A stretch of 40,708 bases of DNA from an uncultured Candidatus Saccharibacteria bacterium (GTDB lineage: Bacteria > Patescibacteriota > Minisyncoccia > Minisyncoccales > Staskawiczbacteraceae). The stretch spans positions 9,263-49,970 of the forward strand of contig CAYIDV010000001.1 in NCBI GenBank assembly GCA_964362315.1, in the 5' to 3' direction. Both the position numbers and the translations under genes were made by a program. Positions 1-40,708 of this stretch are shown piece by piece. Positions within the stretch are counted from its first letter, which is position 1. Each line of letters opens with the position of its first letter. A model generated the notes under the pieces. It saw nothing but the letters and a program-made list of their open reading frames with translations, ran no database searches and was not told the DNA's origin.

Positions 1-236
1 GACGTATCGGTGGACGTCGGGCGTCCACTTATTTTTCTGGAGACTAATCTTTTAAATCTATTTCTCTCTTCTCTTCTTCTTTGAATTGTAGTCGGCTTGG
101 AGCTATTAAATTCATATATAGAAAAGATACCACGATAATGATCGTTAATATCCTTAAATATTAAATTATCATCTATTGCTCTAATAATAGTGTGATAAAC
201 CTCATTATCAGCAAATGCTACTTTTCTATATGGCAT
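1..236 (-). CDS. Partial ORF running off the window start; N-terminal part of an IS200/RAYT-like (Y1 HUH) transposase-like protein
   Basis: Hand translation from the ATG at 236-234 gives MPYRKVAFADNEVYHTIIRAIDDNLIFKDINDHYRGIFSIYEFNSSKPTTIQRRREERNRFKRLVSRKISGRPTSTDT with no stop before position 1. That is why it is absent from the ORF track. The pattern YH-x3-R-x6-IF-x4-D-x2-R-x8-N resembles N-termini of REP-associated tyrosine transposases. The call rests on a short motif match only. Confidence 0.3.
   Translation of the reverse strand, partial: MPYRKVAFADNEVYHTIIRAIDDNLIFKDINDHYRGIFSIYEFNSSKPTTIQRRREERNRFKRLVSRKISGRPTSTDT
10..28. repeat. Hairpin palindrome GTGGACG-TCGGG-CGTCCAC followed by TTATTT
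   Basis: It has a perfect 7-bp GC-rich stem. The same stem and the same 3' flank recur at 247-271, but there the 5-nt loop is reverse-complemented. Confidence 0.85.
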
Positions 237-246
237 ATAAAGAAAG

Positions 247-265
247 TGGACGCCCGACGTCCACT
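247..265. repeat. Hairpin palindrome GTGGACG-CCCGA-CGTCCAC; probably also the ruvA terminator
   Basis: This is the second copy of the stem at 10-28. It abuts the ruvA stop codon (265-267). On the minus strand it is followed by TTTCTTT. Confidence 0.8.
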
Positions 266-828
266 TATTTACCTAGATTCTTTAATGCAATTTTTACTAT
301 TTCTTCTACGTTTTTAATATTTTGTGGTACGGCTTTTAATGCTTCTTTTGCTTGCTGTTTTGAAAAGCCCAATTGTACTAAGGCGTCTTCGGCTGGGTCA
401 GCAGCTGATTTTTTTTGCATAGACAGCAATTTTATCTTTCCCGTTAATTCCAAAATAATAGTGCTGGCTTTTTTGGCGCCAATACCCGGGATACCGGCAA
501 ATATCTTTGGGTCTTCTGCCAAAATCCTATCTTTTATTTTTTCCAGAGAACCAAGAGAAGAAATTTCCAAAGCCGCCTTGGGTCCTACGCCGCGAATGTC
601 ATTTAGCACTTCAAAAAATTCTAACTCTTCGTAAGTTAAAAATCCATAAAGGTCTGAGGCGTCTTCTTTTACATTATGAAAACAGAATAGTTTGATGTTG
701 TCTGTATTTTCTGGTAAATTTAAAAGGGTTTTGCGTGACAAAAAAACCTTATAGCCAATACCGCCTACTTCAAGGATAATGAATTTTTCCTTTTTTAGAA
801 TTACTTTTCCAAATAAGTATGATATCAT
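265..828 (-). CDS. ruvA: Holliday junction DNA helicase subunit RuvA
   Basis: The 187-aa product starts MISYLFGKV...LEVGGIGYKV. It has the helix-hairpin-helix motifs GVGPKAALEI and IPGIGAKKA and a C-terminal domain III. Confidence 0.9.
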   Translation of the reverse strand: MISYLFGKVILKKEKFIILEVGGIGYKVFLSRKTLLNLPENTDNIKLFCFHNVKEDASDLYGFLTYEELEFFEVLNDIRGVGPKAALEISSLGSLEKIKDRILAEDPKIFAGIPGIGAKKASTIILELTGKIKLLSMQKKSAADPAEDALVQLGFSKQQAKEALKAVPQNIKNVEEIVKIALKNLGK

Positions 829-873
829 ATGTTACAATTTAAAATTAAAGATTGCTTATATTAATTATACACT

Positions 874-2868
874 ATGAATTTTAAATTAGTATCAAAGTTC
901 AGACCCAGGGGGGACCAGCCAAAAGCTATAAAAAAGCTTTATGAAAATTTAAAAGGGGGTGTAAAGCATCAGGTGCTTTTGGGTGTTACGGGCTCGGGCA
1001 AAACCTTCGCCATGGCCAAAGTTATTGAAAGGCTCCAAAAGCCGGCTTTGGTTATTTCTCCCAATAAAACACTGGCCGCCCAGCTTTATCAGGAGTTTAA
1101 AGAATTTTTCCCTCACAACGGCGTCCATTATTTTGTTTCTTATTATGACTATTACCAACCCGAGGCCTATATCCCCCAAACTGATACTTACATAGAAAAA
1201 GATGCCAAAATAAACGAGGAAATTGACCGCTTAAGGCATGCGGCAACCCAAGATGTGTTGACGAGAAAAGACGTTATTGTGGTCGCTTCGGTATCTTGCA
1301 TTTACAACATCGGCTCACCTGCAAATTATCAGAAAGTTGCCATGGATATAAAAGCGGGCCATAAAATAAAGCAGCGAGATTTTATGTTGCATCTAATTAG
1401 CATGCAATATAAAAGAAATGATATTGAATTTAAGCCGGGCACTTTCCGTGTGCGAGGAGACATTATTGAAATATACTTGGTAACCGGAGAAAAGTTGTTA
1501 AGAGTAGAATTTTCTGGCGACAAAATAAATAAAATTTTTCTGTCACCGGCCGGCGTTAGTTCTAAATTCCTAATTCTAAATTCCAAATTCAAATTATTTC
1601 CTGCCACATTCTGGGTTGCCCCCCAAAACAACTTACCCATTGCCATTGAAAATATAAAATTGGAACTGCAGGAACGGTTAAAATTTTTTAAAAAACAAAA
1701 TAAATTAGTTGAATACCAACGGTTGGAACAAAAAACAAACTATGACTTGGAAATGATTCAAGAAACCGGTTTTTGCCACGGCATTGAAAATTATTCCAGA
1801 CAATTGGAATTTAGAAAACCCGGTTCACCTCCTTTTTCTTTGGTTGATTACTTTAAATACGCAACGAAAAATGATTTTTTAATTTTTATTGACGAGTCGC
1901 ATATTTCACTTCCCCAAATAAGAGCGATGTCCATTGGCGACAGAATGAGGAAAGAAACGTTGATTGATTTTGGATTTCGCCTGCCTTCGGCACTGGACAA
2001 CCGACCACTTACATTTAAAGAATTTCAAGAGAGGCAACCATCAACTGTCTATGTTTCCGCCACGCCGGCTGATTACGAAAAAGAAAAATCTGGCAAATAT
2101 ATTATAGAGCAATTAGTAAGGCCCACTGGACTGTTAGAACCTTCAATAGAAATTAAAAAAACTGAAAACCAAATAAAAAACCTAATAGAAGAAATTAAAA
2201 AAGAAATCTTAATTGGTCAGAGAACCCTGGTGGTAACCCTAACCAAAAGACTGGCTGAGGAAATTTCAGACTACTTGGTTGAAAGGGGAATAAAAACCCA
2301 ATACCTGCATTCGGAAGTAAAAACATTGGAAAGGCCGGAAATTTTAAAAAATTTAAGGGAGGGAAAATATGACGTCTTGGTGGGAATAAATCTTTTGAGA
2401 GAGGGGTTGGATTTGCCCGAAGTAGCTTTAATCGCCATTTTGGATGCTGATAAAGAAGGTTTTTTAAGAAACCAAACTACTTTAATACAAACAATGGGCC
2501 GTGCCGCCAGGCATCCTGACGGCCGTGTAATTTTATACGCTGACAAAGTTACCCAATCAATCAAATCTGCTGTAGATGAAGTTAACAGGCGAAGAAAAAT
2601 ACAAAAGGCCTATAACAAAAAACATCACATAAAGCCCCAAGCGATTATTAAAGACATCCGCGACTGGGGTTTTTCCAAGAAAGAAGATATTGCTGAGGAG
2701 TTTGAGACCGTTCACGACCGCAAGCTGTTGGAGAGAGAAATGAAGCAGGCAGCCAAAAACCTGGATTTTGAACGCGCCACCCAATTAAGAGATTTAATTG
2801 CTAAAACAGACAAACGGCCAAGGGAGCCAGAATCCGAACCAGAATCAAGTTTAGAAGCCCAAAAATGA
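874..2868 (+). CDS. uvrB: Excinuclease ABC subunit B
   Basis: The 664-aa product has the Walker A motif GVTGSGKT, YYDYYQPEAY, a DESH box (IDESH), helicase motifs, and a C-terminal UVR domain (LEREMKQAAKNLDFERATQLRD). Confidence 0.97.
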   Translation: MNFKLVSKFRPRGDQPKAIKKLYENLKGGVKHQVLLGVTGSGKTFAMAKVIERLQKPALVISPNKTLAAQLYQEFKEFFPHNGVHYFVSYYDYYQPEAYIPQTDTYIEKDAKINEEIDRLRHAATQDVLTRKDVIVVASVSCIYNIGSPANYQKVAMDIKAGHKIKQRDFMLHLISMQYKRNDIEFKPGTFRVRGDIIEIYLVTGEKLLRVEFSGDKINKIFLSPAGVSSKFLILNSKFKLFPATFWVAPQNNLPIAIENIKLELQERLKFFKKQNKLVEYQRLEQKTNYDLEMIQETGFCHGIENYSRQLEFRKPGSPPFSLVDYFKYATKNDFLIFIDESHISLPQIRAMSIGDRMRKETLIDFGFRLPSALDNRPLTFKEFQERQPSTVYVSATPADYEKEKSGKYIIEQLVRPTGLLEPSIEIKKTENQIKNLIEEIKKEILIGQRTLVVTLTKRLAEEISDYLVERGIKTQYLHSEVKTLERPEILKNLREGKYDVLVGINLLREGLDLPEVALIAILDADKEGFLRNQTTLIQTMGRAARHPDGRVILYADKVTQSIKSAVDEVNRRRKIQKAYNKKHHIKPQAIIKDIRDWGFSKKEDIAEEFETVHDRKLLEREMKQAAKNLDFERATQLRDLIAKTDKRPREPESEPESSLEAQK

Positions 2869-2925
2869 GATGATTTCAAGGATTTTGCGACGAAATAAAA
2901 GTGAGGTCTGACCTCACTAAAAATC

Positions 2926-3066
2926 TCTAAGAAGGGAGATATAGCTGAGGAATTTTATTTAATTGGAGACCGAAAACTATTAGAGAAGGAAATGCGTGAT
3001 ACCGCCAAAAATCTGGACTTTGAAAGAGCGGCTCAGCTCCGCGATTTAATAGCCAAGTTAAAGTAA
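2926..3066 (+). pseudogene. Relic second copy of the uvrB 3' end (UVR domain), in the same frame as uvrB
   Basis: It translates to SKKGDIAEEFYLIGDRKLLEKEMRDTAKNLDFERAAQLRDLIAKLK*. This parallels uvrB residues SKKEDIAEEFETVHDRKLLEREMKQAAKNLDFERATQLRDLIAK. 2926-874 is a multiple of 3, and in-frame stops lie between the two copies. Confidence 0.75.
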
Positions 3067-3095
3067 ACAGCTAATATGGTCCATATTAGCTGTTT
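3067..3095. terminator. Bidirectional hairpin terminator between the uvrB relic and the 3108-4541 gene
   Basis: AAACAGCTAATATGG-T-CCATATTAGCTGTTT is a near-perfect palindrome, followed by ACTTTTCT. Confidence 0.6.
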
Positions 3096-3107
3096 ACTTT
3101 TCTAATG

Positions 3108-4541
3108 CTACGAATGCCATAATTCCTTCCATGCTTCTTTCCAAAATTCTTTTGTGGTAAACATGCGCTTTATATCTCTGCCAATATCTTCAAAATCTCT
3201 GATAATATCTTTAACTCGATTACTATATTTTCTTTGCCCATTTTCTTTGAATCTTCTTGCTGCCTCAGATCTAGATAAACTGGCCCTTTTATAGGCAAAA
3301 TTTCCTTCTTTATCTTCATACCTACGCAAACCCTTGGCAATCAGTTTTATTTCTTCTTCTTTCTTTCCCTCTAATTTTAGTTTAAAAGGTTTACCGTCCT
3401 CCCTTATGTATACATTTCCATCTTTTGGTAGCTCTTCACTTTTTTCTATCTTTTCCCACTCTTGATACTTTGTTTTGCTGATATTATAGTTATTTTTTCT
3501 CTCTTTCTCGCTTCCATCTTCATTATAAACTACAAGAGTAGCTGTCCACATACCCTCTTTATCTTTACTAATGTTCTCAAGAGTTACATACTGTTTCTCG
3601 CGGACCCCACCTTCTTTGATAAAACGGTAAACTCTTTCGCCTGCCAGTTGTTTTTTTAAACGCTCAAATTCCGCTTTATCTGGTTTTTCAGAAAGCTCAT
3701 TTAAACTTTCTGAAAGGTTCCTTCTTTCGGGGATCTTTAATCTTTTTTCTTTTGCTTCCGGCAGAACCATGCCCTCCGCCAGAATCCTGTATTGTTCTGC
3801 TAATTTTTCTTGTTCATCCCCCTTAATTTCTTTCTCTTTAGAGGGCGGGACCATCCCTTCAGCTAAAATTCTGTACTGTTCCCCCATCTCTTTCTGTTTC
3901 TCCGTTTGTTCTGTTTCTTCTTTTACTTTTTCCTCTCGTTCTTTTACTCTTTCAGCTACTTCTTTATCAGATATCTTACCGCCAAGCTCCCTTATCAATT
4001 CTTTTCGCGCCTCTACCTCTTCATATCCGGTTGTTTTTCCTTTTTTACTTTTATTAATATCGGTGAACTTCTTTTGCAGTTCCTTATCATCCATATCAGC
4101 ACTATGGGTTAAAAATCTTAGTCTTTTCCATCGTTCACTCAATATATCCAAAACAGCGTCGTACTCCTTTTTAAGATCCTCCATGGCAATATCAAAACTT
4201 TGGTCCCTTGATATTTTACTGCCAGATTTTTTTGCCTTTTTATAATGAGATTCGGCAATTTGGGCTAATTTTTTCTGTAAAAATTCTTCATCTTCAACCT
4301 CATTTCCTCCTCTATTTATCTTCTCTAAGGAACCCTGGGCATTCTCAATGTCTTCCCTTAAAATATCGTGTGTTTCCTCTATTTCCTTTAGCCAAGAACT
4401 TTTCTCCTCTTTGCCATTTTGTTCTGCCGAAAGTTTATCAATTTCAGGGAAATCAAAATCAAACTTTTCTCTTTCCCCTGTCGGCTGGGTTTGTTTTTCA
4501 GCCGATTGTTTGTTTGAATCAGGTTGCCGTTCTTGTTTCAT
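3108..4541 (-). CDS. Hypothetical Lys/Glu-rich protein with an internal 28-aa repeat
   Basis: This is a 477-aa ORF with no long competing ORF of better quality. It carries the repeat EQYRILAEGMV(P/L)P. I recognise no family. Confidence 0.6.
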   Translation of the reverse strand: MKQERQPDSNKQSAEKQTQPTGEREKFDFDFPEIDKLSAEQNGKEEKSSWLKEIEETHDILREDIENAQGSLEKINRGGNEVEDEEFLQKKLAQIAESHYKKAKKSGSKISRDQSFDIAMEDLKKEYDAVLDILSERWKRLRFLTHSADMDDKELQKKFTDINKSKKGKTTGYEEVEARKELIRELGGKISDKEVAERVKEREEKVKEETEQTEKQKEMGEQYRILAEGMVPPSKEKEIKGDEQEKLAEQYRILAEGMVLPEAKEKRLKIPERRNLSESLNELSEKPDKAEFERLKKQLAGERVYRFIKEGGVREKQYVTLENISKDKEGMWTATLVVYNEDGSEKERKNNYNISKTKYQEWEKIEKSEELPKDGNVYIREDGKPFKLKLEGKKEEEIKLIAKGLRRYEDKEGNFAYKRASLSRSEAARRFKENGQRKYSNRVKDIIRDFEDIGRDIKRMFTTKEFWKEAWKELWHS

Positions 4542-4672
4542 AAAATTATAAATATTTATTGCTTAAAGTTATCACGCGGAACGCATAAAGTCAAAATTTT
4601 TTACGCTCTTGCAAAATATAATACTATTTGTTATATTATCCTATATCATAAATATACTAAATTTTATTTGAA

Positions 4673-4939
4673 GTGGCAATCACCAAATCGGCCAAAAAAG
4701 CCATAAGGCAAAATAAGAGGAGAAGGGTTTACAATCTCGTCTACCTAAATAAAATGAAAAGCTTACTGAAAGAAGCAAGAGCTCTTGTTTTGCAAAAGAA
4801 AATTCAGGAAGCTAAAGAACTGTTGCCAAAAGTTTATCAAATCTTGGATAAGGCAACCAAGGTTGGAGTTATAAAAAAGAATACGGCCTCTAGAAAAAAA
4901 TCTAGAATTGCCAACCTGATTGAAAAATCTTTAAAATAG
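4673..4939 (+). CDS. rpsT: 30S ribosomal protein S20
   Basis: It uses a GTG start. The 88-aa product begins AITKSAKKAIRQNKRRRVYN, the typical S20 N-terminus. Confidence 0.9.
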   Translation: MAITKSAKKAIRQNKRRRVYNLVYLNKMKSLLKEARALVLQKKIQEAKELLPKVYQILDKATKVGVIKKNTASRKKSRIANLIEKSLK

Positions 4940-4945
4940 AAATGT

Positions 4946-4972
4946 AAAAAGACCCTTTAAAGGGTCTTTTTT
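4946..4972. terminator. Bidirectional rho-independent terminator
   Basis: AAAAA-GACCCTTTAAAGGGTC-TTTTTT lies between convergent genes. Confidence 0.75.
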
Positions 4973-4974
4973 AT

Positions 4975-5388
4975 TTATTTAACAACTTCGTTTCTCAATA
5001 ATTCAACTATTTTGTTTTTTAATGCTTTGTTGAGTTTTTCGTTGTATAAGTTAACGCCAGAAAACAATTCTTCATAATTTCCTAAAAATTTTTCCGCTAT
5101 CCTACCTAAATTTTCAAAATCCTTTTTACTCTCAACAAACTGAACTAACTTATCTCTTATTTTGGTACTCTCAATGTTATCCTGTACACTCTTAAAAATA
5201 TCTTCATAGTCTTTTAAAGATTTTTTAAGATCCTCAAAGTTTTGGGCCTCATTTAACTTATCCTCAAACTCTTTAAGTTGTTTATCTATTTCTTCTTGGG
5301 GAATTTCAACTGTGTCATACACATCTTTTTCTTTTTCCTTTGAACCCAATACATCTTCACTATTATTTGATTCTTTTTCTGGACTCAT
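4975..5388 (-). CDS. Hypothetical acidic coiled-coil protein
   Basis: The 137-aa ORF is tightly packed upstream of holA on the same strand. I recognise no family. Confidence 0.5.
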   Translation of the reverse strand: MSPEKESNNSEDVLGSKEKEKDVYDTVEIPQEEIDKQLKEFEDKLNEAQNFEDLKKSLKDYEDIFKSVQDNIESTKIRDKLVQFVESKKDFENLGRIAEKFLGNYEELFSGVNLYNEKLNKALKNKIVELLRNEVVK

Positions 5389-5403
5389 ACTTTTAATATT
5401 ATA

Positions 5404-6339
5404 TTAAATACTGGAAACCAAAACGGCTAAGGCTGTTTCTGGTTCTATTTTACCTGTTTTAATATCTAAGTCAATCTGAAAAATAGCACTGTAGATTTTC
5501 TTTAATTCTTCAAAAGAAAACTGTTGGCAAACGAAGTAATTTTTTTTGACTACAAAGGGATGCAATCCGCTCTTTTTAACAATAGAGGCGTACATAAAAC
5601 CTTTCTCTGCCAATTCTTTTATTAAAAGTAAATTTCTGAACTGATATGTCAGCATGGAGAGCAAATACATAGAATTGTCGCCGTTATCCAAATGTTTTTG
5701 TAAAAATTCTATTGCCTGTTTTTTGTTTTTTGTCGCCAAAGCGTCAATAGTTTTAAAAATATCTGTTTCAATGTTTGGTTTCACTAACAGCTCAATGTCA
5801 TCTTTTTTAATAATTAGTCCCTGTTTAAAATTTGCCAATTTTTTAATTTCATTGGAAGCTCTCCACAAATCATTGCCAATATATGTCAAAAAAAGATTCA
5901 AAGCGTCTAAATTTAACTTTACTTTGTAATTTTCTGTTTCTTTTAAAGCCCACTGTTTTAAGCTTTTAAAATCTAATAAATTGAAATTTTGTGATTTGCA
6001 TTCTTTTATTAAGGTTTTAAATAATTTTAACCTTTGGTCAACTTCCTGGTTTTCATAAACAATGATAACGTCTTTTAAGGATTGTAGTTTTTCAATTTCT
6101 TCTGTAAAATTTTCTTGAAAACTTTTATTCAAAAAAAGGTTTTTTAATATTACCAGTTTCTTTTCAACAAACATTGGAGAAATTTTAAAATTATTGTAAA
6201 AGTCGGAGAAATCTGTAGTGTTGGCATCTATGTAAATTAAATTCAATCCACTTTTATTGGAATTTTTGTAATGGATTATAATCTCCTCTAATTTCTGCTT
6301 TGACCTGTACGAATCAGGCCCATATAAAAATATAATCAT
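5404..6339 (-). CDS. holA: DNA polymerase III subunit delta
   Basis: The 311-aa product has the N-terminus IIFLYGPDSYRSKQKLEEI and a C-terminal helical domain typical of HolA. This is a recognition-level call. Confidence 0.7.
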   Translation of the reverse strand: MIIFLYGPDSYRSKQKLEEIIIHYKNSNKSGLNLIYIDANTTDFSDFYNNFKISPMFVEKKLVILKNLFLNKSFQENFTEEIEKLQSLKDVIIVYENQEVDQRLKLFKTLIKECKSQNFNLLDFKSLKQWALKETENYKVKLNLDALNLFLTYIGNDLWRASNEIKKLANFKQGLIIKKDDIELLVKPNIETDIFKTIDALATKNKKQAIEFLQKHLDNGDNSMYLLSMLTYQFRNLLLIKELAEKGFMYASIVKKSGLHPFVVKKNYFVCQQFSFEELKKIYSAIFQIDLDIKTGKIEPETALAVLVSSI

Positions 6340-6356
6340 AAATTAACTTCTAACCA

Positions 6357-6390
6357 TCTTACAACTTTCACAGCTGTGAAAGTTGTAAGA
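6357..6390. repeat. Perfect 34-nt palindrome TCTTACAACTTTCACAG|CTGTGAAAGTTGTAAGA
   Basis: All 17 pairs were checked by hand. It lies 3 nt downstream of the stop of the 6393-6923 gene. The same sequence is embedded in the palindrome at 6961-7010. Confidence 0.95.
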
Positions 6391-6392
6391 CT

Positions 6393-6923
6393 TTAAATTT
6401 CTTCTATTAAAAGTATCTTTACGTAATTATCCAAACTGTATAATTGAAGTAATTTTTCTGTTTTTTCTGAAACATCATAGGGAGTTATCCAAACGCTTTG
6501 CTGAAACATTTTATAACCTAAATTTATTAGAATACTTCTCATTAAATCCCTCTTTTTCCTGTTTTTAGAGGGCATATCAAAAATCAACATTATCCACTTC
6601 TTATCTTTTCTTTTATTGTTTTTGTTTTCAATAAAACTTGCTTTTAATGCTTTAGATAAGCCGTATTTAGTAATAATAAAACCTTTTTTATTTTCTAAGT
6701 TCTTAGCTTTTATATAGTTCTTTCTCTTTAAATAGTAAATAAAATTATTAAACTCCCTCCTCCCCATTTCTCTTTGGTATTTTCCAATAATTGGGTCTAC
6801 ATCACCCATTAAAATGCTTTTTTGTTTGTATTTGTTGCTTAAAACAAAATCTATGACATTATCTGCCTTTTCTAAGAACTTATATAAATCCCATAAAAAT
6901 TGATCGGTAACTCTCAATTTCAT
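6393..6923 (-). CDS. wHTH + Cas2-like (PaaX-like) small DNA-binding protein, copy 1
   Basis: The product is 176 aa. The C-terminal half, WIMLIFDMPSKNRKKRDLMRSILINLGYKMFQQSVWITP, follows the Cas2/PaaX-middle-domain pattern (beta strand-FD-x-P ... R..L...L...G....Q.SVW). The N-terminal half (FIYYLKRKNYIKAK...ITKYGLSKA) looks like a winged helix. A paralog lies at 35701-36228. Confidence 0.6.
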   Translation of the reverse strand: MKLRVTDQFLWDLYKFLEKADNVIDFVLSNKYKQKSILMGDVDPIIGKYQREMGRREFNNFIYYLKRKNYIKAKNLENKKGFIITKYGLSKALKASFIENKNNKRKDKKWIMLIFDMPSKNRKKRDLMRSILINLGYKMFQQSVWITPYDVSEKTEKLLQLYSLDNYVKILLIEEI

Positions 6924-6960
6924 TATTATCTATTATACCAACAATGAGCGCTCTTATATA

Positions 6961-7010
6961 TCACACCATCTTACAACTTTCACAGCTGTGAAAGTTGTAA
7001 GATGGTGTGA
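6961..7010. repeat. Perfect 50-nt palindrome with core TCACAGCTGTGA
   Basis: TCACACCATCTTACAACTTTCACAG|CTGTGAAAGTTGTAAGATGGTGTGA lies 38 nt upstream of the start of 6393-6923. A TATAAT box sits between the palindrome and the gene on the minus strand. Confidence 0.95.
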
Positions 7011-7121
7011 GAACCTAGAGAATCATGAAGGCAGAATTATATTATAAATAGGTAACAATGAATACTAATTAATTACTAATGGTGGAGATAGTAAGTATTA
7101 CATCACACAATATACAGAGTA

Positions 7122-7997
7122 CTATAATTTTTGGCATTGGGGACAGAAAAAGGCACTTCTGCCGCCGAATTTCAATCTTTTAATTATTGTTTTGCAACGA
7201 AAACATTTTTGCCCTTCTCTTTTATAAGCTTTTCTTTCATCGTCAAAATTGCCTTTTTTGCCTTCAACATTTCTATAATCAGAAAAACTTTCTCCGCCCA
7301 ACTCAATTCCTTTATGTAAAACCCTTTTTATGGATTGATAAAGTAAATTTAATTCTTTTTGGGTTAATTTTGAAGTTTCTTTTTGAGGATGAATTTTTGC
7401 CCACCATAAAGCTTCACTGGCATAAATGTTGCCAACTCCGGAAATTACTTCTTGGTTCATTATCACTTGCTTTATTTTTCCTTTTTTATTTTTCAATCTT
7501 TTCTTGAACTTTTCCAATGTAAAACCTTTTTCCAACGGCTCTGGCCCTAAATTTTTAAATTCTTTTAAATTTAATAAATCCTTTGTCTTCCATAGCTCCA
7601 CTTTGGCAAATTTTCTCAAGTCAGACAAGGCAATCTGTTGCCCGTTATCCAAAAAAAACATTATGTGTATGAATAAATTTATTTTTTCATCTAAGGGACC
7701 TCTTTTTACTGGTTTCCAACTTCCAGCTTCCAACTTCCAGTTTCCCACCAAGAGATGCCCCGTCATTTTTTGGTGAACCAAAAGAGAATAGCCGTCAGAT
7801 AAATCAAAAATAATATTTTTTGCCCGGCGCCAGACTTTTTTTATTTCTTTGCCTTTTAATTCTTTTTTAAAAATTTTAAAATCCTTTGGTTTTTTAATTG
7901 TCTTTACCCAATCTGACCAGACATCAACAAAGGTCCTTTTGAGGACCTTTGTATTTAAACCGTTTACCGTCGTCTCTACCTCGGGAAGTTCGGGCAT
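7122..7997 (-). CDS. mutM: Formamidopyrimidine-DNA glycosylase
   Basis: The 291-aa product has the N-terminus MPELPEVE and a C-terminal zinc finger, CFRCKTIIKRLKFGGRSAFFCPQCQ. Confidence 0.93.
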   Translation of the reverse strand: MPELPEVETTVNGLNTKVLKRTFVDVWSDWVKTIKKPKDFKIFKKELKGKEIKKVWRRAKNIIFDLSDGYSLLVHQKMTGHLLVGNWKLEAGSWKPVKRGPLDEKINLFIHIMFFLDNGQQIALSDLRKFAKVELWKTKDLLNLKEFKNLGPEPLEKGFTLEKFKKRLKNKKGKIKQVIMNQEVISGVGNIYASEALWWAKIHPQKETSKLTQKELNLLYQSIKRVLHKGIELGGESFSDYRNVEGKKGNFDDERKAYKREGQKCFRCKTIIKRLKFGGRSAFFCPQCQKL

Positions 7998-8001
7998 AAT
8001 A

Positions 8002-8541
8002 TTAAACCTTCTTTTTTTTGGGGCTCTTTTTACTTACCTGACTTTTTAAGTTTAAAATTTCTTTGTCTTTATTTTTTAATTGCCCCTGCAAAACTTCTAA
8101 TTCTCCGGCTACCTTTTCAAGCTCTATTGTCCTGTTTTTTACTTTTTGTTCCAAAACATTAATTATTTCTTCCAATGCTTTAGTTCTCAATTGGATATTT
8201 TTATCAAGACTATCAATTTTACTTTTATTTTCCTCAAATTCTTCGGCTATTTTATTAAAAGTTTTAGCCAGTTGCCCCAACTCGTCTTTGGTTTCCAAGT
8301 TAAATCTGCTGTCTAAGTTTCCTTTGCTTAAGTAATCGGCCTCTTTTAATAATTTTTTAACAGGAAAAGCCAGTCTCTGGCCAACGGCAAAACCAAATAA
8401 AAACAGAAAGGCGGTAAGAGGTATAAGGATAATATAAAAATTGGGACCTAAAAGTTCGTAGTATATTGAGACAAATACCACAATAATAAAGAGTCCGGTG
8501 AGAATAATGGGATAGGCTACTTTTGAAGAAACGCTGGGCAT
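8002..8541 (-). CDS. Membrane-anchored HAMP-domain / coiled-coil protein
   Basis: The 179-aa product has two N-terminal hydrophobic helices, then a HAMP-like segment (PVKKLLKEADYLSKGNLDSRFNLETKDELGQLAKTFNKIAEEF), then coiled coil. Confidence 0.6.
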   Translation of the reverse strand: MPSVSSKVAYPIILTGLFIIVVFVSIYYELLGPNFYIILIPLTAFLFLFGFAVGQRLAFPVKKLLKEADYLSKGNLDSRFNLETKDELGQLAKTFNKIAEEFEENKSKIDSLDKNIQLRTKALEEIINVLEQKVKNRTIELEKVAGELEVLQGQLKNKDKEILNLKSQVSKKSPKKKKV

Positions 8542-8563
8542 GTATTTATCATATCAAATGTAA

Positions 8564-9448
8564 CTAAAAAACAATAGTGGATAATCTGTCAACAAGGCTA
8601 TTGAATCCTAATTGATAAAAGACGTTTTTTACTTTCTGCTGGTCAAAATTTCCAAACTTGCATAACTCCAAATCAAAATCTAAGGGAACGTCTTTTTTAG
8701 TTTGGACCAATTGCAAGGACAAAAAAGCGCTTTGTTTATTGTTTTTCAACGCCTCTTTGATTTTCGGCTTTAAAACAGCCGTGTCGGTTGCCAGTTCTGA
8801 GTAAAGGTTTTCAATTCTGCCGAATTTTTGGATTAATTCGGCCGCCGTTTTTTTTCCAATTCCTGGAACACCGGGCACATTGTCTGAAGCGTCTCCGGTC
8901 AGAGCCTTAAAATCGTTCATTTGTGAAGGTTTTACGCCGAATCTTTCCAAAACTTTTTCTTCATCATATAAAACACTGTCTTTTATGCCTTTACCTAAGG
9001 TATATACTTTTATTTTTTCATCAACAAGCTGAAGATTATCCAAATCTCCGCTTAAAATAAAAACTTCTGCCTCGCCTTTAACTTTGTTGGCGATAGTAGC
9101 AATCAAATCATCGGCTTCAAAACCGTCTTTTTCAAAAATAGGCACCTTAAATGATTCTAAAACTTCTTTCATTATTGGTATTTGAGAAACTATTCCTTCT
9201 GGCGTTTGGGGCCTGTGTATTTTATATTCTTTAAACTCTTGGTGACGAAAAGTCGGCTTTTCGGTATCAAAACAAGCAACAATGTAGTTTGCTTTTAAGT
9301 CTTTTATCGCCTTGAATAGAGTTAATAAAAAACCATATACTGCGCCCGTCGGCTGCCCCTTTTTATTTGTCAGCGGCGGCAAAGCATGAAAAGCCCTATA
9401 TAGTAAAGAATGACAGTCTATGATAATAAGTCTCTTATCTGTGGCCAT
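8564..9448 (-). CDS. Stand-alone 5'-3' exonuclease (Pol I N-terminal domain / FEN-like)
   Basis: The 294-aa product begins LIIIDCHSLLYRAFHALPPL. It also carries GFEADD, LSGDLD, and the H3TH motif LTGDASDNVPGVPGIGKKTA. Confidence 0.9.
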   Translation of the reverse strand: MATDKRLIIIDCHSLLYRAFHALPPLTNKKGQPTGAVYGFLLTLFKAIKDLKANYIVACFDTEKPTFRHQEFKEYKIHRPQTPEGIVSQIPIMKEVLESFKVPIFEKDGFEADDLIATIANKVKGEAEVFILSGDLDNLQLVDEKIKVYTLGKGIKDSVLYDEEKVLERFGVKPSQMNDFKALTGDASDNVPGVPGIGKKTAAELIQKFGRIENLYSELATDTAVLKPKIKEALKNNKQSAFLSLQLVQTKKDVPLDFDLELCKFGNFDQQKVKNVFYQLGFNSLVDRLSTIVF

Positions 9449-9480
9449 AAAAATAATACGAATTTTCTATTTTTTAAAAT

Positions 9481-9515
9481 TTCCAATTCCTAATTCCTAA
9501 TTTCTAATTTCTAAA
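9481..9515. repeat. Tandem array of five heptamers (TTCCAAT TCCTAAT TCCTAAT TTCTAAT TTCTAAA)
   Basis: This was read directly from the sequence. It lies 33 nt upstream of the exonuclease start codon. Confidence 0.85.
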
Positions 9516-9569
9516 AAAATCCGTATTCTAAAAACCAAAAATTAAGTTATTTTATCACTTTTGGAAATA

Positions 9570-9597
9570 AAAAAAAGCCGCTATTTTCTTGCGGCCT
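9570..9597 (-). terminator. Rho-independent terminator of the HTH gene
   Basis: The minus strand reads GGCCGC-AAGAAAATA-GCGGC followed by TTTTTTTT. Confidence 0.65.
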
Positions 9598-9604
9598 AAT
9601 GGGA

Positions 9605-9964
9605 CTATTTCTTTTTCTCAACCAATTCTAAGGAATCGTAGGCAATGACTGCTTTAGCGATTCTTTGGCGAACTTCTAAAGGAAGTTGTAACAACTGATA
9701 AAAAACATCTATTCCTTGCAGTTTGTTAAAATTACTTTTTAGACCAATCAAATCTTTAAGTTGTTCTTCCTCAGAATTATTAAGCTGGTATCCCTTTGTC
9801 ACCTTTTCCAAATTGATATTTGAAACGTTCCTGGTGGATGTTTCAAGGTGCGATATTTGAGATTTAGTTACACCCATTCTCTCTGCAACCTCCTGTTGGA
9901 TTTCTCTCTTTTTATCCCTCACTCCTCTCAGAAACTTCCCGACCGGACTACGCTCTCTCTTCAT
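9605..9964 (-). CDS. XRE-family helix-turn-helix transcriptional regulator
   Basis: The HTH is REIQQEVAERMGVTKSQISHLETSTRNVS. I moved the start to the ATG at 9964 (MKRERS...) because GGAGG precedes it. The ORF-track start is 9994. Confidence 0.7.
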   Translation of the reverse strand: MKRERSPVGKFLRGVRDKKREIQQEVAERMGVTKSQISHLETSTRNVSNINLEKVTKGYQLNNSEEEQLKDLIGLKSNFNKLQGIDVFYQLLQLPLEVRQRIAKAVIAYDSLELVEKKK

Positions 9965-10033
9965 AGTAACCTCCAAAAGAAAAGGTGTTGTCATTGTGTT
10001 GTCCCTTAGATGAACTATTAAAAGTCTATTACT

Positions 10034-10594
10034 TTATATGCTGATTGTCAATTCTCTTTTGTCTTCTTTAAAATGTTTGAATTTTATTGAAATTATACTT
10101 TTAGGTAATATTTTAGAAACTTTTTCAGGCCATTCAACGGCTACGATATTTTGAGGATTTGAAATTACTTTTTCAAAACCCAACATTTCTAAATTCTTTT
10201 CATCCTTTAATCTATAACAATCTATATGGTAAAACCATTTATACCACAAAACCTGTGATCGCAGGTTTTGTGGCATATTACTTTTTGGGGGGATTTGGAA
10301 TTTTTTCATAAGTATGAAAGTGGGGCTCAATATTTTTTCTTTAATTCCCAGGCCCATAGCAAATCCTTGTAAAAAAGTAGTTTTGCCAGCCCCCAAGTCT
10401 CCTTCTAAGCCCAAAACCAGCGCGGATTTACCGGGTTTTTTCCGTAAAATTTGCTTAGCAAATTTTACGGCGACTCTCTTTGTCTCTTTTTGGCTGTTAG
10501 TAATAATTTTTTCCGAGGGCGAAGATTTGACTTTAATATGTAAATAGATTAGTTTGAAATAAATATCATGGAAGAAGCAAATCAAACAAAACAA
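10034..10594 (-). CDS. tsaE: tRNA threonylcarbamoyladenosine biosynthesis ATPase TsaE
   Basis: The product contains LEGDLGAGKTTFLQGFAMGLGI, SPTFILMK, YHIDCYRL and VEWPE. The true start is uncertain, because the ATG at 10594 overlaps the divergent gene by 27 nt. Confidence 0.85.
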   Translation of the reverse strand: MFCLICFFHDIYFKLIYLHIKVKSSPSEKIITNSQKETKRVAVKFAKQILRKKPGKSALVLGLEGDLGAGKTTFLQGFAMGLGIKEKILSPTFILMKKFQIPPKSNMPQNLRSQVLWYKWFYHIDCYRLKDEKNLEMLGFEKVISNPQNIVAVEWPEKVSKILPKSIISIKFKHFKEDKRELTISI

Positions 10595-11653
10595 TTAATC
10601 TTGGACGCAAAAAATATTTGCTTAATTCCTTTAGAAAGCGAGCCAGAAAGCTTAACAAGCTGCTTGGCTCTTTTTTATACTTTAAAAGAATTGGGCAAAA
10701 ATGCAAATTTAATTATTGAAAACTTCCCAGAAAAGCTTAACTTTTTGATTCCTTCGTTGGGTTTTATATCTTCTCCTAAAAATTTTGTGATTTCTATCCC
10801 CAAAGATACTGCTGATGTCTCGCAGATATATTATGAAAAAAACGATGACAATTTAAAAATACATTTAACGGTAAATAAGGGCAAAATTAAGAAAGAAAAT
10901 GTTAATTTTTACTTCCAAGAGCCAAAACCAGACCTGATAATAACACTGGGGGTAAAAGATTTTAAAAAACATTTGGAAAATAAACTGGATTCCTTTGGAT
11001 TTCTTTTGGACGCTCCCATAATAAACATAGACAATAACCAAGACAACATAAAATTTGGAAAAATAAATTTAGTCCAAGAAAAATCAATTTCTCAAATAAC
11101 TTTGAACCTCATAAAATCCGTTGACGATAACTTGATTAAAAAAAGCGTGGCTAATTGTCTTTTGGCAGGGCTAACTCTTTACTACGAGGACTTTAAAAGC
11201 AAAAAAACAACGCCGGAAATTTTTGAAATGGCAGCTGATCTAATAAAAAAGGGTGCCGAACACCAACAAATAGTTGAAGGCCTGAATCAAACCAGCGAAA
11301 AAGAAAGTGACTTTTTGAGAGAAATTTTAAAACAATCAAAAACCGGAGATGAGCTTTCTGTTGCTGTTTTAGATTCTGACCAATTTGAAAATTTTGGTGA
11401 AACTCAAGCGCAAGTGGCAATGGAGAAATTAAAAGTAATTGGCATTAAAAATGACTTTCTGGTGCTGTGGCCAAGCCACGCTTCAGAACCTGTGGTCAAA
11501 GGTTTATTTTATTCAAAAAAACCAGACTTACTAAGTAAAATTGCCAAAAACCATCAAGTCATTCTTAAAAAAGACGGGTTATTTTTATCAATACCTGAAT
11601 CAGATGTTAATTTAGCCAAAGAAAAAATTATAAAAACTATAATCAACGAATAA
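10568..11653 (+). CDS. DHH-family phosphoesterase-like protein with degenerate catalytic motifs
   Basis: At 361 aa the overall layout resembles NrnA/DHH proteins. The DHH and GGGH motifs are not recognisable, and the site normally holding DHH-type residues reads LESEPESLTS. Confidence 0.4.
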   Translation: MEEANQTKQLILDAKNICLIPLESEPESLTSCLALFYTLKELGKNANLIIENFPEKLNFLIPSLGFISSPKNFVISIPKDTADVSQIYYEKNDDNLKIHLTVNKGKIKKENVNFYFQEPKPDLIITLGVKDFKKHLENKLDSFGFLLDAPIINIDNNQDNIKFGKINLVQEKSISQITLNLIKSVDDNLIKKSVANCLLAGLTLYYEDFKSKKTTPEIFEMAADLIKKGAEHQQIVEGLNQTSEKESDFLREILKQSKTGDELSVAVLDSDQFENFGETQAQVAMEKLKVIGIKNDFLVLWPSHASEPVVKGLFYSKKPDLLSKIAKNHQVILKKDGLFLSIPESDVNLAKEKIIKTIINE

Positions 11654-11702
11654 CTAATCTATACTAATTTACCAGTAGCGATTAGTAAATTTGTTGTAAA
11701 CT

Positions 11703-13022
11703 GTGACAGAAACAGCAGAAAAAGTACTAGGCAAAGTAACCATCAGCCAAGAAATTGTTAAAGACATTAAAAAAAATGTCAGCAACATTACTGGCTTTGA
11801 AAAAAAGATTAGAGACTATAGCAGGCAAGACACAACTGATTTTTTGAGCGCCATTTTATTTGGCGCCATTAACCTTGAGTCATCTGACGTTCACATTGAA
11901 CCCCAAGAAGACAGGGTAAGATTAAGAATAAGGATTGATGGCATCTTGCGCGACGTTATTTTTTTTGAAGAAAGCACTTATAACTCATTGCTTTCAAGGC
12001 TTAAGCTGCTATCTAATATTAAATTAAACATCTCAGAAAAGCCCCAGGACGGTAGGTTTACCATTGTTGTAGAAGATTTATTTATTGAAATAAGAACTTC
12101 CAGTTTGCCGTCTGAAAAAGGCGAATCCATTGTCATGAGGGTGTTAAACCCTAAAAATTTAATGGCCCTTGACACCCTGGGGTTAAGAAATGATGTGTAC
12201 GCCTTGTTAGAAAAAGAACTGGCAAAGCCCAATGGCATGATTGCGGTTGCCGGTCCCACTGGCTCTGGAAAAACCACCACCCTTTATGCTTTTTTAATGA
12301 AGATACAAAATCCGGGCATTAAAATTATTACCATTGAAGACCCGATTGAATATCATTTAACCGGAGTTTCCCAAACTCAGGTGGCTCCTGAAAAAGGATA
12401 CGACTTTTCAGAAGGACTGGCTTCTATTGTCCGCCAGGACCCAGATGTTATTTTAGTTGGTGAAATCAGGGATTCAAAAACCGCTAAAATAGCTCTGCAG
12501 GCGGCCTTAACTGGCCATTTAGTGCTTACCACCATTCATACCAACGATGCTGCAGGCACCATCCCCAGATTGGTTGATTTGGGGGCCAGTGTTTCATCCA
12601 TCGCTCCTGCTTTAAAAATGATTGTCGGCGAGAGGTTAATTAGAAAAGTATGCCAAGAGTGTTCAGTATTTGCCAAGCCCTCCCCAAAAGAACTTTTGGA
12701 GATAAAAAAAGGGTTAAAAAACGTTTCCAGCCAAACAAGCATCCCCAAAGACTTAGATAAAATAAAAATCGCCAGAGTAAAAGAAAAAATGTGCAAAACC
12801 TGCAGTTTTACCGGCTACAAAGGAAGAAAAGGGTTATTTGAAGTAATGATTGTTGACCCAAAAATGGAAAAATTTATTCTAACCAATCCGCCGGTGTCTG
12901 CCATAAAAAAAATGGCTGTCAAAAATGGGATGATTACCATGTACCAATCGGGTTTAATTGAAGTAGTATCGGGCCAAACCACCTTAGATGAGGTTAAAAG
13001 GGTAATTGAGGCAGATGAATAA
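11703..13022 (+). CDS. Type II/IV secretion / type IV pilus assembly ATPase (GspE/PilB family)
   Basis: It uses a GTG start and encodes 439 aa. Motifs are the Walker A GPTGSGKTTT, the Walker B region ILVGEIRD, the His box TGHLVLTTIHTN, and a tetracysteine motif (CQEC...CKTC). Confidence 0.9.
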   Translation: MTETAEKVLGKVTISQEIVKDIKKNVSNITGFEKKIRDYSRQDTTDFLSAILFGAINLESSDVHIEPQEDRVRLRIRIDGILRDVIFFEESTYNSLLSRLKLLSNIKLNISEKPQDGRFTIVVEDLFIEIRTSSLPSEKGESIVMRVLNPKNLMALDTLGLRNDVYALLEKELAKPNGMIAVAGPTGSGKTTTLYAFLMKIQNPGIKIITIEDPIEYHLTGVSQTQVAPEKGYDFSEGLASIVRQDPDVILVGEIRDSKTAKIALQAALTGHLVLTTIHTNDAAGTIPRLVDLGASVSSIAPALKMIVGERLIRKVCQECSVFAKPSPKELLEIKKGLKNVSSQTSIPKDLDKIKIARVKEKMCKTCSFTGYKGRKGLFEVMIVDPKMEKFILTNPPVSAIKKMAVKNGMITMYQSGLIEVVSGQTTLDEVKRVIEADE

Positions 13023-13047
13023 CCCCACAACAAAGTTTGATGTGGGG
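13023..13047 (+). terminator. Hairpin directly after the ATPase stop codon
   Basis: CCCCACA-ACAAAGTTTGA-TGTGGGG has no clear T-run, so terminator function is uncertain. Confidence 0.35.
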
Positions 13048-13053
13048 ATAAGC

Positions 13054-13188
13054 AAAACAACCCTGAAGTTGGAGGCGCATTATGTCTGGGACATAAGTAA
13101 AGATTTGTCTGAGGAATAATCGAGCCAAAGCAAGATTACCCGAAACTGAGATAAATCCATATAAAGCCTCCAACTTCAGGGTTGTTTT
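13054..13188. mobile_element. 135-bp MITE-like element or structured RNA with perfect 23-nt terminal inverted repeats
   Basis: AAAACAACCCTGAAGTTGGAGGC (13054-13076) is the exact reverse complement of 13166-13188. Internal hairpins are present and there is no ORF. Confidence 0.5.
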
Positions 13189-13312
13189 AACAAATTATAT
13201 TGCGAGGTCCGACCCCGCAATAATCTAAAATGGTGTTTTCCATCTAAATTAGCCATTTAGATGGAAAATGAATCCATATTTTAATTATAGCACCATATAG
13301 TTTATGTGTCAA

Positions 13313-13586
13313 CCCTTTCACCAATTTTACGATGATTAACAAAGCGAAGTGCGAGTTGTTCACCCCGCACCAATTTCGTAGATGAACTTAGTAATACTAC
13401 CAATTACAGGCGAAGCCGCTTCGCTCTTGAGAGTGGTACTTCTAAATACATAATACATAGCTGAAATTGGTGCAGGGGCAAGTAGCAACATTCCTTACAT
13501 GGGTAGAGCCACTTCGCCCAACAAGGGATGCACCTATTCGGTGCACGCACTGCGCTTGGTAATTTGGTGGTAAAATTGGTGATGGG
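13313..13586. ncRNA. Candidate structured non-coding RNA or motif array of unknown class
   Basis: There are three nested hand-checked helices: 13318-13330/13570-13582 (13 bp), 13342-13353/13546-13557 (11 of 12), and 13363-13377/13463-13478 (15 bp plus a bulge). There are also local hairpins. The region is visibly more GC-rich than its surroundings and has no ORF of 60 aa or more. Confidence 0.3.
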
Positions 13587-13610
13587 TCAAGCGTCTAGAG
13601 TCTTTAAGAA

Positions 13611-14621
13611 ATGAACACTATATTATCAAAAAAATCAGGTGAAAGAGATGAAATTTTAGATTCTTCTTTAAGGCCTAAAAATTGGTCAGATTATGTTGGT
13701 CAGGAAAAAATTAAGGAGAATATAAGAATAATTATTACCGCGGCAAAACAAAGAGGCCAATCCCCTGACCATTTATTGTTGTACGGAAACTCGGGACTGG
13801 GCAAAACTACACTGGCTCATTTAGTGGCTTTGGAAATGGGAAAGCAAATAAGAATAACCTCGGGACCGGCTATTGAAAGAGCTGGAGATTTGGCGGCAAT
13901 TTTAACTAATTTATCAGAAGGTGACATCTTATTCTTAGACGAAATACACAGAATCCACAAAACCGTTGAAGAATATATTTATCCGGCTATGGAAGAATAC
14001 AAATTAAATCTGATTTTGGGCAAGGGCCCGATGGCCAGGACCATGGAGCTAAAACTGCCCCATTTTACATTAGTTGGAGCCACTACCAGACCAGGGCTAT
14101 TGTCAGCTCCCCTAAGAAACCGTTTTGGCGCCACATTCGGACTTAATTTTTATAAAGCCCAAGATATTGAAAAAATCGTAGAAAGATCGGCTAATATTTT
14201 AAAAATACCAATTGATTTAGAAGCCATAAAAATAATAGCTCAAAGGTCTCGTTTTACTCCAAGAGTGGCTAATCGGCTTTTAAAAAGAATTCGCGACTTT
14301 GCCCAGGTAAAAAACATAGGTAAAATAAACAAAGAAATCGCTGAGCATGCCCTGCAATCTTTGGATGTTGATCAAATGGGGCTTGAGCCGGGCGATAGAA
14401 AAATTTTACTCACCCTTATAGAAAAATTTGGCGGCGGGCCAGTCGGCTTGCAGTCTTTAGCGGCGGCTGCCTTAGAAGAAGAAGATACTATTTTAGATAT
14501 CTATGAGCCCTATTTAATGCAATGCGGGTTTATTGAAAGGACTCCCAAGGGTAGAGTTGCCTCAAGGCTGGCTTACGAGCACTTGAGATTAAAGCAAGAC
14601 AGGCAACACAACTTAATTTAA
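13611..14621 (+). CDS. ruvB: Holliday junction DNA helicase RuvB
   Basis: The 336-aa product contains [13 protein letters not shown], the Walker [12 protein letters not shown], the Walker B LFLDEIHR, and a sensor region. Confidence 0.97.
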
Positions 14622-14715
14622 CAAGGAAGACTTACCTTTTTAAATAACGCATCAAATTAGAAACCTACTGGCTCTTTTAAAAAACAAATAAATCTACGGG
14701 AAAGGAGGCAATCAC

Positions 14716-15009
14716 ATGATAAGGATTTGCGACAAATGCAAAGACGACAGGGGATTGGTATTGGTTCATAAAAACCGGAAGTCCGGTAAGTTAATTTGTC
14801 GTAACTGTTACCACATGGCTCGTTATCACGATACTTCTATTTACGAAAAGTGTGTTCGGTGTAGAAAATTCAAGTACGTACATGTAAGAACAGCTACTGG
14901 GAAACCGATTTGCCCAAGCTGCTACAAAAAACTACGGGAACTATTTTTACGCTTGACCCTCGTTGTGGTTGTTTTAAATGAAAATAGTTCCCAAAAACAA
15001 CTTGTCTAG
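14716..15009 (+). CDS. Small double zinc-ribbon protein
   Basis: AAGGAGG lies 7 nt upstream of the ATG. There are two C-x2-C ... C-x2-CY modules (CDKC...CRNCY and CVRC...CPSCY). The module resembles the repeats in the partial gene at 40431-40708. Confidence 0.6.
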   Translation: MIRICDKCKDDRGLVLVHKNRKSGKLICRNCYHMARYHDTSIYEKCVRCRKFKYVHVRTATGKPICPSCYKKLRELFLRLTLVVVVLNENSSQKQLV

Positions 15010-15092
15010 ATTATGCCTTATTTAATATCTTGGTATCTTGGTGATTTTAAATAGGGCTTTTTTGTTTAATATTTTTTGATACAATAAAGACA

Positions 15093-16052
15093 ATGAAAAA
15101 AAATTTATTTATACTTTTTGTCTTTTTATTTTTGCCGGCTTTTGTTTTAACCCAAGGAAATATTGAAATTAACACCGCCTCATTGGCTCAGTTAGATGAG
15201 TTGGTGGGAATTGGGCCGGTGCTGGCACAAAGAATAGTAGATGCCAGGCCATTTTCATCGGTTGACGACCTATTGAGAGTAAAAGGTATTGGGGAAAAAA
15301 CTTTACAAAAAATAAAAGACCAGGGTTTGGCTTATGTTTCAGGGGGAACAAAACCTCCAACTCAATTAGAAAATCAGGCCCAAAATACAAATCCTGATAA
15401 TAACCAGATTTCCAGTACTCAAAACCCAACACCCATAACTTATCCTGATGGTGTTTTTATAAATGAAGTTATGCCTGCTCCCGATGGACCCGACGAGCTT
15501 AACGAATGGTTTGAGTTACAAAATAGCAATAATTTTGATGTTGACTTATCTGGTTGGAAAATAAAAGATATTGAAGGAATAACAACAACCTACCTTTTGC
15601 CGCAAAACCAGAAAATATTAGCTGGCGCCTATTTAGTTTTAAAAAAACCAGATACAAGAATTACCCTCAATAACGACAAAGATGGGCTTAATTTAATTCA
15701 ACCCAGTGAAAAAATTGCTGATTCTGTATCTTTTCAAAAAGCTTTGAGGAATCAATCATATAATAAAACCGACGCGGGCTGGCAATGGAGTAGTACTCTA
15801 ACGCCTGGCGGTAAAAATAACATTGCCCAAGCTTTAGCAGAGGAAAAAACATTGCCAGAAACCCCAAAAACTGCTAACACAAGTAATAAAGTTTTAACGG
15901 CGGCGGTAACTAATCCCTCTAAAGTTCAGGAGGAAAAATTAAACCAAATAGATAATCAATTAGATCCTTTGATTATTTTTTGGGTGGCCTTAGGTCTCAC
16001 TTTGGTTTCGGGTGGAGTAATTTTGTTTTTAAGGTTTAAAAGAACACAGTGA
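15093..16052 (+). CDS. ComEA-like helix-hairpin-helix DNA-binding protein fused to a lamin-tail-like domain, with a C-terminal membrane anchor
   Basis: It has a signal peptide. The HhH pair is INTASLAQLDELVGIGPVLAQRIV...LLRVKGIGEKTLQKI. VFINEVMPAPDG...EWFELQN...LSGWKIKD is typical of an LTD. The C-terminal hydrophobic helix is followed by RFKR. Confidence 0.75.
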   Translation: MKKNLFILFVFLFLPAFVLTQGNIEINTASLAQLDELVGIGPVLAQRIVDARPFSSVDDLLRVKGIGEKTLQKIKDQGLAYVSGGTKPPTQLENQAQNTNPDNNQISSTQNPTPITYPDGVFINEVMPAPDGPDELNEWFELQNSNNFDVDLSGWKIKDIEGITTTYLLPQNQKILAGAYLVLKKPDTRITLNNDKDGLNLIQPSEKIADSVSFQKALRNQSYNKTDAGWQWSSTLTPGGKNNIAQALAEEKTLPETPKTANTSNKVLTAAVTNPSKVQEEKLNQIDNQLDPLIIFWVALGLTLVSGGVILFLRFKRTQ

Positions 16053-16055
16053 GTT

Positions 16056-16126
16056 CACCCGCCCAAGTTTTTGTCCTTATGTGATTTCTATTTTATATGC
16101 GTACCAGACAAAAACTTGGGCGGGTG
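16056..16126. repeat. Hairpin with a perfect 20-bp stem and a 31-nt loop
   Basis: CACCCGCCCAAGTTTTTGTC (16056-16075) pairs with GACAAAAACTTGGGCGGGTG (16107-16126). It lies between the ComEA-like stop and the yebC start. Confidence 0.85.
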
Positions 16127-16140
16127 CTCCTTTCAGTCGC

Positions 16141-16860
16141 ATGTCAGGACATAGTCATTTTAGAACAATTAAAGCCCAAAAAGAATTGGCTGATGCAAAA
16201 AAGGGTAAAATATTTTCCAAACTGGCCAGGGTTATCACTATTACCGTTAAAGAAGGAGGAAACAACCCAGACACCAATTTAAAGCTCAAAACTGCCATAG
16301 AACAGGCAAAAGAGTTTAATATGCCTAAAGAAAACATTGAAAGGGCTATTAAAAAGGGTACAGGTGAGCTGGCTGGTGAACAGTTAGAAGAATTTTCTTT
16401 TGAAGGCTTTGGGCCCGGCGGCATTGCCATTATAATAGACGGGATAACAGACAACAAGAACAGAACTCTGGGAGAGATAAAAAGCATTTTAAGCCAATAT
16501 GAGGGCAAAATGGCCGGTACCGGGGCGGTAAAATGGATGTTTGATAGAAGGGGATTTATTGCCATAGATTGCCAAGGAAAATCAAAAGAAGAATTAGAAT
16601 TTTTAGCAATAGAAATTGGGGCAGAAGACGTTAAACAACAAGATACTATGCTTTATATTTATACCAAGCCAGAAGACTTAGAAAAAATAAAAAAAATCTT
16701 AGAAGAGAAGCAATTAAAAGTTGAGTCAGCATCATTAGATTGGATTGCCAAAGAAGAAATTGTGATAGATGACAAAAAAAGCCAAGCGGCTCAAAAACTT
16801 TTTGAGGCTTTAAATGAAAATGATGCCATACAAAACATTTATTCAAATCTAAAAGAGTAA
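16141..16860 (+). CDS. yebC: YebC/PmpR-family transcriptional regulator
   Basis: The family N-terminus MSGHSHFRTIKAQK begins at the ATG at 16141. The ORF-track GTG at 16081 would read through the hairpin. Confidence 0.93.
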   Translation: MSGHSHFRTIKAQKELADAKKGKIFSKLARVITITVKEGGNNPDTNLKLKTAIEQAKEFNMPKENIERAIKKGTGELAGEQLEEFSFEGFGPGGIAIIIDGITDNKNRTLGEIKSILSQYEGKMAGTGAVKWMFDRRGFIAIDCQGKSKEELEFLAIEIGAEDVKQQDTMLYIYTKPEDLEKIKKILEEKQLKVESASLDWIAKEEIVIDDKKSQAAQKLFEALNENDAIQNIYSNLKE

Positions 16861-16865
16861 CTATT

Positions 16866-17387
16866 ATGATTATCATAGGAATTGACCCAGGAAATGCCAT
16901 TACAGGATACGGAATCATTGAAACAAAATTCCCAAAAAATTTTGGTCAAAACAAAAATGAAAAGCCGAAAGTTCTTGACTTTGGTTGTATTGTCACTAAA
17001 GCTTCCTGGCCGGCAGCCGAAAGGTTGAAAGTAATACACGATGAAGTAAATAATTTAATTAAAAAACATAAACCAGACTTAATATCAATTGAAAATATCT
17101 ATTTTTTTAAAAACCTCAAGACCGCCATACCAGTTAGCCAGGCAAAAGGAGTTATCTTGTTGTCGGCAGCCAAAAAAAACATACCAATTTATGAATTTAC
17201 CCCCCTGCAAGTAAAAATGGCTGTTGTTGGTTATGGAAGGGCAGATAAAAAACAGATGCAAAAAATGGCAAAAGAGCTTTTAGATTTAAGTGCTTTTAAT
17301 TTGAAAGAAAAAAACAGAAAAAGAGACGATGCTGCAGATGCATTGGGAATAGCGCTCTGCGGTTTTCTTAAAAGAACGACTGTTTAA
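16866..17387 (+). CDS. ruvC: Crossover junction endodeoxyribonuclease RuvC
   Basis: The 173-aa product begins IIGIDPG...TGYGII and ends with DAADALGIALC. Confidence 0.93.
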   Translation: MIIIGIDPGNAITGYGIIETKFPKNFGQNKNEKPKVLDFGCIVTKASWPAAERLKVIHDEVNNLIKKHKPDLISIENIYFFKNLKTAIPVSQAKGVILLSAAKKNIPIYEFTPLQVKMAVVGYGRADKKQMQKMAKELLDLSAFNLKEKNRKRDDAADALGIALCGFLKRTTV

Positions 17388-17465
17388 TGTTAACTATGTA
17401 GAGGGGTAAAGGATTAAGCCGATGGAAGCTATTTTTTTAGATTTTCTCACACAGAGTTTTGTAAG

Positions 17466-17474
17466 TTATCCACA
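17466..17474 (+). promoter_or_regulatory. Perfect DnaA-box 9-mer TTATCCACA
   Basis: This is an exact match to the consensus, 21 nt upstream of a near-consensus -35 box. Confidence 0.45.
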
Positions 17475-17494
17475 ATTATCAGCTTTTGACGGGG

Positions 17495-17522
17495 TTGACA
17501 ATAGTTTTTGAAAAAATATAAT
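17495..17522 (+). promoter_or_regulatory. Near-consensus sigma-70-type promoter (TTGACA-16 nt-TATAAT)
   Basis: TTGACA lies at 17495-17500 and TATAAT at 17517-22. No annotated gene follows for about 340 nt. Confidence 0.45.
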
Positions 17523-17632
17523 AGGAACAAGTCCAACAGGTCTAATTATAAAGGTCTAATAATTTAAAATTTTCAAATTAAAAAATATTTTAACACATGG
17601 AAAAGGATTTTTTAAATCAACTCGTCAGCCAA

Positions 17633-17761
17633 AATGAAGATGACTTTGATGATAATGTGGATATGGATGACGATGATGGCACAGATAATGTAGAAGAAAA
17701 AGACGCTGATGAGAAAGAAGAAACGGACGATGATAATGAAATAGAGACAGAAGAGGAATAA
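17633..17761 (+). CDS. Possible 42-aa hyper-acidic micro-protein
   Basis: The ORF encodes MKIDFDDNVDMDDDDGTDNVEEKDADEKEETDDDNEIETEEE*. It lies between the promoter at 17495 and the terminator at 17788. I found no convincing SD, and the transcript could equally be a non-coding RNA. Confidence 0.25.
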   Translation, partial: NEDDFDDNVDMDDDDGTDNVEEKDADEKEETDDDNEIETEEE

Positions 17762-17787
17762 AACTAATTATAGAAAACTAATACCAA

Positions 17788-17813
17788 CAAAAGCCCTTTT
17801 AAAAGGGCTTTTG
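17788..17813 (+). terminator. Rho-independent terminator
   Basis: CAAAAGCCCTTTT|AAAAGGGCTTTTG is a palindrome followed by TTCTG. Confidence 0.6.
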
Positions 17814-17861
17814 TTCTGAATATTGCTTTTTATGATAAACTGAGTAAAATGAATATTCTTA

Positions 17862-20027
17862 TTGGTAAAAATGTTATTGGTAAAAATGTTTAAAGACAAA
17901 AAAGTTAAGATTTTATTGAAAATTTTAAAATATGCGGCTTTTTTATTTTTGGCCCTTATTGCTTTGGCGCTGATTTTGTTTTTCTACTATACTTGGAATC
18001 TGCCCAGACCGGAAAAGTTTGCCGAATCTCCTTTCATCCAATCAACTAAAATTTATGACCGGACAGGCAAGGTTCTTTTGTATGATATCTACGGAGAAGA
18101 AAAAAGAGAAATTGTTCCTTTTGACAAAATTTCAGACAATTTAAAAAAAGCTGCAGTAGCCGCTGAGGATGCCAGATTCTATCAGCATAAAGGTATAGAT
18201 TTTAAAGCACTGGCTAGGTCTATGTTGGTTAATCTAAAATTGAGATCGCCCAGCCAAGGAGGCTCTACGATAACTCAACAACTTATCCGTTCGGTTTATT
18301 TGACCAACCAAAAAACATTTGTTAGAAAGGTAAGGGAAATAGTCTTAAGTGTAGAAATAGAAAGAAGGTATAGCAAAGACCAAATTCTTGATTGGTACTT
18401 GAATAAAATTCCCTTTGGCCAAAATACCTATGGAGTCCAAGCAGCCAGCCAGACATATTTTAATAAGCCCTCATCTGACCTTACCTTAGCTCAAGCGGCT
18501 ATTTTGGTCGCCTTAATACCAGCCCCCAGCTACTACTCACCCTATGGATCTCACAAAGACCTTCTTTTGCAAAGAAAGGATCATATTTTAGAGCGAATGA
18601 AAGGCCTCGGTTATATCAATGACCAACAGTTGGTAGAAGCCAAAAAAGAAACAATTGGCCTCTCTGATGACTTGTATCCCATTAAAGCGCCTCATTTTGT
18701 AATGTATGTAAGACAGTATTTAGAAGACAAATACGGGCAAGACTTTTTAAAAGAAAAGGGGTTAAGGGTCTATACCACTTTAGATTGGGAATTACAAAAT
18801 TATGCTGAACAGGTAGTTAAAGAGGCTGACAAAATAAATGTGCAATTTGATGCTAATAACACGGCTTTGGTGGCAATTAACCCCAAAAACGGAGAGATTT
18901 TATCTTTAGTCGGCTCAAAAGATTACTTTGAAAAGTCCTATCCTGTAGGCTGCGACGAAAAACCTGGTGGCAGTTGTTTGTTTGACCCAAAATTTGACGT
19001 GGCAACTTTAGGCAAGCGCCAACCGGGGTCTGCTTTTAAACCTTTTGTCTATGCCACTGCCTTTAAAAAAGGTTACACGCCAGACACCATTTTATGGGAC
19101 GTTAAAACAGAATTTAATGCAAACTGCAACCCTCAGGCCGATCAAGAAAAAGATGAATATGGGGAAATCTGTTATCACCCCCAAGACTACGATGAAAAAT
19201 ATAGGGGTGCGGTTTCTTTAAGGAGTGCTCTGGCTCAATCCCTTAATATACCATCTGTAAAGCTTTTGTATTTGGCCGGGCTTAAAGACAGTTTAAAAAC
19301 AGCCAGAGATCTTGGCATAACCACCCTTAATGAACCAGACCGTTATGGATTATCTTTGGTATTGGGCGGTGGTGAGGTTAACTTACTGGAAATTACTTCT
19401 GGCTACGGAGCATTCGCCACTGAAGGGCTTAAAGTTTCCCCGGTAAGTATTATAAAAATAGAAGACAGTAATGGCAATGTAATTGAAAAAAATAATAAAG
19501 AATCCACCAAGGTTTTGGACACTCAGGCGGCAAGAATTATTAACGATATTCTATCAGATAACAATGCCAGAGCTCCGATGTTTTCTGCAAATAACGCCTT
19601 GCATTTTGATAACTATCAGGTTGCGGCTAAAACCGGCACCACCCAATACTTCAACGACGCCTGGACAATAGGCTATAGCCCTTCTTTTGTGGTTGGGGTA
19701 TGGGTTGGAAATAATGACAATTCTTCAACAAATAAAAAAACGGGTATTGGATTAGCCGCTCCTATTTGGAGAAGAATTATGGAGAAGTTGTTAACCCAAA
19801 ATCAAGCCGAAAGCTTCACCAAACCCGAGACTCCTCAGAGTGTAAATCCAATTTTATTGGGACAGCTACCACCAGACTCCCCGCCTCACAGTATTTTGCA
19901 TTATATCAACAAAACCAATCCCTTGGCTTCGCCGCCACAGAATCCCACCGACGAACAGATGTATATCTTTTGGGAGGAGGGAATAAAAAACTGGCTAAGC
20001 AGTAATAGTAGTAACGAAAATAAATAA
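17862..20027 (+). CDS. Class A penicillin-binding protein (transglycosylase + transpeptidase)
   Basis: GT51 motifs are AAEDARFYQHKGID and GGSTITQQL. Transpeptidase motifs are SAFKP, SLN and KTGT. The start may be the ATG at 17871 or 17886, because a perfect 15-nt tandem duplication covers the 5' end. Confidence 0.9.
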   Translation: MVKMLLVKMFKDKKVKILLKILKYAAFLFLALIALALILFFYYTWNLPRPEKFAESPFIQSTKIYDRTGKVLLYDIYGEEKREIVPFDKISDNLKKAAVAAEDARFYQHKGIDFKALARSMLVNLKLRSPSQGGSTITQQLIRSVYLTNQKTFVRKVREIVLSVEIERRYSKDQILDWYLNKIPFGQNTYGVQAASQTYFNKPSSDLTLAQAAILVALIPAPSYYSPYGSHKDLLLQRKDHILERMKGLGYINDQQLVEAKKETIGLSDDLYPIKAPHFVMYVRQYLEDKYGQDFLKEKGLRVYTTLDWELQNYAEQVVKEADKINVQFDANNTALVAINPKNGEILSLVGSKDYFEKSYPVGCDEKPGGSCLFDPKFDVATLGKRQPGSAFKPFVYATAFKKGYTPDTILWDVKTEFNANCNPQADQEKDEYGEICYHPQDYDEKYRGAVSLRSALAQSLNIPSVKLLYLAGLKDSLKTARDLGITTLNEPDRYGLSLVLGGGEVNLLEITSGYGAFATEGLKVSPVSIIKIEDSNGNVIEKNNKESTKVLDTQAARIINDILSDNNARAPMFSANNALHFDNYQVAAKTGTTQYFNDAWTIGYSPSFVVGVWVGNNDNSSTNKKTGIGLAAPIWRRIMEKLLTQNQAESFTKPETPQSVNPILLGQLPPDSPPHSILHYINKTNPLASPPQNPTDEQMYIFWEEGIKNWLSSNSSNENK

Positions 20028-20036
20028 AAGAGATTA

Positions 20037-21161
20037 CTATATAGATTTAATTGGCATTACTACATAAATATAGCTGGTGTCAGCCATTGGTTTTAAAATA
20101 CAGGGCCCATCTTCTTTGCTTATGGCAAATATGACCTCAGAGCTTTTGATATTTGAAAGTCCGTCTATTAAAAATTTGTAATTAAAAGAAATTTCTGCCG
20201 GATCTCCTTCTATTTTTGCTAAAAGGTTTGATTTATTTTGGCCAACGCTTGGATTTTGGGCAAAAATTTCAACTTGTTTGTTTTTCGGGTTTACTGAAAT
20301 TTTCACTTCGTTATTCCTGTTTGAAAATAGCGATGCTATTTTTATTTGGTTTAAAAATTCGTCTTTTTTTAACACGATATTGGTTTGAAATTTGTTTGGA
20401 ATAATGTCTTTGTAGTTTGGATAGTCGCCCTCAACCAATCGTGAGGTAATCTGAATTTGTGGATGCTTAATTTCTTTTAAAGGAAACTCACATAATACTT
20501 GATTTTCAGAAAAATATATTTTAAGCAAGCCTTCCTTATCTTCTAAAATACTTATAATTTCCCTGGCTGACTTTTGGGGTAAAATAAAAGAGCGTTCTTT
20601 ATTAACAGAATTTTCTAATATGATATTTTTTTCCGCCAATCTAAAACTGTCTGTGGCAGCAATGGTGACGGTGTTTTTGGAAAACGAAAAATAAATGCCA
20701 GAAATTTCCGGTCTTGTCGTTGACTGGTAAGCAATATTAACTACCTGAGAGATGCCTTGGCAAAATCTTTTATTGTCAATCTCTAAAACTTCTAATTCTT
20801 TAAATTCTGGAATAATAGGAAATTCTTCTGGGTCGTATCCTTGAATCTGGGTTTTAAAGTTTTGACACTCAATATGAAGATTTTGCCCCTTTACTTCAAT
20901 TGCAATTTTTTCATCGGGCAGAGAAGAAATAAAATTAGAAAGAAATTTTACTGGAATAACCGCTTTTCCTTTTTTAATAACTTTTGTTAAAATCCATAAC
21001 CTAATAACCGTTTCTAAATCAGTAGAAATTAAATTTAAAAAACTATCTTCCGTGTTTATTAATACATTATCTAAAATCGGCAAAGATAAATTTTTACCAA
21101 TATTTTTTTCTACCACACTAAGACCGGATTTTAAATTTTCCTTCAAAATTTCCAACTTCAT
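20037..21161 (-). CDS. dnaN: DNA polymerase III beta sliding clamp
   Basis: The product is 374 aa, sits downstream of dnaA, and has a three-domain clamp-like sequence. Confidence 0.93.
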   Translation of the reverse strand: MKLEILKENLKSGLSVVEKNIGKNLSLPILDNVLINTEDSFLNLISTDLETVIRLWILTKVIKKGKAVIPVKFLSNFISSLPDEKIAIEVKGQNLHIECQNFKTQIQGYDPEEFPIIPEFKELEVLEIDNKRFCQGISQVVNIAYQSTTRPEISGIYFSFSKNTVTIAATDSFRLAEKNIILENSVNKERSFILPQKSAREIISILEDKEGLLKIYFSENQVLCEFPLKEIKHPQIQITSRLVEGDYPNYKDIIPNKFQTNIVLKKDEFLNQIKIASLFSNRNNEVKISVNPKNKQVEIFAQNPSVGQNKSNLLAKIEGDPAEISFNYKFLIDGLSNIKSSEVIFAISKEDGPCILKPMADTSYIYVVMPIKSI

Positions 21162-21362
21162 TAGTTAATATAATAATTAATCTTTATAGTAGTTGTTATT
21201 AATGTTAATAATTGTTAAAAAAATAAATTTTTTATACTTATTTCCACCTATTTTTTAAAAGTAATAAACTGTTAATAATATAGATTATAATTATAGAAAT
21301 AATATGTTTGGATTTTTATAACATTCTTTTATTTATTTTTAATAAATAGTTTATTATATGAG
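21162..21362. other. Extremely AT-rich dnaA-dnaN spacer; candidate oriC / DNA-unwinding element
   Basis: The 201-bp spacer is almost devoid of G/C. An 8/9 DnaA box, TTATCCACT, at 21363-21371 overlaps the dnaA stop. The position is canonical. Confidence 0.4.
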
Positions 21363-22721
21363 TTATCCACTATATACCCTCTGTTTTATTAAACTTAATT
21401 CTTCTGTTAATTTATTATTCTCTTCACTTTCTTGTAGTATTTTTTTGTAAGCGTAAATAACAGTAGTGTGGTCTTTGTTGCCGAATTTTCTAGCAATAGA
21501 AGGGAAAGAATACTTTAGCTCTTTTCTTAGTAAAAACATTGCGATCTGTCTTGGTTTGACAATTTCTTTTCTTCTGGTTGGATCAAAAAGATTTTTTTCT
21601 TCTAAGTTGTAAAATTTAGCAACAGTCTCAATTATTTTTTTGTAATTAGCCACATTAAAGGGAGAAAAAACATAGCTCTTTAATAATTTTTTGACCACTT
21701 CCAAGTCGGGCACACTGTTATTGGTTTTATAATAAATTAACAGACCATTAAGAGCTCCTTCTAATTCTCTAATATTTTTTTTGACATTAGAGGCTATATA
21801 TTCCAAAATATCTTCTGGTAATTTTAAGTTTTTTTCCTGAAGCTTTGTTTTTAATATTACCAGTCTTGTTTCGTAATCGGGCAAATTGACGTCGGCAATC
21901 ATACCCCCCTCAAATCTTGACCTTAGTCTTTCTTCTAATTCTGGTATGGCATTGGGAGGCCTATCTGATGAAAGAATAATCTGCTTGTTTTTTTCGTACA
22001 AAGAGTTAAAGACATGGAAAAATTCTTCTTGCGACTTATTTTTGCCGGCAAAAAATTGGACGTCGTCTACAATTAAAACGTCAATAGGAGACAAGCTGGC
22101 CTTAAAAGACTCCATACTTTTAGTCCTGATAGCTGAGATAATATTGGAAACAAATTTTTCAGAAGAAATATATTTTACCCTCTTTTTTTTGAGATTACTA
22201 TTTATTTTATTGCCAACCGCTTGTATTAAATGAGTTTTACCTAATCCCACTCCACCATAAATAAATAGCGGATTGTAGGCGTTGCCAGGATTTTCTGAAA
22301 CTGCCAAACTGGCTGCATGGGCTAGTTCATTAAATGAGCCTACGACAAAGTTCTCAAACAAATAACGAGGATTAAGATTGGTTTCTTTATTGACTTTAAA
22401 TTCATCAAATTTTAATTGTTCCGCATTTATTTTTTCCTCCTCTAAAGTCCTTTTTACCACCAGGTTTTTTAATGACTGGGGGTTAATGGTAAACTCTAAC
22501 CCTTTAACGCTACTGTCTATATCATAAAATGTTTTAAGCATTAATTTATAGTATTTATTACTTAGCCACTCTTTGGAAAAAGCATTGGGCACGGAAATTA
22601 CTATTTTGCCGTCTTCTTTTGAGATAATCTCAGTATTTTGAAACCAGGTAGCAAAATTTGCCTTAGAGATACAAAGCTGCATCTGGGCCAGAACCGATTG
22701 CCAAAGTTCATTATTATTCAT
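21363..22721 (-). CDS. dnaA: Chromosomal replication initiator DnaA
   Basis: The 452-aa product has the Walker A GGVGLGKTHL, the Walker B LIVDDVQF, and the C-terminal DNA-binding domain (FGNKDHTTVIYAYKKI). Confidence 0.97.
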   Translation of the reverse strand: MNNNELWQSVLAQMQLCISKANFATWFQNTEIISKEDGKIVISVPNAFSKEWLSNKYYKLMLKTFYDIDSSVKGLEFTINPQSLKNLVVKRTLEEEKINAEQLKFDEFKVNKETNLNPRYLFENFVVGSFNELAHAASLAVSENPGNAYNPLFIYGGVGLGKTHLIQAVGNKINSNLKKKRVKYISSEKFVSNIISAIRTKSMESFKASLSPIDVLIVDDVQFFAGKNKSQEEFFHVFNSLYEKNKQIILSSDRPPNAIPELEERLRSRFEGGMIADVNLPDYETRLVILKTKLQEKNLKLPEDILEYIASNVKKNIRELEGALNGLLIYYKTNNSVPDLEVVKKLLKSYVFSPFNVANYKKIIETVAKFYNLEEKNLFDPTRRKEIVKPRQIAMFLLRKELKYSFPSIARKFGNKDHTTVIYAYKKILQESEENNKLTEELSLIKQRVYSG

Positions 22722-22829
22722 AATTATTTATTAATTTATTATTTATATTAATTTAAATCAATAGTATATTGTTTTTTATTGTTATTTGTTTGTCAAATTA
22801 AAATAAAATAAGAATGTATGTTATTAAAC

Positions 22830-22838
22830 TGTGGATAA
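22830..22838 (-). promoter_or_regulatory. Perfect DnaA box (TGTGGATAA on the plus strand) upstream of dnaA
   Basis: This is an exact consensus match in the dnaA-rpmH intergenic region. Confidence 0.5.
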
Positions 22839-23031
22839 ACTGTGTGATTTATTTTTACACAGACGCATAATAATAAAATTAAAATTTCTGAGATTTGAAT
22901 TTTTGGTTTATTTATATTATACTAACCATATTATAATTATGAAAGAGGCAGGAATAGAAAAATACAATTTTTCTATTCCTGCCCAATTATTAGTTATATT
23001 TTTTATATATAATTCAAATATTTAGATCATG

Positions 23032-23165
23032 CCCCGTTAGAAATTTTGATAAAAATGGAAAATTAACGAGGTAAGATTTAATTTTATGAAATAATACTTA
23101 GAAATTAGTACACAAAGATTTATTTTTTTAAAAAAATAAATCTTTGCCCTAAATTTCTAACGGGG
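23032..23165. mobile_element. 134-bp MITE-like element with 15-nt terminal inverted repeats CCCCGTTAGAAATTT / AAATTTCTAACGGGG
   Basis: The arms at 23032-23046 and 23151-23165 pair perfectly. There is an internal perfect 34-nt palindrome at 23113-23146. The same termini occur inside comM (39811-39872). Confidence 0.55.
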
Positions 23166-23166
23166 T

Positions 23167-23301
23167 ATGAGCTTTACTTATAATCCCAAAAAGAAAAAAA
23201 GGAAAAAAACACACGGTTTTTTGAGTCGTAAAAAAAGCAAAACCGGTAGACGAGTTATTAAACAAAGAAGAAGAAAAGGAAGAAAAAAGCTTACTGTCTA
23301 A
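23167..23301 (+). CDS. rpmH: 50S ribosomal protein L34
   Basis: Hand translation gives MSFTYNPKKKKRKKTHGFLSRKKSKTGRRVIKQRRRKGRKKLTV*. It is too short for the ORF track, and it sits at the canonical position before rnpA. Confidence 0.9.
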   Translation: MSFTYNPKKKKRKKTHGFLSRKKSKTGRRVIKQRRRKGRKKLTV

Positions 23302-23305
23302 ATTT

Positions 23306-23638
23306 ATGTTGCCAAGGATAAATAGATTAACCAAGAAAAAAGATTTCCAAGCAGTTTTTCAGAAAGGAAAAAGCATAAAATACGACTTTTTATTATGCAA
23401 AACATTAAAAAATAATTTAAAAAAAAGCCGTTTTGGTTTTATTGTCAGTAAGAAGGTTTCCAACAAAGCCGTTCAAAGGAACAAAATTAAAAGAAGATTA
23501 AGAAAAGCAGTGTTAGATAATCTGAAAGAAATTAAAGGTTCAAAGGACGTTATTTTTATTGCCTTGCCCCCAATAAAGGAAAAGAATTTTTTGCAAATAC
23601 AAGAAGTAGTTGCCAAACTTTTTAAGAATATAAATTAA
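23306..23638 (+). CDS. rnpA: Ribonuclease P protein component
   Basis: The 110-aa basic product begins LPRINRLTKKKDFQAVF and follows rpmH. Confidence 0.9.
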   Translation: MLPRINRLTKKKDFQAVFQKGKSIKYDFLLCKTLKNNLKKSRFGFIVSKKVSNKAVQRNKIKRRLRKAVLDNLKEIKGSKDVIFIALPPIKEKNFLQIQEVVAKLFKNIN

Positions 23639-23643
23639 AAAAG

Positions 23644-24369
23644 ATGTTCAGTTTTTTAATAAATATTTTTGATATTTTTTTATATCGTCCACTCTTTAAT
23701 TTCTTGGTTTTATTGTATAACTATTTGCCAAATCATGATTTCGGGCTGGCAGTTATTTTGCTAACAATAATTATAAGATTCATTCTTTATCCAATTTCGG
23801 TAAAGGCTTTTAACTCACAGAGAGTTCTGCAAAAACTACAGCCGCAGTTACAAGAAATACAAAGCAAATATAAAGGCGACAAAGAAAAACAGACTAAAGA
23901 AACTTTAGAGCTTTACCGCAGAGAAAAAATCAATCCTTTTAGCAGTTTGTTTTTGGTGATTGTCCAATTCCCCGTATTAATTGCCCTTTATAGGGTTTTT
24001 TGGTTGGGGTTAAAACCACAAGAGCTTGATCATTTATACAGCTTTGTCAAAAATCCAGGACTCATCAACCCTGTTTTTTTAAATTTAGTCAATCTATCTG
24101 AAATTCATAATTTATGGTTTGCGCTATTGGCAGGAGTTTTGCAGTTTTTCCAAACGAAAATGTTAGTACCCAACCCAAAAGACCATCCCGCCAAAACCAG
24201 AGACATCAGTTCAATAATGCAAAAACAAATGGTTTATTTTTTTCCAGTCATTACTGTGATAATACTTTATAACCTGCCATCAGCCCTATCTTTATACTGG
24301 ATAGTCAGCGGATTATTTTCAATAGTACAACAGTACTTTATAATCAGAAACAATGATAAATCAAAATGA
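23644..24369 (+). CDS. yidC: Membrane protein insertase YidC (short form)
   Basis: The 241-aa multi-pass product contains the conserved P...QP.....QE....KYK..D..K...E...LY...KINP. Confidence 0.9.
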   Translation: MFSFLINIFDIFLYRPLFNFLVLLYNYLPNHDFGLAVILLTIIIRFILYPISVKAFNSQRVLQKLQPQLQEIQSKYKGDKEKQTKETLELYRREKINPFSSLFLVIVQFPVLIALYRVFWLGLKPQELDHLYSFVKNPGLINPVFLNLVNLSEIHNLWFALLAGVLQFFQTKMLVPNPKDHPAKTRDISSIMQKQMVYFFPVITVIILYNLPSALSLYWIVSGLFSIVQQYFIIRNNDKSK

Positions 24370-24880
24370 AACTAAAGAAATCAAAAATATTACAGAAGAG
24401 TTATTGCAAAAAATGACAATGGACAATTTTAATGTAGAGTTAAAATCGTCTTTAATGAGTTCATCTAAAAAAAAGCTGTTAGAAAATGGCACCGACTTGG
24501 AGCTTGGAGAGCCGGAGGCCATTGATATAATTGATGTCAGTATAAAAATAAAAGAGCCACAGATTTTAATAGGCCAAAACGGCCAAACGTTATTGGGGCT
24601 GGAACGTATCTTGAGAATAATTTTGAGTAAAAAATTAAAAAAAACTTTTTACCTAAAATTAGATATCAACGACTATAAAAAGAAAAAAATTGAATATCTT
24701 AAAGAATTAGCCAGAGAATCGGCTAATGAAGTCTCTTTGACTAAAAAGAAAAAAATATTATCTCCTATGCCTGCCCATGAGAGACTCATTATCCATACGG
24801 AGTTGGCTCAAAGGCAAGATATCATTACAGAAAGCCAAGGAGAAGGTTCTCAGAGATACATAGTAATTTCTCCCCGTTAA
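24353..24880 (+). CDS. jag: Jag-like KH/R3H RNA-binding protein
   Basis: The 175-aa product follows yidC. It has a KH-like segment (IGQNGQTLLGLERIL) and an R3H region (ERLIIHTELAQRQDIITESQGEG). Confidence 0.8.
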   Translation: MINQNETKEIKNITEELLQKMTMDNFNVELKSSLMSSSKKKLLENGTDLELGEPEAIDIIDVSIKIKEPQILIGQNGQTLLGLERILRIILSKKLKKTFYLKLDINDYKKKKIEYLKELARESANEVSLTKKKKILSPMPAHERLIIHTELAQRQDIITESQGEGSQRYIVISPR

Positions 24881-24884
24881 ATCG

Positions 24885-26423
24885 CTATTCTACAATAATA
24901 TTAGTGCTGGAGGTAGGTATAATGTCAATTCTGTATAAATCGTAGTTCTCGGGTAAAAAGTCTAATTGACCGATATTTTTTATATCGCTTGCTCCCCCTC
25001 TAAATAATTTGCAGGTTCTGCGTTTTTGCCCCAGCTCATCTCCAATTTTATCTTCGCCGTGAAGAACTATATAGTAACTTCCCAGAGGCGATACTTCCCT
25101 TAAACAAGGGGCTTCAGGGTCTGCTAATTGACACTCTTCTAAATCTTCTATATCTTCATGAGTTTTGTTTGTGTATATCCAGCCATAACCCTCATAAGGA
25201 TCCTCAGGAAAAGAAAAATATCTTCGCCAAATAAAGTCATCGGGATGTACGTCGTAAAAACATCCCTGACATATTGAAAGGCCGGCTTGTATTTCATCTT
25301 TGTCTATAAATACCGCTAAATTTGTGCTATAGAGCAAAACTCCGTCTCCAGAAGTTTCCAAAAACGGGTTGGGTTTTATGATATATGCCCATTTAGGGTT
25401 AAAGGGGCCCGTGGCGGGCGACCGGTTATCAGGAAGAGTGCAACAAATGGTTGATGGTGATTTTTTTCCATCATCTTCCTCTTTTCTGGTACAACCTGAC
25501 CGCTCTGTTGTTTCATCCAAATTCATAAATGGCCCTATGCACTCTGAAGTAAAACCAGCAGCTTTAGCCATATAAATTCCAAATTTTTCGTTCTGGGCAG
25601 AGCCGCTGACTATTTGTATAGAACGCACTACTTGGTCAGGGTCTCTTAAATCGTCAAATGAAGGTATAAGCCCGTCTGATTTTTTAACGCAAGTGGTGCG
25701 GTTGGGCTCGCAAGTACTGATGCCAGTGCAGTCATTGGTGTTGTAAAAATAAACACCGGTGTCTTTTTTAATCCATTGTACTGACTTTCCCAAAATTATT
25801 GTTTCAACATTGCATTTTATTTCTTTGGTAAAATTTGTACCTACTGGTCCTCTTCTAAAATTAATTTGGCCAAACTGTCTTAATAAAATAGTTGGGCCAG
25901 GCGATTGGCAATTATAGACGAATGTGGGATTTAATAAATTTAAGGGGCTGGTATCAGCAATACCAGTTCCAGGCAGTGATTTATAGCTTCTACCCTCAAG
26001 ATTAGTCTCAGTTTTGGGTGTGTCTGTAACAATATAAGTTCCGTAAGAAAGAGTTGTTTTGGGGCTAGATATCTCTATCAGCTGCGGGTTTATTGTATTC
26101 AATAGTACTACAGATGTCACTAAAAGAACTATTCCCATAACAGCGTCAAAAATTCTTTTTCTGGCAGCGCTTACTGCCTCCGGTCTGCCAAAGTTTAATA
26201 ATATCTGAAATCCCCCAATGACTATTGATAAAATACCCATGCCTCCAGCCGATAATAATAAGAAGTAAAAAATATATAAAATGAATTTAGGCAAAGCAGT
26301 TGCCCCTGTCGGCTCCAATCCAAACAAGGGAGGGTATTTTAATTCCAAAGCTAAAACAGACGGGGCTAAAACCAATAGCAAGATAGACGTCAAAACAAAT
26401 AGATAATTTTTATATTTTTTCAT
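24885..26423 (-). CDS. T4SS pilin-like N-terminal module fused to a large Cys-rich extracellular domain
   Basis: The product is 512 aa. It has a signal/TM helix, then two hydrophobic helices separated by NFGRPEAVSAARKRI, an arrangement like the VirB2/TrbC-type pilins of Gram-positive and CPR T4SS-like loci. About 390 aa follow, with about 18 Cys. Confidence 0.5.
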   Translation of the reverse strand: MKKYKNYLFVLTSILLLVLAPSVLALELKYPPLFGLEPTGATALPKFILYIFYFLLLSAGGMGILSIVIGGFQILLNFGRPEAVSAARKRIFDAVMGIVLLVTSVVLLNTINPQLIEISSPKTTLSYGTYIVTDTPKTETNLEGRSYKSLPGTGIADTSPLNLLNPTFVYNCQSPGPTILLRQFGQINFRRGPVGTNFTKEIKCNVETIILGKSVQWIKKDTGVYFYNTNDCTGISTCEPNRTTCVKKSDGLIPSFDDLRDPDQVVRSIQIVSGSAQNEKFGIYMAKAAGFTSECIGPFMNLDETTERSGCTRKEEDDGKKSPSTICCTLPDNRSPATGPFNPKWAYIIKPNPFLETSGDGVLLYSTNLAVFIDKDEIQAGLSICQGCFYDVHPDDFIWRRYFSFPEDPYEGYGWIYTNKTHEDIEDLEECQLADPEAPCLREVSPLGSYYIVLHGEDKIGDELGQKRRTCKLFRGGASDIKNIGQLDFLPENYDLYRIDIIPTSSTNIIVE

Positions 26424-26473
26424 ATAAGATAACTATTATTTTATTATATCAAATTATATATTTAAAAAAACTA

Positions 26474-28270
26474 TTACCCCGTTGCCAATTTCTTTCTGGC
26501 TTCTTTGATTTTTTCCACTTCCTCGGGATTAGTGGTTATAATTTGGTCTTCTGTATAGCTGGCTTTTACGCTGATAAAAACGTGTTTTCTTCCGGCAAAA
26601 AAAAGTCCTTCACCCACTGCCGATTCTAACAACAGCATTTTTTCTTGTTCAGTCAAATCAAATGTTTTCTGCAACAGCTCAATGGCTGCGGGCGACTGTT
26701 TTAGCAAAAGCTGCAGAGAGGAGTTTGTAATAATGGCTTTTCCATAAGACGACTTCATAAAATCTTCTACATCTTGGGTAATAGTGGTTACCCCCAGCCA
26801 GTATTTTCTGGCCCTTTTTACCACACCAAACAAAAATGAGGCGCCGTCTTCTGAATTAATCAACCACCAAGCCTCGTCAATCACCAAAATTCTCCTTTTG
26901 GCTTCCGTCCTGATGATGTTCCAGACATAACGCATTATCATAAACAAAGCCACTGGTTTTAAAGATTCCTGCATGTCTTTTAAACCAAAGACGATAAAGT
27001 TTTTATCAATTTCAATATTGGATTTTTGGTTGAAAAACCCAGCAAATGTCCCCTGGGTGAATTTTTTAAGCCGTCTGGTCATAGATTCTGCTCCTGACAT
27101 GTTTTCTAAAATCTCAGCCAAGTCAGACATAACAGGTATCTTTTCCTGCCAAGTATTTGGGTTAGATTGCGGGGTAATGTCTCTGAGGGAGTAAGTTTCG
27201 CTGATGGCCTGGTCTAAAATACTGTCTTCTTCAATGGTTAGCCCTCCTAACATTATTCTTAAAAATCCCACTAAATTTATTACGTTTGACCTTAAAATGT
27301 CTTCTGGGTTGTCATCGGGCCCTGGAGTAGGCAAGTCAAATGGATTGACGTGGCTTTTTGAGGTTAAAGATATCCTAAAAAAATTACCACCGACGCCGTC
27401 GGCCAAAAATTCGTATTCGTTTTCCGGGTCAATAACAATAATATCAATTCCCGTCATCAAATACCTTAAAATTTCCAGTTTGACCGCGTACGATTTGCCC
27501 GCTCCCGATTTGGCAAACACCACCATGTTAGAATTTTCCAGAGAGAACCGGTCAAATAGCACCAGAGAACTGTTATGGCCGTTAATGCCATATAAAATTC
27601 CTTCATTAGAGCTTAAATCAAAAGAAATAAAAGGAAAAGTGGTTGAAAGTGGCTCTGTGTTAATGGGGATATTGGTTGAAAGCAGGTCTAAGCCGTAAGG
27701 GCTGGTTGAAATAAAACCTTCTTTTTGCCTGAAGAGAGCTGGTTTTATGTATATTAAACGGGATTCAAAAATAGACCTTAAAGTTGTCTCTGTTTCTTTT
27801 ATTTTTTCTTCTGTATTCTCATATACGGTAAGATACAACCCAAATCTGAACATTTTTTCTTGGGATGTTACTATTTTATCCCTCAAATTCTCAATATCTT
27901 GATAGCCGGCTTCCAAAACAGGGTCGCGGATAAGCCCCTTTTCCTGCCTTTCTAATAATTCCGAAGATACTTGGGTAATTTTTTTTCTCAATTTTTTTAA
28001 AATCAACTCGTTGCTTACCGGGTAGATAAAAAAAGATATGTCCATTGGCGAATTTAAGTTAATGACCGGAGAAAGCCATCCTGTATCCAAATACCTGGGA
28101 TAGGAAAAAATAAAAAATGATTTGGCAATTCTTTCCTCAAGCTTTATATAATTTTGAGTTATCCCCAAGTAGGGCGGGGCAATAACATCCTTTATGTTAA
28201 AACTTGCCTCATCAACTATTTTATCCTCTGTTTCAACCTCTTTTTTCTTTTTGAAAAAGGGAAAATCCAT
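26474..28270 (-). CDS. virB4: VirB4/TrbE-family type IV secretion ATPase
   Basis: The 598-aa product has the N-terminal motif FIFSYPRYLDTGWLSPV, the Walker A FAKSGAGKSY and the Walker B RILVIDEAWW. Confidence 0.85.
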   Translation of the reverse strand: MDFPFFKKKKEVETEDKIVDEASFNIKDVIAPPYLGITQNYIKLEERIAKSFFIFSYPRYLDTGWLSPVINLNSPMDISFFIYPVSNELILKKLRKKITQVSSELLERQEKGLIRDPVLEAGYQDIENLRDKIVTSQEKMFRFGLYLTVYENTEEKIKETETTLRSIFESRLIYIKPALFRQKEGFISTSPYGLDLLSTNIPINTEPLSTTFPFISFDLSSNEGILYGINGHNSSLVLFDRFSLENSNMVVFAKSGAGKSYAVKLEILRYLMTGIDIIVIDPENEYEFLADGVGGNFFRISLTSKSHVNPFDLPTPGPDDNPEDILRSNVINLVGFLRIMLGGLTIEEDSILDQAISETYSLRDITPQSNPNTWQEKIPVMSDLAEILENMSGAESMTRRLKKFTQGTFAGFFNQKSNIEIDKNFIVFGLKDMQESLKPVALFMIMRYVWNIIRTEAKRRILVIDEAWWLINSEDGASFLFGVVKRARKYWLGVTTITQDVEDFMKSSYGKAIITNSSLQLLLKQSPAAIELLQKTFDLTEQEKMLLLESAVGEGLFFAGRKHVFISVKASYTEDQIITTNPEEVEKIKEARKKLATG

Positions 28271-28278
28271 GACTATAG

Positions 28279-28732
28279 ATTAAAAATTAAAAATTAAATA
28301 TTAAAAATACAAAGTAAAAATTAAAAATCACCTCTTGCCTTTTAAAGTAATAATACTTGAAGCGAAGATATTTGATATTTCATTTAACTCTTTTAAAAAC
28401 CATTCTACATCTTCTGGCTTCACTCTTTTAGTATCTCGCAATAAAGCCAACCACAACTTGCTTTCATTAGCTGATTTTAATGAAATAGAGAAAAAGTTTG
28501 TAAAATCTTTTTTACTACTGGCAGCTTGTCCCTCTATGTAGTTACTAAGAATACTTGTTCCGCTTCTTAAAAGTTGGTCGCTAATCCTTTTAGATACATT
28601 ATCGTTGTGTAGCCTATCTATAAATTGAATGAGCTTTATAACGAAATTATACAATCTTCTCTTAAAATCACTCTTATCTTTTTTCATTTTAATCTGTATT
28701 TTTGATTTTTGATATTTTATTTTTTTAAATTT
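28279..28732. mobile_element. Cassette 1: four-helix-bundle gene plus inverted A/T heptamer arrays
   Basis: The left flank carries TAAAAAT-type heptamers (28281-28329). The right flank carries their complement, (A/G)ATTTTT-type units (28694-28732). The inner inverted repeat 28300-28318 versus 28688-28706 matches 16 of 19. Confidence 0.4.
28328..28687 (-). CDS. Four-helix-bundle protein (23S rRNA intervening-sequence protein / Avd-like family)
   Basis: The 119-aa product carries the motifs QLLRSGTSILSNYIEGQAASSKKDF and ESKLWLALL. Confidence 0.85.
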   Translation of the reverse strand: MKKDKSDFKRRLYNFVIKLIQFIDRLHNDNVSKRISDQLLRSGTSILSNYIEGQAASSKKDFTNFFSISLKSANESKLWLALLRDTKRVKPEDVEWFLKELNEISNIFASSIITLKGKR

Positions 28733-29395
28733 TTATCTAAGTAGTTCCGGTGCTATTTGGGGAGAATACCCAACTTCTGCTTCTGACGGATGATGTATTG
28801 ACCAAAGCAATTCAATCAACTCAGGAGTTGTTAGGGGGAAAACATCAAGGCCGCATCTTTTTAATCCCATTGCCAAAAACTCCATTCTTTGCCAGAGCTG
28901 GCCCTTGAATTTTTCAAAATCCTCATCTTTCATCTGCTGGTCTCGACCTCTCCCTTTACCGAATAACTTTGCAAAAGTAGATTGGCTTACCGCAGTTTTT
29001 ACTCCTAACCCCTGTATGAGTGTGTAGGGCACGATCAGGTAAAAACTTTTGGTCATAATTTGCTCTCCCTTTACTAATTCTTTTATAAATTCAGCGTAAG
29101 AAGATATTTGTGTTTTCAGAAGTTCATTGGTTTGTCTTTCTTCTAAAGCCCTGATACTTTCTAAGTAAGGAGTGATATTGATATGTCTTGACTGAATGAT
29201 GATTTGACAAAAAAAATCCAAAGAGTTTAAAAAACTTTGAAAGCTGTAAATGATAGCTGACTGGGTCTCTAAAGACTGCAAAGCAAAATTTACAGAAGAA
29301 ACCTGCAAAATTCCTCGTATATCGTTGTTTTCTAAAATTAAGACTCCGTCTTTAATGTCTTTTATTTTTAAAAATTCCTGGGTAGTTGGCTCCAT
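28733..29395 (-). CDS. Hypothetical protein of the T4SS-like operon
   Basis: The 220-aa product has an N-terminus (FLKIKDIKDGVLILENNDIRGILQVSSVNFAL) reminiscent of the N-terminal region of Gram-positive VirB4-like proteins. It has no P-loop. Confidence 0.5.
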   Translation of the reverse strand: MEPTTQEFLKIKDIKDGVLILENNDIRGILQVSSVNFALQSLETQSAIIYSFQSFLNSLDFFCQIIIQSRHINITPYLESIRALEERQTNELLKTQISSYAEFIKELVKGEQIMTKSFYLIVPYTLIQGLGVKTAVSQSTFAKLFGKGRGRDQQMKDEDFEKFKGQLWQRMEFLAMGLKRCGLDVFPLTTPELIELLWSIHHPSEAEVGYSPQIAPELLR

Positions 29396-29401
29396 TTCTA
29401 A

Positions 29402-29852
29402 AATTTTAAATTCTAAATTTTAAATCAAATTTTAATTATTAAATTTTAAAACTCTATTTTATTTTGTATTTAAAGCTATTTTTGAAAATATCAAAGTCAA
29501 TTCTTGAGCTTCTTTCCATAATTTTCTACACTCGGGAGCAAAACTTTCAATTGTTTTTGCTAAAATTCTTAACCAATACTTAGTTTCTCTACACTCTTTT
29601 TTACATATAAATATTTTATTCTTGAAATCTTTCTTAGAACTTGCCCCATTTGCTTCCATATAATTAGCTCCTATGCTTGTTCCTGATTTTACTAGTTGAC
29701 CGATAATCGGTTTTGTTATCGTATCTTGTGGTAATTTTTTACAAAAGCTAATAATATTTTCTGAAAACTTAGCAGTTCTTTCTTCCAGGTCGTATTCCAT
29801 GTTTTTTAAAATTTTGGTTTCAATTAAAATTTAAAATTTAGAATTTAAAATT
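29402..29852. mobile_element. Cassette 2: four-helix-bundle gene bounded by perfect 24-nt inverted repeats
   Basis: AATTTTAAATTCTAAATTTTAAAT (29402-29425) is the exact reverse complement of 29829-29852, checked base by base. The cassette fills the intergenic gap to within 1-6 nt of the neighbouring stop and start codons. Confidence 0.6.
29459..29800 (-). CDS. Four-helix-bundle protein (23S rRNA IVS protein / Avd-like family)
   Basis: The 113-aa product carries the motifs QLVKSGTSIGANYMEANGASSKKDF and ETKYWLRIL. Confidence 0.85.
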   Translation of the reverse strand: MEYDLEERTAKFSENIISFCKKLPQDTITKPIIGQLVKSGTSIGANYMEANGASSKKDFKNKIFICKKECRETKYWLRILAKTIESFAPECRKLWKEAQELTLIFSKIALNTK

Positions 29853-29853
29853 A

Positions 29854-30141
29854 TCATTTATTTTCTTTCTTCCACACATAGTTTTTTGGTCCAGTCATAA
29901 ATCCAAAGTAATTAAAAACTGCCTTAATCACAGATTGGTTGTTAATTCTAATAAAAGCTATTGCTACAACTAAAATAGCAACAACCAATGAAAAAATCAC
30001 AAAAAGATAAACAGGCAGGGTTAAAAACATTATAAAACAAACAACTCCTCCTCCAACGAGCAGAAAAAACTGCCTGAAAGTCAGAAAAAAAACAATTTTT
30101 GATTCTTCTTCAATAAATTGAGGAATGGGGTACTGAGCCAT
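29854..30141 (-). CDS. PrgI/VirB3-like small membrane protein
   Basis: The 95-aa product has the N-terminus YPIPQFIEEESKIVFFLTFRQFFLL followed by two TM helices. This matches the PrgI-family pattern. Confidence 0.6.
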   Translation of the reverse strand: MAQYPIPQFIEEESKIVFFLTFRQFFLLVGGGVVCFIMFLTLPVYLFVIFSLVVAILVVAIAFIRINNQSVIKAVFNYFGFMTGPKNYVWKKENK

Positions 30142-30641
30142 TTGGGTGTTAGGTGTTAGATGTTAGGTTCTAGTCTTTCAAAGACTTTCCTAAATTAGTT
30201 AACATCTTTCCACAAACATCGTATTCTTTTAAAAAATAATTTAACTTTTCTTCATTTATACATCGTTTTTGAAATGATATTTTTAAATGATGAATTGTTT
30301 CCCTGATTTCTCCCTGTGCCCTGCTGATTCCTTCCAAATAGATATTTGTATGTTTATTATTAAATCCTTCCGCTAAATTTGCCGGTGCCGAATTTGAAGA
30401 TCTTCTTAGTTGCGAACCTATTTCAAATAATTCAAACCTTGGAAGAGACAAAGTTAAATTATGTATTTCAATGGCTAAATCAAATAGTTTTTTATAAACA
30501 TCTAAATCATCTACCGAATTAAATTTCATATTACCTAATATCTATTCTATGATTATACTACATCATAAGAAATATTAAAAACGTACTTGTGGATTAGATA
30601 AATTTATTCTAATATCCAATACCCAAAACCCAACACCCAAA
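30142..30641. mobile_element. Cassette 3: four-helix-bundle gene bounded by imperfect G/T-rich heptamer inverted repeats
   Basis: TTTGGGTGTTAGGTGTTAGATGTTAGG (30141-30167) compared with the reverse complement of 30615-30641 (TTTGGGTGTTGGGTTTTGGGTATTGGA) matches 20 of 27, and the first 10 nt are identical. Confidence 0.5.
30170..30529 (-). CDS. Four-helix-bundle protein (23S rRNA IVS protein / Avd-like family), divergent member
   Basis: The 119-aa product carries SQLRRSSNSAPANLAEGF and a C-terminal helix pair. Confidence 0.75.
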   Translation of the reverse strand: MKFNSVDDLDVYKKLFDLAIEIHNLTLSLPRFELFEIGSQLRRSSNSAPANLAEGFNNKHTNIYLEGISRAQGEIRETIHHLKISFQKRCINEEKLNYFLKEYDVCGKMLTNLGKSLKD

Positions 30642-30643
30642 GA

Positions 30644-30672
30644 TTGACAAACATATTGGTCTGTGATAAAAG
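30644..30672 (+). promoter_or_regulatory. Candidate promoter of the SPFH-like gene
   Basis: TTGACA (30644-30649), a 17-nt spacer, then TAAAAG preceded by TG (extended -10 type). It starts 2 nt after the cassette 3 inverted repeat. Confidence 0.4.
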
Positions 30673-30782
30673 AATGTATGGTTTAACCTGAGCGTTTCAG
30701 GTTAACTAAATCGCCCTTTGACAACTTGTCCCGTTAAGCTTCGCGTGTGCGGAGCATACCGGACTTTTCTGGAGGGATGAAT

Positions 30783-32090
30783 ATGGATAAGCATAAGCTA
30801 CTAGCACGGCTGTTGCGAGGTTTTGTCGTCACATTGGTGATAGCTCCCATTTTTGGGGCAGGTATTGCTATCTTTACCTTTGATTGGAGGTCTTTCAACT
30901 GGATTGACTGGCTTGTGTTTTCGCTTACGGTCATTTGGTACATCGGTTCGTGGTCCAACACCGTAAACCCCGACTTTATCGCCTTTCGTCAGTGGTTTGG
31001 CTATGTTGAAAGAAGAACCTTAAGGCCAGGTCCCCACTTTGTACCATGGTTTCCGGGCATAAGGTTGCGCCGTATGTATGTGGGGATGCATCAGTTCACT
31101 TACCAGGCGGACCCGAACTCAAACAAACCGAGCTATGAAAGGTCGGGGGACCAAATAGCCGTCCGCTCATTTGACCGGCAAAAAATGCACACTGATTCCA
31201 CCTTTTTCTTTAGGGTGCCATTAGAGGATGAAGACCAACTTATCCACATCATCGAATCTGGCGTACCAATCGATGATGTGGTCGAGTTAAAGCGTTGGGT
31301 AGAAAACGGATTTTCTACTCATATGCTTTCTGTATTTGGCAAGCACCCCTTTGATAAGGTGATTGGTGGCAAGATGAACGAAGAGCTAAGCAAGGATGTT
31401 AACGAATTGTTGCAAAAGCCCGACAGCCTGTTTGTCAGGTGTGGACTTTTCGACAAGAGCGCTACTACGTTCAATCTGGAAGGAACTGGCGAGGCGTACC
31501 TTAGGATTGAGTACGTCCATGTGTCCGAAGACCTCGGCAAGCGCCTTGAGGAGGTTGAAACATCCCGTATTGGAGAAGAGGCCAACATGGCAGCTGCTGA
31601 AGTTCGGGTGAAAACATCCAAACTAGATGCAGATGCCGCTTTAAACGTTGCTATGGGTAATGCTCACTTGGTTGGCGGCGTGGTTGAAATAGCGCTTGAC
31701 CAGTGGGTTGCGGGCGAAGCCAAGAGGATGGGTAAAACTGTTGCCGAAGCAGCAGCACTTCTTAAGAAAAGTGGTGCTTATGAATGGAAGGAAACGGCAC
31801 TTCACAAACTGCAAAGCCAAGCTTTGGCTGGTGGAGGCACTTTCACCCGCACCGAGCAGGACCTTAACATCCACTCTGGCGGAGAGCCTTTGGGAGACTC
31901 CAACATAGCCGGTTTTATCGGCGCCGCTGGTGGTGCTGCAATGGCAATAGCTGCTGCCATGAAAGGCAGTAGAGCTGATCCATCGGGTGGTGGTTCTGGC
32001 CAAGGCCAAAATCCCAGTGGAACTAGGAACAAGAACAAGAAGAAAAAGAACGAAAGCGATGAAGACTTCAAAAAGCGTTACGGAGGGTGA
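30783..32090 (+). CDS. SPFH/band-7 (prohibitin-like) domain membrane protein with a Gly/Ala-rich, Lys-rich tail
   Basis: GGAGGG lies 6-7 nt before the ATG at 30783; the ORF-track GTG is at 30747. Two TM helices are followed by FGYVERRTLRPGPHFVPWFPG, which is typical of SPFH entry strands. GC is about 48-57% in sampled lines. Confidence 0.55.
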   Translation: MDKHKLLARLLRGFVVTLVIAPIFGAGIAIFTFDWRSFNWIDWLVFSLTVIWYIGSWSNTVNPDFIAFRQWFGYVERRTLRPGPHFVPWFPGIRLRRMYVGMHQFTYQADPNSNKPSYERSGDQIAVRSFDRQKMHTDSTFFFRVPLEDEDQLIHIIESGVPIDDVVELKRWVENGFSTHMLSVFGKHPFDKVIGGKMNEELSKDVNELLQKPDSLFVRCGLFDKSATTFNLEGTGEAYLRIEYVHVSEDLGKRLEEVETSRIGEEANMAAAEVRVKTSKLDADAALNVAMGNAHLVGGVVEIALDQWVAGEAKRMGKTVAEAAALLKKSGAYEWKETALHKLQSQALAGGGTFTRTEQDLNIHSGGEPLGDSNIAGFIGAAGGAAMAIAAAMKGSRADPSGGGSGQGQNPSGTRNKNKKKKNESDEDFKKRYGG

Positions 32091-32103
32091 TAGTAAAAAA
32101 CAA

Positions 32104-32146
32104 AGGGTTGAACACATAAACACATGTTTAACCCTCTTTTTTTACA
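32104..32146 (+). terminator. Rho-independent terminator of the SPFH-like gene
   Basis: AGGGTTGAACA...TGTTTAACCCT forms a stem followed by CTTTTTTT. Confidence 0.6.
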
Positions 32147-32150
32147 AAAA

Positions 32151-32771
32151 TTATTCTATTGGCTCACGATAAACGTCTGGTTTGTTTTTCTGTGTTTGTG
32201 GAGACTTAACTTCTTCTTTTTTAGTAAATTTATTTTTTTCTTTTGAAATAACATTCATTCCCTCTTTTTCCATCTCTTCTGCATTTTTCTCTACATCGGT
32301 AATTTCTATTTTTTTAAGGTAAGAAGCAGGTAGTTTTTCTTCTGATTTTTGGAACGGCATGTCGTTCCTTATCTTTTCTAACAATGCTTCTTGTATGTCT
32401 TCCTTTTGTTTTTTTGTCTTTTCTTCTTTTTCTCTTAATTCTTCCTCTTTTTTAACATCAATTATTTTAGCGTAGGGGATAAGTTTTTCTTTTATATCAG
32501 TTACCACCTTTCTAGCAATTTCCATAGAGATCCCCAAGTGTTTTTGTAGAAATTCAACCAGTTTTTCCTCGGAAATTTTTTTTTGTACAAGAATTATTGC
32601 AGCATCCCGTATTATTACTAGTTTTGAATCCTCATTATTTATAATTTTATCAAAACGTTCATCAAGAGTTTCTTTTAAATCATTATCTTTTAAAATCTCA
32701 TTAATAACATCTGCCGTATCTGCATCTGTGGGTAAATCAAAAATTATTCTTTTATTGTTATTGTTTACCAT
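32151..32771 (-). CDS. Hypothetical Glu/Lys-rich protein of the T4SS-like operon
   Basis: The 206-aa ORF starts 12 nt downstream of the stop codon of the 903-aa gene. I recognise no family. Confidence 0.5.
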   Translation of the reverse strand: MVNNNNKRIIFDLPTDADTADVINEILKDNDLKETLDERFDKIINNEDSKLVIIRDAAIILVQKKISEEKLVEFLQKHLGISMEIARKVVTDIKEKLIPYAKIIDVKKEEELREKEEKTKKQKEDIQEALLEKIRNDMPFQKSEEKLPASYLKKIEITDVEKNAEEMEKEGMNVISKEKNKFTKKEEVKSPQTQKNKPDVYREPIE

Positions 32772-32783
32772 GTTTTTTAACTA

Positions 32784-35495
32784 TTAGGCCGTATTAATTT
32801 TATCTATAACATCTTTCAAATTGTCTGCTTCCTTATTTTTACCTGCTAATCTTAATCTATCAAGCTCATCTCTCATTTCAGACATTTTTACAGGATCAGT
32901 AACCCACTTCTTTAACTCATTAAACTTAGATGTAGGCAACCTGTCTATTTGTTTGCCTAAAGATTTTGCCCTTATATTTCTTAGGAATGCTACATTTCCC
33001 ATTGCGCTCTTTGACAAGTTTGATATCTTATCTGTCCTTTGGTAATCTTCATTAACTAACTCTTGCTCAGCATCGCCATATGTCGTTTGCCAGGGCAAAT
33101 TTTTTGTTACGGCAATTTCTCTTGCTCTTCTCTCTATTGCTGGTCTGTCATATTTCCTGTATAGAGGATTTGACTTTATGGCCTCTCGTAAAGTATTTGA
33201 GCGATATTTGTCGTTTGATTCTTGCATCAATTCTCCAACAACCTTATAGTCGTCATCAATCATATCAAGTATATTTCTTTTATTTGCTTCATGCAAAAAC
33301 TTTGCTCCTCTGGCAGTTTTTTCTTTAGCCTCCTTTATAACGTCTTTGTCGCTCATATTTTCTATATTATCTATTTTCATCATAGCAAAGTTATGAGATT
33401 GCACATCTCTTGTAGCCTTTGTCTGGGCTTCTCCCAAAGACATTCCATTTTTTATGTCTTGGTCATACCTTGCCATAAATTCTTTAAATTTCTTTGCATC
33501 AACCAAATCGGCATTGTTTTTGGTGAAATCGCTTCCTGAAATTCCAAATCTCATTGCATTATTCATGGCTTCCTGCTGTTTTTCTTTGTTGCCGAGCAAA
33601 TAAAGCGCATCATTTTGGGCTAACACAGTATCAATAGCGGCTCGTTCCTCATCAAATACTGCGCTTTTTCTCATGTTAAATAGCGCTTGACTGCCTCTAT
33701 TTTCTTGCACGGCTTTATATCTTTTTAATGGTTCTTCCGTCTTTTTTCTGTTTCTTTCTTGTTGCGCTAAATCAGCAGTTCCCGGGTCAATTGCCCCACT
33801 CCATTCTCCCACCCTTGTTGCCCAGTCAGACACTGTTGCCTTAATATTGCTTCTGCCACTTAATACAATACCCGCGCCCCTTAATGCAGTTGCCATTCCA
33901 TTTAGCGCCATATCTGTTGTAGCTCCTGCGCCAGTTGTTATTCCCTTCCATGCCACTGGTGCACCAGTTTTTATTCCTTGCCAAACAGAGCCTGGCGCAG
34001 CGTTTATTGAATTCTTTGTAGCTTCCCACCCGTTTCTCCATACATTTGGATCTTTTATAGCTGAAACAGCAGCTCCTCCAGTTTGCCATAGGGCACTTAC
34101 ACCGCTCATCAATGCCCCTGGAGCGGCTTTTATCCCTCTTAATCCCACTCCTGGCGCAGCTTTTAGCCCTTCCCACCCAGCTCTTGCTCCAGTTCTTATA
34201 CCTCGTGCTCCAGCTCTTATACCTCGTGCTCCTGTTTTTATGCCTTCCAAACTAAAAGCTTTGCCAGCCGCTGATTTAATGCCGCTTGCCATACTTTTCC
34301 ATCCCTCCTTACTCCCTAATTTGGTTAATCCCTTCCCGCCCATCTTTAATGCCCCTTTTCCTACTGTTCCCGCCAGAGAAGCGCCGCCAGTGATAATTGC
34401 TGCTACAATTGCGGCGGTGGCTGCCATTACCAATTTAGCTATGGCGCTGGATTTCATTGCCAATTTTAGGCCAATGAGCATAAACATTAAAACAATTAAA
34501 AGATGAGTCGTATTTTTGACAAGTGCTATATAGATGGCTTGTGCTCCACTTGTATCTATAAATTCAGGGTTGAAAGATGCAAGCACATCCATAGCTAATC
34601 TTAAAAAAAAGGTTGCTATCAACCCGGCAAAACACCATTTCAAGAATTGCTGCCACCAAGTGCTCCAAGCCTTCTTTGCCCCCTCAAAAGGAAAAACCCT
34701 TAAGGCAAAAGCCAAGGGCGACAAAATAAACAAAATTGCCAACATAGCGTATCTTATTACATATGTTAATATTAGCCAGAAAAAAGTTGCCGCAACCGTA
34801 AGATGAATCAAACCAAGATAAGAGCTAATCCCAAAAAACTCTGCCGCCTTCACTATATCAGGAGTCCTTTTATCTAATTCTCCCCAGATTGCATGTATTT
34901 GACCTACCATCCCAGTTGAAGAATCAACAGTGTTAATTCCCAAAAAACTTAGCATAGCGATATTGGCTATATCAATCATAAAGCCGACAAATACTAAAGA
35001 AAAATTGATTAAAAGAGCGGTTATTAACAAAGGAACTAATAATTTTTTGTACTGGTCCAAACTTAAAATGAAAGCCACGGCCACCCCTATGAATCCCAGC
35101 GTTAAAATTATATTGGCCCATAATTTTACAGCATTCCAGGCAGCTACAAAAACAGGGGCTAAATAAGAAGTGTCAATATTTGTTATTGCCCATCTGCCCA
35201 ACTCATCTTTTAAAAGAATATTGGTAACAGCACTAAATACATAAGACAAAACATAAGCAGCGGTGTAACCAATATAATAAATAGAATAGGCAAGTCCTTC
35301 TAATATTGCAATCGCAATCTGTTCTAAACTAGGAATAACTGCTTTAATACCTGCAAAACCTAGACGCAATACTTTGGCTATGGGGCCGAATTGAGCTTCT
35401 ACTCTGTTTGGCAGTAAAATTCCTAATAAAACAAAAAACAAAACAAGAGAAAACCCTATTCTTTTATGTTTTAACAAAGAGTTAAAAATGGACAT
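32784..35495 (-). CDS. Large polytopic membrane protein (VirB6/TrbL-like role inferred) with a Gly/Ala-rich repeat linker and a soluble C-terminal domain
   Basis: The product is 903 aa. The first ~370 aa hold at least 8 hydrophobic segments. GARGIRAGARGIRTGARAGWEGLKAAPG repeats follow, then a charged domain of about 350 aa. The role is inferred from its position next to VirB4/PrgI-like genes. Confidence 0.45.
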   Translation of the reverse strand: MSIFNSLLKHKRIGFSLVLFFVLLGILLPNRVEAQFGPIAKVLRLGFAGIKAVIPSLEQIAIAILEGLAYSIYYIGYTAAYVLSYVFSAVTNILLKDELGRWAITNIDTSYLAPVFVAAWNAVKLWANIILTLGFIGVAVAFILSLDQYKKLLVPLLITALLINFSLVFVGFMIDIANIAMLSFLGINTVDSSTGMVGQIHAIWGELDKRTPDIVKAAEFFGISSYLGLIHLTVAATFFWLILTYVIRYAMLAILFILSPLAFALRVFPFEGAKKAWSTWWQQFLKWCFAGLIATFFLRLAMDVLASFNPEFIDTSGAQAIYIALVKNTTHLLIVLMFMLIGLKLAMKSSAIAKLVMAATAAIVAAIITGGASLAGTVGKGALKMGGKGLTKLGSKEGWKSMASGIKSAAGKAFSLEGIKTGARGIRAGARGIRTGARAGWEGLKAAPGVGLRGIKAAPGALMSGVSALWQTGGAAVSAIKDPNVWRNGWEATKNSINAAPGSVWQGIKTGAPVAWKGITTGAGATTDMALNGMATALRGAGIVLSGRSNIKATVSDWATRVGEWSGAIDPGTADLAQQERNRKKTEEPLKRYKAVQENRGSQALFNMRKSAVFDEERAAIDTVLAQNDALYLLGNKEKQQEAMNNAMRFGISGSDFTKNNADLVDAKKFKEFMARYDQDIKNGMSLGEAQTKATRDVQSHNFAMMKIDNIENMSDKDVIKEAKEKTARGAKFLHEANKRNILDMIDDDYKVVGELMQESNDKYRSNTLREAIKSNPLYRKYDRPAIERRAREIAVTKNLPWQTTYGDAEQELVNEDYQRTDKISNLSKSAMGNVAFLRNIRAKSLGKQIDRLPTSKFNELKKWVTDPVKMSEMRDELDRLRLAGKNKEADNLKDVIDKINTA
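34186..34248. repeat. Three tandem 21-nt units inside the 903-aa gene
   Basis: The units are GCTCCAGTTCTTATACCTCGT / GCTCCAGCTCTTATACCTCGT / GCTCCTGTTTTTATGCCTTCC. They encode the (A/T)GARGIR repeats. Confidence 0.8.
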
Positions 35496-35605
35496 ATTTT
35501 GAATATTTATTGATTATATCATAAATTAAACAGTCAACGAGCTGTTAATATCCACAACCAAGATTCATTAACTATTTTGATACTAAGGACTATTAAGTTT
35601 CAAAT

Positions 35606-35651
35606 AAAACACTCTGCAATTCTCACAGGTGTGAGAATTGCAGAGTGTTTT
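35606..35651. repeat. 46-nt palindrome with core TCACAGGTGTGA
   Basis: AAAACACTCTGCAATTCTCACAG/GTGTGAGAATTGCAGAGTGTTTT forms 22 bp with a GG centre. It lies 50 nt downstream of the stop of 35701-36228. Confidence 0.95.
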
Positions 35652-35700
35652 ATAATTAGGGAATGCTTTAAGATTTTATAGATATTGTATTTGATTAGAG

Positions 35701-36228
35701 TCATATTTCTTCAATTAAAAATATTTTTACGTATTGGTCTAAAGAATGTAATTGCAATAATTGTTCTGTGTTTTCAGAAACATCATAAGGGGTTATCCAT
35801 ACACTTTGCTGAAACATTTTATATCCTAAATTTTTCAAAATACTTCTTAATAGATCCCTAGATTTTCTATATTTGGCAGGCATATCAAAAATTAACATTA
35901 TCCATTTACTGTCTTTCCTTTTCTTTTTCGTTTCAACTCTAAAACTTGATTTGAGAGCCTTGTCTATCCCCTTTTTAGTAATAATAATCCCTCTTTTACC
36001 CTCTAAGTTTTTAGCTTTTATATAATTTTTTCTCTTCAAATAAATTATTAATTTGTAGAATTTTTCTCTGCCGATTTGCTTAAGATATTTATATGAAATG
36101 GAATCTTTAGGGCCAAGCAAAACAGTTTTTATTGTGGGGTATGGGTAAAATTCTGGAATACTATCAACAGTTCTTTCCAAAAAATTATATAGATCCCAAA
36201 GAAATTTATCTGTAATTCTTGTTTTCAT
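35701..36228 (-). CDS. wHTH + Cas2-like (PaaX-like) small DNA-binding protein, copy 2
   Basis: The product is 175 aa. Its C-terminal 75 aa are nearly identical to copy 1 (WIMLIFDMPAKYRKSRDLLRSILKNLGYKMFQQSVWITPYDVSENTEQLLQL...). The N-terminal half is more diverged. Confidence 0.6.
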   Translation of the reverse strand: MKTRITDKFLWDLYNFLERTVDSIPEFYPYPTIKTVLLGPKDSISYKYLKQIGREKFYKLIIYLKRKNYIKAKNLEGKRGIIITKKGIDKALKSSFRVETKKKRKDSKWIMLIFDMPAKYRKSRDLLRSILKNLGYKMFQQSVWITPYDVSENTEQLLQLHSLDQYVKIFLIEEI

Positions 36229-36270
36229 TTTCTACTTAATTTTACCATTCGGCAAAATATCCCACAATAC

Positions 36271-36316
36271 AAAATACACCACAATACTCACAGCTGTGAA
36301 TATTGTGGTGTATTTT
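36271..36316. repeat. 46-nt palindrome with core TCACAGCTGTGA (one mismatch)
   Basis: AAAATACACCACAATACTCACAG|CTGTGAATATTGTGGTGTATTTT lies 43 nt upstream of the start of 35701-36228. A partial extra copy of the left arm lies at 36250-36270. Confidence 0.9.
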
Positions 36317-36379
36317 GCCGACTATTAGGCTATAAACTGACTGTCGACTTGGCTAAAGGCTATTTAACAATTTTAAATT

Positions 36380-37258
36380 TTATATGTTTATAGACTGACT
36401 ATTAGCTAACTTTTCCCAGTCAAGAACGCTTAAAGTTTCTGCCCTTTGTTTTGGATTTATTTTATTTTTTAAAAGCCAGGCATTTACCTGGATTTTATCA
36501 ATTTTTAATGAACCAGACAGGTTATTTGCCAATTGTTTTCTGGGTTGGGAAAATCCGGCTTTAACTATTTTAAAGAATTTTTTGGCATCTATTTTAAGGT
36601 TTTTAATATCTGATATTTTAATGATGGCCGAGTCAATTTTTGGGGCGGGCCAAAAACATTTTTTTGAAATATAAGAAATTATCTTTGGTTTTGCGTAAAA
36701 CTGAACAGAAACCGCCAACAAACTCATTCTTGCCCCCACACCAGAAGTTCTTTTAGAACTTTGGTGTGGGGGTGAAGGCGGTCTGGCGCAAATTCTTTGC
36801 GCTACCTCCTTTTGAATCATTAAAATAATTTTGTCAGGAGGGTTTTTTGACTCCAAAAATTTTCTTATAAGAGGCGAAGTTAAATAATAGGGAATATTAG
36901 CAACTAACTTGTAGCTTTTAGCTTTTAGATTATAGCTTTTAGGGTTAAATTTTAAAATATTATCATTGATAGTTTCTATGTTTTTGTAATCTTTCAGTGT
37001 TTCTTTTAAAATTTCAATCATTAACTTGTCCTTTTCTACAGTAATAACTTTACCCGCTCTTTTGGCCAATTCTTTTGTAAGAGTTCCTATGCCCGGCCCC
37101 ACTTCCAAAATAATGTCTTTTGCAGTCAGTTCAGCCGCTTCAATTATCTTATTTAAAGCTCCTTGGTTTACTAAAAAATTTTGGCCCATTATTTTTGAAG
37201 GCCTGTTTTTGTATTTTGATAGCAGCAGTTTTATAGTTTTAACAGAAAGTAGGTTCAT
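36380..37258 (-). CDS. rsmA: 16S rRNA (adenine1518/1519-N6)-dimethyltransferase
   Basis: The 292-aa product contains GQNFL, the SAM-binding motif EVGPGIGTLT, NIPY, and FWPAPKIDSAII. It also carries an extra segment, PSPPHQSSKRTSGVGAR. Confidence 0.93.
   Translation of the reverse strand: MNLLSVKTIKLLLSKYKNRPSKIMGQNFLVNQGALNKIIEAAELTAKDIILEVGPGIGTLTKELAKRAGKVITVEKDKLMIEILKETLKDYKNIETINDNILKFNPKSYNLKAKSYKLVANIPYYLTSPLIRKFLESKNPPDKIILMIQKEVAQRICARPPSPPHQSSKRTSGVGARMSLLAVSVQFYAKPKIISYISKKCFWPAPKIDSAIIKISDIKNLKIDAKKFFKIVKAGFSQPRKQLANNLSGSLKIDKIQVNAWLLKNKINPKQRAETLSVLDWEKLANSQSINI
36733..36772. repeat. 40-nt hairpin palindrome inside the rsmA coding sequence
   Basis: CCCCCACACCAGAAGTTCTTTTAGAACTTTGGTGTGGGGG forms 18 bp with one bulge and a 3-nt loop. 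It coincides with the extra peptide in RsmA. Confidence 0.85.
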
Positions 37259-37286
37259 TTTTAGATTATAGCAAAAATATTAGAGT

Positions 37287-37295
37287 TGTGGATAA
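37287..37295 (-). promoter_or_regulatory. Perfect DnaA-box 9-mer (TGTGGATAA on the plus strand)
   Basis: This is an exact consensus match that overlaps the GTG start of the M23 peptidase gene. Its function is unknown. Confidence 0.3.
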
Positions 37296-38466
37296 AAACT
37301 TGACCGAGGCAGTGTTAAGTGCTAACCTTACCGTATCAAAATCAAAGCAAAACATTTTGTTTACATTTTTTAAAAGAAAATTTAAGCAGATAAAACTACG
37401 AGGGTTTTTCAAAAATCCTTTTCTTTATTTACCTTATAAAAAACCACGCCGTTCTATTGACGGAGGTTTTTATTTTGGGTTATCTTGCTTTGTTTTATTG
37501 GGATTATTGTTTTTGTCATCTGCCAACTTGAATAAATTAAGTTATTTTGAAAACGGAGACACATTATTTAAATCATTTTTTCAGAATAATTCAAACTCCC
37601 AAGACAACAGTTTATTTTTTGACCAAAACAAAGCCTTGGCGCTGGAAACTCCTGACTTGAAAATAGGAGATAATTTTATTTACGGAATTTCCACTCCCAG
37701 AGTCTTAACCACCCAAACCCTGGGAGATATTTTTGGGGAATTTTCCAAAAAACAGGAAATTACAGACTACACTGTGCAGCCGGGCGACACTATAAAGTTA
37801 TTAGCCAAAGAATTTAAAGTTCCCCCAGAAACTATTGCCGATGCAAACAAAGTTTCAAAAGACTCCCCCCTGCAAGTAGGGCAGAATCTTGTTATTTTGT
37901 CAGTTCCCGGAGTTATACACGTTGTCAAATCGGGAGACACCATAAACCAAATAGGCAAAACCTATAAAGCCAAAACAGATGACATAATTGCCTTTAATAA
38001 TCTGACAAACGAATTAGATATTTTTATAGGAGATATTCTAATTGTTCCAGATGGCGTAATGCCTAAAAAGCCAGCACCTTCTATTGCCAAAGCTCCATTG
38101 CCAGACACCTTCTTTATTTATCCTACAGAAGGCATAATTACGCAGGGTCTCCATTACTACAATGCAGTTGATATTGCCAATAAATTAGGAACGCCTGTTT
38201 ATGCGGCAGCTTCCGGTATAGTGCAGAGAGTCAGATATGACTACAGGTACGGAAATTATCTAACAATTTTACATAACAATGGAGTAGTGACTTATTATGG
38301 CCATTTGCAAAATATTTTTGTCAAATCCGGAGACAATGTTACTGTTGGAGATAGAATTGCATTTATGGGAAACACAGGGAGTAAATCAACTGGCTACCAC
38401 CTGCACTTTGGGGTTTCAGGAGACAGGAATCCTTTAGCTGGGAAATCATCCATTAAGTATAAGTAG
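37288..38466 (+). CDS. LysM-domain M23-family peptidoglycan endopeptidase
   Basis: It uses a GTG start and has a TM anchor. There are two LysM repeats (YTVQPGDTIKLLAKEF and HVVKSGDTINQIGKTY). The M23 motifs are HYYNAVD and GNTGSKSTGYHLHF. Confidence 0.88.
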   Translation: MDKNLTEAVLSANLTVSKSKQNILFTFFKRKFKQIKLRGFFKNPFLYLPYKKPRRSIDGGFYFGLSCFVLLGLLFLSSANLNKLSYFENGDTLFKSFFQNNSNSQDNSLFFDQNKALALETPDLKIGDNFIYGISTPRVLTTQTLGDIFGEFSKKQEITDYTVQPGDTIKLLAKEFKVPPETIADANKVSKDSPLQVGQNLVILSVPGVIHVVKSGDTINQIGKTYKAKTDDIIAFNNLTNELDIFIGDILIVPDGVMPKKPAPSIAKAPLPDTFFIYPTEGIITQGLHYYNAVDIANKLGTPVYAAASGIVQRVRYDYRYGNYLTILHNNGVVTYYGHLQNIFVKSGDNVTVGDRIAFMGNTGSKSTGYHLHFGVSGDRNPLAGKSSIKYK

Positions 38467-38469
38467 CTA

Positions 38470-38515
38470 TTTTAACGGCTCTCATCCGCCAGCTGGCGGA
38501 TGAGAGCCGTTAAAA
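38470..38515. repeat. Perfect 46-nt palindrome centred on CAGCTG
   Basis: TTTTAACGGCTCTCATCCGCCAG|CTGGCGGATGAGAGCCGTTAAAA starts 4 nt after the peptidase stop. Confidence 0.95.
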
Positions 38516-38525
38516 ACAGTCAATT

Positions 38526-38560
38526 AAACGGCTAAAATGGCAATTTTAGCCGTTTTTTCT
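38526..38560 (+). terminator. Rho-independent terminator of the M23 peptidase gene
   Basis: AAACGGCTAAAAT-GGCA-ATTTTAGCCGTTT is followed by TTTCTGGTTTTTT. Confidence 0.7.
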
Positions 38561-38576
38561 GGTTTTTTATACCCAA

Positions 38577-38624
38577 AAACCCCCTGCAAAAAGTTGACGA
38601 CCGTCAATTTTTTGCAGGGGGTTT
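38577..38624. repeat. 48-nt hairpin palindrome (23-bp stem)
   Basis: AAACCCCCTGCAAAAAGTTGACG-AC-CGTCAATTTTTTGCAGGGGGTTT has one G-T pair. Its CCTGCAAAA...TTTTGCAGG motif is shared with the hairpin at 40395-40424. Confidence 0.9.
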
Positions 38625-38688
38625 AATATTGACGGGGTCGGACCCCGCCTAACTATTTTTAATCACAAGAACAGGTAAACATTTCAAT

Positions 38689-38728
38689 CACAAAAATTCA
38701 ATGGCTCACTCGAGTGAGCCATTGAATT
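38689..38728 (-). terminator. Rho-independent terminator of comM
   Basis: AATTCAATGGCTCACTCGAGTGAGCCATTGAATT is a perfect 34-nt palindrome, followed on the minus strand by TTTTTG. Confidence 0.7.
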
Positions 38729-38740
38729 ATTTAGTTTAAC

Positions 38741-40327
38741 CTACTCTTTAAGTCGGTACATTAAAGCTTCCGCCACGTGTTCTTTCTGGATATTTTCACT
38801 ATCTGCCAAATCGGCAATGGTTCTGGCTACTTTTAAAACCCTATGGTAGCCTCTAGCCGAAAGCTTTCCCGAATCCACATATCTTTTCAAAAGATTCTGA
38901 GATTCAAAATCATGCTGGCAGTATTTTTTAATTTCGGGGATGTTCATTTCTGAGTTGACCAAAATTTTATCATTTTTAAACCTTTCTTTTTGGATTTCCC
39001 TTGCCTTGGCTATTTTATTTCTTAAAACTTGGCCTTGATTTTGGCTAACTTCAGCCGCTAATTTTTCATATTTTACTGCTGGCACCTCAATAAAAATGTC
39101 TATTCTGTCCATTAGGGGTCCTGAAAGTTTTCTTTTATACATTGCCACTTGGGAACTGGTGCAAGAACAGGGATTTTCTGGACTGTTTAAGTAGCCGCAG
39201 GGACAGGGGTTGGAAGCGGCAATCAAGGTAAAACGGCTGGGAAAAGTAAGAGTGTTTTTGGCTCTGGAAACAGTGATTTTTCCGTCTTCTATGGGCTGGC
39301 GCAAAGATTCAAGGGCGTCTCGGTGGAATTCCGGAAACTCGTCTAAAAACAAAATTCCCCGATGGGCTAAAGTCATTTCTCCGGGCCTGGGCGGATTTCC
39401 CCCGCCTATTAAAGCTGCTTCAGATAAAGTGTGGTGAGGTGAGCGAAAGGGTCTGGCGTTGACCAAGATTTGATTTTCTCTTAACAATCCGGCAACGCTG
39501 TAGATTTTGGTAACTTCCAGGGATTCGGCAAAAGTTAGGGGAGGCAAAATTGAAGGCAAAGATTTTGCTAATAGACTTTTGCCTCCTCCCGGCGGCCCAA
39601 AGAAAAATAAGTTATGGGCTCCAGCAGCTGAAATCTCTAAGGCCCTTTTAGCATATTCTTGTCCCTTTATCCAGCTAATATCAACAGAGTTATCTGAATT
39701 TTCGTTGGTATTTTCAAACAAGTATTCTGAGGAAAACGGCTCAATTGGTTTTCTGTTTTCTAAATAAGCCAAGGCCTCAGTTAAAGACTCAACTCCGATT
39801 ACCTTTACTTCGTTAGAAATTTTTTCGTTAAAATTCTTACCGTTAGATTTCTCATTAAAATTTCTAACGGGGCTTACCAAACTAGCCTCCCTGGCATTTT
39901 GTTTTGGTAAAATTATTTCTTTTATTCCCAGATTTTTAGCCAACAAGGCAAAAGACAAAGCTCCTTTGACCGGCCTTAAGGTTCCATCTAAGGACAGCTC
40001 CCCCAAAAATATTTTGTCTTCTGGATTAAAATAGGTTTGTTTTGAACTCAATAAAAAAGCCAAGGCAATTGGTAAATCGTATAACGAACCTTCTTTTTTT
40101 AAGTCAGCTGGCGCCAGATTTACCAAAATTCTAAAAGGTCTTTGGTAAGGCGACAGCAATTTGGAGGTTTTGATTGCAGATTCTATTCTTTCTTTAGATT
40201 CCTCCACCGCTTTATCGGGAAGCCCCACAATAGAAAAAGAGCGCAGGCCATGAGAGACGTCAATCTCCACTTCTACGGGCCTGGCGTCTAAACCGACAAT
40301 GGCGGCTGAATATACTTTTGAGGGCAT
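38741..40327 (-). CDS. comM: YifB/ComM-family Mg-chelatase-like AAA+ ATPase
   Basis: The 528-aa product has an N-terminal Lon-protease-like domain (VEVEIDVSHGL..FSIVGLPD), the Walker A GPPGGGKS and the Walker B ILFLDEFPEF. It carries an extra NFNEKSNGKNFNEKISNE segment. Confidence 0.93.
   Translation of the reverse strand: MPSKVYSAAIVGLDARPVEVEIDVSHGLRSFSIVGLPDKAVEESKERIESAIKTSKLLSPYQRPFRILVNLAPADLKKEGSLYDLPIALAFLLSSKQTYFNPEDKIFLGELSLDGTLRPVKGALSFALLAKNLGIKEIILPKQNAREASLVSPVRNFNEKSNGKNFNEKISNEVKVIGVESLTEALAYLENRKPIEPFSSEYLFENTNENSDNSVDISWIKGQEYAKRALEISAAGAHNLFFFGPPGGGKSLLAKSLPSILPPLTFAESLEVTKIYSVAGLLRENQILVNARPFRSPHHTLSEAALIGGGNPPRPGEMTLAHRGILFLDEFPEFHRDALESLRQPIEDGKITVSRAKNTLTFPSRFTLIAASNPCPCGYLNSPENPCSCTSSQVAMYKRKLSGPLMDRIDIFIEVPAVKYEKLAAEVSQNQGQVLRNKIAKAREIQKERFKNDKILVNSEMNIPEIKKYCQHDFESQNLLKRYVDSGKLSARGYHRVLKVARTIADLADSENIQKEHVAEALMYRLKE
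39811..39872. repeat. Inverted-repeat mini-element inside the comM coding sequence
   Basis: CGTTAGAAATTTT (39811-39823) pairs with AAAATTTCTAACG (39857-39869). The right end AAATTTCTAACGGGG is identical to 23151-23165, and the left end is identical to 23036-23048. Confidence 0.8.
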
Positions 40328-40387
40328 TATAATAAAATCAAATATTAAATATAAAAGATTAAAATTATTTTATCAGATTTTGAGAAA

Positions 40388-40424
40388 GAAAAAAGCCCTG
40401 CAAAACTAAGAAATTTTGCAGGGC
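40388..40424 (-). terminator. Rho-independent terminator of the zinc-ribbon repeat gene
   Basis: The minus strand reads GCCCTGCAAAA-TTTCTTAG-TTTTGCAGGGC followed by TTTTTTCTTTC. Confidence 0.7.
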
Positions 40425-40430
40425 GGGTTT

Positions 40431-40708
40431 TCACAATATAGCTGCCATTTTTACACGTCTTTGCGACTGGTAGCAACCGTAGCAAAGCCCAAGCGCCTGA
40501 ATGGTTTTTGTTTCTTTGCACTTGGCGCATTTGCCAATTTTGCTCCGCCGGTAGCAGGCAGGACAGACAGCTTTGCCGTCTTCAGTGCGCATTGCCACCG
40601 GCTTGACCTCTCCACATTCAGAGCACTTCTCATGGGTGGAAGGGTCTTTGCGGTAGCAGGCATGACAGACAGCTTTGCCGTCTTCAGTGCGCATTGCCAC
40701 CGGCTTGA
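40431..40708 (-). CDS. Partial (N-terminus outside the window) multi-zinc-ribbon repeat protein, GC-rich
   Basis: The reading frame is open to the window edge. It has at least 3 C-x2-C...GK-x-VC-x2-CY modules (KCSECGEVKPVAMRTEDGKAVCPACYRR). The final module, KCAKCKETKTIQALGLCYGCY, is a variant that lacks the GK-x-VC spacing. Confidence 0.6.
   Translation of the reverse strand, partial: KPVAMRTEDGKAVCHACYRKDPSTHEKCSECGEVKPVAMRTEDGKAVCPACYRRSKIGKCAKCKETKTIQALGLCYGCYQSQRRVKMAAIL
40549..40708. repeat. Tandem 102-bp (34-aa) coding repeat
   Basis: The 58 nt at 40549-40606 and at 40651-40708 differ at one position. The repeat continues to the window edge. Confidence 0.85.

Follow-up and report, generated by a model that had tools for sequence, protein, structure and literature searches.

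PaaX is the phenylacetyl-CoA-responsive repressor of paa operons in E. coli and Pseudomonas (8a39, 3l09). Its N-terminal winged helix leads into a Cas2-like middle domain (PF20803), and the C-terminal helical domain (PF08223), according to a review, binds the inducer phenylacetyl-CoA (PMC9493321). The PaaX operator, TGATTC-N27-GAATCA, consists of inverted half-sites set far apart and spans approximately 40 bp; by sterically hindering RNA polymerase, PaaX keeps its own promoter repressed (PMC9493321). The window analyzed here, the whole stretch of 40,708 nucleotides from an uncultured Candidatus Saccharibacteria bacterium, encodes two proteins, M1 and M2, that share a predicted winged helix and the Cas2-like domain with PaaX, which is also the best fold match of M1; the palindromes that flank genes of this family have a geometry comparable to that of the PaaX operator, with symmetric blocks at positions 15–17 to either side of the dyad and a span of about 40 bp. 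Unlike PaaX, M1 comprises only 176 amino acids instead of about 300 and ends directly after the Cas2-like domain, with no Pfam match to PF08223 (PaaX_C); its N-terminus yields no Pfam match to the PaaX-type winged helix (PF07848) at E ≤1, and its score against the PaaX equivalog TIGR02277 is 24.1 bits compared to a cutoff of 264.55. Further differences from PaaX are the absence of paa genes nearby, the presence of several paralogs per genome, the location of predicted operators on both sides of the gene, and a conserved central core of these operators that covaries with the Cas2-like domain.

The second relevant protein is Cas2, which in its stand-alone form consists of about 90–100 amino acids and touches only the backbone of DNA. 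In E. coli Cas2, Asn10, Arg14, and Arg16, located in the loop immediately after β1, make contact with the central part of the protospacer duplex (PMC6395717). M1 has the β-α-β-β-α-β fold of Cas2, with β1 ending in an acidic residue, and its covarying residues 119–129 lie in the loop equivalent to the DNA-contacting loop of Cas2, to which residues 117–126 correspond. It differs from Cas2 in the fusion to an additional 100-residue N-terminal domain, a winged helix, in the lack of Cas1, an array or any defense context, and in the implied base-specific reading of DNA as opposed to backbone contacts.

With respect to gene arrangement, two other systems are pertinent. The CI gene of phage lambda lies between OL and OR, which are bound by its own product, resulting in autoregulation and a DNA loop; these tripartite operators lie 2.4 kb from each other. 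The likeness to lambda CI would consist of a repressor gene located between two predicted operators of its own, with a possible loop. Here, however, the fold is unrelated, the predicted operators are single dyads of 40–50 bp at the start and stop codons, some 600 bp apart, and the setting is a cellular chromosome with several paralogous copies. Analogously to the REP/RAYT system (REPtron), a single gene is flanked by cognate palindromes, occupies stable chromosomal positions and is vertically inherited, but there is no HUH/Y1 transposase fold, and the palindromes are not dispersed, with two, rarely three, per gene.

Two modules with flanking palindromes

Module 1 consists of the M1 gene (6393–6923, minus strand) and two predicted operator copies to which, as in module 2, no strand is assigned. 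The downstream copy (6353–6390) comprises a perfect 34-nt palindrome (6357–6390) plus 4 nt in common with the upstream copy (6961–7010), which is a perfect palindrome of 50 nt; altogether, 38 nt are identical between the two (6353–6390 and 6965–7002). The initial annotation had described both palindromes, with 34 nt in common, and their perfect symmetry is verified. Their placement relative to the gene was also correctly given, but not the exact spacings: the stop codon (6393–6395) is 2 nt, rather than 3 nt, from the downstream palindrome, and the ATG (6921–6923) is 37 nt, rather than 38 nt, from the upstream palindrome, the dyad of which is 62 nt from the ATG. The ATG of holA (6339) lies 13 nt beyond the downstream copy. 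Between the upstream palindrome and the gene, the TATAAT box that had been reported there is found again, as part of a predicted extended −10 element, TGGTATAAT (6932–6940, minus strand), 8 nt upstream of the ATG, a position that predicts an M1 mRNA that would be leaderless or nearly so. A consensus promoter scan, with 5 sites found compared to 5.4 expected, missed this element, which has no −35 box. The 34-mer occurs, at up to 3 mismatches, only at these two places in the 40.7 kb (none in 100 shuffles), and the core TCACAGCTGTGA, at up to one mismatch, occurs four times, in all cases flanking the two paralogous genes (shuffle mean 0.01); we detected no further target site of the protein in the 40 kb window.

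Module 2, previously placed at 35606–36316 as a second unit of like architecture, does indeed consist of a gene and two palindromes. The M2 gene (35701–36228, minus strand; 175 amino acids, 66% identical to M1) is preceded by an upstream predicted operator copy (36270–36317; 24-nt arms with one mismatch) and followed by a downstream copy (35604–35653; 24-nt arms and a 2-nt center, GG). The upstream copy has the same core as module 1, TCACAG|CTGTGA, but C at base pair 15, and a putative extended −10-like element, TGGTAAAAT (36239–36247, minus strand), is located 10 nt upstream of the ATG.

Profile searches and structure prediction bear out the Cas2/PaaX-type domain earlier assigned to M1, and the structure prediction is consistent with its winged helix. 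The PaaX_M domain (Pfam PF20803) is recognized in M1 at residues 104–171 (E = 1.3e-19; 70.5 bits, cutoff 24) and in M2 (E = 9.7e-19). The cas2 model TIGR01573 gives 30.6 bits for M1 and 26.1 bits for M2 (cutoff 24.5), and PADLOC returned Cas2 models only (Cas2_II, E = 3e-9, C-terminal domain); PaaX_M is by far the better fit, with E-values of 1e-19 vs. 3e-7 for cas2. The AlphaFold2 model of M1, of moderate confidence (pLDDT 63.6), shows N-terminal helices, a winged helix, a linker helix and a β-α-β-β-α-β domain (residues 111–170); the predicted winged helix comprises helices 44–53 and 55–67, the recognition helix being approximately 55–67, and a wing at 71–84. The best Foldseek match of the model is E. 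coli PaaX (8a39), followed, in this order, by the PaaX-like protein 3l09, VapD, Cas2, and MarR-type winged helices. The matches of the winged helix to PaaX, MarR, and F-93 have weak E-values, and Cas2 structures align to the model with a TM-score of about 0.5 across the C-terminal 70 residues. A profile search of PDB sequences detected nothing at E ≤1, the PHROGs search gave nothing meaningful, and no ligand-binding domain was identified in the protein. On the best reading, M1 is a truncated PaaX-type regulator that lacks the C-terminal domain of PaaX.

Family-wide palindromes and residue-base covariation

The gene family was analyzed across about 125 Patescibacteria loci encoding 107 distinct proteins, with palindromes counted at a score of at least 15/22. 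A palindrome is present upstream in 88 of 105 and downstream in 88 of 106 distinct relatives (approximately 84% on each side), compared to 14 of 176 control windows (8%), so that the predicted co-occurrence of palindromes with the gene family is borne out. Within 200 nt of the family genes, the density of long palindromes is about 20 times that in approximately 580 kb of other Patescibacteria DNA, and most genes have exactly two, seldom three. The mean identity is 79% between the copies of one locus and 48% between loci (99th percentile, 78%).

Among 175 palindromes, arm mismatches are rare at dyad positions 1–4 and 15–17 (3–14 palindromes) and common at positions 5–10 (31–46) and from position 19 outward (44–94). 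The central pair is complementary in 189 of 205 palindromes, the center being the best conserved part; this symmetry profile, with its conserved center, indicates a bipartite protein-binding site rather than a looped hairpin. The distance from the dyad to the ATG has its mode at 27–33 nt (28 of 77 loci), and in the loci of this class TATAAT coincides with positions 16–21 of the proximal arm, 3–9 nt before the ATG. In about one third of the loci the −10 box lies within the upstream site and is closely followed by the ATG, in a predicted leaderless arrangement. On the downstream side, the distance from the stop codon to the dyad has its mode at 19 nt across the family. A role of the downstream palindrome as promoter for the gene that follows was rejected, given the broad range of distances to the next start (9–371 nt) and the finding that the distal arm makes no better −10 box than the proximal arm.

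The association extends to individual residues and bases. In a scan of all 176 residues against 24 DNA positions, with APC correction, the strongest pair is residue 60, in the recognition helix, with base pair 15 (z = 15.4): lysine goes with C in 36 of 41 cases, asparagine with T in 16 of 17, glutamine with G or A in 18 of 21, and aspartate with G in 4 of 4. The next pairs are residue 126 with base pair 5, residue 119 with base pair 3 (glutamate with C, 30/37; glutamine with A, 35/36), residue 129 with base pair 4, and residues 121 and 124 with base pairs 2–3; residues 119–129 of the Cas2-fold loop track base pairs 2–6 at the dyad. Both modules of the window obey this code: M1, with specificity residues N60, S119, and D126, has T at base pair 15, and M2, with K60, A119, and D126, has C. 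The gene and its sites are physically linked, and therefore part of the covariation is co-inheritance, for which we controlled in two ways that reduce but do not eliminate its contribution. Among close protein pairs, those with the same residue 60 have the same base pair 15 in 81%, and those with different residues 60 have different base pairs 15 in 84%, with no link for control residue/base pairs. By parsimony on the tree, residue 60 and base pair 15 change on a shared branch 13 times vs. 4.2 expected, and residue 119 and base pair 3 do so 10 times vs. 3.0 expected; the controls are at expectation.

Proposed autoregulation and alternative explanations

The layout of the modules, the family-wide association and the covariation, along with the indel status described below, are shown by the analysis, whereas binding itself, repression, and the role of the downstream copy are inferred. 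We propose that the module is probably a self-contained operator-gene-operator cassette encoding an autoregulated, dimeric repressor of the PaaX type. The gene is under purifying selection, its nucleotide identity in close pairs being equal to or greater than that of the flanks. The initial suggestion of a dimeric DNA binder whose gene is flanked at both ends by cognate dyad sites is supported by the palindrome pairs, the bipartite symmetry, and the residue-base covariation. Covariation and homology are consistent with a complex in which two Cas2-fold domains would pair on the dyad axis, their β1-α1 loops (residues ~117–129) reading base pairs 1–6 on each side of the center, and the winged helices would reach outward, with residue 60 of the recognition helix reading base pairs 15–16. 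In this arrangement, one dimer would cover about 40 bp, as in the E. coli PaaX operator. The upstream site would overlap or abut the extended −10 promoter of the gene, the putative source of a leaderless mRNA, and protein bound there would shut off transcription of its own gene; it is the position of the site that suggests repression rather than activation. The downstream site, at the stop codon, may be bound by the same protein and could serve as a roadblock that keeps transcription from running on into the housekeeping gene that follows (holA in module 1), or could form a loop together with the upstream site; once transcribed, it might fold into a 3′ hairpin of the mRNA. Within a genome, the paralogs have diverged, the proteins as well as their operators, such that each would recognize a separate pair of sites. 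The cassette was probably inserted whole into conserved operon junctions, with mostly vertical inheritance and occasional copying between junctions thereafter. Of the three scenarios originally envisaged, an autoregulated module, a hairpin-ended mobile unit, and a looping or boundary element, the first fits best, given the −10 box carried by the upstream site in about one third of the loci.

Several observations do not follow from autoregulation as such. The upstream dyads of the two window modules are 62–65 nt from the ATG and leave the best −10 element uncovered, and hence simple occlusion is not applicable in the window. Asp116, at the position of the Cas2 catalytic aspartate, is invariant in the family, which counts against autoregulation as the full explanation because neither a pure dimerization role nor a DNA-reading role requires this residue. 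The perfect symmetry over 40–50 nt and the 38/38 identity of the copies are not readily explained by selection on bases alone, so that some copying process, such as arm-to-arm or copy-to-copy conversion, must be added.

A more far-reaching version of the autoregulation proposal, to which we give less credence than to the proposal itself, although it is a serious possibility, is that the family comprises natural, mutually orthogonal repressor-operator pairs, with a one-residue-one-base code, reading of the dyad by the Cas2 fold, and cassettes that serve as valves at operon junctions. In this version, glutamate and glutamine at residue 119 would go with C-G and A-A, respectively, at base pairs 2–3, and given that this residue belongs to the Cas2-fold loop, a Cas2-fold dimer would read the DNA sequence directly at the dyad; we know of no description of such reading by a Cas2 fold. 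The cassette would spread as a unit into the operon junctions of reduced genomes and would function as a transcriptional valve in front of holA, topA, adk, rodA, and other essential genes.

An alternative that we consider unlikely is a cassette that continues to be mobile or selfish, with the palindromes as its ends or recombination sites and with a protein that promotes excision, insertion, or copying of the cassette via a Cas2-type nuclease center (D116) combined with sequence-specific binding. The invariance of D116 would suit this role, and the palindrome-gene-palindrome unit is indeed an indel within conserved operons, for example between dprA and topA. The searches at fpg|holA gave no empty site: a holA-based search of genome contigs found no relatives, and an exact-protein search with Fpg retrieved only the same strain, from Hainich groundwater, in which either the module was in place or the contig broke off directly behind fpg. 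Therefore, the comparison was made at dprA|topA, where in many Patescibacteria, including a Staskawiczbacterium with a TopA that is 81% identical, the two genes are 12–25 nt apart with no palindrome. Thus, the comparison of syntenic regions, as initially suggested, shows the whole unit to be either present or absent. Empty sites that lack a palindrome also dispose of the notion that the palindrome was a pre-existing insertion target that was later duplicated. Mobility would further account for the several copies per genome (at least 4 in MHOR01, 3 in JBBTQB01, and 2 in this window), for the departure of the protein tree from genomic context, with M1 and M2 as mutual closest relatives (68% identity vs. 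55–57% to orthologs in the same context) and L003 and L008, from one genome, 78% identical, and for additional palindrome copies nearby, twice in coding regions (murF at L035 and, in similarly built form, mfd at L080). However, eight junctions recur across genomes, with the gene always co-oriented with its neighbors; the identity of same-context copies tracks that of the flanking genes; and all module pairs with more than 85% DNA identity have common flanks, the most recent cross-context pairs being at about 79–81%. There is no visible target-site duplication between filled and empty dprA|topA sites, no transposase, integrase, or cas1 gene is found nearby, and the palindromes are not dispersed; a dispersed, REP-like element was likewise rejected, since the palindrome arms are confined to the flanks of the gene. 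There is no sign of recent transposition of the unit, and with conserved synteny and no near-identical copies in different contexts, the hairpin-ended mobile unit of the initial annotation is not upheld.

It is far less probable still that the palindromes are only RNA or DNA hairpins, such as bidirectional terminators or mRNA stabilizers, that are not recognized by the protein and flank the gene by chance. Other long zero-loop palindromes flanked by A-runs and T-runs exist in the window (17786–17815, and four between 38470 and 38731), and the module 2 palindromes themselves sit within AAAA...TTTT. Moreover, on the sense strand, downstream copies show a wobble bias among mismatches (89 G-T vs. 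41 A-C, p = 3e-5), compatible with a hairpin; upstream copies have no such bias (68 G-T vs. 72 A-C). This G-U bias suggests that the downstream copy may also fold in mRNA. Nevertheless, conservation and symmetry are both highest at the center, where the loop would be, and the copies match within a locus but differ between loci. Neither module 1 copy has a T-run on the gene strand and, as anticipated, the downstream copy (6357–6390) is no plain terminator; most palindromes are symmetric through the center, without the 3–8 nt loop of an intrinsic terminator. An Rfam search of 6200–7200 gave only sub-threshold matches to miRNA precursors, driven by the hairpin. The hairpin as the sole explanation is contradicted by the covariation of protein residues with individual bases, for which it cannot account.

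Finally, the least credible alternative, an orphan CRISPR Cas2 gene within a degenerate or minimal CRISPR-like repeat-gene-repeat array, could appeal to the C-terminal domain, which exceeds the NCBI cas2 equivalog cutoff and matches PADLOC Cas2 models, to NCBI records that call relatives 'CRISPR-associated endonuclease Cas2', and to the two 38-nt direct repeats around a 'spacer', but is already contradicted by the absence from the window, as initially noted, of an array in the array search and of cas1 or any other cas gene among its 30 further ORFs scanned against Pfam, by the housekeeping neighbors in 125 loci, by the 100-residue winged-helix N-terminus that Cas2 lacks and the superior PaaX_M match, and by the nature of the 'spacer', which is none other than the gene, set at a fixed distance from each repeat.

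Implications for Patescibacteria and for the Cas2 fold

In the literature outside subscription journals, we found nothing on a mini-PaaX family in Patescibacteria/CPR; the flanked mini-PaaX cassette is a variant of the known PaaX-type regulators that is absent from the searched literature. Hundreds of Patescibacteria database entries are named "CRISPR-associated endonuclease Cas2", yet belong to no CRISPR system, and this misnaming inflates the counts of CRISPR components in a phylum that is, to our knowledge, noted for lacking them.

The covariation translates into base-by-base recognition rules that are amenable to testing and could supply compact orthogonal repressor/operator pairs. Furthermore, it implies that DNA sequence is read by the Cas2 loop with which the Cas1-Cas2 complex grips the protospacer duplex, linking the PaaX lineage of transcription factors to the adaptation machinery in a manner open to structural study; if true, such reading of the dyad may be relevant to how Cas2 acquired its hold on the protospacer. 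The bacteria that carry the family are ultra-small groundwater organisms, and Patescibacteria possess very few recognizable transcription factors. A multi-copy, lineage-specific repressor family embedded in replication, repair, and cell-wall operons would therefore make up a sizeable share of their regulatory repertoire.

Palindrome-bracketed modules in the window and in other Patescibacteria

The two palindrome-bracketed genes of the window are probably best explained as encoding autoregulated dimeric repressors derived from PaaX, each gene being enclosed by its own two operators, i.e., palindromes taken as candidate binding sites of the encoded protein. In module 1, gene M1 (6393-6923, minus strand; 176 aa) is flanked by a perfect 34-nt palindrome at 6357-6390, whose end lies 2 nt from the stop codon, and by a perfect 50-nt palindrome at 6961-7010, 37 nt 5' of the ATG; 38 nt are identical between the two. 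This layout agrees with the initial annotation, in which both distances were off by one base. The second module proposed there is likewise present, with the paralogous gene M2 (35701-36228, minus strand; 175 aa; 66% identical to M1) lying between palindromes at 35604-35653 and 36270-36317, which differ from one another at several arm positions while each remains almost perfectly self-complementary. With up to 3 mismatches, the 34-mer of module 1 matches only its two known sites across 40.7 kb (none in 100 shuffles), and, when up to 1 mismatch is allowed, the 12-nt core has 4 sites in the window, all beside M1 or M2 (shuffle mean 0.01).

Relatives of these cassettes were collected from species-representative genomes (43 loci) and metagenomes (80 loci), comprising 107 distinct proteins, and a palindrome was counted if at least 15 of 22 positions were paired within the gene flank. 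Among distinct relatives, palindromes were detected upstream in 88 of 105 and downstream in 88 of 106, as against 14 of 176 random 200-nt windows of other Patescibacteria DNA; most of the apparent misses are imperfect copies recognisable by eye, and long palindromes of comparable quality are ~20 times denser beside family genes than in ~580 kb of background. Over 40 nt, identity between the two copies averages 79% within a locus, compared with 48% for copies from different loci (99th percentile 78%). The downstream dyad lies 19 nt past the stop codon (a sharp mode) and the upstream dyad 27-33 nt 5' of the ATG in 28 of 77 loci, whereas the next gene lies anywhere from 9 to 371 nt beyond the downstream dyad. 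Given that the spacing is tight toward the family gene and broad toward the next one, both copies belong to the former rather than to the neighbours.

Third copies of the palindrome are rare (loci L003, L035 and L043). At L043 (356-1041), one operator precedes the repressor gene, another follows it, and a third lies past the next gene, which encodes a 206-aa HExxH protein; at L003, the third copy (~4698) follows rodA/ftsW; in both, a neighbouring gene is bracketed as well, yielding short repeat-gene-repeat-gene-repeat strings. The third copy of L035 lies in-frame inside murF (~3252-3290) and contributes the peptide CNRFLPIGRNLL to a variable loop of MurF. This peptide appears again at the C-terminus of the protein, the end of the ORF being overlapped by the upstream operator. 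A palindrome of comparable build lies in-frame inside mfd (~430-470) at L080, with no family gene on the stretch examined. These coding palindromes of murF and mfd recall the Rickettsia palindromic elements.

Genomic placement and inheritance

The family genes are co-oriented with their neighbours and occupy a few recurrent junctions, namely dprA-topA, ligA-rodA/ftsW, degT-femX, fpg-holA (module 1), secY-adk, SDR-comEC-like and a site near rsmA (module 2). The dprA and topA genes are directly adjacent in many Patescibacteria and in other phyla, and in one Staskawiczbacterium, which shares 81% TopA identity with a filled genome, they are separated by a 12-nt spacer that lacks a palindrome. Thus, the entire palindrome-gene-palindrome unit is an indel, and the same empty spacer rules out palindromes as pre-existing insertion targets. 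The main rival explanation, a cassette that is still actively mobile, could accommodate such an indel, as well as the mixing of junctions in the protein tree, where M1 and M2 are 68% identical to each other vs 55-57% to their same-junction orthologues; this mixing indicates occasional past copying or conversion of cassettes between junctions. Nevertheless, we consider active mobility improbable. Among same-junction copies, identity follows that of the flanking genes, and all module pairs with more than 85% DNA identity have common flanks, which together point to mainly vertical inheritance; these comparisons of module identity with flanks gave no sign of recent transposition.

The window itself is the chromosomal segment surrounding dnaA/dnaN, and also carries uvrB, holA, fpg, ruvABC genes, the PBP1 gene, rnpA-yidC, rsmA and comM; an identical Fpg protein is encoded on at least 3 contigs of Hainich groundwater assemblies. 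A second multi-copy family of small genes consists of three paralogues on the minus strand within 2.2 kb (28328-28687, 29459-29800 and 30170-30529), which belong to the '23S rRNA-intervening sequence protein' family (PF05635; E 2e-20, 1e-15 and 2e-25, respectively) and adjoin T4SS-like genes encoding a pilin-like protein (24885-26423) and a TraG/VirB4-like ATPase (26474-28270). Four long palindromes in series at 38470-38731 (arms ~15-23 nt, mostly zero-loop, with A-runs and T-runs alongside) separate the convergent genes 37288-38466 (plus strand) and 38741-40327 (minus strand), do not have the outer-arm motif seen in the palindromes of modules 1 and 2, and look like stacked bidirectional terminators; similar palindromes occur at 3060-3100, 4946-4971 and 17786-17815. 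Two G+C-rich repeats are atypical for this A+T-rich genome: a 58-nt direct repeat at the extreme end of the window (40549-40606 and 40651-40708; 98% identical, 102 nt apart) and the palindrome GTGGACGTCGGGCGTCCAC near its start (10-41 and 246-277).

Protein fold and probable recognition of the palindromes

Residues 104-171 of M1 match PaaX_M, the 'PaaX central Cas2-like domain' (Pfam, E 1.3e-19). In an AF2 model of moderate confidence (pLDDT 63.6; 70 homologues), three N-terminal helices lead into a winged helix made up of helices 44-53 and 55-67 and the beta-hairpin 71-84, and a linker helix follows, then a beta-alpha-beta-beta-alpha-beta domain. In a Foldseek search of PDB, E. coli PaaX (8a39) ranked first with probability 0.99, followed at lower ranks by PaaX-like 3l09, VapD, several Cas2 structures and MarR/F-93 winged helices. 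The Pfam match and the Foldseek ranking fit the Cas2/PaaX-like half of the initial annotation, and its winged-helix-like half is predicted by the model. The full-length PaaX model is failed widely (24 bits vs a cutoff of 264), and the PaaX C-terminal domain is absent from the family. D116, at the end of beta1, is among the invariant residues and corresponds in position to the catalytic acid of Cas2. The family is extensive: a word-indexed search yielded 429 clusters at 90% identity, almost all of them Patescibacterial, and among 50%-identity representatives there are 57 clusters at E <=1e-30 and 1443 at E <=1e-10. Several members are named 'CRISPR-associated endonuclease Cas2' by NCBI because the C-terminal domain narrowly passes the cutoff of the cas2 model (TIGR01573), a systematic mis-annotation of Patescibacteria genomes. 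An orphan-CRISPR reading is contradicted by the window, in which neither a cas gene nor a CRISPR-like array was found, as initially claimed.

The symmetry of the palindromes is uneven. Counted from the dyad, mismatches between the arms are rare at positions 1-4 and 15-17, affecting 3-14 of 175 palindromes, as against 31-46 at positions 5-10 and 44-94 at position 19 and beyond, where they are common; in 189 of 205, the central pair is complementary. A hairpin would tolerate or require an unpaired centre, yet few parts of these palindromes are as constrained as their centre, so this profile indicates a protein site rather than a stem. Half-sites follow the consensus (G/A)-T-A-C-Y-A-Y-A-A (positions 18-10) and A-C-R-G (positions 4-1), with few core types (ACGG-CCGT, AAAG-CTTT, ACGA-TCGT, ACAG-CTGT and AAAC-GTTT).

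Mutual information with average-product correction was computed between every protein column and every half-site position for 91 distinct proteins. The top pair links residue 60, in the predicted recognition helix, to bp 15 (z = 15.4): lysine occurs with C (36/41), asparagine with T (16/17), glutamine with G or A (18/21) and aspartate with G (4/4). Read on the partner strand, these combinations match the usual residue-base preferences, Lys-G, Asn-A, Gln-purine and Asp-C. The next-ranked pairs (126 with bp 5, 119 with bp 3, 129 with bp 4, 121/124 with bp 2-3) all involve the loop or helix start after beta1 of the Cas2-fold domain; for residue 119 and bp 3, glutamate pairs with C in 30/37 and glutamine with A in 35/36.

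Because gene and sites are linked, two checks on relatedness were made. In protein pairs with an identity of at least 62%, a shared residue 60 is accompanied by a shared bp 15 in 81% and a different residue by a different base in 84%, and mismatched control pairs (60 with bp 5, 119 with bp 15, 30 with bp 15) show no link. By parsimony on a tree built without columns 60, 119 and 126, same-branch changes number 13 vs 4.2 expected for residue 60 and bp 15, 10 vs 3.0 for 119 and bp 3, and 20 vs 10 for 126 and bp 5; six control pairs are at expectation. The window modules fit the rule (N60 with T15 in M1, K60 with C15 in M2), sharing the ACAG-CTGT core, S/A119 and D126 with C5. The covariation and the family-wide palindrome pairs support the central proposal of the initial annotation, a dimeric DNA binder with its cognate dyad at both gene ends, and the former argues that the protein binds the palindromes. 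A pure hairpin reading is contradicted by the constrained centre and by the covariation of protein residues with bases.

Promoters, RNA and a model of regulation

In the 27-33-nt class of upstream palindromes, the gene-proximal arm resembles TGTAGTATAAT or TGTTATAAT, and TATAAT constitutes arm positions 16-21, with the ATG 3-9 nt beyond (e.g., L011, L016, L038 and L042), so that binding would block the promoter from which a leaderless mRNA starts. In upstream copies, the better -10 faces the gene in 13 loci vs 5, and downstream copies are not biased in this way toward the gene that follows. In modules 1 and 2 of the window, the dyad lies 62-65 nt from the ATG and is followed by a separate extended -10, TGGTATAAT (6932-6940, minus strand) 8 nt from the M1 ATG and TGGTAAAAT 10 nt from the M2 ATG; here, occlusion may give way to control from upstream or to a loop formed with the downstream copy. 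Another sequence that fits the extended -10 consensus TRTGnTATAAT well, TGTGATATATA on the gene strand (6951-6963, minus), lies where the upstream palindrome has its outer edge, ~28 nt 5' of the M1 ATG; module 1 may have two promoters, one in contact with the operator.

Mismatches in downstream copies show a sense-strand wobble bias (89 G-T vs 41 A-C, p 3e-5) that is absent from upstream copies (68 vs 72), although these lie within a few hundred bases and on the same strand. This downstream-only bias suggests an additional RNA-level role, and we read the downstream copy as probably doubling as a 3' stem-loop.

E. coli PaaX recognizes TGATTC-N27-GAATCA, a dyad ~39 bp wide, and represses its own promoter through hindrance of RNA polymerase (PMC9493321). 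In Cas1-Cas2-protospacer complexes, the Cas2 dimer sits on the middle of the duplex and contacts the backbone through Asn10, Arg14 and Arg16, in the loop right after beta1 and the acidic residue, and through Arg77/78 (PMC6395717). When E9 of E. coli Cas2 is aligned with D116 by motif, the covarying residues 119-126 would fall in this backbone-contact loop. In the simplest model, a single dimer would sit on each palindrome, with the Cas2-fold dyad over the DNA dyad and the winged helices ~15 bp out on either side. Repression, and the function of the downstream copy, are suggested by the anatomy of the cassettes. We found no description of the family in the searchable literature, beyond which subscription-only papers may lie. 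Given the known PaaX-type regulators and operator-bracketed repressors, the family appears to be a variant of both, in which repressor specificity has diversified among paralogues.

Follow-up and report, generated by a model that had tools for sequence, protein, structure and literature searches.

Structured DNA upstream of ruvB in a Candidatus Staskawiczbacteria genome probably consists of two nested copies of a small hairpin-forming mobile repeat

Introduction

Intervening sequences (IVSs), which RNase III excises without rejoining the rRNA, are classically located at helices 25 and 45 of 23S rRNA in Salmonella, Campylobacter, Leptospira and other bacteria. Where IVSs come from and how they move has long been an open question. 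In the rRNA genes of the CPR, Tsurumaki et al. described many short (<200 bp), ORF-less "uncharacterized" inserts at known IVS sites and presumed that they are RNase III IVSs (PMC11270868). The repeat family reported here resembles rRNA IVSs in its length (~100-150 nt), its lack of an ORF, its complementary ends, which form a long stem extending an rRNA helix, and its sporadic distribution, and copies of the kind that we designated type-O occupy the helix-25 and helix-45 regions of 23S rRNA and helix 17 of 16S rRNA. In contrast to IVSs, the family also occurs outside rRNA genes (in intergenic regions, at promoter -35 boxes and at the 5′ ends of genes), has 4-bp target duplications, a defined TTGAC target and a conserved structured core, and the copy studied here lies before ruvB, not in an rRNA gene.

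The Correia elements carry 26-bp constant terminal inverted repeats, a TA duplication and an IHF site, and are confined to one genus. These palindromic, MITE-like elements of Neisseria (CREE or NEMIS; ~100-150 bp, with terminal inverted repeats) are often located beside genes; their ends can create or preserve promoters, and the hairpins of their transcripts are bound or cleaved by RNase III (PMC2649163). The present family likewise consists of small palindromic repeats with terminal inverted repeats, whereas its arms are variable and self-complementary, its duplication is of 4 bp at TTGAC or TTTAC, and it is found in several phyla and also in rRNA. The Rickettsia palindromic elements, which Ogata and co-workers are said to have described in 2000, are reportedly hairpin repeats of ~100-150 bp in reduced genomes that are inserted in genes, including RNA genes, reportedly without destroying these genes and with parts of the elements being translated. 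To our knowledge, they lie in frame within ORFs, and neither a target-site duplication nor a target consensus has been reported for them. Recognition as a folded single strand characterizes integron attC sites as well as the hairpins at the ends of IS200/IS605 and REP elements. As in the present family, their structure is conserved and the stem sequence varies, but they have no 4-bp target duplication, and none of their partner enzymes (IntI, TnpA-Y1 and RAYT) was found here.

Structure of the locus

The window is the whole stretch of 40,708 nucleotides that was analyzed. It comes from a Candidatus Staskawiczbacteria (CPR/Patescibacteria) genome, whose RuvB is 72-84% identical to the RuvB of ~55 MAGs in that group. 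The region of interest, 13313-13586, is part of the 588 nt that separate a T2SSE-type ATPase gene (11703-13022) from the gene that follows:

13611-14621, plus strand: ruvB (Pfam RuvB_N, AAA_lid_4 and RuvB_C), the gene downstream of the insertion

The neighbours at the locus encode the T2SSE ATPase, RuvB, a ComEA-like protein and YebC, with no replication, partition or recombinase gene among them.

The minimum free energy of 13313-13586 is -113.3 kcal/mol on the plus strand (z = -6.8 against dinucleotide shuffles) and -109 on the minus strand (z = -6.5), and none of 200 shuffles folded equally well on either strand, which agrees with the initial annotation of a non-random structured non-coding element. 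That annotation had also described the region as clearly more GC-rich than its flanks and free of ORFs. The GC content is indeed raised, but only modestly (0.42-0.48, compared with 0.33-0.40 for the flanks), and is matched by that of coding DNA at 12400-12700. Long ORFs are absent, but ORFs of 43 and 48 amino acids exist on the minus strand, which we judged to be due to chance; there is no transposase ORF. The failure to recognise the cores of common RNA families was borne out: Rfam covariance models gave no hit at the gathering threshold in the window, a permissive scan of 12950-13700 gave nothing above 16 bits inside the region, and neither a tRNA nor a tmRNA was detected by ARAGORN. A promoter-like site (TTGAGA, 16 nt, CATAAT) at 13427-13454, inside the region, faces ruvB. 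The neighbouring hairpin at 13054-13188 was inspected by eye as a candidate hammerhead, SRP, 6S or RNase P RNA and was rejected, as core motifs and Rfam support are missing.

Exact copies of CACCAATTT are located at 13319 and 13368 on the plus strand and at 13464 and 13573 on the minus strand, all four within 263 nt, and degenerate copies at 13398 (TACCAATTAC) and 13559 (GTAATTTGGTGG). The six motif copies noted previously are therefore present, with one coordinate, 13572, one off, yet they are mainly the paired terminal arms of two elements (described below). Elsewhere in the window, the 9-mer has a single exact copy (16272), and with one mismatch allowed it occurs 22 times in the whole window versus 22.6 times expected. 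Because the motif with one mismatch is not enriched across the window, the signal is the local cluster of exact copies. The nested helices that had been proposed from the motif are borne out, with 13 of 13 positions paired between 13318-13330 and 13570-13582 and 14 of 15 between 13363-13377 and 13463-13477, as is a further helix between 13339-13353 and 13546-13560 (13 of 15). The two local hairpins, GCGAAG-CCG-CTTCGC (13410-13424) and TGCACC-TATTC-GGTGCA (13529-13545), are also present, and an alternative pairing of GCGAAGTG (13344) with CACTTCGC (13510) turned out to be a conserved helix of the repeat family.

Two nested elements

We consider it about 80% probable that 13313-13586 is made up of a small mobile DNA repeat with a hairpin fold, present in two copies of which one is nested in the other. 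The parts are as follows, with helices numbered as in the type-O fold and without assigned strand:

13313-13586: composite foldback element; the outer type-O copy is 13313-13358 plus 13483-13586, interrupted by the nested element
13363-13478: nested inner element of ~116 nt, with arms CCCCGCACCAATTTC and GAAATTGGTGCAGGGG, in the P3 hairpin loop of the outer element
13313-13330: left terminal arm of the outer element (5′ strand of P1), pairing with 13570-13586 through the 13 pairs given above and CCC/GGG tips
13570-13586: right terminal arm of the outer element (3′ strand of P1), with outward-facing start codons TTG 13576, GTG 13579 and ATG 13582
13344-13351: 5′ strand of P2, GCGAAGTG, pairing with CACTTCGC at 13510-13517
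13529-13545: P4 hairpin, TGCACC-TATTC-GGTGCA, in which 5 of 5 stem pairs covary over 38 copies and the loop CTATTCG is nearly invariant

A profile of 38 type-O copies matches the window. When 13359-13482 was removed in silico, the match became full-length (91 bits, E = 5.7e-30, profile positions 6-151), and its only gap is the P3 loop, the seat of the inner element. The coordinates of the region as first delimited coincide exactly with the outer element (~150 nt). The inner element, whose central hairpin is the one at 13410-13424, gave a full-length match to a profile of 14 CPR copies that include members of a ~155-nt subfamily (55 bits, E = 2.2e-16). Within the window, the two profiles match nowhere outside 13313-13586. 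As in MITEs, both elements are small (~150 and ~116 nt) and have terminal inverted repeats. A target duplication with empty sites in relatives was found for the outer element and is absent for the inner one, which is flanked by TTCA on the left and CAAG on the right with no clear duplication. In the inner-type alignment, the internal promoter-like site shows no conservation.

The outer copy retains P1, P2 (with a compensatory C:G to T:A change relative to the family) and P4. Its P3 is interrupted and its P5 is mismatched, and it therefore appears to be decaying; as an insertion, the copy in the window is unremarkable and partly decayed. In community data (Logan contigs of four groundwater runs), contigs break inside the region, and 13324-13425 and 13494-13561 are found at 3-13x the flanking depth. 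The loose contig ends in these runs carry diverged copies, and in one X3 contig 13358 is joined to 13512 by 31 nt of normal type-O sequence, which represents an outer-type copy without the inner element.

The repeat family and its targets

The arm pattern CACCAATTT-N70-100-AAATTGGTGNNGGGG retrieved 102 stretches from species-representative genomes. Their hosts belong to CPR phyla, Planctomycetota including Phycisphaerae, Omnitrophota, and Bdellovibrionota (Bdellovibrionales), with at least 12 loci in one Planctomycetota MAG (JAHJUV01) and 4-5 in the MAG of locus L044 (CAIXXY01). A C-run lies outside the search pattern, yet it is present in nearly all matches. Viral carriers were considered and rejected: the 38 core-pattern matches in IMG/VR all lack the C and G runs and thus represent chance background. 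Elements of the general family are ~105-110 nt long, with interiors conserved only within lineages. Two of them (L117 and L169) are near-identical copies with unrelated flanks, and the ~155-nt CPR subfamily, represented several times per MAG, is found between genes in settings unrelated to each other. Type-O elements, which were retrieved with the exact 21-mer 13526-13546 and then with a degenerate core pattern, amount to ~48 copies of 149-157 nt in metagenome contigs. A brute-force search for an autonomous partner or transposase in ~290 fetched loci found no arm pair 400-6000 nt apart that encloses an ORF; its sole product was two neighbouring elements in one 23S gene. Literature searches on the motif, on MITEs in Patescibacteria and on a link between IVSs and MITEs found no description of this repeat family.

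With the element boundaries set at the C and G runs, identical flanking 4-mers were observed in 24 of 96 general-family copies (2 of 96 in the control) and, by a strict count, in 11 of 47 type-O copies (1 of 47 in the control); the type-O number rises to ~14 of 47 when L184, L242 and L267, with mis-set boundaries, are added. In the general-family set, the enrichment of repeats is seen at 4 nt and is absent at 2, 3, 5 and 6 nt. An intact duplication is present in only ~25-30% of the copies, and the 4-bp repeats include TTTA, CAAG, CTTG, TAAG, CCAG, TTGA and TTCA. The reconstructed targets of type-O elements read TTGAc in 8 of 11 cases, mostly TTGACA, and those of the Planctomycete copies read TTTAc. 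The first base of the element is C, which restores TTGAC at either end. In L243 and L246, tandem copies share one TTGA.

In more than 10 pilin genes of Planctomycetes, elements sit exactly at the prepilin cleavage codons, with the upstream leaders intact. The possibility that these copies are a conserved pilin 5′ leader was rejected. The flank upstream of them encodes a whole prepilin leader as far as the duplicated TTTA, and this shows that the element was inserted into the pilin gene.

Insertion at the ruvB start

The region 13313-13586 is missing upstream of ruvB in ~50 related Candidatus Staskawiczbacteria genomes. At these ~50 loci, ruvB opens with ATGTCA(A), 11-12 nt after a conserved ATTATATCACC box (a -10 box read on the plus strand). 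The window keeps the same box and start (13284-13312, attatagcacc...ATGTGTCAA), after which the 274-nt element replaces the gene start. Since the ancestral start is followed by the element and ruvB resumes at ATG 13611, 13313-13586 is an insertion into the 5′ end of ruvB. The features of this site are the following:

13309-13312, no strand assigned: left target-site duplication TCAA (read as TTGA on the minus strand); in relatives without an insertion, ATGTCAAGC occurs here once
13587-13590, no strand assigned: right target-site duplication TCAA; the same TCAA flanks the inserts in L044 and L036
13284-13312, minus strand: sigma-70-type promoter (TTGACA, 17 nt, TGcTATAAT; 12/12 consensus match), whose -35 box is the insertion target
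13304-13339, plus strand: stranded ancestral ruvB start (ATG 13304, GTG 13306), homologous to ATGTCAA.., which encodes MSS/MST.. at the RuvB N-termini of relatives
13576-13614, plus strand: short ORF from the right arm, whose stop codon TGA 13612-13614 overlaps the ruvB ATG 13611 (ATGA)

The empty site ATGTCAAGC is found in L006 and in other relatives without the insert. A palindromic insert at the ruvB start is present only in the window, L044 and L036, and TCAA flanks all three. The inserts in L044 and L036 are each ~100 nt long. ATGTCAA is followed by GCCTTCACC in L044 and by GTCTTCACCC in L036, and the right ends, GGTGAAGGC and GGGTGAAGAC, respectively, are followed by TCAAGC. The interiors differ among the three inserts. 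In a neighbour-joining tree of RuvB, the window, L036 and L044 fall into three clades, and the nearest members of each are without an insert, so that the ruvB site must have been hit on three or more separate occasions. Upstream of ruvB, ~50 relatives share the same -35 and extended -10 boxes, and the -35 hexamer TTGACA is the reverse complement of the ruvB start ATGTCAA. The conservation of this overlap in all relatives explains the repeated hits on the site. The minus-strand promoter remains intact because its TTGA is the left copy of the duplication.

The stranded ancestral start now opens only an ORF of 9-11 codons that runs into the element. In L044, the arm-started short ORF and the ruvB ATG have the same arrangement as in the window. 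In L036, an ATG in the arm is in frame with ruvB, yielding MGED-SSPLPEK.. where relatives read MSSPPPEK, and the RuvB N-termini of L046, L051 and L053 include the left arm, translated as MSTPSP... This translation of parts of the arms is a likeness to the Rickettsia palindromic elements, although the two families have no sequence relationship. A weak palindromic match in L044, obtained in a profile search of 80 ruvB loci, is a solo family member at another position.

Conserved fold of type-O elements

A structural alignment of 38 type-O copies defines five helices. P1 is formed by the terminal arms (16 bp), P2 by GCGAAGCGC and GCGCTTCGC (98.8% paired), P3 is GTGGC-GAATA-GCCAC, and P4 is a 5-bp stem with the loop CTATTCG; P5 (GCGCA/TGCGC) would form a pseudoknot with P2. 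In the named structure, 97.6% of the cells are paired, and changes on both sides are seen in 18 of 40 pairs. P1, P3 and P4 covary across the type-O family. The covariation value is 0.267, compared with 0.091 for shuffles (none of 500 reached the observed value) and at most 0.043 for slid partners, and RNAalifold agrees with this result. The arm sequences vary (GCACC, GTTAC, GCCCC, GTCAC, GTTAG and others), and the two arms of each copy stay complementary. GGCGCAGCGCTTCGCC, CTATTCGG and CGCACTGCGC are nearly invariant though they lie outside the search pattern, and two hairpin loops, CGAAUAG and CUAUUCG, are complementary to each other. The right half is homologous to the left half in inverted orientation, as expected for fused transposon ends.

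The counts of wobble pairs versus A-C mismatches in type-O copies gave no consistent RNA strand. Because of this result and the occurrence of both orientations in rRNA genes, selection at the RNA level on one strand is not shown. Nevertheless, with a near-invariant core, hairpins that covary and loops that are complementary, type-O elements are under more constraint than most MITEs, which hints at a function beyond that of passive junk.

Insertions in rRNA genes

Type-O copies are located inside Rfam-confirmed LSU genes in L187, L200, L201 and L216 and inside Rfam-confirmed SSU genes in L185 and L265. In six other loci, an Rfam scan of the type-O copies returned only matches to host rRNA, tRNA and group I introns. 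From the flanks and from what is known of E. coli rRNA, we take the insertion sites to be helix 25 of 23S rRNA in five loci, with the element in antisense orientation, helix 45 of 23S rRNA in two loci, with the element in sense orientation, and helix 17 of 16S rRNA in three loci. One family-armed insert sits at the 530 loop. The repeat family gives an identity to the short unexplained inserts in CPR rRNA genes and places such inserts outside rRNA genes as well, with target duplications.

In the single case of L265, the family-armed insert in the 16S gene encloses an Rfam-confirmed group I intron. An IStron is a group I intron fused to an IS element. By the same principle, the mobile element in L265 could be spliced from the host RNA. 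The family differs from IStrons in that L265 is the only such case and the ORF-less members are without the intron core. A search for further intron-bearing members, with family arms ~260 nt apart, gave no match in genome contigs.

Discussion

The region upstream of ruvB most likely represents a selfish MITE/IVS-like element, tolerated because it is folded out of or cut from the host RNA. In all likelihood, it is what remains of two small non-autonomous foldback elements with MITE- and rRNA-IVS-like properties, inserted one after the other. A type-O element of ~150 nt would have been inserted between TTGA and CA, duplicating TTGA (TCAA on the plus strand), and an element of ~116 nt would later have entered its hairpin loop. 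Each element has two complementary arms (~CCCC-NN-CACCAATTT...) with a structured interior between them; the motif copies in both orientations are these arms, and the nested helices arise from the folding of each element on itself. The insertion appears to have left the divergent promoter intact and to have severed ruvB from its original start. Transcripts of ruvB from the old promoter, which are apparently leaderless in relatives, would now begin with the folded element, and RuvB would be produced from ATG 13611, probably via a structured leader of ~300 nt. As far as the reading frames indicate, the ORF started in the arm (at TTG 13576, GTG 13579 or ATG 13582) may couple its translation to that of ruvB. 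By analogy with rRNA IVSs, the element would persist because its long terminal helix folds out of the host RNA or because RNase III removes it. The long P1 stems (~15-20 bp) are plausible candidate substrates of RNase III, as in IVSs and Correia elements.

The initial annotation, which was partly supported by our analysis, had proposed either a novel structured RNA or an array of protein-binding sites. A structured 5′ leader that evolved for ruvB as a cis-regulatory element (a riboswitch, a thermosensor or a protein-binding leader) would fit the strong fold and the position of the region between the ancestral promoter and start and the present ATG. The start codons of the arm are sequestered in P1, the short ORF ends on the ruvB ATG, and hairpin inserts are found at the same place in L044 and L036. 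We consider such a leader very unlikely, as it is already largely refuted by the distribution: the region is missing in ~50 relatives, the three inserts have unrelated interiors and an independent origin, and the same elements are present in rRNA genes and unrelated intergenic regions. Moreover, it has no Rfam match, and with its broken P5 and interrupted P3 the window copy looks decayed. Its absence before ruvB in these relatives, together with the dispersed nature of both of its parts, also contradicts a novel structured RNA in the sense of a locus-specific gene, and the expected conservation in the ruvB intergenic regions of relatives failed to appear, as the profile search of 80 ruvB loci found nothing comparable. 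A stand-alone small RNA gene, or a functional type-O RNA core (a ribozyme, or a guide for the element's own mobility or excision), would account for the strong conservation, the covarying P1, P3 and P4, the possible P2/P5 pseudoknot, the complementary loops, and the group I intron enclosed by a family-armed 16S insert. It is nonetheless unlikely, since the elements occur in both orientations relative to the host rRNA, the wobble and A-C counts show no strand bias, the element has neither a promoter nor a terminator of its own, the window carries a disrupted copy, and the two halves are inverted homologues, as in fused transposon ends.

At the DNA level, four exact 9-mers in symmetric arrangement within 263 bp are reminiscent of an array of symmetric protein-binding sites (iterons, a partition site or an operator array). 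The motif is, however, the terminal arm of nested hairpin elements, and the arm sequence is free whereas its complementarity is kept, which is the opposite of what the site of a single DNA-binding protein would show. Copies inside rRNA genes and ORFs, and the lack of a replication or partition gene nearby, also make the iteron- or centromere-like array hardly tenable. Inverted repeats that flank short segments, and the internal promoter-like site facing ruvB, might suggest an invertible promoter switch (inverton) for ruvB or for a divergent small RNA. This explanation is highly improbable: no strand-switch joints were seen in the four metagenome runs (as contigs, in which rare variants are lost), the inner segment spans only ~85 bp, the adjacent genes include no recombinase, the promoter-like site is not conserved, and the family shows target duplications and insertions in rRNA.

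A further explanation, to which we give little credence, is that the type-O core and arms specify removal at the RNA level, such that the element would be a small intron-like or self-processing mobile element. Excision, possibly with religation, would then be carried out by RNase III and a ligase or by an activity of its own. If true, this would explain the tolerance of insertions in 16S and 23S rRNA, including the one at the 530 loop, and the seats at the prepilin cleavage codons of Planctomycete pilin genes (more than 10); it would likewise explain the insertions at the ruvB start of L044 and L036, where the ancestral N-terminus would be recovered upon exact excision.

For the window, the selfish-element explanation is deflationary, because the striking fold would be that of selfish DNA and not of a new regulatory RNA, and the interest lies at the level of the family. 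Through this family, the classical rRNA IVSs become connected with a transposon-like repeat that has a defined target and duplicates it. This target, TTGAC, belongs to the sigma-70 -35 hexamer, and as it is regenerated at both ends, promoters survive and a site can be hit repeatedly. The arms can also donate start codons to the interrupted gene, as for RuvB in L036 and pilin-like genes in Planctomycetes. In practice, such elements pass for structured RNAs when genomes are scanned, and assemblies break at them.

A small-RNA candidate and a divergent promoter upstream of ruvB

The spacer that follows the T2SSE ATPase gene and precedes ruvB contains, besides the foldback element at ruvB, the following features:
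13020-13050, hairpin of 13 bp, perfect or near-perfect
13054-13188, minus strand, hairpin RNA candidate of ~140 nt
13198-13222, hairpin of 11 bp, perfect or near-perfect
13236-13268, hairpin of 14 bp, perfect or near-perfect
13284-13312, minus strand, perfect promoter (TTGACA, 17 nt, TGnTATAAT), at the same place in the relatives' ruvB loci (L001-L056)

nhmmer matched the RNA candidate in ~53 Staskawiczbacteria loci with E=1e-15 to 1e-28, and its position in the spacer that separates ruvB from the T2SSE ATPase gene is conserved there. Compensatory changes were observed at 29 of its 48 predicted pairs, and its invariant G-U pairs exist on the minus strand only. A U-run follows its 23-bp closing stem, and the candidate is preceded by the conserved minus-strand promoter at 13284-13312. 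No Rfam family corresponds to the candidate, the top match being CncR1 with 22 bits versus a gathering score of 76. The candidate probably represents a small RNA that is specific to this lineage and has not been described before.

The ruvB start codon region (ATGTCAA), when reverse-complemented, supplies the -35 hexamer of the 13284-13312 promoter, and this promoter is conserved in ~50 genomes. In the relatives, a TATAAT-like box is located 4-7 nt upstream of the ruvB ATG, and their ruvB appears to be leaderless. The RuvB proteins of three relatives (L046, L051, and L053) begin with MSTPSP.. or MSTPLP.., encoded from ATGTCAACCCCTTCACC..., which looks like a solo left element arm that was absorbed into the ruvB coding sequence.

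The three short hairpins are missing in compact relatives, in which the small-RNA candidate adjoins the promoter. The relatives with long spacers (L005, L006, L041, and L055) carry different, unrelated palindromic inserts. These inserts mark the spacer as a small-palindrome hotspot.

Downstream of ruvB, the window contains:
14716-15009, 97-aa ORF, between ruvB and the ComEA-like gene
15093-16052, ComEA-like protein (helix-hairpin-helix and lamin-tail domains), two genes downstream of ruvB

The ComEA-like protein and the upstream T2SSE ATPase together suggest a neighbourhood concerned with DNA uptake and pili.

Family members in pilin-like genes

In MAGs of Planctomycetota/Phycisphaerae, family members of ~105 nt reside within type IV pilin-like genes, precisely at the prepilin cleavage site (L082, L089, L118, L127, L128, L136, L137, L138, L142, L150, L155, L162, L166, L175, and L179). 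The upstream flank encodes an intact, normal leader ending in ..K(A/G)G-F, as far as the duplicated TTTA (for example, MRDRKKG↓F and MPSKIYSFKKG↓F), and the gene resumes with TLIE... downstream of the element. The arm TTG GTG NGG GGG provides an in-frame start and a Gly at position -1 (M-R/W/K-G↓FTLIE), and Pfam N_methyl covers residues 2-24. The arm codon specifies R or K more commonly on the gene side.

A group I intron within family arms

One 16S rRNA gene (1064-3765 of locus L265) contains a family-armed insert:
L265 locus 2839-3128, minus strand, family-armed insert

Its arms, CCCCCACACCAATTTT and AAAATaTGGTGTGGGGG, match those of the family exactly and are accompanied by a direct repeat of CCAG, and the insert interrupts the universal 16S sequence GTGCCAGCAGCCGCGGTAA. 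The arms enclose a group I intron, which was confirmed by Rfam (65 bits). The boundaries are also compatible with an intron of the canonical S516 type, with ..UUCUGU as the 5' exon and GCAGAA as the guide. Pattern search yielded no further family-armed inserts enclosing introns.

Palindromes outside the family

The search pattern additionally matched intergenic palindromes made of GCGAATAGC and GCGAGTAGC heptamer-like repeats in GC-rich metagenome contigs (L186, L194-L196, L199, L202, L207, L217, L240, L244, L248, L250, L256, and L268). These palindromes are unrelated and do not belong to the family. They are located immediately 3' of stop codons in high-GC bacteria and are similar to REP elements.

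Follow-up and report, generated by a model that had tools for sequence, protein, structure and literature searches.

Four-helix-bundle genes between inverted heptamer arrays at the junctions of a PrgI/TraC-N/VirB4 operon

Introduction

Open reading frames (ORFs) inside the intervening sequences (IVSs) of 23S rRNA genes were reportedly described by Ralph and McClelland in 1993, with Leptospira and Xanthomonas-type S23p among the known examples, and the STRR heptamer repeats of cyanobacteria are said to go back to Mazel and colleagues in 1990. For the four-helix-bundle (4HB) family PF05635/TIGR02436 we know of two solved structures and of no function; to our knowledge, the fold has neither a catalytic activity nor a nuclease motif, and the solved relative of the proteins described below is a pentameric ring. 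The family is very large, with at least 4554 clusters at E ≤ 1e-20 among 8000 candidates scored with one query. In Coxiella burnetii, the 23S IVS has a 28-bp terminal stem with GACAGAT heptamers and is excised at the stem by RNase III, and its PF05635 ORF is in decay and probably not translated (Warrier et al. 2016, PMC4990558). Heptamer repeats are over-represented in bacteria and unexplained; Xanthomonas and Nostoc, for instance, have GGGAATC and GGGGA(T/C)T arrays, and of the ~186 GGGAATC arrays of Xanthomonas, 83% occupy matching positions in two species (Rehm et al. 2015, PMC4692102). Insertion sites in the rRNA of CPR bacteria are shared by 23S_rRNA_IVP ORFs and LAGLIDADG ORFs (10.1101/2024.02.27.582315). 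No literature linking heptamer arrays to 4HB genes, or describing cassettes of this type in operons, was found in our search, most subscription journals being outside it. ORF-bearing rRNA IVSs and orphan heptamer repeats were known already, and what is new here is the presence of IVS-type 4HB cassettes at the junctions of a protein-coding operon.

The Operon and Its Three 4HB Genes

The whole stretch of DNA that was analysed (the window) is 40,708 nt long; the cassette region studied spans positions 28279–30641, and all features in it are on the minus strand. Along the plus coordinates the gene order is VirB4, 4HB, 220-aa gene, 4HB, PrgI, 4HB, i.e., one 4HB gene per gap, just as a preliminary description of this DNA had given it. 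The VirB4 gene (26474..28270) encodes the C-terminal part of a VirB4-like ATPase (598 aa; NF045971, 341 bits; PF19044) and is the downstream cistron of the invaded operon. The 220-aa gene (28733..29395) is a TraC/VirB4 N-terminal-domain (TrsD-like) gene that matches positions 104–252 of NF045975 as well as NF041427 and the TraC-like PF26593. In all loci with contig sequence upstream of VirB4 it stands as a gene of its own, and the comparison indicates that it is an ancestral separate cistron lying outside any cassette, and that it is a split-off VirB4/TraC N-terminal domain. The PrgI-family gene (29854..30141; 95 aa, PF12666), next to cassette 2, is without a C-terminal tail of ~35–50 residues that was present in 23 of the 23 relatives examined. 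The host genome is AT-rich, and a tRNA scan returned zero tRNAs.

The ORFs of cassette 1 (28328..28687, 119 aa), cassette 2 (29459..29800, 113 aa) and cassette 3 (30170..30529, 119 aa) were compared with profile HMMs and scored 73.2, 58.2 and 89.8 bits with PF05635 (cut-off 33.8 bits) and 88.7, 77.0 and 87.0 bits with TIGR02436 (cut-off 24 bits), which places all three in the 4HB (23S rRNA IVS protein) family, as had been proposed. The family motifs quoted in support of that proposal were indeed present, with Q40, S47, N51, E54 and E77 invariant in an alignment of 16 sequences and a motif of the GxxRxxxSxxxNxxE type. The cassette 3 protein (SxxxNxxE family) matched PDB 2GSC (XCC0516) with E=3e-6, and its ORF has a counterpart at the same junction of a related locus (L025:1300) with 86% amino-acid identity by tblastn and 81% nucleotide identity. 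The predicted pI is 9.9 for the cassette 1 protein and 9.3 for that of cassette 2. The window holds no further 4HB ORFs, and the three matched only the 4HB family and no endonuclease fold.

Inverted Heptamer Arrays at the Cassette Ends

In cassette 1, the 5′ arm (28687..28724) consists of 3.9 copies of ATTTTTG, read on the plus strand, and starts ~8 nt past the stop of the 220-aa gene; the 3′ arm (28279..28328) consists of 7.3 copies of ATTAAAA and ends 8 nt short of the VirB4 start codon. The 5′ arm of cassette 2 (29803..29852; TTAAAAT ×4.1 on the plus strand) starts 1 nt past the PrgI stop codon and pairs perfectly over 24–25 bp with the 3′ arm (29402..29451; AAATTTT ×7.4), which stops 6 nt short of the 220-aa gene. 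Cassette 3 has a 5′ arm (30609..30641) of ~4 units GGGTGTT/GGGTTTT on the sense strand (AATACCC ×4.3 at 30611–30640 by TRF), a 79-nt spacer with a TATAAT-like hexamer between this arm and the ORF (30530..30608), and a 3′ arm (30141..30173; GGTGTTA ×3.4 on the plus strand) that runs into the ORF stop codon on one side and adjoins the PrgI start codon (30139–30141) on the other. Its 5′ arm has an orthologous counterpart in L025:1300, where the spacer layout is also the same. The three cassettes represent three different arm lineages.

Period-7 arrays were detected by TRF at six of six flanks (28279–28328, 28698–28724, 29401–29450, 29824–29852, 30145–30168 and 30611–30640), so that the view that each cassette has inverted heptamer flanks of its own was borne out. 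The perfect 24-nt inverted repeat reported for cassette 2 was recovered and extends to 50 nt at 76% complementarity, the inverted pair of cassette 1 (38 nt at 82%) exceeds the figure given for it before, and that of cassette 3 was found over 33 nt at 73%. The flanks do lie close to the neighbouring start and stop codons, as described, with the distance being 0–8 nt and not 0–6 nt. In terms of duplex energy, the arms of cassette 2 stand out (z=-4.8; 0 of 300 shuffles reach that energy), those of cassette 1 give a modest value (z=-1.9; 11 of 300), and those of cassette 3 are not significant (z=-0.5), because shuffling preserves the complementarity of a G/T-rich with a C/A-rich arm. When the flank pairs were folded, as the preliminary description had suggested, the minimum-free-energy structures paired both flanks in all three cassettes; cassette 2 formed a stem of 25 bp (z=-2.25), and the full-length fold of cassette 3 reached z=-2.83. 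Rfam scans of the whole window, and of 28–31 kb separately, gave no matches, so that the cassettes belong neither to the group I/II introns nor to any other curated RNA family. A scan with sigma-70 and terminator consensus sequences revealed no enrichment and no clear cassette promoter. Judged by eye, many arms carry a stop codon in every heptamer, i.e., stops in three frames over three units; this idea was dropped, as the G+C-rich arms GGGACTG, GGGCAAG and GTCAGGA contain none.

Empty, Filled and Decayed Junctions in Related Loci

A set of 80 related Parcubacteria loci, with 35 4HB cassettes among them, was used for comparison. In most of these genomes the junctions measure 0–30 nt, often with an ATGA-type overlap, which by this comparison is the ancestral junction length; other junctions hold cassettes of 437–537 nt, or hairpins of 75–160 nt with no ORF. 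Occupancy is patchy among close relatives, different cassette lineages are found at one and the same junction, and cassettes with 73–79% nucleotide identity sit at different junctions in different genomes. One locus (L010) has two copies at different junctions that are 99.6% identical over 495 nt. In six cases an ORF-less remnant has arms of the same type as an intact cassette of its operon, short gaps resembling a single array are also present, and decayed and nested copies occur. The layout in nearly all of the 35 is stop codon, 0–5 nt, arm, ORF, arm, ~5–12 nt and ATG, and 35 of 35 are co-directional with the operon. The search for empty sites at VirB4 loci, proposed beforehand, thus yielded empty junctions, ORF-less remnants and single-array-like gaps, and the presence/absence polymorphism across the 80 loci upholds the earlier idea that the cassettes had colonised an mRNA operon. 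By this comparison, the three cassettes of the window are shown to be insertions into the stop/start junctions of the PrgI / TraC-N / VirB4 operon, and the same comparison shows cassettes copied between junctions and later decaying to ORF-less hairpins and then to single-array-like gaps.

The cassettes combine presence or absence at conserved intergenic sites, degenerate copies included, as known for homing endonuclease genes, with the terminal inverted repeats of IS elements and MITEs. A search for target-site duplications showed that the L010 copies share only TG/ATG at their edges, repeat slippage blurring the other ends. No transposase was seen within the cassettes, and Pfam scans of the window, which covered the 33 largest of its 58 ORFs of ≥90 aa (every ORF of ≥290 aa among them), brought up no transposase, integrase or reverse transcriptase. 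There was no polymorphism within the window's own population, where 5–6 contigs all carry the same three cassettes, and current activity is therefore not visible.

The niche is shared. Sister cassettes, all in or beside junctions of the same operon, carry GxxExxY/PD-(D/E)XK ORFs (PF13366) between inverted arrays in which motifs of the ACGAAT or CGCGGAA type recur at looser intervals, and one GIY-YIG ORF (PF01541) has a non-periodic inverted repeat and is nested among other arm remnants.

Selection on the ORFs and on the Arms

With dN/dS values of 0.02–0.16, the 4HB ORFs are under purifying selection, and the proteins are therefore made and used. Even where two cassettes are close to saturation at synonymous sites, their arms are 66–95% identical, and the arm cores are better conserved than synonymous sites. 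The flanks of the 35 4HB genes of the related loci have a duplex energy of -39.0 kcal/mol as against -22.7 kcal/mol for 778 control genes (p=1e-13), and the best self-similarity lag was 7 in 27 of 35 upstream and 28 of 35 downstream flanks, the controls being flat. The mismatches between arms did not favour G:U over A:C (27 vs 31 and 24 vs 36), and transversions predominated. When covariation between variable arm positions was followed in one lineage, 1 of 24 pairs was compensated (covariation term +2.58) and the core motif was invariant. With no G:U bias and no compensatory changes, the arms look like arrays of a recognition motif and not like a structure-only RNA stem. The reading of the flanks as essentially an RNase III-type stem, put forward in the preliminary description, gains no specific support from these two results, nor from the existence of direct arrays and of solo heptamer arrays. 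By the folding models a stem would still form in the transcript, and it may affect processing or coupling.

The Same Design Elsewhere

Among 68 metagenomic 4HB genes, recovered with a narrow alignment that covers the SIPxNIAEG subfamily only, lag 7 came out best in the upstream flank of 45 genes and in the downstream flank of 37; the inverted-repeat score beat every shuffle in 49. Their neighbours are co-directional, with median gaps of 48 and 40 nt. None of these matches lay within rRNA, all being flanked by coding sequence, and the link to rRNA IVSs therefore rests on the literature. The G-rich 5′ arm showed a strong polarity in this subfamily (34 vs 2), which was absent in the CPR set (16 vs 15).

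Inverted heptamer arrays were found at five of six 4HB genes of cyanobacterial plasmids; one cyanobacterial cassette (L086) has arrays in direct orientation, and one of Nostoc edaphicum is antisense to its neighbouring genes. In Xanthomonas, an XCC0516-type gene lies between accB and accC within inverted GGGAATC arrays, which had been predicted beforehand (one locus was examined). Here the arms of the 4HB cassette are precisely the known GGGAATC arrays. The conserved positions of the Xanthomonas arrays are more in keeping with stability or a host function than with mobility that still goes on. G+C-rich 4HB cassettes show the same design, the 7-nt period is kept across phyla while the arm sequence is not, and members of the ORF family are found in rRNA insertions and cas operons as well.

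Discussion

The explanation that we favour is that each ORF would be the coding core of a separate 460–500-bp cassette of the kind first seen as an ORF-bearing 23S rRNA IVS, in which a PF05635 4HB gene is set between two inverted arrays of a lineage-specific ~7-nt unit. The arrays would be putative tandem recognition sites for the protein of the cassette itself, a pentameric ring in the solved relative, much as transposon ends offer several binding sites. The arms would pair within the polycistronic transcript and loop the cassette out. The upstream stop codon would then meet the downstream start codon again where the stem begins, and an operon with translational coupling could thereby put up with the insertion; RNase III may also cut the long stem, as it does in rRNA IVSs. 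Taken as a whole (mobile IVS-type cassettes in a new niche, a 4HB protein reading its own arms, and loop-out in the transcript), we regard this as a reasonably probable account, in which we infer both the mechanism of mobility and the RNase III processing of the cassettes. Loop-out predicts selection for pairing, yet no RNA-specific signature was found in the arms, which speaks against that step, and the staying together of ORF and arms would also be expected from linkage alone.

An IVS acting purely at the RNA level, where the flanks only form a transcript stem, RNase III excises the cassette and the heptamer periodicity is incidental (e.g., due to slippage), would agree with the folds of all three cassettes, with the sense orientation of every cassette in the operon set, and with the Coxiella IVS, which has the same ORF family and is cut at its terminal stem (PMC4990558). 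It would not explain why G:U and A:C mismatches are equally frequent and most mismatches are transversions, why an invariant core stands beside uncompensated variable positions, or why the 7-nt period is conserved across phyla without sequence conservation, and it is at odds with the direct arrays of L086, the solo arrays and the antisense Nostoc cassette; we hold it to be unlikely. Somewhat less likely still is a domesticated host system, with 4HB protein and arrays forming a post-transcriptional or nucleoid-organising device that binds many arrays in trans and tunes coupling, stability or termination. Strong purifying selection, fixation in the source population, the 83% of Xanthomonas arrays at conserved positions in two species (PMC4692102) and the single accB/accC locus would all suit such a device. 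It is countered by the patchy occupancy and the different lineages at one junction, by decayed and nested copies, by the truncated PrgI beside cassette 2 and by three unrelated arm types within one operon, as well as by a niche shared with GIY-YIG and PD-(D/E)XK nuclease ORFs and the presence of the same ORF family inside rRNA insertions and cas operons.

The Avd-like proteins could suggest a remnant or accessory of a diversity-generating retroelement (DGR), as fold and Pfam family are common to Avd and the cassette 3 protein matches the Avd model weakly (E=0.0067); with 16.7 bits against a cut-off of 80 for that model (NF033474), no reverse transcriptase among the 33 scanned ORFs of the window, no TR/VR pair in the region (the longest direct repeats being ≤47 nt at 66–74% identity) and three copies with different arms, this origin is very improbable, in agreement with the earlier doubt about a DGR. 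That the arrays are chance, i.e., low-complexity AT-rich intergenic DNA beside ordinary small genes, could be argued from the AT-rich genome and from the arms of cassettes 1 and 3, which are weak singly by duplex energy, but is hardly credible in view of the family-level statistics for flank pairing and lag 7, the G+C-rich examples of the same design and the empty junctions in relatives.

If the favoured explanation is extended, the 4HB gene with its inverted heptamer arrays would form an unrecognised cross-phylum class of small mobile cassettes, in which a ring-shaped 4HB protein would recognise tandem 7-nt units both in the arms of its own cassette and in ORF-less derivatives. ORF-bearing rRNA IVSs, orphan STRR/GGGAATC repeats, the 23S_rRNA_IVP genes of cas operons and the CPR operon cassettes would then be the same kind of element, with GxxExxY/GIY-YIG cassettes sharing the niche and the DGR Avd possibly a recruited member; this extension we offer tentatively, as one that may well not hold. 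The link between heptamer array and 4HB gene gives both of them a testable role, as it predicts a sequence-specific interaction of a pentameric ring with a tandem repeat. It also offers a simpler reading of “CRISPR-associated” 4HB genes, which may be junction insertions. IVS-type elements are not confined to rRNA, and a conserved core operon beside oriC is, in CPR bacteria, a hotspot for small selfish cassettes, of which one insertion coincides with the truncation of PrgI.

Comparison with Known Systems

With Avd, the cassette proteins share the four-helix bundle and a basic pentameric ring (the latter by likeness to the solved relative), but the cassettes have neither a reverse transcriptase nor a TR/VR pair and score under the Avd model cut-off. 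Free-standing homing endonuclease genes, such as phage T4 seg/mob, and the ORFs inserted into the rRNA of CPR bacteria are likewise small selfish ORFs between genes or in rRNA, with the same cycle of empty, intact and degenerate sites, and the sister cassettes carry GIY-YIG or PD-(D/E)XK ORFs; in contrast, the 4HB protein is without a known nuclease motif, and arms made of repeat arrays are not usual in homing endonuclease genes. MITEs and transposon ends with multiple subterminal sites have the terminal inverted repeats, the local clustering and the ORF-less derivatives whose arms recur in an intact copy elsewhere in that genome, but in the cassettes no transposase and no clear target-site duplication were found, and only the period and layout of the arms, not their sequence, are conserved across 4HB cassettes. 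Alike in build are the ORF-bearing rRNA IVSs, which have a PF05635 ORF, a length of ~430–500 nt and terminal inverted repeats enclosing the ORF (Warrier et al. 2016, PMC4990558), as well as tandem heptamers in the arm (GACAGAT in Coxiella) and a sense orientation in the host transcript. They differ in that the window cassettes are at the stop/start junctions of a protein-coding operon and not in an rRNA helix, in that purifying selection acts on the window-type ORFs, in contrast to the decaying ORF of Coxiella, and in that RNase III excision, documented for the Coxiella IVS, is putative for the window cassettes. The orphan heptamer repeats (STRR, GGGAATC) are also tandem 7-nt units, mostly intergenic and often in convergent inverted pairs; they were described without an associated gene or function, whereas the arrays of the cassettes bracket a conserved ORF and vary from cassette to cassette.

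Cassettes in the window

The three genes of the four-helix-bundle (4HB) family that the preliminary description had claimed between the genes of the VirB4 operon all lie on the minus strand, at 28328-28687 (cassette 1), 29459-29800 (cassette 2) and 30170-30529 (cassette 3). Their assignment was borne out by profile searches, which gave 73.2, 58.2 and 89.8 bits with PF05635 (curated cut-off 33.8) and 88.7, 77.0 and 87.0 bits with TIGR02436 (cut-off 24). The cassette 3 protein matches XCC0516 of Xanthomonas, whose structure is solved (PDB 2GSC), and no further ORF of the family was found in the window. The inverted flanks were recovered by repeat search, with the perfect 24-nt core of cassette 2 lying in an inverted pair of 50 nt (76% complementary), and pairs of 38-46 nt (78-82%) and 33 nt (73%) bounding cassettes 1 and 3, respectively. 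The 7-nt periodicity described for these flanks likewise held, a period-7 array being reported by TRF at 6/6 of them, and when the sense-strand RNA was folded both flanks paired in 3/3 cassettes. Against shuffled sequences, only the arms of cassette 2 gave a strongly non-random duplex energy (z=-4.8, compared with -1.9 for cassette 1 and -0.5 for cassette 3), the last value arising because shuffling keeps the G/T-rich versus C/A-rich composition of the arms. Since the arms are individually unequal in strength, the case for them rests on family-level evidence.

Genomic context and the split VirB4

The window, whose genes include dnaA, dnaN, yidC, jag, uvrB, ruvAB and fpg, is chromosomal and adjoins the replication origin. 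No reverse transcriptase, transposase or integrase was found when 33 ORFs of the window were scanned with Pfam (all those of at least 290 aa and most of at least 170 aa), and with no reverse transcriptase among them a DGR was excluded. The “220-aa gene” at 28733-29395 is the N-terminal part of VirB4/TraC (TraC-N; NF045975 positions 104-252, TrsD/TraD model, PF26593), the remainder of VirB4 is covered by the 598-aa gene at 26474-28270, and the 95-aa gene at 29854-30141 is PrgI. Related loci have this two-cistron arrangement without exception where the contig reaches upstream of VirB4, usually with a junction of 0-25 nt or an overlap. The order PrgI, TraC-N, VirB4 is kept wherever the contig is long enough, so the split is ancestral. 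Hainich groundwater contigs encode identical copies of the 220-aa protein, and each such contig carries the same three cassettes. The PrgI of the window is 95 aa long as opposed to 128-148 aa in 23/23 relatives, and lacks their conserved basic C-terminal tail; cassette 2 starts 1 nt past the premature stop codon, and its insertion therefore coincides with the loss of the tail.

Other features of the region were recorded alongside. A divergently transcribed SPFH/Band_7 gene (30747-32090) has about 50% G+C against 28-40% in its surroundings, and may by this measure be of foreign origin; a 21-nt tandem repeat (3.1 copies, 34181-34245) lies within the ORF of a 903-aa membrane protein, and at the end of the window (40400-40708) some 60 nt that code for a Cys-rich stretch are duplicated.

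Insertion, movement and decay in related loci

The cassettes are a conserved type inserted into coupled stop/start junctions, copied between junctions and subsequently decaying. The evidence comes from 80 related loci of Candidatus Staskawiczbacteria and other Parcubacteria (VirB4 identity 59-83%; scanned with one genome per species). Empty sites, which the proposed colonisation of the operon by self-contained cassettes would leave in relatives, were indeed seen, the two internal junctions measuring 0-30 nt in most loci, where stop and start codons often overlap. In closer relatives a junction may instead span 437-537 nt and contain a 4HB gene, may consist of two inverted arrays without an ORF (75-160 nt), or may be a gap of 16-28 nt resembling a single array. 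With an iterated HMM, 35 4HB genes were counted in the related loci and the window together, all on the operon strand.

Movement is most directly seen in locus L010, where two cassette copies, 99.6% identical over 495 nt, occupy the PrgI/TraC-N junction and a site downstream of VirB4, the latter copy being preceded by a promoter-like TTGACA-17-TAAAAT. Cassettes of one arm lineage (79% identity) lie at TraC-N|VirB4 in locus L001 and at PrgI|TraC-N in L012, and those with CTAATT units occupy three different junctions. L005, L007, L010, L017, L025 and L039 contain ORF-less or truncated copies, six in all, with arms of the same type as an intact cassette of that operon. Of the 45 cassette ORFs, 42 lie in the T4SS core, which makes up just 28% of the sequence (p=2e-20), a concentration for which local copying is the only explanation offered. 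An ORF-less CTAATT-armed remnant at L005:7627-7932 has a second hairpin (CCCAATT / AATTGGG) nested inside it, which suggests that hairpins themselves serve as insertion targets. Separately, the last codons of TraC-N and the first bases past its stop form a short hairpin (CCGGAATTA..TAATTCCG) in L008, L011 and L031, with a compensating change in L031 (CCAGAATTA..TAATTCTGG); the cassettes downstream differ in their arms.

Anatomy and constraint of the arms

The layout of the cassettes is nearly constant: the upstream stop codon is followed after 0-5 nt by an arm of three to seven units, 10-25 nt, the ORF, 5-25 nt, the second arm and, some 5-12 nt further, the ATG of the next gene. In a few cases (L005, L006, L015) the TAG stop codon falls within the first unit. 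Flank-to-flank duplex energy averages -39.0 kcal/mol, compared with -22.7 in a control set of 778 genes (p=1e-13), and self-similarity peaks at lag 7 in 27/35 flanks upstream and 28/35 downstream, while control flanks have no preferred lag; these family-level statistics exclude a chance origin of the arms. A lag of 8 or 9 was seen in a few arm lineages. The unit itself varies by lineage (AATTTGA, CTAGGGA, TAGGGTT, GTAGTTT, ATCTTGT, TTTTAAA, or CTAATT with a variable 2-3 nt), and is GGTGTTA in cassette 3 of the window.

Both the ORF and the cores of the arms are under selection. The ORFs have a dN/dS ratio of 0.02-0.16, which indicates purifying selection, and their synonymous sites are close to saturation (pS 0.54-0.76); the arms of the same cassette pairs are still 66-95% identical despite that saturation, so that their sequence must be constrained beyond pairing alone. 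No excess of G:U over A:C was found among arm mismatches, either in the CPR set (27 vs 31) or in metagenomes (24 vs 36). The CTAATT lineage, which can be aligned, has an invariant core, and compensation at the variable positions between cores was not found (1/24 pairs, covariation term +2.58). Arm identity, with neither G:U excess nor compensation, thus points to arrays of a conserved, putative recognition core and not to a stem kept purely for RNA structure.

Period-7 arrays also occur by themselves. One at 9478-9514 (5.3 x AATTTCT; sense TAGAAAT/TAGGAAT) lies in the 5′ leader of a 5′-3′ exonuclease gene, where a terminator-like hairpin precedes it; neither a partner arm nor a cassette ORF goes with it, and none of the three cassettes has the same unit. 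Others lie inside ORFs at 1560-1595 (TTCCAAA, uvrB), 7714-7745 (TTCCAAC, fpg) and 36908-36942 (CTTTTAG, ksgA-like), and no inverted partner was found for these three.

Sister cassettes with nuclease ORFs

Small non-4HB ORFs are found at the same junctions, which therefore host a guild of small cassettes. Proteins of the GxxExxY type (TIGR04256, 100-111 bits; PF13366, PD-(D/E)XK) occupy large 4HB-free junctions at L006:6691-7214, L007:2135-2811, L013:607-1017, L024:531-1021, L026:7524-8001 and L039:7502-8001, with truncated copies in L007 and L061. Their ORFs are flanked by inverted arrays of ACGAAT-, TACTAAT- or CGCGGAA-type motifs, spaced at 7 nt in some and more loosely in others. A GIY-YIG ORF (PF01541) at L043:2348-2807, nested among other arm remnants, has a non-periodic inverted repeat of its own, and a second lies downstream of VirB4 at L055:10250-10513. 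By their profile matches, two cassette kinds of the guild have nuclease folds typical of homing endonucleases.

The same design across the 4HB family

The heptamer-arm design is a property of the whole 4HB family and crosses phyla. Scanning metagenomes with a 4HB alignment gave 80 unrelated loci, from which 68 genes with full flanks were analysed: lag 7 scored best upstream in 45 genes and downstream in 37, lag 8 in 14 on either side, and the inverted-repeat score exceeded that of every shuffle in 49/68. Neighbouring genes were co-directional in 54/63 cases upstream and 46/62 downstream, and the median distance to the neighbour was 48 and 40 nt, respectively. The SIPxNIAEG subfamily among these loci (L087-L166) has a G-rich 5′ arm and a C-rich 3′ arm in 34/36 cassettes, as against 16 vs 15, or no polarity, in the CPR operon set; many of the G-rich arms are predicted to be able to form G-quadruplexes.

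On cyanobacterial plasmids, 4HB genes lie between the genes of the two RNR subunits, in two cases between cas6 and cas4, and after an integrase gene. Clear inverted heptamer arrays were seen in four cyanobacterial cases (AGTAGGG, GGGTGTA, ACAGGTG, AAGGGAA); N. punctiforme (GTCAGGA) has a degenerate array on the 3′ side. The cas6/cas4 cases are two separate type I-D loci, on Anabaena sp. 90 pANA02 (L083) and Pseudanabaena galeata pPg_01 (L086), the latter with arrays (AAAAGCT x14 and AAAAGCC x10) in direct, not inverted, orientation. This siting offers a simple explanation for the reporting of “23S_rRNA_IVP” as CRISPR-associated.

Elements of the design can be recognised in published work. The Coxiella 23S IVS is reported to have a 28-bp terminal stem, to be excised by RNase III and to carry two or three GACAGAT heptamers ahead of the same kind of ORF (PMC4990558). 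In X. campestris, Rehm et al. described about 186 arrays of the highly enriched heptamer GGGAATC, 70 as convergent pairs, with a function that was not known and without mention of a 4HB gene (PMC4692102). A 4HB gene of the XCC0516 type was predicted beforehand to lie inside a GGGAATC pair and was found so, its orthologues sitting between accB and accC (Xanthomonas loci L173:1929-2372 and L177), with CGGGAAT x4.4 from 6 nt past the accB stop and CCCATTC x4.3 up to the accC ATG. 23S_rRNA_IVP ORFs have also been reported in 16S/23S insertions of CPR bacteria (10.1101/2024.02.27.582315) and within cas loci, and both findings fit the same element having inserted at a junction or into a helix. Published 4HB cassettes at operon junctions were not found in the literature searched, most subscription journals lying outside it, and an earlier description is possible; nor, in the same mostly non-subscription literature, were heptamer arrays found as a general 4HB-family feature or one tied to GGGAATC/STRR.

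Proposed mechanism and comparison with known systems

The arrays may serve as tandem sites bound by the protein that the cassette itself encodes, a putative role assigned because no other lineage-specific product is linked to the lineage-specific arms; three arm types coexist in one operon, which speaks against a single host factor. Within the polycistronic transcript the arms would pair, bringing the upstream stop and the downstream start to the base of one stem that imitates the original junction. Such pairing would explain why the arms reach right to the stop and start codons and why hairpin-only remnants persist, and the stem could be a substrate of RNase III, as in rRNA IVSs.

Were the arms kept just for pairing, their conserved sequence would be unexpected, as would the lack of G:U excess and compensation, the direct-orientation arrays of Pseudanabaena and the solo arrays, and a structure-only RNA model is weakened accordingly. 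That the cassettes are a domesticated regulatory system is compatible with purifying selection, fixation in the population and positional stability in Xanthomonas, but is hard to square with their patchy occupancy, decay and nesting, the truncation of PrgI and the nuclease-bearing neighbours.

As inserted and copied elements, the cassettes resemble several known systems. With ORF-bearing rRNA IVSs they have the ORF family, the terminal stem and the heptamers in common, but they lie outside rRNA, so that the defining feature of an IVS fails, and their excision by RNase III is putative. MITEs and autonomous transposons share with them inverted ends and ORF-less derivatives, whereas neither a transposase nor a clear target-site duplication was seen in the cassettes. 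Free-standing homing endonuclease genes are alike in niche and life cycle, and differ in that the 4HB fold of the cassettes has no known nuclease activity.

Follow-up and report, generated by a model that had tools for sequence, protein, structure and literature searches.

PaaX, the phenylacetyl-CoA-responsive repressor of E. coli and Pseudomonas (PDB 8a39, 3l09), has a winged helix at its N terminus and a Cas2-like domain in the middle. Previous work showed that E. coli PaaX binds TGATTC-N27-GAATCA with a 39-bp footprint and that, by obstructing RNA polymerase, it represses its own promoter (PMC9493321). The 316-aa protein also carries PaaX_C, a helical effector domain that binds phenylacetyl-CoA. 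In Cas1-Cas2 complexes, the Cas2 dimer lies along a DNA duplex. CPR/Patescibacteria are uncultured bacteria with small genomes; to our knowledge, gene regulation in this group has been little studied and few regulators have been assigned. Here we describe two paralogous genes from an uncultured groundwater bacterium of the Patescibacteria/CPR, both located in a window of 40,708 nucleotides, by which we mean the whole stretch of DNA that was analysed.

Two palindrome-flanked paralogs in the window

The gene at 35701-36228 (module 2) has the same layout as its paralog (module 1), with palindromes on both sides. The initial annotation had described this palindrome-gene-palindrome arrangement as the second, diverged copy of one module, and its features were found in place, with boundaries 1-2 nt wider than first given (Table 1). 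It had further proposed that the protein joins a winged helix-turn-helix to a Cas2-like half, and that the two paralogs are nearly identical in the latter and more diverged in the former; both points were upheld. Identity between the paralogs was 85% over residues 104-175 and 53% over residues 1-100, and PF20803 (PaaX_M, the Cas2-like middle domain) matched residues 103-171 with 67.7 bits for module 2 and 70.5 bits for the paralog (cutoff 24). The AF2 model of the module-2 protein (pLDDT 76) displayed an N-terminal winged helix (helices 5-22 and 44-52, recognition helix 54-66, wing 70-83), a linker helix (85-98) and then a Cas2-like beta-alpha-beta-beta-alpha-beta domain (109-172). The top Foldseek match of this model was E. 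coli PaaX (8a39, E 1.6e-4), spanning both domains with a poor global superposition (TM 0.34), and type II-A Cas2 was matched as well (probability 1.0). These results confirmed that the module-2 protein is a winged helix plus a Cas2-like domain, encoded in a second, diverged copy of one module.

Pfam, NCBIfam and Foldseek searches of the module proteins returned PaaX and Cas2 only; a HUH (Y1) transposase was not matched in any of them. Using hhalign, family residues 56-165 aligned with PaaX 54-162, the only part of PaaX covered. The PaaX equivalog model TIGR02277 scored 21.5 and 24.1 bits for the two paralogs, below its cutoff of 264.55, and a Pfam search of both proteins matched neither the PaaX N-terminal domain nor PaaX_C, the module-2 chain stopping at residue 175, directly after the Cas2-like domain. 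TIGR01573 scored slightly above its cutoff and Cas2_II models matched at E 1e-7 to 1e-9, and databases therefore give these proteins the name Cas2; PADLOC matches for the family were to Cas2 models only. Because a PDB sequence search with either the profile or the C-domain alone yielded a marginal Cas2 match and noise, a fold search was needed to place the protein. The Cas2-type Asp115, within an FD[IVM]P motif, is invariant in the family, distant members included, and E. coli PaaX has SEGL at this position. TTHA0973 proved to be the TetR-type PaaR and has no bearing here. The neighbours of the two paralogs are fpg, holA, ksgA and a gene for a 903-aa protein without a Pfam match, with no paa genes among them.

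Table 1. Coordinates of the two modules and associated sequence elements in the window.
Feature	Position	Strand	Basis or remark
Module-2 gene, mini-PaaX protein, 175 aa	35701..36228	-	ORF, PF20803, AF2, Foldseek
Module-2 upstream palindrome, 2 x 24 nt, no loop, 96% complementary (one mismatch), centre CACAG/CTGTG	36270..36317 (arms 36270-36293/36294-36317)		putative operator
Extra distal half-site, between upstream palindrome and start codon	36249..36269		pairs with 36301-36321 at 90%
Candidate -10 box TAAAAT, 10 nt before module-2 ATG	36239..36244	-	sequence reading, family pattern
Module-2 downstream palindrome, 2 x 24 nt, perfect, 2-nt centre, core TCACAGGTGTGA	35604..35653 (arms 35604-35627/35630-35653)		putative second binding site
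Module-1 paralog, 176 aa, N59 / S118 / Q141	6393..6923	-	66% identical overall to module-2 protein
Module-1 upstream palindrome, arms 25-27 nt, TCTTAC distal block, centre CACAG/CTGTG	6959..7012		sequence
Module-1 downstream palindrome, 2 x 17 nt, perfect	6357..6390		34 nt identical to inner part of the 6959-7012 copy
Candidate -10 box TATAAT, 8 nt before module-1 ATG; mRNA predicted near-leaderless	6932..6937	-	sequence reading
Orphan family-type palindrome TATACCACAAAACCTGYGA/TCGCAGG..., in frame inside tsaE, no adjoining paralog	10240..10277		sequence

The core TCACAGSTGTGA occurs at four sites only in the window (6368, 6980, 35623 and 36288), each flanking one of the two paralogs; its 8 strand matches compare with 0.13 expected, a number reached in 0 of 100 shuffles. 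In the arms of the window palindromes, the half-site plan shared across the family (given below) takes the form CAA-N3-TCACAG. The 12-nt core had been taken as the obvious recognition candidate, and it is indeed common to all four window copies, but it was rejected as a family signature, since only 1 of the 80 genome loci contained an exact match to it. The distal block of the module-2 upstream palindrome is ACCACAAT, the type that accompanies K59, and this palindrome also scores as a -35 TTCACA / -10 TATTTT pair (- strand) and is terminator-like for ksgA. Its arm mismatch, reported earlier, is present in the reference window but is polymorphic, the sister contig L161 having a perfect version. 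The extra left arm that had been noticed beside it was recovered as well: this half-site goes back to tandem duplication of 17 nt, spanning 36253-36287 in 2.1 copies, and, with 36318-36321, lengthens the dyad to TCGGCAAAATA...TATTTTGCCGA.

The module-2 downstream palindrome lies 47 nt past the stop codon and 133 nt ahead of the ATG of the next gene (32784-35495, - strand), with a predicted RNA hairpin of -35.8 kcal/mol, and that of module 1 begins 2 nt past the stop codon and finishes 17 nt ahead of the holA ATG. The orphan in tsaE is probably the site of a third paralog, of predicted K59/E118/K141 type, encoded outside the window. A second family-type palindrome was seen in frame in dprA (locus L040), and both of these cases fall in variable loops. 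Generic promoter and terminator scans of this AT-rich DNA gave promoter-like matches no more numerous than in shuffles, and an Rfam scan of the window matched no known RNA family.

Family-wide site plan, residue-to-base covariation and promoter register

The family comprises 4,879 representatives at E <= 1e-3 and about 1,500 clusters (50% identity) at E <= 1e-10, labelled in databases as "hypothetical" or, misleadingly, as "Cas2". All members belong to Patescibacteria, with several paralogs per small genome. We compared 80 genome loci with an independent set of non-redundant metagenome loci, and about 100 loci were used for covariation. Palindromes of this kind were carried by ~70% of the homologous loci, at most ~60 nt from the start or 25 nt from the stop; some of the ~30% without one lie at contig ends or N gaps. 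When 14 or more matched nt were required in each arm, the palindrome density in the 80 genome loci was 4.06/kb within 125 nt of gene ends and 0.10/kb elsewhere. This ~40-fold enrichment shows that the palindromes go with these genes instead of forming a generic repeat, in agreement with the initial annotation. Solo family-type palindromes amounted to ~9 in 427 kb, or ~0.02/kb away from genes (the scan covering 687 kb of loci plus the window). The upstream and downstream copies of one locus differed at 0.14 of positions, compared with 0.59 between loci, and co-resident paralogs never shared a site: the palindrome distance was below 0.3 in 0 of the 40 pairs with both sites defined.

Family sites are dyads of ~38 bp with a common 19-nt half-site plan, A-18 T-17 A-16 YYMY A-11 A W T-8 TT N R M R G-1. 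Other centres found in the family are ACGG/CCGT, AAG/CTT, CAA/TTG, CGA/TCG and AAC/GTT, and the flanks show a slight enrichment, of A on the 5' side and of T on the 3' side. Arm symmetry was at least 0.93 in the blocks -17..-11 and -5..-1 and fell to 0.72-0.88 in the spacer, a block-wise pattern that speaks more for a bound protein than for a hairpin.

Covariation between the winged helix and the arms, raised as a possibility when the locus was first annotated, was found: residue 59 in helix 3 tracks the distal block in about 100 loci, N59 accompanying TCTTRY in 18/18 cases. In the same loci, two residues of the Cas2-like domain tracked the centre, E118 with CG at -3,-2 (36/36) and K/R141 with [CG]NA abutting the dyad axis (15/15). 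The rules were in part fixed once the data had been inspected, with refinement of the K59 and Q59 patterns on sight, and kinship was controlled roughly, by clustering. With one count per 70%-identity cluster, Fisher P-values were 4e-6 (TCTTRY/N59), 1e-6 (CG/E118) and 1e-9 ([CG]NA/K,R141), and with 65% clusters 0.0065, 0.014 and 7e-5, respectively. Rules derived on genome loci were then applied to the metagenome loci, where TCTTRY predicted N59 in 8/8, ACGG or ACGA centres E118 in 9/9 and a CGA centre K141 in 2/2, and to distant members (profile E about 1e-18 to 1e-21), where a CGA centre came with E118 and K/R141 in 4/4.

In the window, the module-1 protein, with TCTTAC arms beside its gene, carries N59, and the module-2 protein, with ACCACA and CTCTGC arms, carries K59. 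Residue 118 lies in the beta1-alpha1 loop, three residues past the invariant Asp115, and residue 141 at the tip of the beta2-beta3 hairpin; because both covary with the central bases, the core shared by the window palindromes fits the near-identical C-termini. The suggestion that the N-terminal half reads the variable arms held for residue 59, and the N-domain as a whole showed no preference: correlations from Mantel and partial Mantel tests were modest and equal for the N and C domains (Mantel r = 0.29 in each case), and with single-residue determinants in both domains the N-domain was rejected as the only specificity domain. Gln with A, Glu with C, and Lys/Arg at G-containing steps are commonly cited amino-acid/base preferences, and the pairings seen in the family (Gln-A, Glu-C, Lys/Arg with G steps) match them. 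Taken together, this suggests that the Cas2-like half may read DNA in addition to the helix-turn-helix half. Earlier, selection had been placed on geometry rather than on primary sequence, and this view did not hold, since the arms share the 19-nt plan and their bases covary with protein residues, which argues that primary sequence is read.

The centre of the upstream palindrome stood exactly 28 nt before the ATG at 21 of 69 loci (9/43 in the genome set and 12/26 in the replicate set). In this class TATAAT or TATAGT occupies +16..+21, just 6 nt from the ATG, and across the family the -10 box lies 6-10 nt ahead of it. The -10 match has a direction, scoring 3.78 of 6 towards the gene and 3.2 on the mirror side, and TATAAT occurred seven times, exclusively on the gene side. 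The upstream palindrome overlaps the -10 box of its own gene, a candidate read from sequence, and has a -35-like TTNACR at -7..-2. A 28-nt register would be the geometry of leaderless mRNA, and many members appear to be transcribed leaderless. Downstream copies, considered as promoters of the next gene, showed no directional -10 box at the upstream register; TATAAT-like boxes often occurred within 30-100 nt beyond them. Their centre lay 18-22 nt past the stop codon at 39 of 88 loci, and they were still present, in more degenerate form, where the next ORF is convergent. Between upstream and downstream copies, 56 of 166 variable positions were symmetric but different. Considered as partners in a DNA loop, the two sites are 575-691 bp apart, centre to centre, with no helical phasing (Rayleigh P > 0.2; phasing matters little at such length).

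A candidate dimeric autorepressor and competing explanations

We consider it probable, on the strength of these sequence patterns, that the family consists of PaaX-type autorepressors acting as dimers on cognate operators, and that their specificity has diversified between paralogs living in one genome. What we infer here is that the protein binds these sites, acts as a repressor and touches bases directly through its Cas2-like domain. Most likely, a minimal PaaX-type protein would bind as a dimer to the ~38-bp dyad sites on both sides of its own gene. Its recognition helix (54-66) would read the distal block (-17..-11), with residue 59 as a main determinant, and residues 118 and 141 of a Cas2-like dimer placed over the dyad would read the central block (-5..-1). 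Upstream of the gene, the bound site would cover the gene's own promoter, including the TTNACR at -7..-2 and the TATAAT-like hexamer at +16..+21; since site and promoter overlap, occupancy should block RNA polymerase and lead to negative autoregulation, as for E. coli PaaX at Px. Paralogs within one genome may have diverged block by block, so that each would read its own sites. The window paralogs would be an example, with a common centre and a near-identical Cas2-like domain and with differences in the distal block and residue 59.

Autorepression does not account for the persistence of the downstream copy, its lack of a directional -10 box or its position tied to the stop codon, and binding by one protein would not predict the symmetric-but-different positions. 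The downstream site may serve the next gene as an operator, act as a roadblock or terminator, or take part in looping. Two counter-points to an autorepressor should also be mentioned: the protein is without a ligand-binding domain through which repression might be relieved, and most sites flank their own gene, which is odd for a regulator.

A bolder proposal, which we hold tentatively and regard as doubtful, is that the Cas2-like domain is more than a dimerisation module, namely a sequence-reading, possibly DNA-cutting module on the dyad, with residues 118 and 141, beside the invariant Asp115, specifying the central base pairs. If true, the family would be a two-module DNA reader (winged helix distal, Cas2-like domain at the centre) with a simple residue-to-base code, and would stand between Cas2 nucleases and PaaX-type repressors as a living intermediate. 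Reading of specific DNA bases would be a new role for the Cas2 fold and would bear on the kinship of Cas2, VapD and PaaX. In its strongest version, the protein would nick or cut the flanking palindromes, and the cassettes and solo palindromes (tsaE, dprA) would be mobile now or would once have been.

It is unlikely that the whole palindrome-gene-palindrome unit is a selfish or mobile cassette, in which a Cas2-like nuclease cuts its cognate dyads (compare REP/RAYT) and seeds solo palindromes. The invariance of Asp115 in a motif where E. coli PaaX has SEGL, the location of the dyad-tracking residues 118 and 141 in loops beside it, and the in-frame palindromes in the variable loops of tsaE and dprA are all consistent with such a cassette. 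So is the genomic distribution, with several paralogs per small genome among unrelated housekeeping genes (74 of 152 neighbour genes are singletons), same-slot proteins that do not cluster and co-resident paralogs that are somewhat more alike. However, several slots are conserved across species in which the proteins share only 51-60% identity, such as fpg-X-holA, present in 3 or more genomes (the holA side in 5), which indicates that the genes have been stable over long times. Solo palindromes are rare in the loci scanned, unlike REPs, and we found no target-site duplications and no transposase or HUH fold. Searches for a phage or defence origin gave no PHROG match and no relatives in viral contigs (IMG/VR) or phage records. 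Furthermore, the fixed register of the upstream copy with promoter and start codon fits regulation, and the dispensability of Cas2 nuclease activity in Cas1-Cas2 integrases also counts against a cassette.

We find it quite improbable that the palindromes are RNA or DNA hairpins (terminators, mRNA-stabilising or processing stems, cruciforms) whose stem is under selection, the protein being unrelated or a Cas2/VapD-like RNase that acts on the hairpin. As RNA, the palindromes are predicted to fold into hairpins of very high stability (-22 to -38 kcal/mol, z -6.8 to -11.9), the downstream copy begins at or just past the stop codon, and some Cas2 and VapD proteins are RNases (PDB entry titles). The slight A-rich 5' and T-rich 3' flanks, the terminator-like module-2 upstream copy and the symmetric-but-different positions point the same way. 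Against this, symmetry is block-wise and drops in the middle of the would-be stem, and non-wobble pairs make up over half of the arm mismatches (102/195), with 55 G-U-compatible against 38 A-C, a difference estimated to be not significant. In the 28-nt class the -10 box lies within the palindrome, so the upstream copy would not be in the gene's own mRNA. A generic stem would also leave the tracking of bases by residues unexplained, and Rfam gave no match. The initial annotation had allowed for either hairpin/cruciform or dimer-binding geometry; dimer binding is the best reading, whereas the spacer symmetry and the lack of a clear G-U bias disfavour a hairpin or cruciform.

Template-switch correction of quasi-palindromes is established in E. 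coli, and the 56 symmetric-but-different positions (less than 1 expected from independent single-arm changes, a rough estimate) and the single-base polymorphism that toggles the upstream copy between perfect and imperfect would suit it, but a purely mutational origin of the symmetry, with a short conserved binding motif as the only function at most, is very improbable, as gene-end placement, 19-nt plan, block-wise symmetry and protein-DNA covariation would all go unexplained. Template switching complements an autorepressor and does not replace it.

Implications and comparison with described systems

For a PaaX-type autorepressor family, the likely DNA targets are readable straight from the genome beside each gene, and if the rules linking residue 59 to the distal block and residues 118 and 141 to the centre hold, sites and small regulons would be predictable across thousands of metagenomic genomes. 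The recurrent geometry of -10 box, 6 nt and ATG predicts leaderless mRNAs for family genes in CPR bacteria. In CRISPR surveys, the family proteins should not be counted as CRISPR components.

Rickettsia palindromic elements are 100-150 bp long and inserted in frame into genes. The palindromes in tsaE and dprA are likewise in frame; they are two cases only, of 36-38 bp, and putative as insertions. REP/RAYT systems (REPtrons) also place a gene between short palindromes specific to its variant, with several variants per genome, each having its own palindrome type, but mini-PaaX is not an IS200/IS605-like HUH/Y1 transposase, its palindromes are few away from the genes in the loci scanned (~0.02/kb), and its upstream copy keeps a register with promoter and start codon. 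MarR-type winged-helix autorepressors are similarly small dimers with a palindromic operator over their own -35 and -10 boxes. In mini-PaaX, by contrast, the dimerisation domain is Cas2-like and appears to add specificity, the operator is much longer (38-48 bp), and a second copy stands behind the gene.

Type II Cas2 (5xvn, 5zyf) has the ferredoxin-like fold in common with mini-PaaX, at 26-31% identity over ~70 residues, and also the LxxFDMP motif with a catalytic-type Asp at the end of beta1; in Cas1-Cas2 complexes the Cas2 dimer is found on DNA (PDB entry titles). Whereas Cas2 is a stand-alone protein of about 90-110 aa, the Cas2-like part here is the C-terminal 70 residues of a 175-aa winged-helix fusion, the DNA reading proposed for it is sequence-specific, and its neighbours are housekeeping genes. 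The window contains no cas1 or other cas genes and TRF found no CRISPR array in it; among loci with recorded gene calls (L161-L175), no neighbour belongs to a cas Pfam family. Among the papers in the collection searched, none linked PaaX with CPR/Patescibacteria or with Cas2.

The widely spaced inverted half-sites of PaaX span 39 bp, close to the 38-bp dyad of the family. Unlike PaaX, mini-PaaX is 175 aa long without PaaX_C, lacks paa genes nearby, stays below the TIGR02277 cutoff and has FD[IVM]P in place of SEGL. Its whole dyad is specified, including a centre that covaries with the Cas2-like domain, its sites lie on both sides of the gene, and it occurs as several paralogs per genome, all in Patescibacteria.

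Module 2 and the palindromes of its family

The module-2 open reading frame, the palindromes flanking it and the extra arm were all found as laid out in the initial annotation (table). Tandem Repeats Finder traces the extra arm to a tandem duplication of 17 nt (36253-36287), and the single mismatch of the upstream palindrome is a polymorphism, because a sister contig of the same groundwater site carries a perfect version. Module 2 has as neighbours ksgA and a gene for a 903-aa protein without a Pfam match; its paralog, the module-1 gene (6393-6923, minus strand), has fpg and holA. The 903-aa gene (32784-35495, minus strand), downstream of module 2, encodes several apparent hydrophobic segments and a Gly/Ala/Arg-rich repeat (GARGIRxGAR), the latter from a 21-nt tandem repeat at 34181-34245, and an extended -10 box can be read in TGATATAAT, 17 nt ahead of the gene's ATG.

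Coordinates of module-2 elements, candidate -10 boxes and the tsaE palindrome
Feature	Position	Strand	Description
Module-2 ORF	35701-36228	-	175 aa
Module-2 downstream palindrome	arms 35604-35627/35630-35653		24-nt arms, perfect
Module-2 upstream palindrome	arms 36270-36293/36294-36317		24-nt arms, one mismatch
Extra arm, module 2	36249-36269		pairs with 36301-36321
Candidate -10 box TATAAT, module 1	6932-6937		8 nt before start codon; sequence reading
Candidate -10 box TAAAAT, module 2	36239-36244		10 nt before start codon; sequence reading
tsaE palindrome	10240-10277, inside tsaE 10034-10594	-	38 nt, family plan, TATACCACAAAACCTGYGA|TCGCAGG...

We took 80 genome and 80 metagenome loci with homologs. 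Zero- or short-loop palindromes were 40x denser at most 125 nt from the gene ends than elsewhere in these loci (4.06/kb vs 0.10/kb), which bears out the earlier proposal that they belong with these genes and are not a generic repeat. A palindrome was present on at least one side in ~70% of loci and on both sides in 47/82, and differences per position amounted to 0.14 between the two copies of one locus vs 0.59 between loci. In the 40.7-kb window, the core TCACAGSTGTGA occurs at four sites only, each beside the module-2 gene or its paralog (8 strand matches vs 0.13 expected; reached by 0/100 shuffles). As a family-wide feature this 12-nt core failed, being seen again in one further locus only; other family centres are ACGG|CCGT, CGA|TCG, AAG|CTT, CAA|TTG and AAC|GTT (the bar marks the dyad centre). 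Common to the family is a centre-aligned 19-nt half-site plan, A-18 T-17 A-16 YYMY A-11 A W T-8 TT N R M R G-1, which the window arms match as CAA-N3-TCACAG.

Site number per gene varies, since L168, the locus of a distant member, carries three copies of a AAATTTCTCGCGA|TCGCG palindrome (800-825, 1626-1659 and 1684-1715), with a single copy upstream of the gene and a tandem pair downstream. Assembly breaks, N gaps or masked runs tend to fall right at family palindromes (a contig end in L161, an N gap in L163, N runs in L002 and L034); therefore, palindrome frequency in metagenome assemblies is probably underestimated.

Several syntenic slots recur across species; fpg-X-holA, for example, is found in the window and in loci L026 and L041, and the holA side also in L034 and L076. 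The PaaX-like genes are therefore long-lived residents; same-slot proteins do not group together. That the modules are selfish cassettes with an active Cas2-like nuclease is unlikely in our judgement. We found no cas gene or CRISPR array at either window module (neighbours and Tandem Repeats Finder output checked), and no relatives among viral contigs, phage records or PHROGs. The module proteins are, in our view, probably dimeric autorepressors of a minimal PaaX type whose genes lie between cognate operators and whose specificity, encoded in both domains, has diversified among paralogs.

Arm symmetry and residue-to-base covariation

Counted from the palindrome centre, arm-to-arm symmetry was at least 0.93 at -17 to -11 and -5 to -1, fell to 0.72-0.88 at -10 to -6 and collapsed past -19, absolute values being inflated as the palindromes were detected by symmetry. 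Two read blocks with a looser spacer are what a protein dimer would predict, whereas a stem would not be expected to weaken mid-length. Furthermore, most arm mismatches were non-wobble (102/195), and the excess of G-U-compatible over A-C mismatches was slight (55 vs 38). Of the geometries initially proposed, dimer binding is thus favoured over the hairpin or cruciform; action of the palindromes as RNA or DNA hairpins is quite improbable. The compensated change described earlier is real, in that 56/166 positions variable between upstream and downstream copies are symmetric in both, yet different. Binding by one protein does not predict such positions. Correction by template switching, known as a mutational process at quasi-palindromes, is plausible as their neutral cause; that the dyad symmetry is purely a mutational by-product, which these positions favour, is very improbable, and we regard it as a complement more than a rival.

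A mutual-information scan of protein residues against site bases singled out residues 59, 118 and 141. Residue 59, in the recognition helix, follows the distal block (N with TCTTAC/TCTTGT, K with TAC[CT], Q with TAG/TAT). In the Cas2-like domain, residue 118 belongs to the beta1-alpha1 loop, three positions past the invariant Asp115, and follows bases -3 and -2 (E with CG, Q with AAAG|, K with AAC|), and residue 141, at the beta2-beta3 hairpin tip, follows base -1 (K/R with A in CGA|, CAA| and CTA|; Q with G; H with C). Because this loop and turn share one sheet end, residues 115, 118 and 141 should lie on one surface, given the ferredoxin-like fold topology. The suggestion that the N-terminal half tracks the variable arms therefore holds for residue 59 and needs extending, as Cas2-like residues 118 and 141 track the centre.

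The main rules were set on genome loci and tested on 39 metagenome loci with <90% identity to any training protein, where TCTTRY went with N59 in 8/8, ACGG| or ACGA| with E118 in 9/9 and CGA| with K141 in 2/2. Pooled over 100 loci, the residue-59, -118 and -141 rules hold in 18/18, 36/36 and 15/15 (Fisher P-values 4e-6, 1e-6 and 1e-9 with one count per 70%-identity cluster; 0.0065, 0.014 and 7e-5 with 65% clusters, of which there are 20). Among seven distant members looked up (profile E about 1e-18 to 1e-21), family-type palindromes adjoin the gene in 6/7, and every one of the four centred on CGA| carries E118 and K/R141.

Between the window's two paralogs, W1 and W2, identity is 66% in total, 53% for residues 1-100 and 85% for residues 104-175, in agreement with the N-terminal divergence noted initially. 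Both have the centre CACAG|CTGTG, and their Cas2-like domains are nearly identical (S/A118, Q141); they differ in distal block (TCTTAC vs ACCACA/CTCTGC) and at residue 59 (N vs K), a pattern that fits the family-wide rules. The pair L006/L026 shows the reverse, the same distal block with different centres. Co-resident paralogs are somewhat more alike than proteins taken from different genomes (N domain 0.50 vs 0.43; C domain 0.71 vs 0.64), and no co-resident pair has a site in common. Pairs like W1/W2 and L006/L026 suggest duplication within the genome followed by one-block-at-a-time change, which would avoid cross-talk.

Placement of the upstream, downstream and solo copies

Distances from upstream palindrome centre to ATG peak sharply at 28 nt exactly (9/43 loci; 12/26 in a replicate set). 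At these loci +16 to +21 read TATAAT or TATAGT, with 6 nt between hexamer and ATG, an arrangement that reads as leaderless-mRNA geometry, too tight for a Shine-Dalgarno sequence. Agreement with the -10 hexamer depends on direction (3.78 of 6 for the gene side vs 3.2 for the mirror side; TATAAT seven times, gene side only), and a -35-like TTNACR lies at -7 to -2, with a 16-bp spacer to the -10. In this register the site therefore extends over about -47 to -9 in the promoter of its own gene, a layout that, judged from sequence, is that of an occlusion repressor: a dimer on the upstream site would block its own promoter. In the window, the upstream palindromes are at a greater distance from the ATG (62 and 66 nt), and in module 2 the duplicated half-site falls between palindrome and candidate -10 box. 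In a generic promoter scan, sites were no commoner than in shuffles. TATAAT-like boxes 6-8 nt before the ATG without a Shine-Dalgarno sequence occur at many loci, among them L009, L022, L026, L083, L095, L134 and window 6932-6937, which points to leaderless mRNAs as a frequent feature of the gene family in Patescibacteria; our literature search found no paper on leaderless promoters in that group.

The downstream palindrome is centred 18-22 nt past the stop codon in 39/88 loci, so its left arm starts at the stop codon. No directional -10 box was found at this copy. The next gene usually starts 28-120 nt beyond it, often with its own TATAAT-like box, and where the next ORF is convergent, downstream copies are still present and more degenerate. 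Folded as RNA hairpins they give -22 to -38 kcal/mol; up-to-down centre distances (575-691 bp) show no helical phasing. The downstream copy may serve as operator for the next gene, act as a roadblock or insulator, form a terminator hairpin or be a looping partner.

A few family-type palindromes lie away from any paralog, most of them intergenic and bracketing neighbouring genes, and two in frame, in variable loops of tsaE (window) and dprA (L040). They hint at small regulons or some past palindrome mobility. The tsaE palindrome encodes NMPQNLRSQVLWY; the L041 tsaE has an equal-length loop of simple repeats without palindrome, and the window tsaE ORF holds a further palindrome at 10439-10473. 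The L040 copy (2714-2749; GTCCCATAATTCTCACGG|CCGTGAG...), in a hypervariable linker of the upstream dprA, differs in type from that locus's own operator. Off the family half-site plan are four long window palindromes (38470-38515, 38526-38555, 38577-38624 and 38692-38731; AACGGCT common to two), which fill the 270-bp gap between convergent LysM/M23 peptidase and Mg-chelatase-like ATPase genes and may be bidirectional terminators. An inverted repeat at 16056-16126, between two co-directional genes, has 20-nt perfect arms (CACCCGCCCAAGTTTTTGTC), a 31-nt spacer and no Rfam match; a hairpin at the unrelated locus L013 (3020-3052) has the same GGGCGGGTG motif, which could mark a conserved terminator or small RNA.

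The mini-PaaX family and its known relatives

Pfam assigned only PaaX_M (68-70 bits vs cutoff 24), which is the Cas2-like middle domain of PaaX, and NCBIfam scores were marginally over the Cas2 cutoff and far under the PaaX equivalog cutoff. An AlphaFold2 model (pLDDT 76) has a winged helix (H5-22, H44-52, recognition helix H54-66, wing 70-83), a linker helix and a beta-alpha-beta-beta-alpha-beta domain (109-172). A word-indexed search returned 565 family proteins at E <= 1e-5, and an exhaustive profile search 4,879 representatives of 50%-identity clusters at E <= 1e-3 (1,498 at E <= 1e-10); most of the best 150 profile matches measure 170-200 aa, and some are shorter fragments. As far as sampled, this mini-PaaX family is large and restricted to Patescibacteria. 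Source databases frequently name its proteins 'Cas2', and we found no paper tying PaaX-like proteins to CPR bacteria or to Cas2.

Foldseek ranked E. coli PaaX (8a39) first, with many Cas2 structures of type II-A next (probability 1.0, 26-31% identity). The profile alignment spans residues 54-162 of E. coli K-12 PaaX, which has SEGL where the family keeps the Cas2-type motif FD[IVM]P; the module proteins lack the PaaX_C effector domain, and no paa gene lies in the neighbourhood. In E. coli, PaaX occludes and so represses its own promoter, Px, and binds TGATTC-N27-GAATCA with a 39-bp footprint (PMC9493321), to which the 38-bp family site is close. The class of regulator and its logic of autorepression have precedent; what appears new on our reading is the double flanking, the family-wide residue-to-base code, the leaderless promoter geometry and an apparent DNA-reading role of the Cas2 fold.

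What the first reader, a model, noticed from the sequence alone, without database searches (positions are those of the whole stretch)
36733..36772. 40-nt hairpin palindrome inserted in frame in the essential rRNA methyltransferase gene rsmA
Seen in sequence: CCCCCACACCAGAAGTTCTTTTAGAACTTTGGTGTGGGGG (18 bp, one bulge) lies inside the CDS and encodes most of PSPPHQSSKRTSGVGAR. Established knowledge: in RsmA/KsgA proteins the segment between the (Q/E)KEVAxR helix and the LSV..Q strand is short, on the order of 6-8 residues (the G-x-K-x-YG type). Here it is about 18 residues, so there is an excess of about 12-13 aa that matches the palindrome length. The reading frame is maintained. Inference: a palindromic mini-element inserted into a surface loop and is tolerated. 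A palindrome can read as an open frame in either orientation, which may explain its survival. The hairpin at 13023-13047 has similar CCCCACA...TGTGGGG ends.
Basis: partly seen in the sequence, partly recalled or inferred. Interest (0 to 1): 0.7.

Follow-up and report, generated by a model that had tools for sequence, protein, structure and literature searches.

The report
Small hairpin element inside rsmA gene
A 48-base GC-rich hairpin-forming DNA element, one of a scattered family found in tiny groundwater bacteria (Patescibacteria), sits in frame inside the rRNA methyltransferase gene rsmA and adds 15 amino acids to an rRNA-contacting loop, a new example of the "selfish palindromes inside genes" first seen in Rickettsia.

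Summary
Window 36733-36772 is an 18-bp, one-bulge palindrome (folding z-score -7.5 as RNA, -8.3 as DNA). It lies in frame in an otherwise intact rsmA gene (36380-37258, minus strand).

It is an insertion. All 80 genome-derived relatives and about three quarters of the 120 closest RsmA proteins have a short empty site (PPxM). The window has 15 extra codons there (36731-36775).

The full unit is 48 nt (36729-36776): TTCAC-CCCCACACCA...TGGTGTGGGG-GCAAG. Units with the same ends occur in frame in enolase, DnaG, Mur ligases, Tgt, a second RsmA site and other genes, and in 5' leaders. They come from many Patescibacteria. Looser relatives occur in Omnitrophota and Planctomycetota.

Other RsmA orthologues carry unrelated GC-rich hairpins in the same loop. 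The element is 81-98% identical between orthologues whose genes are only 62-70% identical, and it shows compensatory stem changes.

AlphaFold2 places the insert in a disordered loop. By alignment this is KsgA "loop12", which contacts 16S helices h45 and h27, so it is not a neutral loop.

Best reading: a small non-autonomous palindromic element (REP/RPE-like) that is tolerated in frame. What mobilises it is unknown. I rate it a new member of a known kind, of moderate interest.

The parts
36733..36772 (-). Core palindrome: 18 bp, one bulged C on the sense strand, 3-nt loop. The outer 11 bp (CCCCCACACCA / TGGTGTGGGGG) are the conserved family ends.
   Evidence: Folding z-score -7.5 as RNA and -8.3 as DNA.
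36729..36776 (-). Full 48-nt unit as defined by comparison with copies in other genes. Sense strand: TTCAC-CCCCACACCA-AAGTTCT-AAA-AGAACTT-C-TGGTGTGGGG-GCAAG.
   Evidence: The TTCAC and GCAAG flanks are shared by copies in unrelated genes and in 5' leaders. Coordinates checked.
36731..36775 (-). Net 45-nt (15-codon) insertion relative to empty-site orthologues. It encodes S162-A176 (SPPHQSSKRTSGVGA), between P161 (CCT) and R177-M178.
   Evidence: Translation checked. Residues 164-174 have pLDDT below 50.
36380..37258 (-). Host gene rsmA/ksgA (16S rRNA A1518/A1519 dimethyltransferase), 292 aa, frame intact. Motifs present: GQNFL, EVGPGIG, VEKD, ANIPYY, QKEVAQR, FWPAPKIDS.
   Evidence: Pfam RrnaAD E = 1.6e-54. 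PDB KsgA hits at 2e-52. Motif positions. AlphaFold2 mean pLDDT 92.2.
13023..13047 (.). Short intergenic hairpin CCCCACA-ACAAAGTTTGA-TGTGGGG, directly after the stop codon of the T2SSE/PilB-like gene (11703-13022). Probably a degenerate relative of the same family.
   Evidence: Its loop resembles CCCCACACCAAACAAAGTTATGGTGTGGGG of L156 and L178. Gene identity.

Best explanation
The hairpin is one copy of a dispersed family of very small (about 30-60 nt) GC-rich palindromic DNA elements. The family is found in AT-rich Patescibacteria genomes, with looser relatives in Omnitrophota, Planctomycetota and neighbouring groundwater phyla.

**What is shown**
- The copy landed in rsmA between the motif-VI helix (QKEVAQR) and the next helix.
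- It added 45 nt and left the frame and all catalytic motifs intact.
- The same unit is present in many other genes.

**What is inferred**
- The gene is presumably still translated into an RsmA with a 15-residue longer, disordered loop12.
- Such elements insert, or are copied, at many places. Selection then removes all copies except those in non-coding DNA and those that are in frame, free of stop codons and in loops that accept extra residues. This RsmA loop is one of the most permissive such places, or a preferred target, so it has been hit repeatedly by several hairpin families.
- The element behaves as non-autonomous (REP/RPE/MITE-like) DNA. Its hairpin, not its peptide, is what is conserved.
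- The mobilising enzyme is not identified. My guess is an HUH/Y1 transposase acting on single-stranded hairpins, as for REP/RAYT and IS200/IS605.
For: **It is an insertion**
- The empty site PPxM is found in 80 of 80 genome loci and about 75% of the 120 nearest proteins.

**It is a family**
- Units with identical ends TTCACCCCCACACCA...TGGTGTGGGGGCAAG lie in frame in several genes:
  - enolase, with an exact 15-aa gap against PDB 2XSX
  - DnaG, two sites in Mur ligases, Tgt, ComF-like and TsaC-like genes, RpoN, and a second RsmA site
- Such units also lie upstream of dnaE, a sigma factor gene and purM.
- Broader family members lie in PolA, PolX, TIM and prepilin leaders.
- Several copies can occur in one genome.

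**Independent insertions**
- L248 has the first RsmA site empty and a type-A-like unit at the second site.
- In L216 the unit lies upstream of the host PP codons rather than downstream.
- P0090, P0091 and P0117 carry units at other RsmA sites.

**Other hairpins in the same loop**
- Types B, C, D and E were folded from DNA and range from -21 to -75 kcal/mol. Type F is known only from protein sequences.

**Conservation is at the DNA or structure level**
- All three reading frames of the left arm are used in hosts (PHTK, PPHQ, TPTPK).
- Stem changes are compensatory: C-G to T-A in L214 and L216, G-C to A-T in L225 and L228.
- The element is 38-47 of 48 nt identical between orthologues. The rest of the gene is 62-70% identical. 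Binomial P is as low as 3.5e-7.

**Signs of insertion mechanics**
- Four-nt direct repeats flank the palindrome in 19 family members, with 13 more flanked by the palindromic TATA. Only 4 have inverted-only flanks.
- In L189, GGGTTTAC is duplicated at the prepilin cleavage motif.

**The family is real**
- 55% of hits share AC..GT flanks, against 4% for a control palindrome.
- Hits fall in low-GC loci of Patescibacteria and Omnitrophota, whereas control hits fall in high-GC taxa.

**The host looks functional**
- Motifs are intact and the model is confident outside the insert.

**Precedent**
- Rickettsia palindromic elements (RPEs) and intragenic REPs are inserted in frame, often in replication and repair genes (PMC10969869, PMC3733652).
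Against: - No transposase or other mobilising gene is in the window, and none was linked to the family.
- Copy density is low. There are two related hairpins in 40.7 kb, and almost none in about 960 kb of rsmA-selected loci.
- The window copy shows no target-site duplication. The TTCAC and GCAAG flanks are constant across sites, and the net insertion (45 nt) is shorter than the 48-nt unit. The real boundaries and mechanism are therefore unclear.
- No presence/absence polymorphism within one species was found. The one search for it was uninformative because the species is not in that collection.
- The element being far better conserved than its host gene could mean function rather than recent mobility.
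- Translation through the insert is not shown.
- The protein database is biased towards in-frame copies.
Confidence: 0.68

Rival explanations
1. The hairpin is a functional cis-acting nucleic-acid structure kept by selection. Possible roles are an mRNA processing or stability element, a translational pause site between the two RsmA domains, or a protein-binding site on DNA. On this reading its presence in many genes reflects recruitment of a common regulatory module.
For: - The element is the best-conserved 48 nt of the gene: 46 of 48 identical against 66% for the rest.
- Compensatory stem changes occur.
- In L083, two outer-stem changes become G-U pairs on the sense RNA.
- The same unit recurs at orthologous sites in several species, in Tgt, Mur ligase, the dnaE leader and a Zn-ribbon gene.
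Against: - About 75% of close orthologues and all 80 genome loci lack it.
- Copies sit in unrelated genes, in all three frames, on either strand relative to the host, and in 5' leaders as well as coding regions.
- The copies in L083 and L215 are decaying, with A-C mismatches in the inner stem.
- There is no U-tract, so it is not an intrinsic terminator.
- No Rfam family matches.
- Two G-U changes out of two has a chance probability of about 0.25.
Confidence: 0.15
2. The insert is kept for the peptide it encodes. On this reading, repeated capture of hairpin-derived, basic, flexible segments lengthens RsmA loop12, which is unusually short in this clade, and improves or retunes binding to helices h45 and h27 of the atypical Patescibacteria 16S rRNA.
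For: - The insert lies in loop12. In B. subtilis KsgA, K169 of this loop contacts h45 and A901 of h27, and loop length tunes substrate choice between KsgA and Erm.
- 26 of the 120 nearest proteins carry some insert in exactly this loop, against one to three at any other internal site.
- By inspection, most insert types are rich in K and R: A has K, R, R; B has 5-8 K; C has RRR; E has KLKERRRGK.
Against: - The peptides of types A to F are unrelated. The only common property is a GC-rich hairpin in the DNA.
- The same DNA unit gives different peptides in other hosts.
- Most relatives function with the short loop.
- The insert has pLDDT below 50.
- Basic, Gly, Pro and Ser-rich composition is what GC-rich palindromes encode anyway.
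Confidence: 0.12
3. All type-A (and type-B) RsmA inserts descend from one ancient insertion and are inherited vertically. The element is no longer mobile, and its patchy distribution reflects repeated precise loss.
For: - Junctions are identical in the window, L087, L214, L083 and L089: CCT|TCAC...GCAAG.
- L215 keeps PP-like codons on both sides of the unit. It could be the ancestral state from which the window type and the L216 type arose by deletion.
Against: - Carriers of each type are scattered among empty-site sequences in the neighbour-joining tree, although that tree is poorly resolved.
- The insert is much less diverged than the gene.
- The same unit is at a second RsmA site in L248 and L174 with the first site empty, and in many other genes.
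- Precise loss that restores PPxM many times is unlikely without flanking direct repeats.
Confidence: 0.05

Closest known systems
Rickettsia palindromic elements (RPEs; Ogata et al. 2000, as summarised in PMC10969869 and PMC3733652)
   Same: - Palindromic repeats inserted in frame into unrelated housekeeping genes of a small, AT-rich genome.
- They add a peptide at positions compatible with the fold.
- The same family also occurs in non-coding DNA.
- The mobilising enzyme is unknown.
   Different: - RPEs are about 100-150 bp and encode a conserved peptide. The unit here is 48 nt (family range 30-60 nt) and is read in all three frames.
- The host phylum differs (Patescibacteria, not Rickettsia), and there is no sequence relation.
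- Here the same loop of one protein has been hit by several different hairpin families.
REP elements (GTAG- or CGTC-tagged palindromes mobilised by RAYT Y1 transposases), including the intragenic REPs of Di Nocera et al. 2013 (PMC3733652)
   Same: - 20-40 bp GC-rich stem-loops with G-T pairing in stems.
- A conserved short tag next to the stem.
- Mostly intergenic, but some lie in frame inside genes, notably replication and repair genes (Pol I, DnaE). The hosts seen here are similar (PolA, PolX, DnaG).
   Different: - There is no GTAG or CGTC tag. The flank is T-W-W-A-C, or TTCAC...GCAAG in this subfamily.
- Copy number appears low.
- No RAYT is in the window, and no RAYT flanked by these hairpins was found. 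The only Y1 gene seen (L089) is flanked by a different hairpin.
MITEs and IS200/IS605-derived palindrome-associated elements
   Same: - Non-autonomous, consisting of terminal inverted repeats only.
- Many family members have 4-nt direct repeats at the flanks.
- A conserved pentanucleotide 5' of the hairpin recalls the TTAC target of IS608.
   Different: - Far shorter than typical MITEs (70-300 bp).
- No parent IS with matching ends was found.
- The window copy has no visible target-site duplication.
- IS200/IS605 elements make no duplication at all.
GC clusters and byp elements of yeast mitochondria (own knowledge)
   Same: GC-rich palindromic mobile clusters invading coding regions of a very AT-rich genome.
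   Different: These are in an organelle. Byp elements are skipped by the ribosome, whereas here the frame is open and nothing suggests bypassing.

Membership tests
RsmA/KsgA rRNA adenine dimethyltransferase (host gene) | Match to the RrnaAD family above the curated cut-off, and to solved KsgA structures | tested here: met
   PF00398 scores 185 bits against a cut-off of 24. B. subtilis KsgA 6IFS matches at E = 2e-52 over residues 10-286.
RsmA/KsgA rRNA adenine dimethyltransferase (host gene) | SAM-binding and catalytic motifs present: GxGxG, acidic residue after beta2, N-(I/L)-P-Y, F-x-P-x-P-K-V-D-S | tested here: met
   EVGPGIG at residue 52, VEKD at 74, ANIPYY at 120, FWPAPKIDS at 202. The fold is predicted with mean pLDDT 92.
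REP (repetitive extragenic palindrome) / RAYT system | Short (20-40 bp) GC-rich imperfect palindrome | tested here: met
   40-nt core with 18 bp and one bulge.
REP (repetitive extragenic palindrome) / RAYT system | GTAG or CGTC tetranucleotide tag at one end (PMC3733652) | tested here: not met
   The flanks are TTCAC and GCAAG. The family consensus is T-W-W-A-C next to the stem.
REP (repetitive extragenic palindrome) / RAYT system | High copy number in the genome, mostly extragenic | tested here: inconclusive
   Only 40.7 kb of this genome is available, with one full copy and one degenerate copy. Density is low in about 960 kb of related loci. No whole genome could be read.
REP (repetitive extragenic palindrome) / RAYT system | Cognate RAYT (Y1/HUH) gene flanked by the same repeats | tested here: not met
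   Pfam found no Y1_Tnp among 37 window ORFs. The Y1 gene in L089 is flanked by a different hairpin, and one homologue in L148 is not adjacent to the element. The rest of the genome was not available.
Rickettsia palindromic elements (RPE) | In-frame insertion in conserved protein genes, at positions compatible with the fold | tested here: met
   RsmA loop. Exact 15-aa gap in enolase. Other hosts.
Rickettsia palindromic elements (RPE) | Length of about 100-150 bp, a family-specific conserved peptide, and occurrence in Rickettsia | tested here: not met
   The unit is 48 nt. Three different frames are used. The hosts are Patescibacteria.
MITE | Terminal inverted repeats plus target-site duplication | tested here: inconclusive
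   The arms are inverted repeats by definition. Four-nt direct repeats flank 19 (plus 13 palindromic TATA) of 94 family members, against 4 with inverted-only flanks. The window copy and its TTCAC/GCAAG subfamily show none.
MITE | A parent insertion sequence with the same ends | not testable with these tools
   Pattern searches are limited to 600 bases and whole genomes cannot be read. Genes lying between paired copies in L142 and L201 are ordinary housekeeping genes.
Intrinsic (Rho-independent) terminator | GC-rich stem-loop followed by a T/U run | tested here: not met
   The terminator scan of 36300-37300 did not report it. No T-run follows on either strand.
Any curated RNA family (Rfam 15) | Covariance-model match at the gathering score | tested here: not met
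   No match anywhere in the window. Only tRNAs matched in 16 loci that carry family members.

The most novel reading that the evidence does not exclude
The CCCCACACCA-ended hairpins would be a so-far undescribed class of ultra-small (30-60 nt) mobile palindromes. The class would be shared across Patescibacteria, Omnitrophota, Planctomycetota and neighbouring groundwater phyla.

- They would insert next to a T-W-W-A-C motif with a 4-nt duplication.
- They could flip their core.
- They would home repeatedly into the same protein loops.

In RsmA, the captured peptides would have been co-opted to lengthen the rRNA-recognition loop12 in organisms whose 16S rRNA is atypical. That would be protein innovation by selfish hairpins in the most streamlined bacterial genomes.
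Probability: 0.2. Interest if true: 0.75.

Novelty: new member of a known kind. Interest (0 to 1): 0.5.

Why it matters
**Genome biology.** Patescibacteria have some of the smallest and most streamlined bacterial genomes, yet here selfish-looking hairpins sit inside core housekeeping genes: rsmA, tsaE, enolase, dnaG, tgt and mur genes. The parallel with Rickettsia, another reduced lineage, suggests that weak selection or missing repair functions in reduced genomes lets such elements persist. They can also supply raw material for new loops in proteins.

**The enzyme.** The rsmA case is unusual because the affected loop is the one that reads helices h45 and h27 of 16S rRNA. The insert could therefore alter a universally conserved ribosome-biogenesis checkpoint.

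**Practical consequences.**
- Such inserts inflate and break alignments of marker genes used for phylogeny and annotation of uncultured lineages.
- They give a simple DNA signature, shared across phyla in the same habitats, that may trace horizontal exchange.

Tried and rejected
- **Assembly artefact.** Rejected. The same sequence is in two other assemblies.
- **Terminator or known RNA.** Rejected.
- **tRNA-derived end.** I considered that CCCCACACCA looks like an acceptor 3' end plus CCA, and that GGTTCAATTCG in Omnitrophota flanks looks like a T-loop. ARAGORN and Rfam find no tRNA at the elements, and the units are symmetric. Dropped.
- **Integron attC sites.** The flanks do not fit R''/R' (RYYYAAC/GTTRRRY) in Patescibacteria. 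The genes between paired copies are housekeeping genes, not cassettes. Dropped.
- **Local template-switch origin of the palindrome.** Neither arm is present in empty sites, and the same arms occur in other genes. Rejected.
- **Phage origin.** Only 7 viral contigs match, and none has the family flanks.
- **Y1 transposase link.** tblastn with the L089 protein found one further locus only. No association was shown.
- **Type D unit as a dispersed family.** An exact-pattern scan of genome contigs found nothing. Untested for types C, E and F.
- **Empty-site allele in the same species.** There were no hits, but the species is absent from that collection, so the test says nothing.
- **Hit count as evidence.** I first estimated chance at about 17 hits. 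Taxon make-up, locus GC and flank conservation were used instead.
- **MAFFT alignment of the units.** It is not structure-aware in the inner stem, so pair changes were read from individual folds, not from the count of structure pairs.
- **Neighbour-joining tree of RsmA.** It is star-like and cannot decide between gains and losses.
Full report
**1. The observation**

The 40-mer is at 36733-36772 exactly as described.
- It has 11-nt perfect outer arms. In full it forms 18 bp with one bulged C and a 3-nt loop on the sense (minus) strand.
- It folds at -30.5 kcal/mol as RNA (z = -7.5) and -19.3 kcal/mol as DNA (z = -8.3). None of 200 dinucleotide shuffles does as well.
- In a scan of the whole window with 56-nt windows it is the strongest hairpin inside any ORF. 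Only a few intergenic palindromes are stronger.
- The window is about 35% GC, so the C5/G5 ends stand out.
- The sequence is identical in two independent assemblies from other samples of the same groundwater site, L081 and L082.

**2. The host gene**

ORF 36380-37258 (minus strand, 292 aa) is RsmA/KsgA.
- Pfam RrnaAD matches at 1.6e-54. B. subtilis KsgA matches at 2e-52.
- All motifs are present: GQNFL, EVGPGIG, VEKD, ANIPYY, QKEVAQR, FWPAPKIDS.
- Names given to homologues place the organism in Patescibacteria, near Staskawiczbacteria.
- The window is an origin-proximal chromosomal stretch. It holds dnaA, dnaN, rnpA, yidC, uvrB, ruvABC, fpg, tsaE and a T4SS-like cluster. No transposase is present.
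- KsgA is universally conserved but not essential in E. coli (established knowledge), so 'essential' in the finding's title is too strong.

**3. It is an insertion**

- Against 6IFS, the alignment has a gap of exactly 13 residues opposite HQSSKRTSGVGAR.
- Of the 120 closest proteins (56-68% identical, plus the window's own protein P0001), about three quarters read QKEVAQRICAK-PPx-MSLLAVSVQ.
- All 80 loci recovered from species-representative genomes have this empty form.
- Relative to it, the window has 15 extra codons: S162-A176, at 36731-36775.

**4. Structure and position in the protein**

- The AlphaFold2 model built on 73 sequences has mean pLDDT 92.2.
- Residues 157-179 are coil between helix 150-156 and helix 180-186. 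Residues 164-174 have pLDDT below 50.
- Counting residues in the 6IFS alignment, the insert falls in B. subtilis A163-S173. This stretch contains K169.
- The cryo-EM study of 30S-KsgA calls this stretch loop12. It reports that K169 contacts h45 and A901 of h27, that R161 contacts the h45 stem, and that the length of loop12 helps set substrate choice between KsgA and Erm (bioRxiv 10.1101/2021.09.15.460497).
- The ErmE 'basic ridge' (R163, K164, R171) maps to the same place by distance from the NIPY and FxP motifs (PMC8906542; the mapping is my inference).
- The loop is therefore flexible and variable in length, but it is an rRNA-contact element and not an indifferent surface loop.

**5. The same loop carries other hairpins in other lineages**

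26 of the 120 proteins have some insert here. They fall into six types:

| Type | Peptide | Notes |
|---|---|---|
| A | PSPPHQSSKRTSGVGAR | the window type |
| B | PSPPTNF...KLVGGK | same TCAC/GCAAG junctions as A |
| C | PAVVSAEEGKTQTRRRQGYGGRG | |
| D | DMTRSTGSGSSRAGRG | three tandem units in P0108 |
| E | several different peptides | |
| F | STSLRAGA | protein only, no DNA fetched |

I fetched DNA for types A to E. Every insert folds into a GC-rich hairpin in a 31-44% GC locus, at -21 to -75 kcal/mol. The peptides have nothing in common except the composition that GC-rich palindromes give.

**6. The window's hairpin belongs to a dispersed family**

- A scrambled control palindrome also reached the limit, so the number of hits means nothing by itself.
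- The two sets differ sharply in other respects. Family hits lie in low-GC loci (median 0.455, against 0.654 for the control).
- Among the 80 family titles shown, 34 are Patescibacteria and 17 are Omnitrophota, by my count. The control set has no Patescibacteria and 2 Omnitrophota.
- 55% of family hits share the flanks AC..GT, against 4% of control hits.
- Outside the ten specified bases the flank consensus is T-W-W-A-C.
- Viral contigs gave 7 hits without these flanks.

*The window's subfamily.* The unit is TTCAC-CCCCACACCA...TGGTGTGGGG-GCAAG. It was found 14 times in genomes and 22 times in metagenome contigs. By the genome record titles the hits are mostly Patescibacteria plus three Omnitrophota contigs. 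The metagenome contigs carry no organism names. Hosts are:
- enolase (L233), where the PDB alignment shows an exact 15-residue gap opposite the unit
- DnaG (L226)
- Mur ligases, at two different sites (L228, L237 and L239; L257)
- Tgt (L238, L251, L256)
- ComF-like (L246) and TsaC-like (L252) genes
- RpoN (L234)
- RsmA at a second site, after VSVQFY (L174, L248)
- leaders upstream of dnaE (L224, L236, L241, L242), a sigma factor gene and purM

*Broader family members* lie in PolA, PolX, TIM, a methyltransferase and a ferredoxin. Two adjacent prepilin genes in L189 carry the unit exactly at the G|FTLIE cleavage motif, with GGGTTTAC duplicated.

*Copies per genome.* One Staskawiczbacteria genome (bin-5022) has two copies, L226 and L232. 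One Omnitrophota genome has five copies of a 49-mer in both orientations.

*The 13023-13047 hairpin* is a shortened relative of the 30-mer seen in L156 and L178.

**7. What is conserved is the hairpin**

- Across hosts, the left arm is read as PHTK, PPHQ or TPTPK, so all three frames are used.
- Inner stems differ between copies by compensatory changes: C-G to T-A in L214 and L216, and G-C to A-T in L225 and L228. The outer 11 bp are nearly invariant.
- Between the window and five RsmA orthologues with type A, 40-46 of 48 nt of the unit are identical, while the rest of the gene is 66-69% identical. Across all carrier pairs the ranges are 38-47 of 48 and 62-70%.
- For the window against L087 it is 46 of 48, with binomial P = 7e-7. 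It is the most conserved 48-nt stretch of the gene.
- Two copies, L083 and L215, are decaying in the inner stem.

**8. Independent events**

- L248 has an empty first site (PPDM) and a type-A-like unit at the second RsmA site.
- P0090, P0091 and P0117 carry PHTK...GVG units at further RsmA sites.
- In L216 the unit lies upstream of the host's Pro-Pro codons, which are now read out of frame. In the window it lies downstream of them.
- L215 has Pro-Pro-like codons on both sides of the unit. This fits either separate insertions a few bases apart, or one old insertion with a duplicated target followed by different deletions.
- The neighbour-joining tree scatters each type among empty-site sequences, but it is too star-like to decide.

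**9. Mechanism: what can and cannot be said**

- Many family members are flanked by 4-nt direct repeats such as TTTA, TAAA, CAAG and CTTG. There are 19 direct-only cases, 13 with the palindromic TATA, and 4 inverted-only. This looks like a target duplication, or like insertion next to a T-W-W-A-C motif that the unit also carries.
- The window's subfamily shows no such repeat. Its 48-nt unit is longer than the 45-nt net gain, so the true boundaries are unclear.
- At the orthologous dnaE-leader site, the core is flipped between L224 and L236 while the flanks keep their orientation.
- An HUH/Y1 transposase gene bracketed by a different hairpin interrupts the 3' end of rsmA in L089. Such enzymes therefore exist in these genomes, but no link to this family was found.
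- Genes lying between paired copies in Omnitrophota are ordinary housekeeping genes.
- The mobilising activity remains unknown. A Y1/RAYT-like enzyme acting on single-stranded hairpins is my inference only.

**10. Comparison with known systems**

- The closest precedents are Rickettsia palindromic elements and the intragenic REPs described by Di Nocera et al. Both are inserted in frame, often in replication and repair genes.
- This family fails the REP tag test (no GTAG or CGTC) and the RPE size and peptide tests. It matches no Rfam family and is not a terminator.
- Literature searches found no description of such elements in Patescibacteria.
- It works like an RPE or REP, but it is a separate and smaller family in a different phylum.

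**11. A second case in the same window**

tsaE (10034-10594) carries its own 38-nt in-frame palindrome at 10240-10277. It falls in a gap against B. subtilis TsaE. In-frame hairpins are therefore a general feature of this genome, not a peculiarity of rsmA.

**12. Verdict**

- It needs these corrections: ksgA is not essential, the insert is in the rRNA-contacting loop12, the next element is a helix, and four of six frames are open.
- The thing is a new member of a known kind. Interest is moderate, at 0.5.
- The open questions are what moves it, why it stays far better conserved than its host gene, and whether the loop12 extension matters for ribosome biogenesis.

Noticed in passing
window 10240-10277 (inside tsaE, 10034-10594, minus strand): A second in-frame palindromic insertion in a housekeeping gene. 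The 38-nt palindrome TATACCACAAAACCTGTGA|TCGCAGGTTTTGTGGCATA encodes NMPQNLRSQVLWYK. It falls in a 12+3-residue gap against B. subtilis TsaE 5NP9. Its sequence family differs from the rsmA element. A second palindrome in the same gene (10442-10470) does not look like an insertion.
   Followed up: partly
window 6357-6390 and 6961-7010; 35604-35653 and 36270-36317: Both PaaX_M (Cas2-like domain) 175-aa genes (6393-6923 and 35701-36228) are bracketed on both sides by long perfect palindromes centred on CACAG|CTGTG-like cores. The 34-nt palindrome downstream of the first gene is the inner part of the 50-nt one upstream. This resembles a gene cassette with cognate hairpins, as in a REPtron. One of the two genes is the immediate neighbour of rsmA.
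   Followed up: no
window 38470-38731: Four strong hairpins in a row (38470-38515, 38526-38555, 38577-38624, 38692-38731) fill the convergent intergenic region between the M23 peptidase gene and the Mg-chelatase-like gene. One of them has C5/G5 ends: CCCCCTGCAAAAAGTTGACG....
   Followed up: no
window 28328-30529: Three paralogous genes for PF05635 '23S rRNA intervening sequence protein' (28328-28687, 29459-29800, 30170-30529) are interleaved with genes of a T4SS-like cluster (PrgI, TraG-like ATPase, pilin).
   Followed up: no
window 30747-32090: The SPFH/Band7 gene is about 50% GC in a 35% GC window. It holds a -26 kcal/mol hairpin at 31237-31288. The Pfam match spans about 40 more residues than the profile. 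This may be another in-frame insert or a horizontally acquired gene.
   Followed up: no
window 16056-16126: A perfect 20-nt inverted repeat (CACCCGCCCAAGTTTTTGTC ... GACAAAAACTTGGGCGGGTG) with a 31-nt spacer lies between the HHH/LTD (ComEA-like) gene and yebC. Its CCCGCC motif recalls the type C and type E hairpins found in the RsmA loop of other lineages.
   Followed up: no
L089 4600-5640: In this orthologue (type B insert), the 3' end of rsmA is also interrupted by an HUH/Y1 transposase gene bracketed by GGGTCTAAGCC|GGCTTAGACCC hairpins. The displaced RsmA C-terminus is still readable downstream.
   Followed up: partly
L189 1363-2663: Two adjacent type IV prepilin genes each carry the CCCCACACCA element exactly at the G|FTLIE leader-peptidase motif, with GGGTTTAC duplicated. 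The inserted peptide would be cut off with the leader.
   Followed up: partly
L224 4249-4297 versus L236 99-148: At the orthologous site upstream of dnaE, the element core is inverted between two genomes: a bulged G on the left arm against a bulged C on the right arm. The TTCAC and GCAAG flanks keep their orientation. This suggests flip-flop inversion of the hairpin, or independent insertions.
   Followed up: no
L091 10484-10624: One RsmA orthologue (P0108) has three tandem copies of the type D hairpin unit in loop12, adding about 45 residues.
   Followed up: no
L234 (Omnitrophota rpoN): The sigma-54 gene carries one subfamily unit in frame near the DNA-binding domain. A second PHTN...IGVG-type segment lies near the N-terminus of the same protein.
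   Followed up: no
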